A stretch of DNA of 40,736 nucleotides from Octopus bimaculoides. Its lineage: Eukaryota. Under the pieces are notes generated by a model. The model had not been told where the DNA came from. It saw nothing but the letters and a program-made list of their open reading frames with translations, and did no database searches. Within the stretch, counting starts at the first letter, position 1, and each line of letters begins with the position of its first letter. The stretch spans positions 30,238,084-30,278,819 of the forward strand of contig NC_068981.1 in the NCBI RefSeq assembly GCF_001194135.2, given 5' to 3'. Below are positions 1 through 40,736 of the stretch, piece after piece. A program made the translations under genes and the position numbers.

Positions 1-353
1 AGGTCATCAGCATAGAGGAGCTCCCAGGGGCAGCCTGTCTTGAACTCCTCTGTGATTGCCTGGAGGACTATGATAAATAAGAGGGGGCTGAGGACGGAAC
101 CTTGGTGGACCCCTACCTCTACCCGGAATTCATTGCTGTACTCATTTCCAACCCTCACCTTACTGGCAGCATCTCTGTACATGGCTCGCACAGCTCTCAC
201 TAACCATTCTTCTATCCCAAGTTTCCTCATTGACCACCAGATAAGGGATCGGGGGACCCTGTCAAAGGCTTTCTCCATGTCAACGAAAGCCAGGTACAGA
301 GGTTTATCCTTAGCTAGGTATTTCTCCTGCAGCTGTCTCACTAGAAATAAGGC
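1..353 (-). mobile_element. RTE-clade LINE reverse transcriptase fragment (5'-truncated, runs off window start)
   Basis: Stop-free minus frame LVRQLQEKYLAKDKPLYLAFVDMEKAFDRVPR...GVHQGSVLSPLLF...CPWELLYADDL, containing the RT motifs AFD, QG and YADD. Confidence 0.93.
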
Positions 354-814
354 ACACACACGTGTTTTCTGCCACTCTTTCACCTCTACACAAGTGTTTA
401 CTATTGACAGTACTGCTTTCAAAGTAGTAGGGTGTCTATATCAATTAGTTCCTAATGTTTTCACAAATATCAGCATTTCAATGGATATAAATCAATAAAA
501 ATAATTTTTTTTTTTAAATGGTACCTATTCGTATTTAGATTTCTCTGTGTGGTAAAATTTAATCACTGGTTGACACCAACCCTTTTGTTAGCATGTTTTT
601 GTTGGAATACATTGCTTTTGTTTCAGTTATGAAGAATTTTGTAAAATAAAACCTGTTCTAAACAAATTAACTCAGTGGCAGTCTCATGCAGATTGATATT
701 AAAAGTGAAGCAAACATAAATGTTAATATAATCTTACATCTATTGAACTTAATTTCATTTGGTGCATTATGCCCTAATCCAGAGTGCTTTCAACCAGAAA
801 ATGGTAAAGAATTA

Positions 815-1079
815 GGTACTATTCAAGAAGAGTGGTCCCTGTGCGCACACTCGTGCATCCGCGCTAGCTGGTCATGACTAGTCGGTCCTAAACAAAGTAA
901 ATAATTTTTTTGTTGTTGAATCTTCCCCAACTTATTCTTAGAACGTTTTACGTTCTTCCAGTGTGTATTTTGGTGTCACATCTATTTCTGCGCACTGATG
1001 CTAGGTAGTCGTAGGATCGACTAGTCACGACTCACTAGTGCGAGTGCGTGCACTGGGGCCGCTCTTCTTGAATAGTACC
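815..1079. mobile_element. MITE with long TIRs and 8-bp TSD (Merlin-like)
   Basis: Perfect 18-bp terminal inverted repeat GGTACTATTCAAGAAGAG extending imperfectly to about 70 bp. Exact TSD AAGAATTA at 807-814 and 1080-1087. Confidence 0.88.
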
Positions 1080-1486
1080 AAGAATTATATCAGCACCTCA
1101 GGATTTTAGTACAAAATTGATCCCTTCCTGTATAGAAAAATTAGCAAAATTTGCTTATGAAAATTTCTCTATCTGAGGATACTGTTAGATGTATAAATTT
1201 TCTTAAAAGTGATTAAATGAGTAGCTGTGGTTGCTATTGTTAATGATTTGCCTTTTTATCATTAAAACATGTTCCAGATGAAAGTATTGATGCAACATAA
1301 TCTCAAGGTTGTTGACTTGTTTGAGTCCGGATTTCCTAGCCAGGTGCTCTTCTTGTTGACAACTCTTGTTTTCAAGTAAGGGATTTATTTTAGATACCTT
1401 AAAAAATGCCATTACACTGGGCATAGTGTCATCATTACAGCTTTGTTGAACTGGTGATGAGTATAGAATTCAAAACACACATACAT

Positions 1487-1812
1487 AGGTGCAGGAGTGG
1501 CTGTGTGGTAAGTAGCTTGCTCACCAACTGCGTGGCACCTTGGGCAAGTGTCTTTTACAATAGCCTCGGGCCGACCAAAGCCTTGTGAGTGGATTTGGTA
1601 GATGGAAACTGAAAGAAGCCTGTCGTATATATGTGTGTTTGTCCCTCCAACATCGCTTGACAACCGATGCTGGTGTGTTTATGTCCCCGTAACTTAGTGG
1701 TTCGGCAAAAGGGACCGATAGAATAAGTACTAGGCTTACAAAGAATATGTCCTAAAGGCAGTGCTCCTGCATGGCCGCAGTCAAATGACTGAAACAAGTA
1801 AAAGAATAAGAA
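1487..1812 (+). mobile_element. tRNA-derived SINE, family A
   Basis: Starts ggtgcaggagtggctgtgtggtaag and ends gactgaaacaagtaaaag. Same sequence recurs more than 10 times in the window. Confidence 0.85.
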
Positions 1813-2302
1813 AAGAAAGGAATATATATGTGTATATGACAGGTTTCATAAGTTTGCCCGGGTCTATAAAAGATACCCAAAGTACTGTACAGTGGAACCA
1901 AACCAAAAAAAAATGTTAAACTTTAATTACAGGGTACCTTAGATAATTTTGAAAAGAAACTTAGCACAATGTCAAAAAGAAGCTTATACATTTTCTCAGA
2001 CATTGTGACAAATCAAAGGCCTGTTCTATTCATGCTTTACTAAAAAATGAAATCAAGAGAAAATAGAACTTTCCCCACTCTCATACATATAAGCTGAATT
2101 TGGACAACTATGAATTTAAAATTTAGTACATACTTCCTTAGTACACCTTGTAAGAAGAATGCTTCATTTTATAAATTGGTGCTGAAGAACAGCAAGTCTG
2201 TACCAATTTCTAATATGGTTGTATTCCAAGAACGAACAATACCAGCACAATCATTTTCAGGTCATCAGTATAACATTTAAATTTTGTAACAAACATCACC
2301 AT

Positions 2303-2620
2303 AGCACAGGAGTGACTGTGGTAAGTTGCTTGCTTACCAACCACATGGTCCCAGGTTCAGTCCCACTACATGGCACCTTGGGCAAGTATTTTCTGCTATA
2401 GTCTCAGGCGATACCAAAGCCTTGTGAGTGGATTTGGTAGACAGAAAGTGAAAGTAGCCCATCGTGTGTGTGAATATATATATATATATACATACACACA
2501 CACACACGTTTGTGCCCCTGCCATCGCTTAACAACTGATGTTTATGTGTCCCATATCTTAGTGGTTCAGCAAAAGAGACTGACCAGATAAGTACTAGGCT
2601 TACAAAGAAATAAGCTTTTG
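2303..2620 (+). mobile_element. SINE family A, 3'-truncated
   Basis: Shares ggttcagtcccact, ttgggcaagt, aagccttgtgagtggatttggtaga and taagtactaggcttacaaagaa blocks with the 1487 copy. Confidence 0.8.
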
Positions 2621-2922
2621 GACCCCTCCTGATTTGGTATACAGTTAAAAAAAAAAAAATTTTTTTAATCATTACTACTTCTTTACTATATATCAAACCA
2701 GATATTGCTGCCATTTATTACATGATCTACCAATTAATAGCATCATTTCATTCACCTGTTATATTGGTTCATACAGGTCACGAGCAAATTTCCTTTCTGC
2801 TGCTGGATTATTTCACTTTTTATCTTTATTTAATAATGGTCCTTTTCCACTTGCAGTCTCTAGCACATGTTACTACTAAATCCACTGCAAGTTTAACCAA
2901 ACTAAGAAAACCAGTCAAAATA

Positions 2923-4170
2923 TTAGGCTGGTAAAACGTTAGCATTTTTCGATTGGTGATGTACATGTGATCTCTTATCACGACAGGAACATGACATTTT
3001 TTCTGCAAGTGGAGATTTCAATGCATTGTTTTTGAATTTGGTGTAAGGAAGGGCATCCAACTGTGGAAACCATGCTAACTCAGACAGGGGTGTGGTGCAG
3101 CCTTCCAGCCCTGGTCAAGCTGTCCAACCCATGCCAGCATGGACAACAGATGCTAAATGATGTGGATTATTTACTTCTACTGTTCTGATAAAATCGAAAA
3201 TGAAATGCATTTTTGTCAATGTTTTTATTTCTGGAAAAGTAAGATTGCTGTACAAACAGCATAGAAGATCTGTGCCATTTAGGGAGATGGTGTTGTTGCT
3301 GAAAGTACAATACGTAAATGGTTTGCTATGTTTAGAACCAAAAATTCTACCTTGAAGATCGCAAATGTTTTAGCAGGTCTACAGTTAAGGAACAAATAAA
3401 GACTAATAAAAAAAATAATCCATGGCATGGTGGAGATTCTCCATGTATCATGAATGTTACAAACCATTTAAAAACACTGGGTTATGGGAACTGCTATGAT
3501 GTTTGGGTGCATTTCCTATTTTCTTGCAGACTAAACAAAAATTATCCATTTTTGAAAAGGTCACATGATGAGAAATGGATTATTTACAACAAAGAAGAAA
3601 TAAGATGAACCACTTTAATCTCTCCAAAAGCTGGTCTTTATCTCAGGAAGGTGATGCTCTGTATCTGGTGGGATTGGAAGGGCATTGTGTATTATGCTAT
3701 TTCTATGAATTCAGACTTATTGTTCTCAATTAGACTGATTAAAGGAGGCAATTGATGAAAAAATTCCAGAATTGGCCAACTAAAAGGGTGTCTTACATCA
3801 AGACAACTCTAGACCACATATCTTTGCAGACCTGGCAGAAATTGGTGCAGCTTGGGTGTGATGTCCTACTCCACACACTACTCACCTGACCTTGCACCTT
3901 CAAATTATTCCAATTCCTGAAACATTCGCTTAATGGGAAGAACTTAAATTCCTCAAAAAGAGTATCGAAACTACCTAGACCAGTTCATGACCCAGGAAGA
4001 TGACAAGTTCTGAGAGAATGGAATTATGGAGCTGCTTCAAAGATGGTAAAAAGGTAGTGGAACAAAAAAAAAAAAGAAAAGAAAAGGGGGGGGATATGTG
4101 GTTGAGTAAAGGTATGTACAACTATCTAAATATTAATAAATCTTAATACAAACTTTTATATCAACCCCAA
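2923..4170 (+). mobile_element. Decayed mariner (DD34D-type) transposon, near full length
   Basis: Frameshifted transposase remnants VVAESTIRKWFA, DEKWIIYN (3567-3590), KVMLCIWWDWKGIVYY, HQDN (3796) and SPDLAPS. Degenerate TIRs ttaggctggtaaaa / ttggggttgatataaaa with TA flanks. Confidence 0.88.
3038..3162 (+). mobile_element. RTE-type 3' tail nested in the mariner
   Basis: aggaagggcatccaactgt...ccaacccatgccagcatgga...ctaaatgatg, the same tail as at 17090-17240. Confidence 0.7.
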
Positions 4171-4965
4171 TATACACACACAGCCTTAGTTATGGTATGA
4201 TTTCCAAGCCACATTGTACCCTAGGCTATATGCTGGCTTACGCTTAAAATTGAATCCACTGCAGTAACCAAATTTTTAAAACTGATTCCTCCATTTTGTG
4301 TTTCCCAGGCATATACTTAAAAAATACATACCTGGCCTTTATAATCCACCATACCTTCGAAAGTTGTCATCCTTGTTTTTAGGACATTTTGAACAGCTGA
4401 TTAGGATCTTATGTTAAATATGGAACCAAAAATTCCAGAAATAGTGTTCTTATACTGTAAACACTGGTCTCTAAGAAGGTTCATTACTCCAGCAGGTTGT
4501 AATTGTGAGTGGCTTGTTTATACCCATAATACTGGTTGCAAAGTTTGGCACAAGACCAACAAGTTCAGTGGGGATGGGGCTAGTTGAATACCTCAACCCC
4601 AGTGTGCAGCGGGTACTTGATCAGCCCCAGCAAAATTGAAACAAAGAATGTATAAAGATGAATGAAATGCTAAGCATTTTGCCACCTTCCTTATCCCCAA
4701 AATATAGAACTCAGATTTCTTCTAGGCATGCAGGAGACTACAAATTAATCTGTTCCTCTTTACATTCTGCATAATAGATTAGTTTCCGTAGTTATTTTAA
4801 TTAAAAAAAGATCAGTTTCATTTCCTTGGAAAGATTGATTGAGACAAGTCTAAAAAAATATTTAAAGAAAAAAAGAACTGACAAAAGCAGTTCTGAAATT
4901 TTTACTGTGCTTAGGTAGAAATTTGTTTTCTTTATCACTTTCAGAGATGTTGGAATCAATATATT

Positions 4966-5090
4966 CATCATCGTCGCCGTTTAACGTACGCTTTCCATGC
5001 TAGCATGGGTTGGACGATTTGACTGAGGACCAGGAGGCGACACCAGGCTCCAATCTGATTTGGCAGTTTCTACAGCTGAATGCCCTTGGA
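4966..5090 (-). mobile_element. RTE-type 3' tail
   Basis: catcatcgtcgccgtttaacgtacgctttccatgctagcatgggttgga. Confidence 0.75.
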
Positions 5091-5475
5091 AATAGATATA
5101 TCCAATTCAACACCATCACATACGTGGCTTAAGCCATTAACTTCATATTTGATGCTAGAGATCATGAAAGTGTTATCAATTATTCATTAGTGGTAAAAAA
5201 AAAAAAAAAAAAAGAAAATTTCAGAAAATTTGTAATGTGGGGAGAAGAAATCTGGCTACTTTTTGGTTATCTCACCCCCTTTAAAAAAATTGAGTTATTT
5301 CTGTTTAAGAAAAACTGGTACTTTTGGTCATTCCCCCAACTAAAAATTGTTTAAACCTCAGTAAAACAATCAAAAATGTGAAAAAATTAAACATGAAAAG
5401 TGGTAAGATAACATCTTATTGAATTTGATAATATCTTTATAAGAAACTATACTATGCCTATTGAGCAGGCCAAAC

Positions 5476-5960
5476 TGTTTAACATCCGCTTTCCATGCTA
5501 GCATGGATTGGACAATTTGACTGACTGACGAACTAGATAGCTGCACCAGGCTCCAATCTGATCTAGCAGAGTTCCTACAGCTGGATGCCCTTCCTAATGC
5601 CAACCATTCAGTGTAGTGGGTGCTTTTACGTGCCACCAGCACGCGGGCCAGTCAGGTGGTACTGGCAACGGCCATGCTCAAAATGGTGTTTCTTACATGC
5701 TACCTGCACAGGAGCCAGTCCAGCAGCACTGGCAATGACCTCGCTCGAATGTTTTTTCACGTGCCAGTAAGGCAACGCTGGTTACAATCACGCTCAAATG
5801 GTGTTTTTTACGTTCCACCGGCATGGAAGCCAGACAGCTGCTCTGGCAATGATCGCGCTCGGATGGTGCTGTTAGCACTTCACTGGCATAGGTGCCAGTC
5901 ATCGAATTTGGTTCAATTGCAATTTCACTTGCCTCAGCAGTTCTTCTCAAGTGTTGAAAT
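5476..5960 (-). mobile_element. RTE LINE 3' UTR fragment with internal 60-65 bp subrepeats
   Basis: Colinear with the 3' UTR that follows the RTE ORF2 end at 17691. Confidence 0.8.
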
Positions 5961-6171
5961 ATTGAATCAAAAGGATCTCAATCCAATCTGGTTGCCACAG
6001 ACTATTTTTTAATGGGGGTGAGATAACCAAAATGTACCAAAATCTGACAACTCAAATATTACAGAGAGTAAAAATAGAAATGCTGGATATTGTAGTTATC
6101 TTTGGTAGATTGGTAACCTAAACAAAAATTTTCAGGTGGTTTCAAGCAGGTTGGTAAGGAAAGGGTTGAAT

Positions 6172-6440
6172 CAGTGGTTCTAAGCTGTTTTTTAACCTAT
6201 GGACCCCTTTGATTAGCTATGGGAGTCCACCAGAATAAAATAGTATTCAACATTTAAAAACTAATTTTATAGAAACTATCAAAATTCTTATTTTGTTTAT
6301 CACATTAACTTGTGTCGGTTGAATTTTGTAAAACGTTAGAGAAAGAAGCCTAGCTGTTTCATGCAATACATACATCTAATGCAAACTTTTCAAGGGCCAT
6401 TTGTGGATCCCATTTACTATTTTGTTACATAGATCCCAGT
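6172..6440. mobile_element. Degenerate hAT-type MITE fragment
   Basis: Starts cagtggttct...tatggacccctt and shares blocks with 39250-39547. Right end not defined. Confidence 0.4.
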
Positions 6441-6487
6441 CGTTCTCAACTGGGTCAAATGGAAAATAAAGGAGTATTCTGAATTCA

Positions 6488-6493
6488 TTTATT
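6488..6493 (-). promoter_or_regulatory. Candidate polyadenylation signal (AATAAA) for the kinesin gene
   Basis: Plus-strand tttatt about 160 nt downstream of the stop codon. Weak evidence in AT-rich DNA. Confidence 0.35.
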
Positions 6494-6651
6494 CCAAATA
6501 TTTTACAAAAAAATTAAAAACAAAACAAAATGAGTGTTTTAAGTTATTTCACTCAATATACAACTGATAAATGGTACGTAATGATTCGAAATTTTGAAGT
6601 CGTTATTAAAATAAATTTACATCATGTAAATACTAAAACAATTGAAATGAT

Positions 6652-6771
6652 TTATCGTCGGTACTGTTTGGCAATATTTCTTCTGTTGAATTTTCCATTT
6701 GGACCTTTTGGTGTGTTAACTGTATGCAAGCTTGCACATCTTGGTTCCCTTTGACCAGGTTCTCTAGACAG
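6652..6771 (-). CDS. KIFC3-like: Kinesin terminal exon 14
   Basis: Long poly-T tract then ccag acceptor. In frame LSREPGQREPRCASLHTVNTPKGPNGKFNRRNIAKQYRR followed by TAA at 6654-6652. Confidence 0.85.
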   Translation of the reverse strand: MSREPGQREPRCASLHTVNTPKGPNGKFNRRNIAKQYRR

Positions 6772-7124
6772 CTGGAAAAAAAAAAAAAAAAAAAAAAATA
6801 CAATTTGATTCTGATAACAAAATTAAATTCATAAAAGCTACTGAAAATTCAGTTCACATTTTATGATTTAGCAATATGAAATAAGTTTAAACCAGGGAGA
6901 TGGAAATCAAACCACAGCATACAAATATTAAAATTACTATTCATTTTAATGTACACTTATGTAATGTGTGAAGCAGATTTTCAATGGTCAGATGCCTTTC
7001 CTGTCACCAAACCTCTCCCTTTCTAAGTAAGATAATATTTTCTTATAGCTAGACATTNNNNNNNNNNNNNNNNNNNNNNNNNNNNNNNNNNNNNNNNNNN
7101 NNNNNNNNNNNNNNNNNNNNNNNN

Positions 7125-7420
7125 TGGTAGGATTTTCGAGCGAGATCGTTGCCAGTGCCCCCGGACTGGCTCTTGTGCAGGTGGCACATAAGACACCATT
7201 TTGAGCGTGGCCATTGCCAGTACCGCCTGACTGGCCTTCGTGCGAGTGACACGTAAAAGCACCCACTACACTGAGTGGTTGGCATTAGGAAGGGCATCCA
7301 GCTGTAGAAACTGCCAAATTAGATTGGAGCCTGGTGTTGCCATCCGGTTTCACCAGTCCTCAGTCAAATTGTCCAACCCATGCTAGCATGGAAAGCGGAC
7401 GTTAAATGATGATGATGTGA
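7125..7420 (+). mobile_element. RTE LINE 3' end
   Basis: Ends ggaaagcggacgttaaatgatgatgatg. Inverted relative to the 5476 copy. Confidence 0.8.
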
Positions 7421-7543
7421 TGTCTTGATAAGAATACAGTCATACGGACCTTTCATTTTCTGGCATAGCCATAAGGCTGAAACATGTAAAAGAATTTCAA
7501 GATAAGAACCACTTCTAAATGTAAAGAAAAAGAAAAAACTTAC

Positions 7544-7749
7544 TTGAGCATTTGGTGTCCTTAATTCAGTCATTTCGTCTTCCATGCCATTAGCTCCTGT
7601 GTCATTTACTCTTTCTCTTGACCTAACTGGGGTGTCACCAGTCTGTATAGACTGCAGCCTTTGTGCAAATTGCAATGTGCGAAGTGTTTCAGTGAGATGC
7701 AACATACTTGGAGATACTTGAGTTATGAGTAAGGTTTTACTGTTTCCAC
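7544..7749 (-). CDS. KIFC3-like: Kinesin exon 13 (motor end)
   Basis: Acceptor caaacag, donor CAA|GTAAGT. (G)GNSKTLLITQVSPSMLHLTETLRTLQFAQRLQSIQTG...TPNAQ. Confidence 0.95.
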
Positions 7750-7829
7750 CTGTTTGCAGCAACAAAACAATACATAAGCTCTGTATATGTGTATGTGTTC
7801 ACACTGCACAATGTGGGTGAGAAAGAAAA

Positions 7830-8095
7830 TGTTGGATTCCTCTCGGGGGACTCACAGAGAAAAGACAACGAGTTGTACAATTTAGTTATTACATTTATTA
7901 TTTAATTACAGACAAAGAACGCACTCACCGAATGTTCGTCATTAATAAACAAGAATCATGTCCTCGCCATATATATCAATAACATTTAACTTTAACAGTC
8001 ATTCAAAACAACAATGAAACAAGGACCTCAGACGAACAACATTGAAACACAGGACCTCAAACAAACAACGAACAAATCCAGCAGTCCATATAACA
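7830..8095 (-). mobile_element. Probable solo LTR
   Basis: TGTT...AACA termini, identical 5-bp flanks GAAAA (7825-7829 and 8096-8100), minus-strand AATAAA at 7899-7894, and an internal ~30-bp tandem duplication. Confidence 0.65.
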
Positions 8096-8559
8096 GAAAA
8101 GATGAATTCAAATGGAAAGTTTAAGCTACTATTTTGTTCAACAACTGGTTCAATCTAATCAGCTGTATCAAATATAGTGAGAATAATATATATGATCAAT
8201 TATTCTTTTATCATAGAAAGAAACTATGAAATCAAATCTGCCTTGTATTGAGAAGTTGGAGCAAAAGTTTATTCTAATACATGGAATCTGTTATAACACA
8301 ACTAGTGATACAAAAGCATTTATATTGATAATTTTTTTTATTATTTATCTTGGCAGTTAACCCATTAAAACCAGCCATGTCTGGCCCAAATATTCTACCA
8401 GTTTTATGTTCAAATTGGAAGATCTAGCTTCTCACACCGACTCAATGTTATTCTAAAAATAATCACATCACTGAAATATCAGTAGTATGGGATAATGAAT
8501 AAATCTTGTCTAGAGAGAGAGTCATTCGCTTAGTCAAATGACTGAAACAAGCGAAAGAG

Positions 8560-8890
8560 CACTGTGGCCATGCTGGAGCATCGCATTTAGTCGAGCAAAT
8601 CGACCCCAGGACATTCTTTGTAAGCCTAGTACTTATTTTATCAGTTTCTTTTGCCGAACTGCTGAGTTACAGGGAGCTAAACACCAGCATCGGTTGTCAA
8701 GCGATGTTGGGGGAACAAACAGACATACGATGGGCTTCTTTCAGTTTCCATCTACCAAATCCATTAAAGCCTTTGATCAGCCCGAGGCTATCGCAGAAGA
8801 CACTCGCCCGAGGTGCCACACAGTGGGACTGAACCCAGAACCATGTGGTTGGTAAGCAAGCTACTTACCACACAGCCACTCCTGCACCTA
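8560..8890 (-). mobile_element. SINE family A, near full length
   Basis: Reverse complement of the family A sequence, with the head ending ccacacagccactcctgcaccta. Confidence 0.85.
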
Positions 8891-9516
8891 ATAATTTGAC
8901 ACACTCACTGGTCTGATTTCCACTTATTTTTACTAAAATTTTCACTGCATTTTTTGCAATAAGGCACTAAAAGAGTGACTCCTCAGACAAAATATGCTTC
9001 AACACACGAATTCATATAAAGAATTTTGCAAACCAAATACAAAAGTGAAATGAATAAGTTACATTTGAAATAATATGAATGCTAAAGGGTTAACGTATGA
9101 AATCGTTGAAGAGTATACAGGGTATACACTTAACAGGCCTGGCAGCCATGCATGACTTTTGTAGTCTTTACTTGACTGGGAAGGAAGAAATGATTGCAAC
9201 TGAAATGTCTGATCACAGGCCTGCTCAATCAAGAAGGATGACATACGACTTAACAGCTAAAGTCACTGAAATTTTCATATGCAAACCACATCACTTAACA
9301 TCGGTGTATCGGGCCAACATGGGATGGACAGTTTGACAGGATTGGGCAAACCAAAGGATTTCATTAAGTCCCAATATCTGCATTGGCATGGTCTCTAAAG
9401 CTGAACACCCTTTCTAATAACCACTTAAAGTGTCCTGAATAGATTTGTGCCAGGTTACGAGAAGCTAAAGTATGACAGAGACAGTATGAATGTCCAAACA
9501 TCTTTACAATGCTTAC

Positions 9517-9714
9517 CTAAAGAATCCTGGAGGAGATGAGTCAGCTTTGAATTCCGAAAGGGAATGTGAGATCTCTTAATTATTATGGCATTAAGAACAT
9601 CACAAAAAGTACTCAAAGATTTATTAATGAATCCAGCTTCTTTCAGTTGCTGACCATCTACTCCTGACTTTACGACATTTTCTGATCCTGCCAAATCAAT
9701 TAAATACAACTTGC
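9517..9714 (-). CDS. KIFC3-like: Kinesin exon 12 (switch II, helix 4)
   Basis: Acceptor acttttcag, donor TAG|GTAAGC. (G)[17 protein letters not shown]...[17 protein letters not shown](G). Confidence 0.97.
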
Positions 9715-9879
9715 CTGAAAAGTGACATAAAATTTTAGATTAATTTGCGTTTATTGTTTTTCCTTCAGCTTTTCAATTAAAAATTACATTGTTAGCATTA
9801 CAGATACAAAAACTAATCTAAATCAAGCCACCAAAGAGACTAGCACACAAGTTGAAACCAGCTCAATATGGCTATGGTT

Positions 9880-10110
9880 CTACAGTTCTATATTTAAGGG
9901 ATGAGGAATTATGTACTTTATTTACATCCGCACGGGATCACTGCCAGACCAGTTGTTTGGCTTCAATGCCGATGGCATGTAAAAAGCATCATTTGTGCGT
10001 GATTGTTACCAGCGTCGCTGTAGTGGCACGTGAACAAAACATTTGAGCAAGGTCGTTGCCAGTGCCACTGGACCGACTGCCGTGCAGGTGGCAGGTAAAA
10101 AAAACAAAAA

Positions 10111-10154
<44 letters not shown>

Positions 10155-10636
10155 ATACCATTTGAGCGTGGCCGTTGCCAGTACCTCCGAACTGGCCCTC
10201 GTGCCAGTGGCACGTAAAAGCACCCACTATACTATCGGAGTGGTTGGCATTAGGAAAGGCATCTAGCTGTAGAAACTGCCAGATCAGATTGGAGCCTGGT
10301 GCAGCCATCTGGTTCACCAGTCCTCAGTCAAATCGTCCAACCCATGCTAGCATGGAAAGGGAACGTTAAACAATGGTGATTTACATTTGATGGATATTTT
10401 CCTCATCTTGTTTGCTAACACGTTTCAGCTTGGCGTAGTTGTTTAGAGTGAGGGCTACTAACCCTAAGATTCCAAGTTCTATTCCAAGCAGTGACCTGAA
10501 GAATAATAACATCGAAAAATACCTTAGGAATGAGAACCCAGGTTCGAAATTTCCACAAGACACCTGATGAAGGCTGGAGGGTATATTAGCAGAAACTTTA
10601 AGGAACAAGATGACGAATATCCGTCAAATGTAAATA
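9880..10636 (+). mobile_element. Palindromic tRNA-headed element with hammerhead-type arm (copy 1)
   Basis: Inverted left arm 9882-9927 plus 10387-10430, tRNA-like head 10431-10493, right arm 10494-10636. Exact 12-bp TSD ATGGCTATGGTT at 9868-9879 and 10637-10648. Confidence 0.82.
9928..10378 (+). mobile_element. RTE LINE 3' fragment nested in the left arm of copy 1
   Basis: 8-bp TSD ATTTACAT at 9920-9927 and 10379-10386. Ends gaacgttaaacaatggtg. An internal A-run is expanded to about 55 nt. Confidence 0.82.
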
Positions 10637-11081
10637 ATGGCTATGGTTGCTAAGAGACCAGTGGAACCCTTCCACAAGTGAACACTAGTTCAATCCTCAC
10701 TGCCCCACTCAGGCAAAGTGTACAAGAGGTGAAATACTTGTGACCTGGATACACCTGCTGACAATACAGAAAGGTTTCCCTACATTACAAAAAACCTAGA
10801 AGATTTTGCAAAACCCCCAAGTAGCTCCTGCAGTTTCTGCACTGAGCTACTTTATTTCACCAATGTAAGACATGTATTTAAATAAAAATGATGAAATAGG
10901 AAATCAAGTTGAGTGATAGACATTTTCCTGTTACAAATATTAACTTTTTAAAGAGGCTGCAAATAGGTGGTGTTTGTTTAAAATTAACTAAAGTCACCAA
11001 TTTCACAACTAGAAGTTTTGCTAGAATTTATAGGCAAGTACAAAATATTGGCTTGGCCATGCATTTAAGCTGTTTGTTTTC

Positions 11082-11194
11082 CAGGGTTCTGGTTTCAGTC
11101 TGGCCATGTGATAACTTGGGCAAGTGTTGTCTATAGTCCCAAGTTGACAAAAGCTTTGCGAGTAGATTTGGTAGACAGAAACTGAAAGAAGTCC

Positions 11195-11224
<30 letters not shown>
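11082..11224 (+). mobile_element. SINE family A, partial, ending in (TG)n
   Basis: ttgggcaagtg...gatttggtagacagaaactgaaagaag followed by (TG)n. Confidence 0.65.
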
Positions 11225-11227
<3 letters not shown>

Positions 11228-11438
11228 ATCACATGATAATTGTAAACAATCATTCATTTCCAGTCTACTGTGAAACATAAGCCATGGGGAATCAGTCCTT
11301 TACTTGTAAAGAGAGAGAGGGTTTGTGACAGGAAGGGCATCAAGTTGTAAAGATTTTGCCTCAAATTCCAACTGACCTATGCAAGCATGGAAAACAATGT
11401 TAAAACAATATGGAAAAGCAGATGTTATATGGATTCAA

Positions 11439-11869
11439 NNNNNNNNNNNNNNNNNNNNNNNNNNNNNNNNNNNNNNNNNNNNNNNNNNNNNNNNNNNNNN
11501 NNNNNNNNNNNNNNNNNNNNNNNNNNNNNNNNNNNNNNNNNNNNNNNNNNNNNNNNNNNNNNNNNNNNNNNNNNNNNNNNNNNNNNNNNNNNNNNNNNNN
11601 NNNNNNNNNNNNNNNNNNNNNNNNNNNNNNNNNNNNNNNNNNNNNNNNNNNNNNNNNNNNNNNNNNNNNNNNNNNNNNNNNNNNNNNNNNNNNNNNNNNN
11701 NNNNNNNNNNNNNNNNNNNNNNNNNNNNNNNNNNNNNNNNNNNNNNNNNNNNNNNNNNNNNNNNNNNNNNNNNNNNNNNNNNNNNNNNNNNNNNNNNNNN
11801 NNNNNNNNNNNNNNNNNNNNNNNNNNNNNNNNNNNNNNNNNNNNNNNNNNNNNNNNNNNNNNNNNNNNN
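11439..11869. other. Assembly gap (others at 7058-7124, 15904-15913, 27335-27344, 36814-37461, 38362-38768)
   Basis: Runs of N. Confidence 0.99.
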
Positions 11870-11913
11870 ATATATATATATATATATAAAATAAGATAAA
11901 GTTATGTAGAAAC

Positions 11914-12043
11914 CTCTTGTTCTTGTATTTGTTAATACATTCCGTCCTTCCACTTCTACTAACAGCAATGTATGAGAGCGTGATGAAGCTGAATTCATAT
12001 TTGTTGAAGCTGTCACTCTATTTCTCTTCCCACGGGAATACAT
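11914..12043 (-). CDS. KIFC3-like: Kinesin exon 11 (switch I)
   Basis: Acceptor ttttttcaaag, weak donor GAG|GTTTCT. MYSRGKRNRVTASTNMNSASSRSHTLLLVEVEGRNVLTNTRTR(G). Confidence 0.92.
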
Positions 12044-12115
12044 CTTTGAAAAAAAAAAAACGAAAAAGGAATGAAAACAAAAACGAAAAAAAAAATTTTT
12101 TTTAAGCATTTTTAA

Positions 12116-12306
12116 CGCTTTCGATATCAACCCGGCTAAAACCACCTCTGGCTCTTGTTTTCATGTAATGTTTTTATAAGAAACAGTTACAATTTATGTT
12201 CTTAACTAGCTTAATTATACCTAAGTTATTTTACTAAATTCTTTGTTATATCTAAATTTAATTGAAAGAAACACAGCATCTCAAAATAAATACAGTAATG
12301 AAAGGG
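12116..12306. mobile_element. piggyBac-type MITE
   Basis: TTAA-cgcttt...aaaggg-TTGA. Internal blocks shared with 21163 and 28055. Confidence 0.7.
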
Positions 12307-13480
12307 TTGAAGCAAAGAAATAGAACTGGATGGTTGAAAAGTTATTTTTATCATTGAGGTTTAACAGCAGCTAAGCAATAATTTCCTTCAGACATGTGGT
12401 CCAAACTAATCCAAAAGACTGAGTGGTAAATACGACAATACTAAAAGCTTCTAGCAAAGGTGCAAAGTTATATAATGGAAATAGAATAGTTGATTAAGAT
12501 ACCACCAGTACATAACTGACACAATTCTATATTTTTGAGACAAGGAATTTATATTATGTGCTCTATTTACATGAGTCAGACTAGTGTCTACCCTACTGGC
12601 TGGTTGGTGATAGAATGTCAAATAAGATGCTTATTTTGCAATTTATGAGCTATAACATCATTAGCAATGAGCCTACTCCTTGTTCATTGCATATTGATTA
12701 GCAATACTAAGGATTTCATTTATGAGCACCATTACATTTGCTTCGTAGACAGATGACCACATCTTATTTCAGTTTCTGCAGTGGGATATCCTTATCACCA
12801 GCCACTTGTACTCAGTGTGTACCGAGTACATTTTATTATGGAACTAGCACTGTCATGTGCTTGACCAACAGATCAACACGTCTCAAACTGTTCATTTGCC
12901 AACCTCTCTACAATGTGTATTTGATGCAATTTGTGGTACCAGCACTTGTGTGGTTGCCACAAGTGCACCTGAAATAACTAGAGCATACAAAAGCCAAAAT
13001 GTAGTGAAAGCAACAGTTAAGATGAAGACACTAGTCCAAATAATATAGTTCATAATGCATTAATATTTATTCTTTCAAAGGTTAAAAAATATTTGTAGGA
13101 TTTGAATTCTGAGCAAAGGTTTAAACTGAATGCAAAAAGGGCCTTCTCATGATAGTTTACAGATCCTGAGGCTTACTGCACTTGATATTAAGGGACATTA
13201 TTGCTGTATAGTTAAGGCAATGGTCTGAGTAAATTACTTTTAGTTAAGATAGTAATGCATCTAAAATGTCTGGATCCCACTCGAGAAATAAAGTGCTTAG
13301 ACATCTTTGTATTTTAAACTGTTTGCTACCATATTTATTAATTCCCAGAAGGTATCAGCAAGAATTTAAACTAAACACGGCAATGTATATTATTCCTTTA
13401 GACATAGGTGTTCAATTGTAGTATTGCAGCACTACGAGTCACTAGTAATGCAATGGTGCTAATAATAACTTCTAATAGAC

Positions 13481-13710
13481 GGGCGGCGAGCAGGCAGAAG
13501 TATCAGCATGCCCGGCGAAATGCTTAGCTGTATTTCATTTGCTGTTATGTTCCGAGTTCAAATTCCGCAGAGGCCAACTTCACCTTTCATCCTTTCAGGG
13601 TTGATTAAGCAAGTACCAGTCACGCATTGGGTTGATGTAATTGACTTAATCTCTTTGCCTGTCCTTGTTTATCCCCTCTATATTTAACCCCCTGTGAGCA
13701 ATAAAGAAAT
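13481..13710 (+). mobile_element. tRNA-derived SINE, family B, full length
   Basis: ggcggcgagcaggcaga...gttcaaattcc...caataaagaaat. 14-bp TSD with 12/14 match (13467-13480 and 13711-13724). Confidence 0.85.
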
Positions 13711-14036
13711 AATTTCTAACAGACACAAGACCACAATTTCATGCCCGTTTTCTGTTTTTCATGGGTTGGACAATTCAGCAGGGGGTAGCCAGCCAGAGAA
13801 ATGTTATGCAACTATGTTTGCTTTGGAATCGGTTCTACAGTTTGATACCCTTCATTATGTCTACTTGTTTCCTGCTACTTTTACCCAGACAAAGCCAACT
13901 CCAGTAGGTTTGGAATTCAGAACAAAGAATTAAGTTTCAGTGTTATTTGGTCTGTGAGCCACAGTCTTCAATAATAAATCCTATATACAACAAGTCTATT
14001 CAACAAGAACATCTAAAGACACAAAGCATAACTAAC

Positions 14037-14136
14037 CTCATTCACTTCAAGCAATGAATTTGCTTTTTGACGGATTGAATTTTGTCCTTCGATGTTCCAC
14101 ACTTCAAGCCTGCTTTGTTCAGTACTCAAGAGATCC
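14037..14136 (-). CDS. KIFC3-like: Kinesin exon 10
   Basis: Acceptor tttttccgagccag, donor GAG|GTTAGT. (R)DLLSTEQSRLEVWNIEGQNSIRQKANSLLEVNE, phase 2 to 0. Confidence 0.9.
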
Positions 14137-14436
14137 CTGGCTCGGAAAAACAGAAAAGAGAAAAATGCTTTAGTCTGCCACATATATTAGACATCCCCAC
14201 AATACCTGACTACTTTATATATGGAAATTTTTGAGCAAAACATCCTTAACATGCCTAACATCACTGTCAACATACTGAGTGATAGAATAAAAACACTGAT
14301 TAATCTTAAGCAAAACTGGAGGTTTTATGTATTTGTAACATTCACATACAAATGTAATTTTTAAGAAAAAAATCTAGAAAACCTCTTTTTTAGATGTTTG
14401 TTAAATAAAGAAATCAATGGACCTTTGAGAACCAGA

Positions 14437-14782
14437 GGGTCTGCATGGGTGTGGTAAGAAGTTTGCTTCCCAACTACATAACTGAGTTCAGTCCTGGTGC
14501 ATGCTACCTTAGGCAAGTGTATACTGTAGCGTTGGGCTAACCAAAGCCTTGCCAGTGGATTTGACAAACGGAAACTGGAAGAAGCCCTTCATGTGTGTGT
14601 GTGTGTGTCCCACCACCGCTTGACAACTGATGTTGGTGTGTTTACATCCTTAACTTTGCAGTTTGACAAAAAGAGACCAATAGAATAAGTGCCAGGCTTT
14701 AAAAAAGTACTGGGGTGGGGTCGATTCGTTCAACTTTAATATGGTGCCCCAGCATGGCCACACTGACTGAAACATGTAAAAC
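14437..14782 (+). mobile_element. SINE family A, diverged
   Basis: gtgtggtaagaagtttgcttccc...cagcatggccacactgactgaaaca. Confidence 0.75.
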
Positions 14783-15580
14783 AAATGTATCTAAAATGTG
14801 TTGGTATGATGAAGTTAAATGTTAAAAAAGTTTATTTTTCCTACATATTTATACAAGGTTTTTTGACTGTATAAATACGTGCAAGTGTGTATTTATTCTG
14901 ATATTGTAAGAATTAAAAAGAAATGCCCCCCCACTTGTCAGTTCCAACAAAAATATGTGACCCTCACCATTGGGTTTTGTAAGCATTTGTTCGAGTGAAA
15001 ACACTCGTTAAAATTAAACATTGTAGTATAGTTGTCGCACGTATAGCATTTGTAAATTATTTTGTAAGTACTTTTATAGGTACGAGGAATAAAACGGAAA
15101 GAAAATATTGAGAACCTTCAGCTAAAGGGCAATAATTTCTACAATATAAATAGTTGTCACCCTTGATATCAGTGGATAAATTATTTCTAGCCAAACAGGT
15201 TAAGATGGTATATTTAGAACAGTTCAAATTAATGGAATAGTCTTAAAACACTACAGACACTCAGGAGATGAAACCTATCTATACTAGACACTGAAAAAGC
15301 TATTTTTATTTAAATACATAAAACGGATGTTATTTAAAATTCTGCGAAAATCTCAATTCTTAGATAAGACCGTCATCTTTCGAAATTGAGATCAGTTGAT
15401 CATTCGTGTATCACTTTCAACTATAGACAGTATTCCTCTTCAGACAAATTTCTTTTGTTTCCAATATATTTTACATTCAATATATAAGTTGCTAAGTAAA
15501 CATTTAGCTATCTCAATGTCATAATAGATGTGGTCAAGGTTATTAAATCATGACAGGATTCCATAAAGAAGTTGTAACTT

Positions 15581-15740
15581 CAGCCATCATCGTTTAACGT
15601 CTGCCTTCCATGCTGGCATGGGTTGGACGGTTTGACGGGAGCTGGCGAACCAGAAGACTGCACTAGATTTCGGTGTGTTTTAGCATGGTTTTTACAGCCC
15701 TTCCTAACACTGACCACCCTGCAGAATGTGCTTACACAGG
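15581..15740 (-). mobile_element. RTE-type 3' tail
   Basis: catcatcgtttaacgtctgccttccatgctggcatgggttgga. Confidence 0.75.
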
Positions 15741-16104
15741 ATTCGATACCAATTGTCATTTTTATTGTGATTATAGCTACAAGTAAAAAAAAAAATTTCA
15801 GATGATAAACTGAATTGGTGAGGTAAGTGTTTGTCATGTCCTTGGCAGGAAATTTACGTTTCCTTACAATCTATCTACCTCCATTGAATTTTTTTTTTTT
15901 TTTNNNNNNNNNNATTTTTTTTTTTTTTTTTTTGGTGGTGGGGATTCCAGAATCTGAGAATCACCTGAATTGTTTAAATGATTTGCCTGTTACATAAACA
16001 ATGTAAGAGAATTTGGAGCCAAATGCTTGTTTTAAGGGATCTGTTAGTTCATGCAGACAATATAGTTCAGTACTCATTTGGTAAATGACATGATCTGAAT
16101 TTAC

Positions 16105-16232
16105 CTGATTTGTTCATTATAAATTTCAAGCATGCTGACATAGACGGAATAAATCCAGTCATGTTTTGCAGAAATTTCATTAAATAATTTATCGAGAGCT
16201 CTTGGATTGATCCCCGGGTCAGTCAGGGTACC
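16105..16232 (-). CDS. KIFC3-like: Kinesin exon 9
   Basis: Acceptor tattttag, donor CAG|GTAAAT. GTLTDPGINPRALDKLFNEISAKHDWIYSVYVSMLEIYNEQI(R). Confidence 0.96.
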
Positions 16233-16474
16233 CTAAAATATAGATTAAAAAAAAGAAAAGATTTATTAGTTCTGCTGGTTAGATATTTGGTGATTGAGGT
16301 TTTGACATACTTTTTGTCAACATGTGTCATCAAATACAGTATATTACACTAAACAATGCACGTCATTTTCATACATACAATATCTTAAGTTGCCTGTAAA
16401 AAACCCCCACACTTTCTGAATTCCTTTTCGAAGGTCTTCAACACAAAAATAAGCAGAAATAAAACCTAACTTAC

Positions 16475-16579
16475 TTCCATCGTGTAAGTTTTTCCTGATC
16501 CAGTTTGGCCGTAAGCCACAATACATACATTGAAGCCATCAATACAGGAGGTAATCAAAGATTCTACTTCTTCAAACAA
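16475..16579 (-). CDS. KIFC3-like: Kinesin exon 8 (P-loop)
   Basis: Acceptor ttaattccag, donor GAA|[41 protein letters not shown]. Confidence 0.97.
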
Positions 16580-16844
16580 CTGGAATTAAAAATTGCATTT
16601 ATGATATCAACTTATTGATTAATAGATTGAATTATGCAGATAACACTTTCTCAAAAATGAAGCAATTGCATCAATTTCTCAAAAACCCTAAGATTAATTA
16701 TAAACATAGTATCCTTGATGACTGTTTCCCTTTAATTGAATGAAATTTGTAAAACCCTCTTCCTGATCTTATGCTAACATTTTACAGGGTTCAGGATGGG
16801 GTATTGTCAATTGAATTTACCAAGATTTCTGATGTGGCTAGGTG

Positions 16845-16995
16845 TAGGCATAGTCGGGTGGTAAGAAGTTTGCTTCCCAACCACAGTTTTGGGTTCAGTC
16901 ATAGAGCATGACACCTATAGTTCCAAGCTAACCAAAGCCACGAGTGGATTTGGTAGACAAACTGAAAGAAGTGTGTGTGTGTGTGTGTGTGTGCA
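16845..16995 (+). mobile_element. SINE family A, partial
   Basis: ggtaagaagtttgcttcccaacc...gtggatttggtagacaaactgaaagaag followed by (TG)n. Confidence 0.65.
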
Positions 16996-17089
16996 TGCAA
17001 ATCTCTCCTTGCCTTATCATGACAGTTGTAAACAAGTGTCATTCATGCAAGAAGTGTCAGTTTCCAATTGTCCATGAAAACCTATCTGG

Positions 17090-17889
17090 TCATCATCATC
17101 ATCGTTTAACATGTTTTCCATGCTAGCATGGGTTGGACGATACAACTGAGAACCGGATGGTTGCACCAGGCTCCAATCTGATCTGGCAGAGTTTCTACAG
17201 CTGGATGCCCTTCCTACCGCCAACCACAGAGTTTAGTGGGTGCTCTTACATACCACTGGCATGAGGGCCAGTCTGGCAGTACTAGTACTGGCAACGGCCA
17301 CACTCAAAATGGCGTTTTTTACGTGCCACCTGCACAGGAGCTAGTCCAGCGTCACTGGCAATGGCCTCGCTTGAATGTATTCTAACGTGCCACCGGCACA
17401 AGTGCCAGTAAGGTGACGCTGGCAATGATAATGCTTGGATGGTGTTGTCAGTGCTACACTGGCACAGGTGCCAGTCATCAAATATGGTTCAATTATGATT
17501 TCACTTGCCCCAACAAGTCTTCACAAGCAGAGTTTAGTGTCCGAAGGAGAGTTTGGCATGGGTGTCAGTCGTTGAATCTGGTTCAATTTCGATTGCCTCA
17601 ACAGGTCTACGCAGAGTGTAATGTCCAATGAAGTAAAAATACGAATAAGTGAGCTGACTACACTCCTGGCAGAGGCCACGGATTATGGTCTCACTTGGCT
17701 TGCCGGGTTTTCTCACACACAGCATATTTCCAAAGGTCTCGGTTAGAAGTCATTGCCTTGGTGAAGCCTAATGTTTGCAAGTTGTGCTTCACCACCTCAT
17801 CCCAAGTCTTCCTGAGTCTACCTCTTCCACAGGTTCCCTCAATCGCTCGGGTGCGGCACTTTTTCAGACAGCTATCCTCACCCATTCTT
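17090..17889 (-). mobile_element. RTE LINE 3' part (ORF2 C-terminus plus 3' UTR and (GAT)n tail)
   Basis: EDSCLKKCRTRAIEGTCGRGRLRKTWDEVVKHNL...NRDLWKYAV is a typical RTE C-terminus, with its stop at 17691. Confidence 0.88.
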
Positions 17890-18257
17890 ATTTCTTTATT
17901 GCCCACAAAGAGCTAAACAGAGGGCACAAACAAGGACAGACAATCGGATTAAGTTGATTACATCGAACCAGTGTGTAACTGGTACTTAATTGATTGACCC
18001 TGAAAGGATGAAAGGCAACGTTGACCTCGACAGAATTTGAACTCGGAATGTAAAGACATGAAATACCACTAAGCATTTCACCTCGCGTGCTGATGTTTCT
18101 GCCAGCACACTGCTTTACCACAGTTTTTGTCTACTGAGTTCACTCCCAAGTCTTTGTTTGATCCAGGGTTATCATGTAGAAATTCACCCAAGGTAATACA
18201 CAGTGGGACTGAACTTGAAACTATGCATTTCGCCCTGCACACTAACGTTTCTGCCAG
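17890..18257 (-). mobile_element. Composite SINE insertion (B head + A-like fragment + full B) interrupting the LINE
   Basis: Flanked by ctcacccattctt (17877-17889) and ctcatccattctt (18258-18270), a 12/13 match. Confidence 0.75.
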
Positions 18258-18380
18258 CTCATCCATTCTTGCCACATGACCATACCAGTGCAATCGTCTT
18301 TCTTGCACACCACAACTGATGCTTCTTAGGTCCAACTTTTCTCCCAAGGTACTTACACTGTCGAGTATGCACACTGGGGA
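18258..18380 (-). mobile_element. Upstream continuation of the same RTE ORF2
   Basis: TLGEKLDLRSISCGVQERRLHWYGHVARMDE joins EDSCLKKC across the insertion. Confidence 0.85.
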
Positions 18381-19159
18381 AAATATTACCTTACTTCGAA
18401 GGGAAGGGAAGGCAACAGGATGGGCATCTGGCCATAAAAAATCTGCCTCCACAAATTTTGTCTTACCTTTGTGAGTATGGAAAAGGTGGACATTAAAAAA
18501 TTATATCACTCGGGAGGGATGAAAGGAAGCGATTTGGCAGAGACATTGTTGCAGTATTTGTTCCAGATCAGTGTTCAGATTGTGTCGAAGTCAATAAAGT
18601 AGCAGTCAAATATTAGATTTATTATACTCTCGTATCATCTATAGTGCAGAATGTAACTTGATAGCATGGAGGTCCTATGCTGAAACCAAGAAGCTTCTAA
18701 ACTTGCAAGGTGTAAGCTGAAACCTGAAAGGCAAAGTCAGCTGTTTAAAAACTGATTCATTGTTAGTTCTATTGTAAGTTGAAGTGTTATAACCAGGTTG
18801 TGCAGTTGTGCAATAAAACTTGACATCAAGAATTTAATAGTTCTCGTTTTTAAATAACTCTTCCACAATCTGGTTCATTTTTAGTACAATTACAGATCAA
18901 GTTACTTGCTAGATGTTTACAACGCCAAAATCTAACTTTGGTATACAAAACTTGTTTTACTACAAAAAAAAAGACATAAAATGCAGAAACTACATTTATA
19001 TGTAGTTCACAGTACAAACTGTGTGTAGAGTTTTATATTTTTGATGTAAAAGTTTGCACTAAGATTGTTCTCAGGCAGCCAAGGGTCAGATGGGGTCAAA
19101 CTCAATGCACCCTTAGAGTGAGTGAGTATAGAGGTGCAGTTATGAAACACTGACATCAG

Positions 19160-19470
19160 TCACACCTACAATCTCACTTGGCTTGATGGCCTTCTCAAGC
19201 AGGGTATATTGCCAAAATTCTCAGTCACTTGTCACTGCTTCTGTAAGGCCCAAAGTTTGGAGGTGCCAGTTACAAGACATTGGCCACGACTGATTTTACT
19301 TGGCTTGATGGGTCAAGCACAGGATATTGCCCAATGTTCAAGGGGTGCTTTTTATATGTCACCAGCACGAGTACCAGTTACACCACACTGACATCAGCCA
19401 CAACTGTGATTTCACTTGGCTCGATAGGTCTTCTAAAGCATGGTATATTGCCAAAAGGTCTCCGTAACGT
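19160..19470 (-). mobile_element. Diverged RTE 3' UTR-like fragment
   Basis: tttttatatgtcaccagcac and gatttcacttggct blocks shared with 17250-17690. Confidence 0.5.
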
Positions 19471-19596
19471 GTCTGTGTTCAATAGTCATTTAGTCTTGGA
19501 TTCATTTTGTTCTAATTTGAATCCTATAAAAAATATTTGCTTTCACAATGAGATATTTCATTACAAAACAGTGATTGAAGTAAACTGATAACTTAC

Positions 19597-19772
19597 CTGA
19601 GACTGTGTACAATCTTGAGGAAAAACTAAACTCATTTCAAAATTAAATATTTTCCTTCTCTGTTTTACAAGTACAACATCCTTATTGTTTGGACCAATAT
19701 ACACACAATCTTCATTTGCTCCTTCGATATTTGTGTCTAATGGCCGAATCCGACAAAACACTCGAATATTAC
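19597..19772 (-). CDS. KIFC3-like: Kinesin exon 7 (motor start)
   Basis: Acceptor ttaattag, donor CAG|GTAAGT. (G)NIRVFCRIRPLDT...VFPQDCTQSQ, 176 nt. Confidence 0.95.
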
Positions 19773-21162
19773 CTAATTAAGTAAATATACCTTTGTTTAA
19801 AGTACTAAAAAATCTTTTTTTTTTTAAAGATGTATCAACATTTGACAGATCAATGTATCTTTTGAAGTACATGAGGTTAGATTTAACATGTTTAAATTGA
19901 AGGTAACTTATCTAGTAAGCTACAATGTTATGTTTAAGTAAACAGATGCAACAAAAAAATGTTAGCAGTAAACTATTTCGATAGAGCAACACAAAATGTG
20001 TCAAACTACAATGTTAGGCTTTCATTTGTATGTCTATGGTTGTAGCCTAATGTATACACAGACGGTCCTGTATGAATTTGGATCACATAAATTCACACAG
20101 ATGAGGTATGGCTAATCCTAAAAAAAAAAAAAGGTTATAAATTTCCATAATGCCCAAATTTAAATTAGTTTGTACAGGGGTGGGCAAAAGTAGATATACA
20201 ATTGCTTGTGGGTCAAACATTTTCTTGAACTCCCAGAAATAGAGAGGGGGGAAGCAAAAAAAAAGGGCTAATGAACTAGACATCTCCGATAGATCCCTTA
20301 GTTGACTAATGAATTAGTTAAAAAAATAGAGAAATAGAAAGATCATTTCACTTGTTAAGCGCCTGTAGACTTAGTTTTGTTCACCCCTGTATATTTTCAT
20401 TGTACTTTCAATGGAAACTAATACTCTTTGGTACCAATTTCTGCATTCTAATTATGAGCAAAATGTCTTACATGCAAAAGAAAAAAAAATTACAATTTAA
20501 AGCATTTCCTCCCATACTGAGATGGGTTGGATGGATGCAGTCCCATAACATCTGAATTCTTCCCAAGACCTAATCCTAAAACTGACCAAACTATAATTTC
20601 CAAAATGGTCCTTGCCACAGCCAAGCTAGAGCACCACCATTTGTTTAACTTACAATAATTTCTCATCTAATAGACAGTCTCCATTCCAGTTACATTAACT
20701 TAATGCTTCCTCCCTTACATATACACCTTCCTCTCAATACCTTTGAGGCCCTGTTACCATTTCACTCCTCTTGTGTTCAATTTCCCATAAATTAATATTT
20801 CCTATTAAACTCCTTACTATTAATCTTATTCTTGAAAAAAAAAAAAAAATGCTCTGCAATCAAACAGTTACATTTATAAGAGCCAATGAACGATCTATGT
20901 AGTGAAGCAACAGGCTAGAAATAATAGCCAAATCTACCTCTAATCGTATTCTATCATCTTTAAGAGAAATGCGTGGCCTGAATGCCAGTTATAGGTTTGT
21001 TCAATCAGGGATAACCTAGGGCTAAACAGCTTACTTTTAGTCAGTTGAAGTAACAATCTGCTTAATTTAGCCACCTTCATCTAGTAATTATGTTAAAATA
21101 AAAACTGACCTGACAGAAACAGCAGCCAAATCTTTCTACAGAATCACACCCAAGTGTCATAA

Positions 21163-21364
21163 CCCTTTTAATACCAACCCGGCTGAAACTGCCTCTGTAG
21201 TACAAATATCTTGCTTACATAAGTTTTGAATTAAAATCTTTCAAACCTTAGTCACAATTTATGTTTCTAACACTAGCTTAACTGGTTTACTAAATTCTTT
21301 GTTATATATAAAATCAATTGAAAGAAACACAGAACCTCTCAAAATAAATACAGTGACAAAAGGG
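21163..21364. mobile_element. piggyBac-type MITE
   Basis: ATAA-CCCTTTT...AAAAGGG-TTAA, 202 bp. Confidence 0.78.
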
Positions 21365-21624
21365 TTAAAACTCAATAGCTGACAATCCTAGATATAACCA
21401 AAAATGAACAAAAGACAAGATCATGAGAATGTTTTGGCCAAACCAACAACTGCTGGTGCTGAAAGAACAAATGAAATTAGAATAGTAAATTCTTTTTTTT
21501 TTTTTATTATCTAATATGAATTTAGCAAATTACAAAATAAAGACCCTAAATACTGAAAGGAGTTTTATGCTTATATTAAGTATTAAAAAGAAACAAAAAT
21601 GCATTTATATGTAAGAAAACTTAC

Positions 21625-21736
21625 CTTTAATCTTCATCAGTTCATTATGATATTTTCTTCTGAGAGCCATTTCTTGATTATATCGAGATATTAATTCAGT
21701 ATCTGGGTTGTGATGTTTCCTTACCATATTCATAGA
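21625..21736 (-). CDS. KIFC3-like: Kinesin exon 6 (neck)
   Basis: Acceptor tttttgcaag, donor AAG|GTAAGT. SMNMVRKHHNPDTELISRYNQEMALRRKYHNELMKIK(G), a kinesin-14 neck. Confidence 0.93.
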
Positions 21737-21810
21737 CTTGCAAAAATTGAAAATATTTTTTCAAAAATAGTATACTTCCTTTCACATTTGTTATAACAAA
21801 AACCTTTTTG

Positions 21811-22201
21811 TACATTATTTACAATTGATGGATATTTGTCCTCATCTTGTTTGCTGTTAACACAACGTTTCAGCTGATATATCCTCCAGCCTTCATCAGG
21901 TATCTTAGGGAAATTTCGAATCTGGGTTCTCATTCCTAAGGTATTTTTCAATATTATTATTATTATTCAGGTGGGCATATGGCATAGTGGTCAAGAGCGC
22001 AGTTCAATTCCAGGCAGTGACCTGAATAATAACATCGAAAAATACCTTAGGAATGAGAACCCAGGCACAAAATTTCCCCAAGACACCTGGTGAAAGCTGG
22101 AGGGTATATCAGCCGAAACGCGTTAACAACAAACAAGATGAGGACATATTCGTCAATTGTAAATAATGTACATAATACCTCATCTCTTAAATATAGAACT
22201 G
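21811..22201 (+). mobile_element. Palindromic tRNA-headed element with hammerhead-type arms (copy 2)
   Basis: Inverted arms about 21809-21972 and 22020-22172, around a 47-nt spacer with A box (21980-21990) and B box (22002-22011). TSD caaaa(a/g)cctttttg at 21797-21810 and 22202-22215, a 13/14 match. Confidence 0.85.
21859..21904 (-). ncRNA. Minimal type I hammerhead ribozyme motif (Penelope-type), intact core
   Basis: Minus strand reads GAUAC-CUGAUGA-A-GGCUG(gaggauauau)CAGCU-GAAACGUU-GUGUU: stem I, stem II, conserved core and palindromic ACGU stem III. Activity untested. Confidence 0.7.
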
Positions 22202-23554
22202 CAAAAGCCTTTTTGCTTCAAATGAAATTACAAAAAACAAACAAAATGCTATAATTACAGGAACTCTTCTACTACAGCCCTGGGCTGACCAATGCCCCCA
22301 GTGAATTTGGTTGGCAGAAGGTGTGAAAGTCTTGTGAGCATGCACATGAGTGATACTCCTCTCTTTCCACTGCTTAACAATCAGTGTTGGTTTGTTTGTA
22401 CTCTAACAGTACTTACTGGTTCAGCAAAAGAAACAGAATAAGTACCAGACTTTAAAAAAAAAAAAACTTCTGTATTAGGTTATTTGTATGACTAAGATTC
22501 TCCAAAGCAGTGTCCAGCATAACCGTAGTGTAATGACTGAAAAAAAAAGATAAAAAATAGACAAATTCAGAACTACTCTTCTTTGCCTTATGACATTAAA
22601 TGATGAAAATGACCGTTTCTTATGTTGACAATCAGTGATAGAAGAAAGATTAGAATGTTTGCAGGTTTTCCTACGGTGATAGAGATTTTCAGCTTAAACA
22701 TTTGTAAAGTTAGTGGCTGTAGGAATAATTAAAAAGATATTAAAACAGGAGGAAACAATAGATTCGAGAGAGAGTTACTGTTCTCGAGAAAAGACATTTG
22801 GTGTTTTGAGCCAAGTCTGGAAGAGGAGACAGTGGAGTTGGGAAGAGAAACAAAGGAGGTGATGAGTCAGCTTAGACAGCAAGCTATAAAAATATCTAGT
22901 TCAGAGAAGCAGAAGCCATTTTAGAAGAGAGAATGAAGAAACAGTATGTCTGTGGACTAGTTATTGTTATACCCCTAGGTCAGCATTGACCAAGCAGATA
23001 AAAAGCATTCCATCCAAGACAATTCTTTGTTTTCCCTACATGGAATGAGCTCAAGGTCCTTTTACCCAATGCAGGATTAAAATAGATTTGATGTTATTTC
23101 TAGCAAATTGAACAATCCCGCAGAGATTCTAATTGCCTCAACCTCTCCTTTTCCAATAGTCAGTAATATGGATTCCTTTTCTATTTGGTCTTGGATGTTT
23201 ATGTGTGTGTAATCACAACATTATCCCAAATAAACAAGCAATACTTCAGTGTGGGGCTTCAAATTTAGTAAAGGATAAGCAAGTGACTATAACTGAAGCA
23301 TTTCCTAGCTTTAGAGAAGAGTTTCAATTTTTACAATGCAGTTTTGTGTGTGTGTGTGTGTGTATGTTTGTGTGTGTAAGAACACAAGTGGGTTGAGGCT
23401 TTTTTCCATGATGTAATTGATGTGTTTAATAAAAAATGTGTCTGAAACAACTATTGGACTTCAACGCATGTTATTTTACATCATACCAACATTGAATCTA
23501 GAACTTACAGTGGACCATGAAACTGCACGTTGGAGTTTGTGATTTTACATATAG

Positions 23555-23702
23555 ATGGTTGGCATTAGGAAGGGCATCCAGCTGTAGAAACTCTGCCAAA
23601 TTAGACTGGAGCCTGGTGTTGCCATCCGGTTTCACCAGTCCTCAGTCAAATCATCCAACCCATGCTAGCATGGAAAGCGGACGTTAAACGATGATGATGA
23701 TG
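23555..23702 (+). mobile_element. RTE-type 3' tail
   Basis: ggttggcattaggaagggcatcc...ggacgttaaacgatgatgatg. Confidence 0.8.
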
Positions 23703-23984
23703 TTTACCTTGAGTATAGTGATCTGTCCATGTGCAGGGAAATGGTAGGACAAGTCCATATATACTGCTAATAGACATATGATGTTCTCAATCCTAAACTG
23801 ATGCCTTATTAAAATACCTTGATTCAAATGGATCATGCAAATTATTTATGCGCACACACACACACACACGCACACAGCTCCAGGTTCAGACCCACTGCAT
23901 GGCAACTTGGGCACATTTCTATTATAGCCTTAGGCTGACCAAAACCTTGAGTGGATTTGGTAGACAGAAACTGAAAAGCCCATC

Positions 23985-24400
23985 TGGGTCTCATGGAGGC
24001 AAAGTTCCTTTTGAGCAATAGGTCTCATGGAGGCAAAATGGCAGAGTTCCTCTTGAGCTTTGGGCCTGATGGAAGCAAAGTGGCAGAGTTCCATTTGAGA
24101 GTTGGGCCTCACAGAGACAATAACTAAGACCTTTGGCATTATGTTGTGCTTGAGAAGCAAACCCATTAAGTCAAGGAAAATCAGTCGTGACAGATACTGG
24201 CGTCACAAATTGGCACCTGTGTCAGTGGCATGTAAATGCACCCCAGTATTACACTATTGGAGTGGTTGGCGTTAGGAAGGGCATCCAACTGTAAAAAATT
24301 ATGCCAAATCAGACTTGAGTCTGGTGTAGCCTTCCAACAGCCAGCCCAGCCATGCCATCTAACCCATGCCAGCATGGACAATGGACGTTAAATGATGGTT
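23985..24400 (+). mobile_element. RTE-type 3' UTR fragment with internal ~30 bp repeats
   Basis: Repeated ggtctcatggaggcaaa units. Ends ccatgccagcatggacaatggacgttaaatgatg. Confidence 0.7.
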
Positions 24401-24831
24401 GTGTGTGTGTTTGTCTGCACTGCCATTGCTCGACAACTGGTGATGTGCTTATGCCCTAGCATAGGCACAGTCTAAGGACTGAAACAAGGCACCATATAAA
24501 TATGGCCCTACGGTTTTTTAATGTTTTCACTGTCCAATTTTTCCTGTCTTGGTTTGTGTTTGCCACCTTGGAATCCTGTTTAGTGGGTTAATCCACTACT
24601 CAGGAAGAAACTATTCTAAGAGTGCATCCTGCCTTATCTTCGAAATGCCTAGTTTAGAATAGATGCAGCTGATGAAGGAATAATTCCATAAGTGGCTTGT
24701 TTGTTTTCCTATGTGTTAGTTCTGTTGTCTGTAAACAAAGTCAGTTTTGTTTTTATGTTCCAGTTCATTTTTCTAACGTCCTGTACCCAAATATGCATCT
24801 ATATACACATGTAGATATGTACATGCATATG

Positions 24832-24871
<40 letters not shown>

Positions 24872-24988
24872 GAAAGACTCAGAAAATGAGCTTATACTGA
24901 AGGTTACTTTGCCAAGTGTGTACCTACTTCAGTAAGGTACTCACTGCTGTTAATATAAAATGAAAATGAATTTATAAAGTAGCCTTAC

Positions 24989-25540
24989 CTGTTGTTCTAT
25001 CCCATCACATGTTTGTAGAAATTGTTCAGTACAAAGAGATGCAAGATTATGGTAATTTTCTAACTGATACAAAAACCTTGAAAATAATTCCGGCGAAAGT
25101 TTCCCGTTTCCAGAACAGGCATTCTCATTGGTACAAGTCAGTGGAGACTGGACAGAATTTAAATTGCTTTCCAAAATGCGAGGAGATGGCATTTCATCAC
25201 TTGTTTCTGTTCGAGGACTTTCTAAATTTTCCTCTACAGAAGGAGTCATAGGAGAAGTTGCAGAACTTAAACAATTTTGGTAGTTTACAGTTTGAGAACT
25301 ACATGCATTGGCTGTGTCATGTGCAGAGAGGTCATTAAAACGGTTCTGAAATTCCAGCTCTGTCTGACAAACTTTGTCATCATATCCAGACACAGCAAGA
25401 CAACGACATCTCTCGTATGTTAATTCTGTCTGACAAATTTTATCTTCATACTTGGGTAAAACTTTAGCACTAGCCTCTGGATTAGTTAAAATCAGTGTGT
25501 CATCTCCTGGTGAATATCCTGCAGTTTCTGTGTTAGTCAT
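24989..25540 (-). CDS. KIFC3-like: Kinesin exon 5 (large low-complexity tail exon)
   Basis: Acceptor ttccaaacag directly before ATG, donor CAG|GTAAGG. 552 nt open frame MTNTETAGYSPG...DGIEQQ, matching track ORF 24950..25540. Confidence 0.85.
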
Positions 25541-25647
25541 CTGTTTGGAATTTTAAGAAAAAAAGAAAAAAATACAAAATTATAAACTTAGTGACAACTT
25601 GAATTGTCAGCTTCAAATAAACAAACAAGCAATACACAGATGCATAC

Positions 25648-26000
25648 TCGTTACTCTTTTACTTGATTCAGTCATTTGACTGTGGCCACGCTAGAGCACT
25701 GCCTTTAGCCGACCAAATCGACCCCAGGACTTATTCTTTGTAAGCCTAGTACTTATTCTCTCGGTCTCTCTTGCCGAACCACTAAGTTACGGGGACAAAC
25801 ACACCAGCATCGGTTGTCAAGCAATGTTAGGGGGACAAACACAGACACACACACATTTATACGACGGGCTTCTTTCAGTTTCCGCCTCCCAAATCCACTC
25901 ACAAGGCTTTGGTCGGCCCGAGGCTATAGCAGAAGACACTTACCCAAGATGCCATGCAGTGGAACTGAACCCGGAACCATGCGGCTGGTAAGCAAGCTAC
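25648..26000 (-). mobile_element. SINE family A, near full length, low divergence
   Basis: Reverse complement of the family A sequence from ttactcttttacttg to ggtaagcaagctac. Confidence 0.85.
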
Positions 26001-26779
26001 TCTATTTCATTTCAATTTGCCATAAAGGCAGTACACAGAGAGTATCTACGGGCTGGACAAAAACATTAAGGAGATGAAATGGATGATTAATATGATGGTA
26101 TAATGAGAGAAGGCAAAAGCCGCCCGCCGAACTTTGCTTCTCTATAACACTGCTCTTCATAAAATTAAATTTTCACATTGAGGCTATGAACCTCATACAT
26201 AAGTCATAAATTAGGGCATTTGCCTCTTACAATTTTTCATTACACAATCTGAGACGCTCGTCCTCTTAGGTTTTTTCGCCCGATATAGCCTTCACTTCTC
26301 TCAAGCAAAACGATGGGTCTGGGTCAGGCCACTTTTCAACACTGAATTCGCCGAGGGGGAAGGAATTCACCAATGCACTTATGTGCCTACTCGACACGAC
26401 CTCCGCAGACACCTGCGGAGGCCAGTTCGGATCCTTAGTACAGGTGAGGACTCCCTCTCAAATCCATGCAATAGAGGGTGTTTGAGCTAAATTTGATGAT
26501 TTTCTTTTTATGCCTCTTTCAAGAAACAGCTTGCTGTATTGATGAATAGTGAACAGCATTGGAGAGCATAAAGATTAAAGTCATAGTTGAGAAAAAAAGT
26601 TACTGATATGGACAACTAGAAGTCATCTGAACATTGGAAAAGAGTTGCCTGTATCATGCTTGTTTGTGTTGGGTATCAAAACACCGATAACATGACTGTT
26701 CAATACTCTGTGATAATTGGAAAGACTAAGACATGACATTTCAGTTACTATGGAGACAATGAAGCTGTGGCCAGTAGGA

Positions 26780-27035
26780 AGGGACACAAAAGGCATTCTG
26801 ACTGTATCCACACACATCTTTGAACAGGGTTTTAGGCTCAATTCAGATAGCTATGTAAAGTTGCTGAAGACTGGGCAAACCCTGGCTGGAGAGGATTGCT
26901 GCTGGAAGGCAATATGTGTGGCAGCAGGATTCATCTCCTTGTCATATCTCTAGAAAGAATCAGGTGGTTGTTGGAAATTTTCTACAACATCACCAGACCC
27001 AATCTCCGGCCTACTAATTCTCCCCCGATTGTACA
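26780..27035 (+). mobile_element. Tc1/mariner superfamily transposase remnant (maT/DD37D-like)
   Basis: Across two frameshifts: HIFEQGFRLNSDSYVKLL / KPWLERIAAGRQYVWQQDSSPCHISRKNQ / WLLEIFYNITRPNLRPTNSP. Subfamily assigned from recalled motif style. Confidence 0.75.
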
Positions 27036-27129
27036 TGTCTCCCAACACTGCTTGATGAACAGTGTTTGTTTACATCCCAATAACTTAGCAGTTCAGCAAA
27101 AGTGACAATAAATACCAGGATTAGTTAAG

Positions 27130-27537
27130 TTCTAGCATGGTATCTTGGGCAAGTGTCTTGTACTATAGCCTCGGGCCAACCAAAGCCTTGTGAGTGACTT
27201 TGGGAGACAGAAACTGAAAGAAGCCCGTCGTATATACGTGTGTGTGTGTAAGTTTGTGTGTCCCCCTAGCATTGCTTGACAACCGATGCTGTAGTGTTTA
27301 TGTCCCATCACTTAGCAGTTCGGCAAAAGTGACCNNNNNNNNNNTGTGTGTACCCCTAGCAATGCTTGACAACCGATGCTGTAGTGTTTATGTCCCATCA
27401 CTTAGCAGTTCGGCAAAAGTGACCAATAGAATAAGTACTAGGCTTATAAAGAATAATTCCTTGGGTCGATTTGCTCGACTAAAGGCAGTGCTCCAGCATG
27501 GCCACAGTCAAATGGCTGAAACAAGTAAAAGAGTACT
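27130..27537 (+). mobile_element. SINE family A spanning a 10-N gap
   Basis: Family A body. An ~80-bp segment is repeated on both sides of the gap at 27335-27344. Confidence 0.8.
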
Positions 27538-27586
27538 AATTTACACAAAATAGAGAAAAGGAGAGAAAACCTTTGATTAAATATAC

Positions 27587-27693
27587 CTCAGTAGTCTTTT
27601 GATCTGACTGCACATGAGAGAACTGCATATTTGCATCACCATTCAGTTGTATATCAGAAGTTTGAGGAGAAGAGTTTTGTGTCCCTCGATCAT
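27587..27693 (-). CDS. KIFC3-like: Kinesin exon 4
   Basis: Acceptor tttgtttcttag, donor GAG|GTATAT. 107 nt, (D)DRGTQNSSPQTSDIQLNGDANMQFSHVQSDQKTTE, phase 1 to 0. Confidence 0.78.
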
Positions 27694-27764
27694 CTAAGAA
27701 ACAAAAAGGTCAAATATTCAGTAACAACTTCGTCTATGGTTTTTAAATATATTTTTTCAGAATA

Positions 27765-27868
27765 CAGTAATCTCTTGACTATCATGGATATTATGTTCCA
27801 AAACTCCCCGCGATAGGTGAAAATCCGTAATGTAGAAACAGTACTGTATATTTTTTTAATTATTTTTA

Positions 27869-27901
<33 letters not shown>

Positions 27902-27988
27902 CTCTCGTTAAAAATGCAAAATATCATGGAGGAATCGATGTAAACTTAAACTACGATGGGTGAACTACGATATGGTAAGGGATTACTG
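27765..27988. mobile_element. Tigger/pogo-type MITE
   Basis: TA-CAGTAATCTCTTGACTATC...GATATGGTAAGGGATTACTG-TA. Confidence 0.72.
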
Positions 27989-28054
27989 TATAGGGTTTTT
28001 GGTTTAATCCTTTAGCTCACTCAGCTGGTAAAAGGGACTAGTACCTGTATTTAA

Positions 28055-28250
28055 CCCTTTTGTTATATTTCTGTTGAGACTTTTTTTTTTCTTTAAATAT
28101 AAAGAATTTAGTAAAATAAGTTATAATTAAGCTAATTTTAGGAACATAAATTATGACTAAAGTTTGGAAGATTTTAATTCAGAACTTTGAAAACAAGACA
28201 TTTGTACTACAGAGCCAGAGGCGGTTTCAAGCGGGTTGGTATCAAAAGGG
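28055..28250. mobile_element. piggyBac-type MITE (opposite orientation to 21163)
   Basis: TTAA-CCCTTTTG...CAAAAGGG-TTAA with an exact TTAA on both sides. Confidence 0.82.
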
Positions 28251-28422
28251 TTAAAAGGACCAGCCTTGTCACATTCTGCATCATGTCTAATCACCCCAAG
28301 AACTACATTAAGGGTCTGCATGTCTGGAGTGTTCAGGCACTTGCACAATTTTACGGGCAGTTGTAACTGAAGTGCCAGCCTAATCCTTGAGCATTTCAAC
28401 TGGCCATATTCATCTCAAATAT

Positions 28423-29735
28423 CACTGTGCAACACTCAAAAAGGTACAAGAAATCTGGCCATTTTTGTATGCAAAATGACATGGGAAATCCATTTCTGGC
28501 AGTCTTTTTGTTGAATTAGGCATGGTTTCTACAGAATTGTCACTGTATAACCTTTGTCATTATTAAATAAAATTCTCTTCCGCATTGTAAAATGGGTTTC
28601 AACCCAGGGCTAGAGACCAATCTTAGTAACACCTACATGTAATTCAAAGCCTGTGTTTAATGTTATTTTTTCATCTTTCAGATCTCATTTGTTTTTAACA
28701 ATGAGTACAAGACAGTGCAAAAATGATCCAAACAGATTCTGTTATATCTGTGGGGAATTGACTTTTGCTAAAGTGCAGTGCAGTGCAGTATTACACACTA
28801 TATCAAGAAAATATACAAGGCGTACTTTGATTGTAACTTAGGAGACCAGGATAAGTCATGGGCTCCTCATGTGTGTTACCTTACATGTGTGAAGGCATCT
28901 AGTGCCTGGTATGCAGGAAAAAAAATGTTCACATGAAGTTTGGTGTGTCAATGATTTGGCATGAGCAGAAAGATCACTAATGATTGCTATTTCTGTCACC
29001 ATGACTTTACAGGCTGCACTACAGCAAAGGAAAAGAAACACATTGTTTACTCAAATTTGCAATCAGCAATGCACCAAGTAGAGCACTCAGAAAATTTACT
29101 TGTGCCCAAATCTCCAGATCAAGAAATGCAGAGTTCCAGCAGTGCTAATGAACATTCCAGTGGTGAATGTGTGGAGCCCAATGATCCAGAAAATGAGAAT
29201 AAACCAATACCATTTTCTCAAGAGGCTCTAAATGACTTATGCAGGGATCTCTATTTAACCAAAGAGAAAACTGAGTTTCTGGCATCAAAGCTTCAAGAAC
29301 ATAATCTTCTTGAGAAAAGAGTGAAGGTAACACTGCACAGAAAACGTACAGAGGATCTGCTTGCATTATTCCCCATGAAGGATGACTTATGCTTTCATAA
29401 TGACATCACTGAACTTTTTGAGCAACTGGAAATACCATATAAAACCAACTGGCAACTTTTCATAGATGCATCCAAGGACAGCATCAAAGCTGTTCTGCTA
29501 CACAATGGTAACACTGCCTTCTGTTCCCACAGCTTATATAGCACAACCATGAAAAAATTATGAAAATCTGAAAGCCATTCTAACAAACATACAGTATGAT
29601 GACTATACCTGGCATATTTATGCAGATTTTAAGGTTGTCGTCATGCTTACTGGCCTTCAGCTTGGCTATACTAAATTGTGCCGCTTCCTGTGCTTATGGA
29701 ATTCCAGAGCAAGAGCTTAACATTATGTATGCAAG
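28423..29735 (+). mobile_element. Decayed DNA transposon with Cys-rich transposase (Chapaev3/CMC-like)
   Basis: Left end CACTGTGCAACA. ATG at 28701: MSTRQCKNDPNRFCYICGE, then frameshifted GDQDKSWAPHVC, NDCYFC, FSQEALNDLCRDLYLTKE, FIDASKDSIKAVLLHNGN and LTGLQLGYTK. The superfamily name is from recall and needs checking. Confidence 0.75.
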
Positions 29736-30012
29736 GATTAGCTGATCCAAGATGAAATTTTATCCTGACTCATCTAGGAGAGCAGTAACTGAATAGGTAA
29801 ATAAATTTTTCTAAGAATTTAAGAAATTTTAAGCAGTCTCTGCTTTCTATCTTATCTAGTGAAACCCTCCTATTACAACTTTTTATCATGGCACATATGA
29901 TCAGCTACCATCAGCTTTTATTACCGTTTCTGGTAATTCAGAAACTTTAAACAAACCAAGCTCACATAAATGTATTGATTCTACTTCATTAATAAAAATC
30001 CAATTAACTCAC

Positions 30013-30127
30013 CAACTTGTAAAAGTTCATTTATCAACATGCTCAATTTCTTCTGCACTTCAATAATAATATCCTGAATTTCATTGATAATTTCTGAGAA
30101 ATCCACTTTTATGTCATTAGTAATTTT
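30013..30127 (-). CDS. KIFC3-like: Kinesin exon 3 (short coiled-coil-like segment)
   Basis: Acceptor ttttatcttgcag, donor TTG|GTGAGT. 115 nt, KITNDIKVDFSEIINEIQDIIIEVQKKLSMLINELLQV, phase 0 to 1. Confidence 0.8.
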
Positions 30128-30974
30128 CTGCAAGATAAAAGAAAAAGAACCTTTTTTAGTAAACAGAAAAATTTTTTTTTAGAAACCTAAGACCAGAAAT
30201 TATGGTGAGAATATCATTTAACATCCACTTTTCCATACTTGCATGGGTCAGACAATTTGTTAAGGTAGATATATATTTTTTTTTTTACAATCAGATATCC
30301 TCTGTCACCAACTATCACCTATTTCCAAGCAAGGCACCATTTCCTTTGACCAGTCACATTTTCCATATAAGACAGGAAATAATCACACTTGTATTATGAT
30401 GCTCATTTACAACCATCACATGTCAAGACAGGTGTGCATGTGTATGTGCACACATGACAGGTTTCTTTTAGTTTCCATCAACCAAAATTCACTCACAGAC
30501 CTTTGGTCAGCCTGGCGTTACAGAAGATACTTGCTCAATGTATCACATTGGGACTGAATTCTAAATCATATAGTTGGGACCTACAATAAATTACCATTCC
30601 CAAATTTGGGAGTCGCTAAGATGTGATTTGTGAAAGGAAGACTTGACTGCTATTTTTAGTAGGCTGAACCACCACATAGAAACCCCACTGTTGGCATGAC
30701 TGCAGAAAGATACAGGTTACCACTGTACACAGTAAATGTATTATAAAGGTATCACTGACTCAGATAATTTTAATCCTTTGCAAAAGAAACTGAAAACAAT
30801 GAACAGATGGTTAATAGCAGGGTGAATGTGACATTTTAGGAAAGAGAGTAACCCTATAACATTTAATCTAACCATACCCAGCTCAAATATTCTGTTTTAT
30901 GTTAAACCTGGTCTAGCCTATCACACCAACCCTGCACCATTGAAATCTTGAAGCTACCAGATAATGCATGATTA

Positions 30975-31180
30975 TCATTTAATGTCTGTTCATGCTGGCA
31001 TGGGTTGGACAGTATGACCAGAGCTGGCAAGTTGGAGAGCTGCACGAGACTCGTGTCTGGGTAGGCATGGCTTCTATGGCTGGATACCCTTTCTAACACC
31101 AACCGCTTTACAGATTGTGGTGGATGCTTTTACACAGCACTGCATGGGCACTTTCATGTGGTGTATGTGCACTTTGACAT
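30975..31180 (-). mobile_element. RTE-type 3' tail, diverged
   Basis: atcatttaatgtctgttcatgctggcatgggttggacag. Confidence 0.65.
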
Positions 31181-31301
31181 GGCAATACATCTGACAAAAA
31201 TCTGAACGCTAAAGGGTCAAAACAAGAGGTTAAGAAGGTTGATCCAATCAGTATGTCTAAGAAACAGATGAAGGAAAAACTAAAAAAAGGAACCACTATA
31301 C

Positions 31302-31363
31302 CTGTGATATTGGTATGGTTGATAGACCAGGATTGTTTACTTCATTCTTTGCTTTCTTCATGA
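31302..31363 (-). CDS. KIFC3-like: Kinesin exon 2
   Basis: Acceptor tttcttttag, donor CAG|GTATAG. 62 nt, (V)MKKAKNEVNNPGLSTIPISQ, phase 1 to 0, bridging exons 1 and 3. Confidence 0.7.
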
Positions 31364-31517
31364 CTAAAAGAAAAATCACAAATTATTAGAACCATATATT
31401 ACCATGATTGATTGTTATTGCTTCACATACTTTTTAAAAAAGAACCTAGCAAATGCTATATATTTTCATGCACAGAATTGTTGTTTCCATTGTTTACAAA
31501 AGGAGCGATACCACATA

Positions 31518-31696
31518 TGAGGGGTTACTGAAAAGTTCCAGATTTCAAAGTTATCGCAAAAGGCTTAGTTCTTCAAAGTTCTTTTACAGGGCTTAGAAAA
31601 ACTGAAAGTGTTCGATTCTGAGAGGGGAAGATGCTGAATAAAATAACATCCTCCTGTATTTTCTTTTACCTCAAACCAGGAACTTTTCAGCCCCCA
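31518..31696. mobile_element. Mariner-type MITE
   Basis: TA-TGAGGGGTTACTGAAAAGTTCC...GGAACTTTTCAGCCCCCA-TA. Confidence 0.68.
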
Positions 31697-31924
31697 TAAA
31701 AGTAGCTAGTTGTCAGTTAACTCCCTGCATCAACCTTGATTGAAAAGACCTTTGGTCAAAGACACTTGTCTTTTTCTTACATACAGGGAAGACAGAGCCA
31801 TGTCAGCCAATGTGTGACCTGAGATTCAGCTGTTTCAAGCAGATTAAGCTAGAGAGATTCTTGCAAAGGCCCTTGTGAGCTTAATGTAAATAACCTGATT
31901 ATAGAGTTATGTACCTTGGTTACA

Positions 31925-32275
31925 TCAGCCATTTTCCATGCTAGCATGGGTTGGACAGTTTGACCCAAGCTGGGAAGCTGGACCAGGCTCCTATCTGATT
32001 AGGCATGGCTTCTGTGGCTGGATGTCCTTCCTAGTGCCAAACACTTTACATAGTGTGCTGGATGCTCTTTATGTGGCATTGCATGAGCACTTTACAGGAA
32101 TTTAACCATGGGAAGCAGTATTAACACTTCTGCTGACGAGTATGGGTTTTGAGGACAGCAAGGTGCCAGGTATCTTGGTCCTCTGTTGTATCGCTTGAAA
32201 GGTTCAATGTCCTGAGGTTGTCCTTCAGTACTTCATTCCGCATTTTCCTGAGTGACTGATGCGCATTGTGCTTGT
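31925..32275 (-). mobile_element. RTE LINE 3' end, diverged subfamily
   Basis: Minus frame NEVLKDNLRTLNLSSDTTEDQDTWHLAVLK resembles the RTE C-terminus and is followed by the ccaacccatgctagcatgg tail. Confidence 0.65.
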
Positions 32276-32622
32276 GAAAGGAAGTTGGTGATGGGGTGCA
32301 GCATTAGTTTCTGACTTGGTACAAAGATTCTGAACATGTTATGATGAAAGGAAATAGCAAATCTGGAATTCATGCCATTCCCATCAGCTACATAAAGTAA
32401 AAATAGCTTCAACTGAGGACTGAAACAGCATTGTGGAGTCAGCTTACCATGAAGCTACCTGTTGCTCCACATCACACAGCATCATAAAGTGACAAGCTGG
32501 CAGAATCATTAGCATGTCAGACAAAATGCTTGGCTCTTTATGTTCAAAGTTCAAATACAACCAAAGTCAACTTTGTCTTTCATCGTCATGAGCACAATAA
32601 AATGTAGTACCAATAAAGTAGA

Positions 32623-32845
32623 AGGTGGAGAATTGGCAGAAATGTTAACATGCCGGGTGAAATGCTTAGTGGTGTTTCGTCTGCCATTCTAAGTTCAAAT
32701 TCCGCTGAGGTTGACTTTGCATTTCATCCTTTCGGGGTCAATTAAATAAGTACCAGTTATGCACTGGAGTTGATAAAATCGACTTAATCCCTTTGTCCTT
32801 GTTTGTCTTGTGTGTTTAGTCCCCTGTCGGCAATAAAGAAATAAA
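32623..32845 (+). mobile_element. SINE family B (preceded by a partial copy at about 32500-32600)
   Basis: gttcaaattccgctgaggttgactttgcatttcatcctttcgggg...caataaagaaata. Confidence 0.8.
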
Positions 32846-33015
32846 ATGAAGTACCAATCAATAACTGGGGTTGATGTAATGGACTTCCCTAAAATTGTGC
32901 TACAATTTAAAACTATGTTGTACAAGATACAAACAAATTAACAAAAAGTTTTAAAGTTAAATGTGACATATCACAATATCCCTGAAAATGAAGTGTAGAA
33001 TAAAACAAAACGTAC

Positions 33016-33091
33016 CTGAATTTGTTGAAGTAACCAGACGAGGAACTTTACTAGGTCTCAAATTAGCACCTTGATCAAATGAAGGTCGTTT
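33016..33091 (-). CDS. KIFC3-like: Kinesin exon 1 of 14 traced (N-terminal tail)
   Basis: Acceptor tttccag, donor CAG|GTACGT. 76 nt, open only as KRPSFDQGANLRPSKVPRLVTSTNS(+G), phase 0 to 1. Could alternatively be 5' UTR. Confidence 0.65.
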
Positions 33092-33204
33092 CTGGAAATT
33101 TGTTGGAAGTAGAAATGTATTGGAATTATAAGGAAAAACAAAATGAATTTTAAAAAATGTTATAGTAATAAAAATGATTTACTGAAAGAAATGTTGACTT
33201 CATA

Positions 33205-33505
33205 AGTACAGGCATTGCTGTGTGGTAAGAAGTGTTTTCTACTATAGCCTTGGGCCAACCAAAGCCTTACGAGGGGATTCAGTAGATGGGGGGGGGGAAG
33301 CTTATATATAGGCACGCATGTGTGCATGCCTACCACTTGACAGGTGGTGTTGGTGTGGTTATGTTCCTATAAATGATTCAGAATAAGTACCAGGTTTTAA
33401 AAAAAAATAAAAGAAAGAAAGCAAAGGGGTTGATGCATTTGACTAAAAATTGTTCAAAGTAGTGCTTCAGTATGGCTGCAGTTTAATGACTGAAGCAAGT
33501 CAAAG
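33205..33505 (+). mobile_element. SINE family A, diverged
   Basis: caggcattgctgtgtggtaagaag...gtttaatgactgaagcaag. Confidence 0.65.
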
Positions 33506-33729
33506 ATAGTTCCAGCTCTGAATTTGTCCTATGTACATCTCAAAAAAATTGGTTTTGTATTTTAAACCTTCTAGTCAGTTGGGAAGGTAGCACCAAAACT
33601 CTAAAAGGCTGAAAGGAAAAAGGGAAGTATTCACATGCCAAAGACCTAATCTGAGTTCTTGCAACAGAATTAAGGGTAAAGACTTCTTTGGTCATGAATT
33701 AACCTGGGATTGCACCTACAAAGTTCTCT

Positions 33730-33930
33730 GAGGTACAAGCCTGTGCACCAGCCTCCCCCTCTCTGCACCACCATGGTTATCCAAGGAAAAGGCGGATGCA
33801 GTTTGGCACCAGTGACATCGCAACTCATTTCTACAGCTGAGTGAACGGGAGCAACATGAAATAAAGAGTCTTGCTCAAGAAAACACAGTCCAGTCCAGGA
33901 ATTGAACTCACTATCTCATGGTCGTGAGCC
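33730..33930 (-). mobile_element. tRNA-derived SINE, family C
   Basis: Minus strand begins ggctcacgaccatgagatagtgagttcaattcctgg (B box), then cttgagcaagactctttatttcatgttgctcc. Confidence 0.55.
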
Positions 33931-34039
33931 TAAACAATCAAAGGCACCAAATCAGAACAAGAACAAATGCTACAAGGTATCCAGTTTGATTTTGTTATAG
34001 TTCTGCCAATCAACCATGTTGAATAGAATCATTTTTATT

Positions 34040-34190
34040 TACATTATTTACATTTGACGGATATTTGTTGTCATCTTGTTTGTTCTCAACACGTCTCGGC
34101 TGATATAACTTCCAGCCTTCATCAGGTGTCTTGGCGAAATTTTGAAGCTGGGCTCTCATTCCCAAGGTATTTTTTGATATTATTATTCAA
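34040..34190 (-). mobile_element. Single arm of the hammerhead-bearing element (copy 3)
   Basis: Minus strand GACAC-CTGATGA-A-GGCTG...CAGCC-GAGACGTGTT (core GAAA changed to GAGA). No tRNA head adjacent. Confidence 0.8.
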
Positions 34191-34239
34191 TAAATACCAA
34201 ACTTAATTACCAGGATTAATTTGTTTGATTAAAACCCTC

Positions 34240-34315
34240 TGGCTTGCCAGTCCTCAGTCAAATCGTCCAACCCATGCGAGCATGGAAAGTGGACGTTAAA
34301 TGACAACGATGATGA
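34240..34315 (+). mobile_element. RTE-type 3' tail, short
   Basis: cagtcctcagtcaaatcgtccaacccatgcgagcatggaaagtggacgttaaatga. Confidence 0.7.
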
Positions 34316-35475
34316 AGGTGGTGGCTGAAACAAATAGAAGATAAAGGATAGATAGCAAATATGAACATAACACTGTGTTGCCATTTTGCCACTCACAATT
34401 TTTTTTTAAAAATTTGGTAACAGTTTAGTCTCCTTGAATTTGTCCTTAACAGAACTCACATAAAAATTATACTGTATGATTACAGGGCACATTGACATAG
34501 GAAGTCTCTCATGGTCTCTCAATATGCTAGAAATAGTAGCTGGGTAATAAACTAAGGGCGAAACTAACAAAATATTTTAAAAAAGAGGAAATAGAAAATA
34601 CAAATGCAAGCATGGTTAGGGTTGCTTCTTAATTTTAAACACCGAAGTGAAACCAAAACAGTATTGAGACTAGCTCAATGATAGTCAAGAATTTCTTCTG
34701 TTGTAATATAAGAATTCACTTTCTCATTGAGAAAGAAAGAGGGCAAACTTCAGTAGGAGGACAAACTGACCGTTCTATTTTATTTCACTTATGCTATTAA
34801 TAGCTTTTACTTTAACTTCTATGTCAGACTCTGCAAAGAGTCGATAATGAAAAACAACCATCGTAGACAACTAAAAGTGCACTTCTCTGATAAGTTTGAC
34901 ACCCGATCGATCATCAGTTAAAGCTACATCCTTAACATGCGCCACTATTTTATGTATCCAACTAGTTATAAACTTGAAACCTCTTGTCTATTTGAAATCG
35001 ATCAATCATTGAGACAAATTACTTGAAACAGATTTGAGATGGTATCTTTGGAAATAAGCCATCGTACTAGTCGCTGAACCCAAACATAGCAATAAAGTAA
35101 AATTGCCCCATATAATCAGCAACAAAGAGACTAAAATAGCAAATTCTATACTAAGAATTTATCGAACTTTGACTAATTTCTGCTACGCTATTTTTTCCTA
35201 CGATTCCAGATTTATATGCTTATAAGTATAGAGCTTGTCTCTTAAATTGAGATTATGCATCAACAATAACAATACTTAATGGTTTCTTAATTGTTTATAG
35301 GCATAAATTTACCCCTACCTCACACCGATTCTTTCCTTGGTCTCTCAGAGAAAAATATTTTCTAGTGAAATTTTCTTCAAAGTACCTTTCATATGGCGTA
35401 GAATTTAATTTTATCGAAATTTAGTGAGACAAAAAAAAAAAAAAAGCTGGTAAGCACACACACATACTGATATAC

Positions 35476-35665
35476 TAGGTGGCCCCAAAATATGTTTACA
35501 GTTATTCAACCTCTTTTGCATTCATATTTTAACAGTTTAGATCTTTATAAAAAAAAAATGAAATCATGCTAATTTAGTTAATTGTAAGAGAAATTTAAAT
35601 GTAATAAAATGTTGAAATTTAAACCGCCTACGTTATAACTGTAAACCTACTTTTGGGCCACACTA
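35476..35665. mobile_element. Tc1-type MITE
   Basis: About 28-bp imperfect TIRs: taggtggccccaaaatatgtttacagtt / aactgtaaacctacttttgggccacacta. A related single end occurs near 20173-20205. Confidence 0.65.
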
Positions 35666-36286
35666 AATCTACAAAAGTACAATGACTTTAACCCATAAAG
35701 CACAGAGATTTGCAGTTACATAGCATAGACTGCTGAGAACATTTTATGAAAATAAGACTACCATGCACACATAAAAAAATAGCTAAAATATCTTAGTATA
35801 CAATGGTGGCAAGTTTTTCATCTGAAAAGTCATAAGCTGAATTATTGGTCCTCTTGCATTCTGGAGGGGGGTATTGGAGCGTTTGAGTGACAGACCCCAT
35901 AAATTAAATGCATCTATCTGAGCCACGATCGTGGCCCGCCGACCCGTTTCTCACAGCTACGATCATGGCCTGATGAGCTTTGTGCTCATTCAAAATATAG
36001 GAATATATATATACAGGAATATATTTTACAAAGACAAAAAAAAAAGTAGGAAGAGGGAATAAAAGCGAAAGGAAAAAATACAGTACTAAGTGCTCCAATT
36101 GATCACACACAAGGTTCATTGGAACCTGCTGAAGCAAACCAATACACTCTACAAAATGAAACTTAAAATTTTTTAAAAATTGTGATGCGTGTCCGTGTGC
36201 ATGTGCGCGTGCCCACCGAATTTTTATTTCATTAAATTTCGATATAAACATAATCTACACAATGTGAAAGGTATTTGTTTGTCGGA

Positions 36287-36562
36287 ATGTAGCCATGCGG
36301 GAGCACCACCTTAAAGATTTTTAGTCGACTGAATCGACTCCAGTACTTTTTAAACCTGGTACTTATTCTATCGGCATTTTGTCAAACCGTTAGATTACGG
36401 GGACGTAAACACACCAACACCGGTTGTCAAGCAATGGTGGGGGACAAACAGAAAGAGACACCCACAAGGCTTTGGTCGCCACGAAGCCACACAGTAGGAC
36501 TGAACCCAAAACCATGTCGTTGAGAAGCAAACTTTTTACCACACGACCACACCTGCACCTAT
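36287..36562 (-). mobile_element. SINE family A with internal deletion
   Basis: ttacggggacgtaaacacaccaacaccggttgtcaagc...accacacctgcacctat. Confidence 0.75.
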
Positions 36563-36802
36563 TCGTAGGAAATGTCATTAAAAAATACCAATTTTACTAA
36601 AAGTTAAATCTAGTCGAAGGTGGGGGTCACACTTGTGTATGATTGCCCTTTATTAAATATCAACAGCTTAAGAAAAATCCTTAGTTTTGATTTTGCAAGA
36701 GCTTATTTTCAGGTTAGGGTTTAATATTAGTGAAAATGCTACAGCAAGGAAGGATAAGCACACATACGTTTAGAAATAAAGCAAAAATACAAAATTTAGG
36801 AA

Positions 36803-36813
36803 AGATCGGAAGA
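36803..36813 (+). other. Illumina adapter remnant at contig end
   Basis: AGATCGGAAGA, the first 11 nt of the universal adapter AGATCGGAAGAGC, directly abuts the N gap starting at 36814. Confidence 0.8.
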
Positions 36814-37654
36814 NNNNNNNNNNNNNNNNNNNNNNNNNNNNNNNNNNNNNNNNNNNNNNNNNNNNNNNNNNNNNNNNNNNNNNNNNNNNNNNNNNNNNNN
36901 NNNNNNNNNNNNNNNNNNNNNNNNNNNNNNNNNNNNNNNNNNNNNNNNNNNNNNNNNNNNNNNNNNNNNNNNNNNNNNNNNNNNNNNNNNNNNNNNNNNN
37001 NNNNNNNNNNNNNNNNNNNNNNNNNNNNNNNNNNNNNNNNNNNNNNNNNNNNNNNNNNNNNNNNNNNNNNNNNNNNNNNNNNNNNNNNNNNNNNNNNNNN
37101 NNNNNNNNNNNNNNNNNNNNNNNNNNNNNNNNNNNNNNNNNNNNNNNNNNNNNNNNNNNNNNNNNNNNNNNNNNNNNNNNNNNNNNNNNNNNNNNNNNNN
37201 NNNNNNNNNNNNNNNNNNNNNNNNNNNNNNNNNNNNNNNNNNNNNNNNNNNNNNNNNNNNNNNNNNNNNNNNNNNNNNNNNNNNNNNNNNNNNNNNNNNN
37301 NNNNNNNNNNNNNNNNNNNNNNNNNNNNNNNNNNNNNNNNNNNNNNNNNNNNNNNNNNNNNNNNNNNNNNNNNNNNNNNNNNNNNNNNNNNNNNNNNNNN
37401 NNNNNNNNNNNNNNNNNNNNNNNNNNNNNNNNNNNNNNNNNNNNNNNNNNNNNNNNNNNNNATATTTTGTAGAACTGGATAAGTAACAGCACTATCAGTT
37501 AAATACTGAGAATGATAGAATGAATTCAGGCACGATTTGAACTCAAAATACAGAAGGTTGAAACAAATGACTATAGGGTATTTTATTTAGTCCAGCTAGC
37601 CTTATTTCCCAATGACTAATTTGTCATTAAAAATAGGTTTTGAAGCCATTAATT

Positions 37655-38261
37655 ATATAATAATAATAATCCTTTTTACAGTAGGCACAAGGCCAGAAAT
37701 TTTGGGAGAGGGGTTAAGATGATTACATCAACCCCAGTGTATCATTGGTACTTAATTTTTCGATGAAAGATAAAGTTGACCTCGGTGGAATTTGAACTCT
37801 GAACGTAGCAACGAGCAAAACACCGAAACATTTCGCTCAACATGCTAATGATTCTGCCAGCTCACCGTTTTGTAATAATAATAATAATAATAATAATGGT
37901 AATAGTTTCAAATTTTGTCGCAAGGGCAGTAATTTTGGAGAGGGTATAAGTTGATTACATCAACCCCAGTCTTCAACTGGCATTTATTTTATCGACCCCG
38001 AAAGGATGAAAGGCAAAGTTAACCTTGGCAGAATTTGAACTGAGAATGTAGCGGCAGACGAAATACCACTAAGCATTTCGCCAACTCTGCCAGCTCGCCG
38101 CTTTAATAATAATCCTTTATACTATAGGAACAAGGCTTGAAATTTGCAGGGAGGGGAAAGGCAAAGTCAACCTCGGCGGAATTTGAACTCAGAACGTAAC
38201 GACGGGCGAAATATCGCTTAGCATTTCGTCCAGTGTACTAACGATTCTGCCAGCTCGCAGC
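37655..38261 (-). mobile_element. Three stacked family-B-related SINEs separated by (TAA)n tails
   Basis: Units at about 37655-37868, 37873-38102 and 38103-38261, each containing aaagt(c/t)(g/a)acc...gaatttgaact...ctgccagctc. Confidence 0.75.
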
Positions 38262-38267
38262 ATTAGT

Positions 38268-38361
38268 AAGATACTGTGGGATTTTACAATCCATTGCGAC
38301 TCCCTAATGAATGCTCGTATACCAGATATTGTTATGGTAGATAAAGAGAGAAAACAAGAAA
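38268..38361 (+). mobile_element. Non-LTR retrotransposon restriction-like endonuclease fragment (R4/Dong-like)
   Basis: KILWDFTIHCDSLMNARIPDIVMVDKERKQE matches the recalled ILWD...RxPDIVxVDK motif. Runs into the gap at 38362. Confidence 0.7.
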
Positions 38362-38789
38362 NNNNNNNNNNNNNNNNNNNNNNNNNNNNNNNNNNNNNNN
38401 NNNNNNNNNNNNNNNNNNNNNNNNNNNNNNNNNNNNNNNNNNNNNNNNNNNNNNNNNNNNNNNNNNNNNNNNNNNNNNNNNNNNNNNNNNNNNNNNNNNN
38501 NNNNNNNNNNNNNNNNNNNNNNNNNNNNNNNNNNNNNNNNNNNNNNNNNNNNNNNNNNNNNNNNNNNNNNNNNNNNNNNNNNNNNNNNNNNNNNNNNNNN
38601 NNNNNNNNNNNNNNNNNNNNNNNNNNNNNNNNNNNNNNNNNNNNNNNNNNNNNNNNNNNNNNNNNNNNNNNNNNNNNNNNNNNNNNNNNNNNNNNNNNNN
38701 NNNNNNNNNNNNNNNNNNNNNNNNNNNNNNNNNNNNNNNNNNNNNNNNNNNNNNNNNNNNNNNNNNNNCATACCTCAGAAAAGACTACT

Positions 38790-38922
38790 AAAAAACGAAA
38801 TTTATCGACCCCCGAAAGGACGAAAGACAAAGTCGACCTCAGCGGAATTTGAACTCAAAACTTAAAGACAGACGAAATACCGCTAATCATTTCGCCCGGC
38901 GTGCTAACGTTTCTGCCAACTC
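38790..38922 (-). mobile_element. SINE family B, 5' part
   Basis: tttatcgacccccgaaagga...cgcccggcgtgctaacgtttctgcca. Confidence 0.75.
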
Positions 38923-38924
38923 TA

Positions 38925-39125
38925 GCTTACGGGGACAAACGCCAACATCGGTTGTCAAGTACATACATACACGATGGGCTTTTCATTTCAGTTGCCGTCT
39001 ACCAAATCCACTCAAGGCTTTGGTCGGCCCCGAGGTTATAAAAGACACTTGCCCAAGGTGCCATGCTGTGGGGATGAACCCGGAACCATATGGTTGGTAA
39101 GCAAGCTTCTTAACACACAACCACG
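38925..39125 (-). mobile_element. SINE family A, 5' part
   Basis: ttacggggacaaacgccaacatcggttgtcaag...ggaaccatatggttggtaagcaagc. Confidence 0.78.
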
Positions 39126-39249
39126 ATAAAATATAGTGTTGTACAATAGTTCTCATGTGTAACAAGGGAAGCCATGTTCGTTTGATTCACAGTCAAGGAA
39201 TTATCTGCAGAAAGTCATGTGAGCCTTTTTACAGTTTTAGGCAATATAG

Positions 39250-39547
39250 CAAGGTTTCACAAACATTTTCTTTTAGCTATGGAGCCCTTTGCTTCCTATT
39301 TTACTAGAGTGGACCCCCATATCCATTCGGGTCCTATTGTATTTTCATAATTAAACATTACGACTTGCATGAAAATTGTTGAAATATTTTATGTATAGTT
39401 GACGTATAACTAATTTATTGCACATAAAATTTACCTGTCTGAAACAATTTTTCCATGACCAATGAAAAATTATCGTGGAACCCAATTTACTATTCTGCAT
39501 CCGTGGACCCCATAAAATCTTATATGGACCCTGGCTGAGAACCCCTG
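39250..39547. mobile_element. hAT-type MITE
   Basis: Degenerate TIRs caaggtttcacaa / ctgagaacccctg with internal ggacccc repeats. No convincing 8-bp TSD. Confidence 0.55.
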
Positions 39548-39919
39548 CATTGCGGTGTCAGTATGACGAGACTATATCATTCACGATTTTTCAGTGTAGC
39601 CACTTTATGTCATAAGGCAAGGTTGTGTGGGTGAATAATGTCGCCCAGTTTTATATGTATATGAAATTACAAACACTTCATAAATACACCGGCCAATATC
39701 AACATCTGCCCATTCCATAATTATACCAGAAAGTCTAAAGAGGAACGTCACAAAGACTCCGAGACATGGTGACAGAATGAAGAATGTGACTTTCGTCATG
39801 CGGCAGCCAGAACATTGATTATCTATAATAATACTCGTGTTTTTCCTCATTACAACATATGAATAAGGAAGGAAGGAGTGATGGCAAACGAGTAGTGGGA
39901 TGATGGAAATTCTACGGTG

Positions 39920-39950
<31 letters not shown>

Positions 39951-40736
39951 GCGTTTCAACTGTAAATTGCGTTTATGTAAAAGGCAAGCGTGTGTGTAAT
40001 GGACGCGAGATGGTGAACATCCAACGCTGAAAAGAAAAATTAAAGTTTCGACTGTGATCGTATGTGTACAAGAGAAGTAGGTGAAATGTGTGAATCAGCG
40101 TTTTTTCAGTAACAAACGATGGTCAATGCCACATCTCAACAGACAACCACTAGATAACATTGATAAGTGTATTGATTTACCATCCATAATCCATTTTGTT
40201 AAAAATAATCATTACTATCATACATACACCTACACAAACCCATTAGAGAAAATAATTATTGCCGGAGTGTATCAAGAATATAAAACGACTGCAGTTGAAA
40301 GGTGTATTATAAATTTGGTAATAAAAGAATTATTCAACTAAAAACTGTTTTGTACCTTACTTATAAAATACTACAATTAGTCGTCATTTTTGACGGCACG
40401 GTGCTAGCTAATATATAAAAACACCAAGATGACATCAACAAAAAGTAGAGTAACATATGGTGGTGAATCTTTCTAAAAGGACCCGAAGGGGACCAACAAG
40501 CATTAGAAAACAACACAACTATAACAAGAATTTTGGAAAACTGCCAGAAGATGCTCAAATATGCGTGGAATGAACTAGTTCTTTCCAGCATTCAAAAACA
40601 TTAAGAGGAACCCTTGCTTTTATGTAATATATCAGAAGCAACGTTATTAATTATTCTACAAAAAAAAAAAAAAAAAAGTTACTTAAGACAGGCTTCTTCG
40701 AAATTAAAAAATAAATATTTGTACGTATGTTTTACA

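Follow-up and report, generated by a model that had tools for sequence, protein, structure and literature searches.

An intron of a kinesin-14 gene of Octopus bimaculoides holds two long inverted arms around a short spacer (unit A, 21797-22215), which raises the question of what kind of element this is and which machinery placed it there. All positions refer to the stretch of DNA analysed here (40,736 nt), which we call the window, and its features are collected in Table 1.

Table 1. Features of unit A, its host gene and related copies in the window.
Feature	Position	Strand	Description	Evidence
Host exon	21625..21736	-	Kinesin-14 neck (...RRKYHNELMKIK)	Translation
Left TSD	21797..21810	.	CAAAAACCTTTTTG; directly abuts left arm	13/14 vs 22202-22215
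Left arm	21811..21972	-	Inverted body copy without head or tail, spanning the (AAT)n head/body junction through ...TGTAAATAATGTA	Alignments; nhmmer E = 3e-47
Intact minimal type I hammerhead motif	21859..21904	-	Cut-site stretch GAAACGUU, then predicted cut, then GUGUU	Sole descriptor match in window; sequence confirmed
Helix I, 5' strand	21904-21900	-
CUGAUGA	21899-21893	-
Unpaired A	21892	-
Helix II hairpin	21891-21872	-
GAAAC	21871-21867	-
G16.2-U16.1-U17	21866-21864	-	Predicted cut after 21864
Helix I, 3' strand	21863-21859	-	GUGUU
tRNA-like head of main copy	21973..22023	+	~23 nt (anticodon arm) lost	Aligned with the complete heads of L001 and copy B
Right arm	22020..22170	+	Main-copy body, in the head's orientation	nhmmer E = 5e-62 (head plus body)
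Decayed hammerhead of main copy	22087..22124	+	CTGGTGA (A6 to G), A-C mismatch at 10.1-11.1, GAAACGCGTT, no helix I	No descriptor match
31-nt 3' tail	22171..22201	+	CATAATACCTCATCTCTTAAATATAGAACTG; on right arm only in unit A
Right TSD	22202..22215	.	CAAAAGCCTTTTTG	13/14 vs 21797-21810
Sister insertion B	9871..10652	+	Unit 9883-10639; architecture as unit A
TSDs of B	9871-9882 and 10640-10652		GCTATGGTTCTA and GCTATGGTTGCTA; directly abut both independently defined ends	12/13
Inverted arm of B, with tail	9883-9927 plus 10380-10429	-
SINE nested in inverted arm of B	9928-10379		Own 7-bp TSD TTTACAT
Main copy of B	10430-10639		Full head, no tail
Copy E	12522..12575	-	Short, 5'-truncated; 3' end and diverged tail	nhmmer E = 9e-4
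Copy C	34035..34192	-	Solo, head-less; starts at (AAT)n junction; CTGATGA but GAGAC

The arms of unit A are inverted relative to each other. Across 154 aligned bases their identity is 87.7%, and they differ by 16 transitions, 3 transversions and 3 indels; the spacer between them (21973-22019, 47 nt) is a tRNA-like remnant. Coordinates, alignment and box matches bear out the inverted arms around a 47-nt spacer with an A box and a B box that the first-pass annotation had described. As RNA, the unit is predicted to fold into a single long hairpin (dG -209.5 kcal/mol, z = -27, equalled by 0/100 shuffles). The join is not the tail-to-tail one that had been invoked, however; positions 21811-22201 make up a head-to-head pair, in which a plus-strand main copy that has head, body and tail lies directly against an inverted copy with neither head nor tail. 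The 14-bp target-site duplication (TSD) said to bound the unit, matching at 13/14 positions, also held up, as 8/2715 random flank pairs from the same window match equally well (~0.3%). A single TSD around the whole head-to-head pair implies that the pair was made in one integration.

We found 4-5 copies of this family in the window and two loci elsewhere (L006, and L001, a contig from another sequencing project), 3'-anchored and with variable 5' ends. Within the window, this amounts to about 1 copy per 10 kb. The two outside loci came from a search of the translated repeat against a protein database (one frame, 3 matches), as did P0001, a peptide annotated from Octopus bimaculoides that carries family sequence. 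A chimeric query of all remaining repeat frames against the protein database gave no match, exact-protein look-ups of P0001 and two window ORFs returned no record, a 20-mer common to all four window arms had 0 matches in a metagenome collection, and a full-text literature search for the element's sequence strings found none. Judged from the sequences of the copies, the family unit is a tRNA-derived head of ~70 nt with Pol III A and B boxes, an (AAT)n linker, a body of ~160 nt with a minimal type I hammerhead near its 3' end, a 3' hairpin and a 31-nt tail. Overall, it spans ~230 nt. The hairpin is predicted from the pairing of the tail's CCUCAUCU with AGAUGAGG ~45 nt upstream, and the short 3' end resembles a repeated 9-mer, (TGTAAATAA)2. 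The tail is also found in P0001, on the minus strand at 9883-9913 (29/31) and, in a diverged version, at 12522-12552.

These copies also tell us whether the palindrome belongs to the element. Insertion B, a second and independent one, shares three features with unit A: its partner is inverted and 5'-truncated, the 31-nt tail is found at one end only, and the TSD encloses the entire unit. The tail sits at the right end (main copy) in unit A and at the left end (inverted arm) in B, the TSD is 14 bp long in A and 12-13 bp in B, and L001 carries two full family copies head-to-head. Since the inverted arm measures 162 nt in A, 88 nt in B and ~220 nt in L001, and solo 5'-truncated copies exist, the palindrome is not the intrinsic structure of the element that it had been taken for. 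It is the product of an insertion event, and the family unit is otherwise built. Close palindromes of comparable size were not seen for any other repeat family in the window.

The spacer of unit A had been read as a Pol III promoter, and its tRNA-type character stands: the A box TGGCATAGTGG (21980-21990) matches TRGCNNAGTGG at 11/11 positions and the B box AGTTCAATTCC (22001-22011) matches GGTTCGANNCC at 9/11. The boxes are too close together owing to the deletion of ~23 nt from the head; they start 21 nt apart, compared with the canonical 44 nt in the fuller copy B (A box 10/11, B box 9/11). With its anticodon arm lost, the 47-nt spacer is probably a dead promoter. The ends of the head show acceptor-like complementarity. 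Copy B has no T4 run on the sense strand and a T5 run on the antisense strand. ARAGORN called no tRNA in any real head, either in the window or in the loci, and the Rfam tRNA model recognised none; a cloverleaf (anticodon ACT) was called by ARAGORN in a hand-made consensus only, at a relaxed threshold. The box spacing in copy B and the dispersed, 3'-anchored and 5'-truncated copies with TSDs are features of tRNA-derived SINEs (SINE2).

To the hammerhead motif we applied a descriptor of the minimal, PLE-style type (PLE, Penelope-like element). It matched once in the window, in the left arm, and not at all in 200 randomised windows or in 40 Mb of composition-matched random sequence. The CTGATGA...GAAACG motif that had been reported for each arm is present in the left arm alone (minus strand, 21899 down to 21859), while the right arm has CTGGTGA (22087-22093) ahead of its GAAACG (22115-22120). 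All family copies have an extra unpaired A between A9 and 10.1. GGCUG/CAGCC is intact in copy C and in the majority consensus (giving G10.1-C11.1), and in unit A positions 10.1 and 11.1 read G-U (left arm) or A-C (right arm). In the left arm, a palindromic 15.2/16.2 ACGU is followed by U and then by GUGUU, which pairs with GAUAC; the three nucleotides that give a cleavable GUU and helix I are found in 3/7 copies. Across the family, the hammerhead is intact in 1 of ~8 copies and variably decayed in the rest.

The Rfam hammerhead models gave no match in the whole window at the gathering threshold or in three sub-regions at E <= 10, as expected for a motif that lacks a helix III hairpin. The sole Rfam matches, in the window and its sub-regions, were generic long-hairpin miRNA models, which respond to the palindrome itself. 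Minimum free energy and cofold predictions for the monomer and dimer hammerhead did not favour the catalytic fold and are uninformative. Unit A has one intact core only, and two motifs on opposite strands cannot form a dimer within one transcript. With a palindromic helix III of 4 nt, the hammerhead could cleave as a dimer only, if at all. Unit A itself is an old, decayed and dead copy, given arms that are 12% diverged, a head without its anticodon arm and a core mutation in the same-sense hammerhead.

How, then, did the pair arise? PLE insertions are known for a 5'-truncated copy that sits inverted at their 5' end, for a one-ended tail of 30-40 bp and for a TSD of variable length (PMC8557442; PMC8969392), and PLE hammerheads for an extra base between A9 and 10.1, a G10.1-C11.1 pair, a palindromic 15.2-16.2 and a short helix I (PMC4209133). 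The same insertion hallmarks are seen here across a handful of independent insertions, with the 5' end adjoined by an inverted, 5'-truncated copy in A, B and L001 and a one-ended tail in A and B. PLEs are also present and expanded in octopus (PMC13282606; PMC8967140). Target-primed reverse transcription would have started on both nicked target strands, one cDNA beginning at the RNA 3' terminus and the other 31 nt further in, so that only the cDNA primed at the terminus would carry the tail; the two would then have met mid-element to give the head-to-head pair. By analogy with integration by the PLE reverse transcriptase and GIY-YIG endonuclease, for which this pattern has been described, a PLE is the most likely supplier of the machinery, and the hammerhead module was probably borrowed from, or is common to, a PLE terminal repeat. 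In the proposal that a tRNA-headed hammerhead element was copied by Penelope enzymes, the non-autonomous element, its tRNA-type head, its minimal type I hammerhead and a PLE-like insertion architecture are supported. We consider it probable that unit A goes back to a single old insertion, in the form of a PLE-made inverted pair, from a non-autonomous, SINE-like family of retroposons with a Penelope-type hammerhead.

A LINE could have done the same work. The element would then be a LINE-dependent tRNA-SINE, its inverted pairs the result of twin priming by a non-PLE LINE reverse transcriptase, and its hammerhead-like motif a chance or vestigial one. A fragment of a LINE reverse transcriptase (RVT_1) does lie at the start of the window and no PLE was found there (selected ORFs scanned), the resemblance of the short 3' end to a repeated 9-mer recalls some LINE/SINE tails, and the lack of an Rfam hammerhead call would fit. 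L1-type twin priming, however, yields non-overlapping inverted and direct segments, whereas both arms of unit A cover the same sequence. Neither the one-ended 31-nt tail nor the full set of PLE-type hammerhead features would be expected, and among the LINE 3' ends in the window none resembles the element. We regard this explanation as unlikely.

Replication as a retrozyme, through circular RNA processed by the hammerhead and with genomic copies as PLE-mediated reintegrations, seems distinctly improbable. Animal non-LTR retrozymes do carry type I hammerheads and have been proposed to be non-autonomous PLE derivatives (PMC7229834; bioRxiv 10.64898/2026.07.22.740005), but retrozymes lack a Pol III head such as that of the family unit, and neither a direct head-to-tail tandem nor a partial one (pLTR) was found among the window copies or the outside loci. 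There is also one sense hammerhead per transcript strand, so a monomer would not be cut at both ends. It is very improbable that two SINEs inserted independently side by side in opposite orientations, or that a later local inverted duplication took place; the SINE density is high (~1 family copy per 10 kb) and the identity between the arms (87.7%) does not exceed that of either arm with copy B (90%), yet the TSDs of A and B surround the whole unit and not single arms, the abutting head-to-head layout occurs at three loci, and no other family in the window behaves in this way. To a DNA transposon of the MITE or foldback type, bounded by long terminal inverted repeats, we give next to no credence, since the long inverted termini, the flanking direct repeat and the generic matches to MITE-derived plant miRNA hairpin models are outweighed by an inverted portion that varies (162, 88 and ~220 nt in three units) and is absent from solo copies, by asymmetric ends with a tail on one side, by a variable TSD (14 vs 12-13 bp) and by 5'-truncated, 3'-anchored copies with an internal Pol III head.

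If mobilisation by a PLE is the true explanation, the concept of a SINE and its partner, an extension so far argued for vertebrate retrozymes, would reach from LINEs to PLEs in molluscs. Units such as A and B would then illustrate in nature, in compact form and delimited by TSDs, the PLE integration products, still poorly understood, that combine an inverted copy with a one-ended tail. Such inverted pairs would also supply introns with ready-made dsRNA. The left end of unit A lies 73 nt upstream of the 3' splice site of the neck exon, and the kinesin motor exons follow further downstream on the same strand. The best named homologues of the host kinesin are KIFC3-like, and a search of kinesin homologues for the orthologous intron found no cephalopod orthologue among the matches. 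An RNA hairpin of ~160 bp, of the perfect type, within this intron is likely to be a substrate for ADAR or for small-RNA pathways. No repeat class in octopus genomes is larger than that of the SINEs, most of whose families are unclassified (PMC13282606; PMC8967140), and O. bimaculoides has an exceptional load of long dsRNA and ADAR hyper-editing (PMC5625713). Perhaps octopuses harbour a sizeable class of tRNA-headed SINEs mobilised by PLEs and not LINEs, routinely inserted as head-to-head snap-back pairs and a major source of the abundant long, perfect dsRNA behind A-to-I hyper-editing, although we think this broader scenario rather doubtful.

The first-pass annotation knew of no description of this architecture; its parts have precedents: SINEs with a hammerhead (Sm-alpha and Sj-alpha), PLE hammerheads, PLE-derived retrozymes and PLE inverted copies with tails have all been reported. 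Sm-alpha and Sj-alpha of Schistosoma are SINE-like retroposons with a hammerhead, according to later accounts of the original reports (Ferbeyre et al. 1998; Laha et al. 2000, via PMC6765202, PMC2770079). As portrayed there, they are, like the octopus element, short non-autonomous retroposons whose Pol III head derives from a tRNA (tRNA-Gln-like in Sm-alpha) and whose type I hammerhead has a weak helix III and acts in dimers or multimeric transcripts, as predicted, if it cleaves at all, for the octopus motif. By the same accounts, the Sm-alpha hammerhead is canonical and found by Rfam-type homology searches, whereas the octopus motif is minimal, PLE-type and missed by Rfam; compared by description, Sm-alpha often forms tandem arrays, whereas the octopus element is found as dispersed single or inverted-pair insertions, and in a mollusc.

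PLE terminal repeats carry minimal hammerheads (Cervera & de la Pena 2014, PMC4209133), and S. mansoni offers a precedent for two of them 100-700 bp apart on opposite strands (PMC4209133). The octopus motif shares the CUGANGA and GAAA boxes, the unpaired base before helix II and the G10.1-C11.1 pair of the family consensus; the left arm of unit A also has a short helix I and a palindromic 15.2/16.2, which would allow helix III in a dimer only, in a register whose three nucleotides occur in 3/7 copies. Lunse et al. also reportedly described, in 2017, minimal hammerheads in PLE terminal repeats. The octopus motif differs in lying within a tRNA-headed unit of ~230 nt and not beside an RT/EN ORF, and its helix II has 5-6 bp in place of 7-8 bp.

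At the level of insertions, the 5' truncation, the abutting inverted copy, the one-ended tail and the variable TSD are those of PLEs (Craig et al. 2021, PMC8557442; Goubert et al. 2022, PMC8969392), but the octopus element has no coding region, and the pLTR, the commonest PLE arrangement, was not seen. Retrozymes (Cervera & de la Pena 2020, PMC7229834; Li et al. 2026 preprint) are likewise small, AT-rich and non-autonomous, with type I hammerheads, and have been proposed to depend on PLEs. They differ in being head-to-tail tandems with circular RNA and no Pol III head, whereas the octopus family has neither tandems nor two same-sense ribozymes. Since both the SINE-plus-hammerhead combination (Sm-alpha) and PLE-derived non-autonomous elements have already been described, the octopus element adds an example to known kinds and does not make up a class of its own.

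The inverted arms of unit A, the element under study, are genuine: in a gapped alignment they agree at 87.7% of 154 aligned bases and differ by 16 transitions, 3 transversions and three small indels. As the first-pass annotation had proposed, the spacer that they enclose contains both Pol III boxes, and the whole is flanked by a direct repeat whose 13/14 match is reached by 8 of 2715 random flank pairs drawn from the window. Folding of unit A as RNA predicts a single uninterrupted hairpin at -209.5 kcal/mol (z = -27), a value that none of the shuffles equals.

Coordinates of the two composite insertions (units A and B), further copies of the family and the host gene; TSD, target-site duplication
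Feature	Position	Strand	Description
Left arm, unit A	21811-21972		inverted relative to 22020-22170
Right arm, unit A	22020-22170		inverted copy of 21811-21972
Spacer, unit A	21973-22019		47 nt
A box, unit A	21980-21990		TGGCATAGTGG; 11/11 vs A-box consensus
B box, unit A	22001-22011		AGTTCAATTCC; 9/11 vs B-box consensus
TSD, unit A	21797-21810 vs 22202-22215		CAAAAACCTTTTTG vs CAAAAGCCTTTTTG; 13/14 match
TSD left, unit B	9871-9882		GCTATGGTTCTA
Inverted arm, unit B	9883-9927 + 10380-10429		joined: collinear with 22112-22201 of A
Nested SINE interrupting inverted arm, unit B	9928-10379		~452 nt, other family; own 7-bp TSD TTTACAT
Main copy with head, unit B	10430-10639
TSD right, unit B	10640-10652		GCTATGGTTGCTA
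Predicted 3'-terminal hairpin	22125-22201 (A); 9883-9927 + 10380-10415 (B)
Copy C	34035-34192	minus	head-less
Copy E	12522-12575	minus	~55-nt 3' fragment, diverged tail
Linker starts of head-less copies	A-left 21960-21972; C 34180-34192; L006 60-100
Kinesin-14 (KIFC3-like, C-terminal motor) exons	7364-25540	minus
Neck exon	21625-21736	minus
Large N-terminal exon, probable	24950-25540	minus

The arm is a dispersed repeat: the window holds four occurrences of a 20-mer taken from it, against none in shuffles. Alignment of all copies gives the order of the family unit: first a tRNA-like head of ~70 nt, then an (AAT)n linker, next a body of ~160 nt that holds the hammerhead motif, and last a 3' end (...TGTAAATAATGTA) that in some copies is followed by a 31-nt tail, CATAATACCTCATCTCTTAAATATAGAACTG. 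A protein-database search with the translated repeat returned three matches: a 'protein' of 51 aa with an Octopus bimaculoides annotation, in which the tail is also encoded, and the contigs L001 and L006, both from another sequencing project. On the evidence of this one annotated peptide, octopus is the most likely source of the window. The family analysis rests on about five independent insertions. The head-to-head pair locus of contigs L001-L005 was independently assembled in five runs of one project (Logan runs SRR11869384-94); should these be RNA-seq data, transcription of the palindromic unit would follow.

In the main copy of unit B, a sister insertion, the head is complete (A box 10/11, B box 9/11), and its boxes show the canonical tRNA-gene spacing of 44 nt. 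The spacer of unit A is this head minus ~23 nt, the anticodon arm, a loss that leaves its boxes 21 nt apart, a spacing unlikely to be functional in type 2 Pol III promoters. Neither head-plus-body has a four-T run on the sense strand (T5 occurs on the antisense), which is compatible with Pol III read-through, although this is weak evidence. None of the real heads was recognised by ARAGORN or the Rfam tRNA model; the sole head called was a hand-assembled consensus, for which ARAGORN, at a relaxed threshold, gave a cloverleaf (anticodon ACT). The probable tRNA derivation of the head thus rests on its boxes and how far apart they lie, together with acceptor-like complementarity of its ends, not on a tRNA model.

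The palindrome had been read as the structure of the element itself, and this reading fails. The inverted arm is 162 nt long in A and 88 nt in B, and in L001 both partners are full-length, including their heads, and joined head-to-head. Unit B is a composite of the same build as A, and in both the TSDs enclose the entire unit, so each inverted pair reflects a single integration. The 31-nt tail is one-ended: in A the main copy carries it (22171-22201), in B the inverted arm does (9883-9913). The tail-less partner arm terminates in ...AATAATG(TA) in both. The variable arm length, the shared composite build and the one-ended tail establish that the palindrome comes from the integration event rather than from the element. 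No close palindrome of similar size was found among the other repeat families in the window. The SINE nested in unit B contains repeated units starting CATTTGAGC...GTTGCCAGT, and positions 10097-10153 within it are a poly(A) tract.

A 3' hairpin is predicted for each of the two tail-bearing copies; in it, (UU)CCUCAUC(U) of the tail pairs with AGAUGAGG(AA), which lies ~45 nt upstream. This structure may serve reverse transcriptase (RT) recognition or priming. The 'short' 3' end of the partner arms lies within its predicted loop.

A CTGATGA...GAAACG motif had been reported for each arm; it is present in the left arm (minus strand) only, whereas the right arm reads CTGGTGA (22087-22093). The left-arm motif (minus strand, 21904-21859) is GAUAC-CUGAUGA-A-[GGCUGG...UCAGCU]-GAAA-CGUU/GUGUU. 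It contains the two conserved boxes, the palindrome ACGU (15.1-16.1) and a U at 17; its helix I has 5 bp and its helix II up to 6 bp, counting the G-U pair at either end. A descriptor written for this analysis, modelled on published minimal type I hammerheads, matched the window once, at this site, with no matches in 200 randomised windows or in 40 Mb of composition-matched sequence. The Rfam models did not detect the motif, as expected for one without a helix III hairpin. Cervera and de la Pena (PMC4209133) list features that arise specifically in the hammerheads of Penelope-like elements (PLEs), and they also noted such motifs in pairs, on opposite strands and spaced by 100-700 bp. Of these features, the motif here has a base between A9 and 10.1, a G10.1-C11.1 pair (as GGCUG/CAGCC, which copy C keeps intact and which surfaces in the majority consensus), and, in the left arm, a palindromic 15.2/16.2 with a short helix I. 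Cores are variably decayed among copies (CTGGTGA, GAGAC, AAAAC, CTGACAA; a deletion in B), and the 3 nt creating GUU/G and helix I occur in only 3/7 copies, so an intact ancestral ribozyme is plausible, yet not proven. As the two motifs of a palindrome lie on opposite strands, a single transcript would carry one putative ribozyme and its complement, which favours the long hairpin over the catalytic fold.

Unit A occupies an intron of a minus-strand kinesin-14 gene (KIFC3-like), its left end 73 nt upstream of the 3' splice site of exon 21736-21625. The host pre-mRNA therefore holds the whole hairpin, with the intact left-arm motif in sense. Pfam Kinesin matches fall in ORFs near 7.4-7.8 kb and 11.4-12.1 kb and in one further reading frame. 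Long dsRNA and hyper-editing are exceptionally abundant in octopus (PMC5625713); editing of the unit A hairpin would be a reasonable expectation.

The window is SINE-rich, with ~36% GC and assembly gaps. Its N runs total 1573 bases at several sites (e.g. 11.4-11.9 kb, 36.8-37.5 kb, 38.3-38.8 kb), marking a gapped draft assembly, and repeats adjoining gaps may be mis-joined. Two more short palindromic units, MITE-like and unrelated to the family, lie at 815-1079 and 35479-35661, one with ~75-nt arms and a ~120-nt spacer, the other with 27-nt terminal inverted repeats 129 nt apart. Near the window start, the first long reading frame is a LINE remnant (RVT_1 fragment, E = 1e-13). An ORF at 18078-18452 (minus), containing ...RRLHWYGHVARM..., has no Pfam match and presumably resembles a LINE RT C-terminus. 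A 200-aa ORF at 28961-29563 (plus) has only a weak RT_RNaseH_2 match (E = 0.003); we take it to resemble a widespread transposon-associated protein. No GIY-YIG or PLE RT was noticed among the inspected window ORFs.

Copies anchored at the 3' end and truncated at the 5' end, together with TSDs of 12-14 bp, show the family to be retroposon-like; its inverted pairs are single events, and the tail is one-ended. PLE insertions are described as 5'-truncated with TSDs of variable length, an inverted 5'-truncated copy at the 5' end and a 30-40 bp one-ended tail (Craig et al., 2021; PMC8557442), a description repeated by Goubert et al. (2022; PMC8969392). Units A and B agree with every one of these points; the partial tandem copy (pLTR), the commonest PLE feature, was not seen in the family copies. 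Both nicked target strands would prime reverse transcription, one cDNA starting at the 3' terminus of the RNA and its counterpart 31 nt inside it; both would elongate inward and then be joined. Since products of this pattern are published as the signature of PLEs, and the body has a PLE-type hammerhead, we infer that a PLE RT/GIY-YIG enzyme was responsible. The body is probably a module that the family shares with a PLE terminal repeat or took over from one. Of the four head-less copies, three (the left arm of A, C and L006) start at the linker between head and body, a variable (AAT)n/(GAT)n stretch, rather than at random points, which may reflect a separate head-less ~160-nt module or reverse transcription stopping at the structured head.

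In the literature, with Repbase and Dfam outside the search, we found no description of this family, nor of a PLE-dependent SINE in cephalopods. Its separate components have all been described previously: hammerheads occur in SINE-like elements with a tRNA head (Sm-alpha and Sj-alpha; PMC6765202, PMC2770079), in the terminal repeats of PLEs (PMC4209133) and in non-autonomous elements that depend on PLEs (PMC7229834; 2026 preprint), and inverted and tailed PLE insertions are on record as well (PMC8557442). The main value of the family lies in the compact natural record that it offers of PLE-type integration, and it may be linked to SINE-driven dsRNA in octopus.
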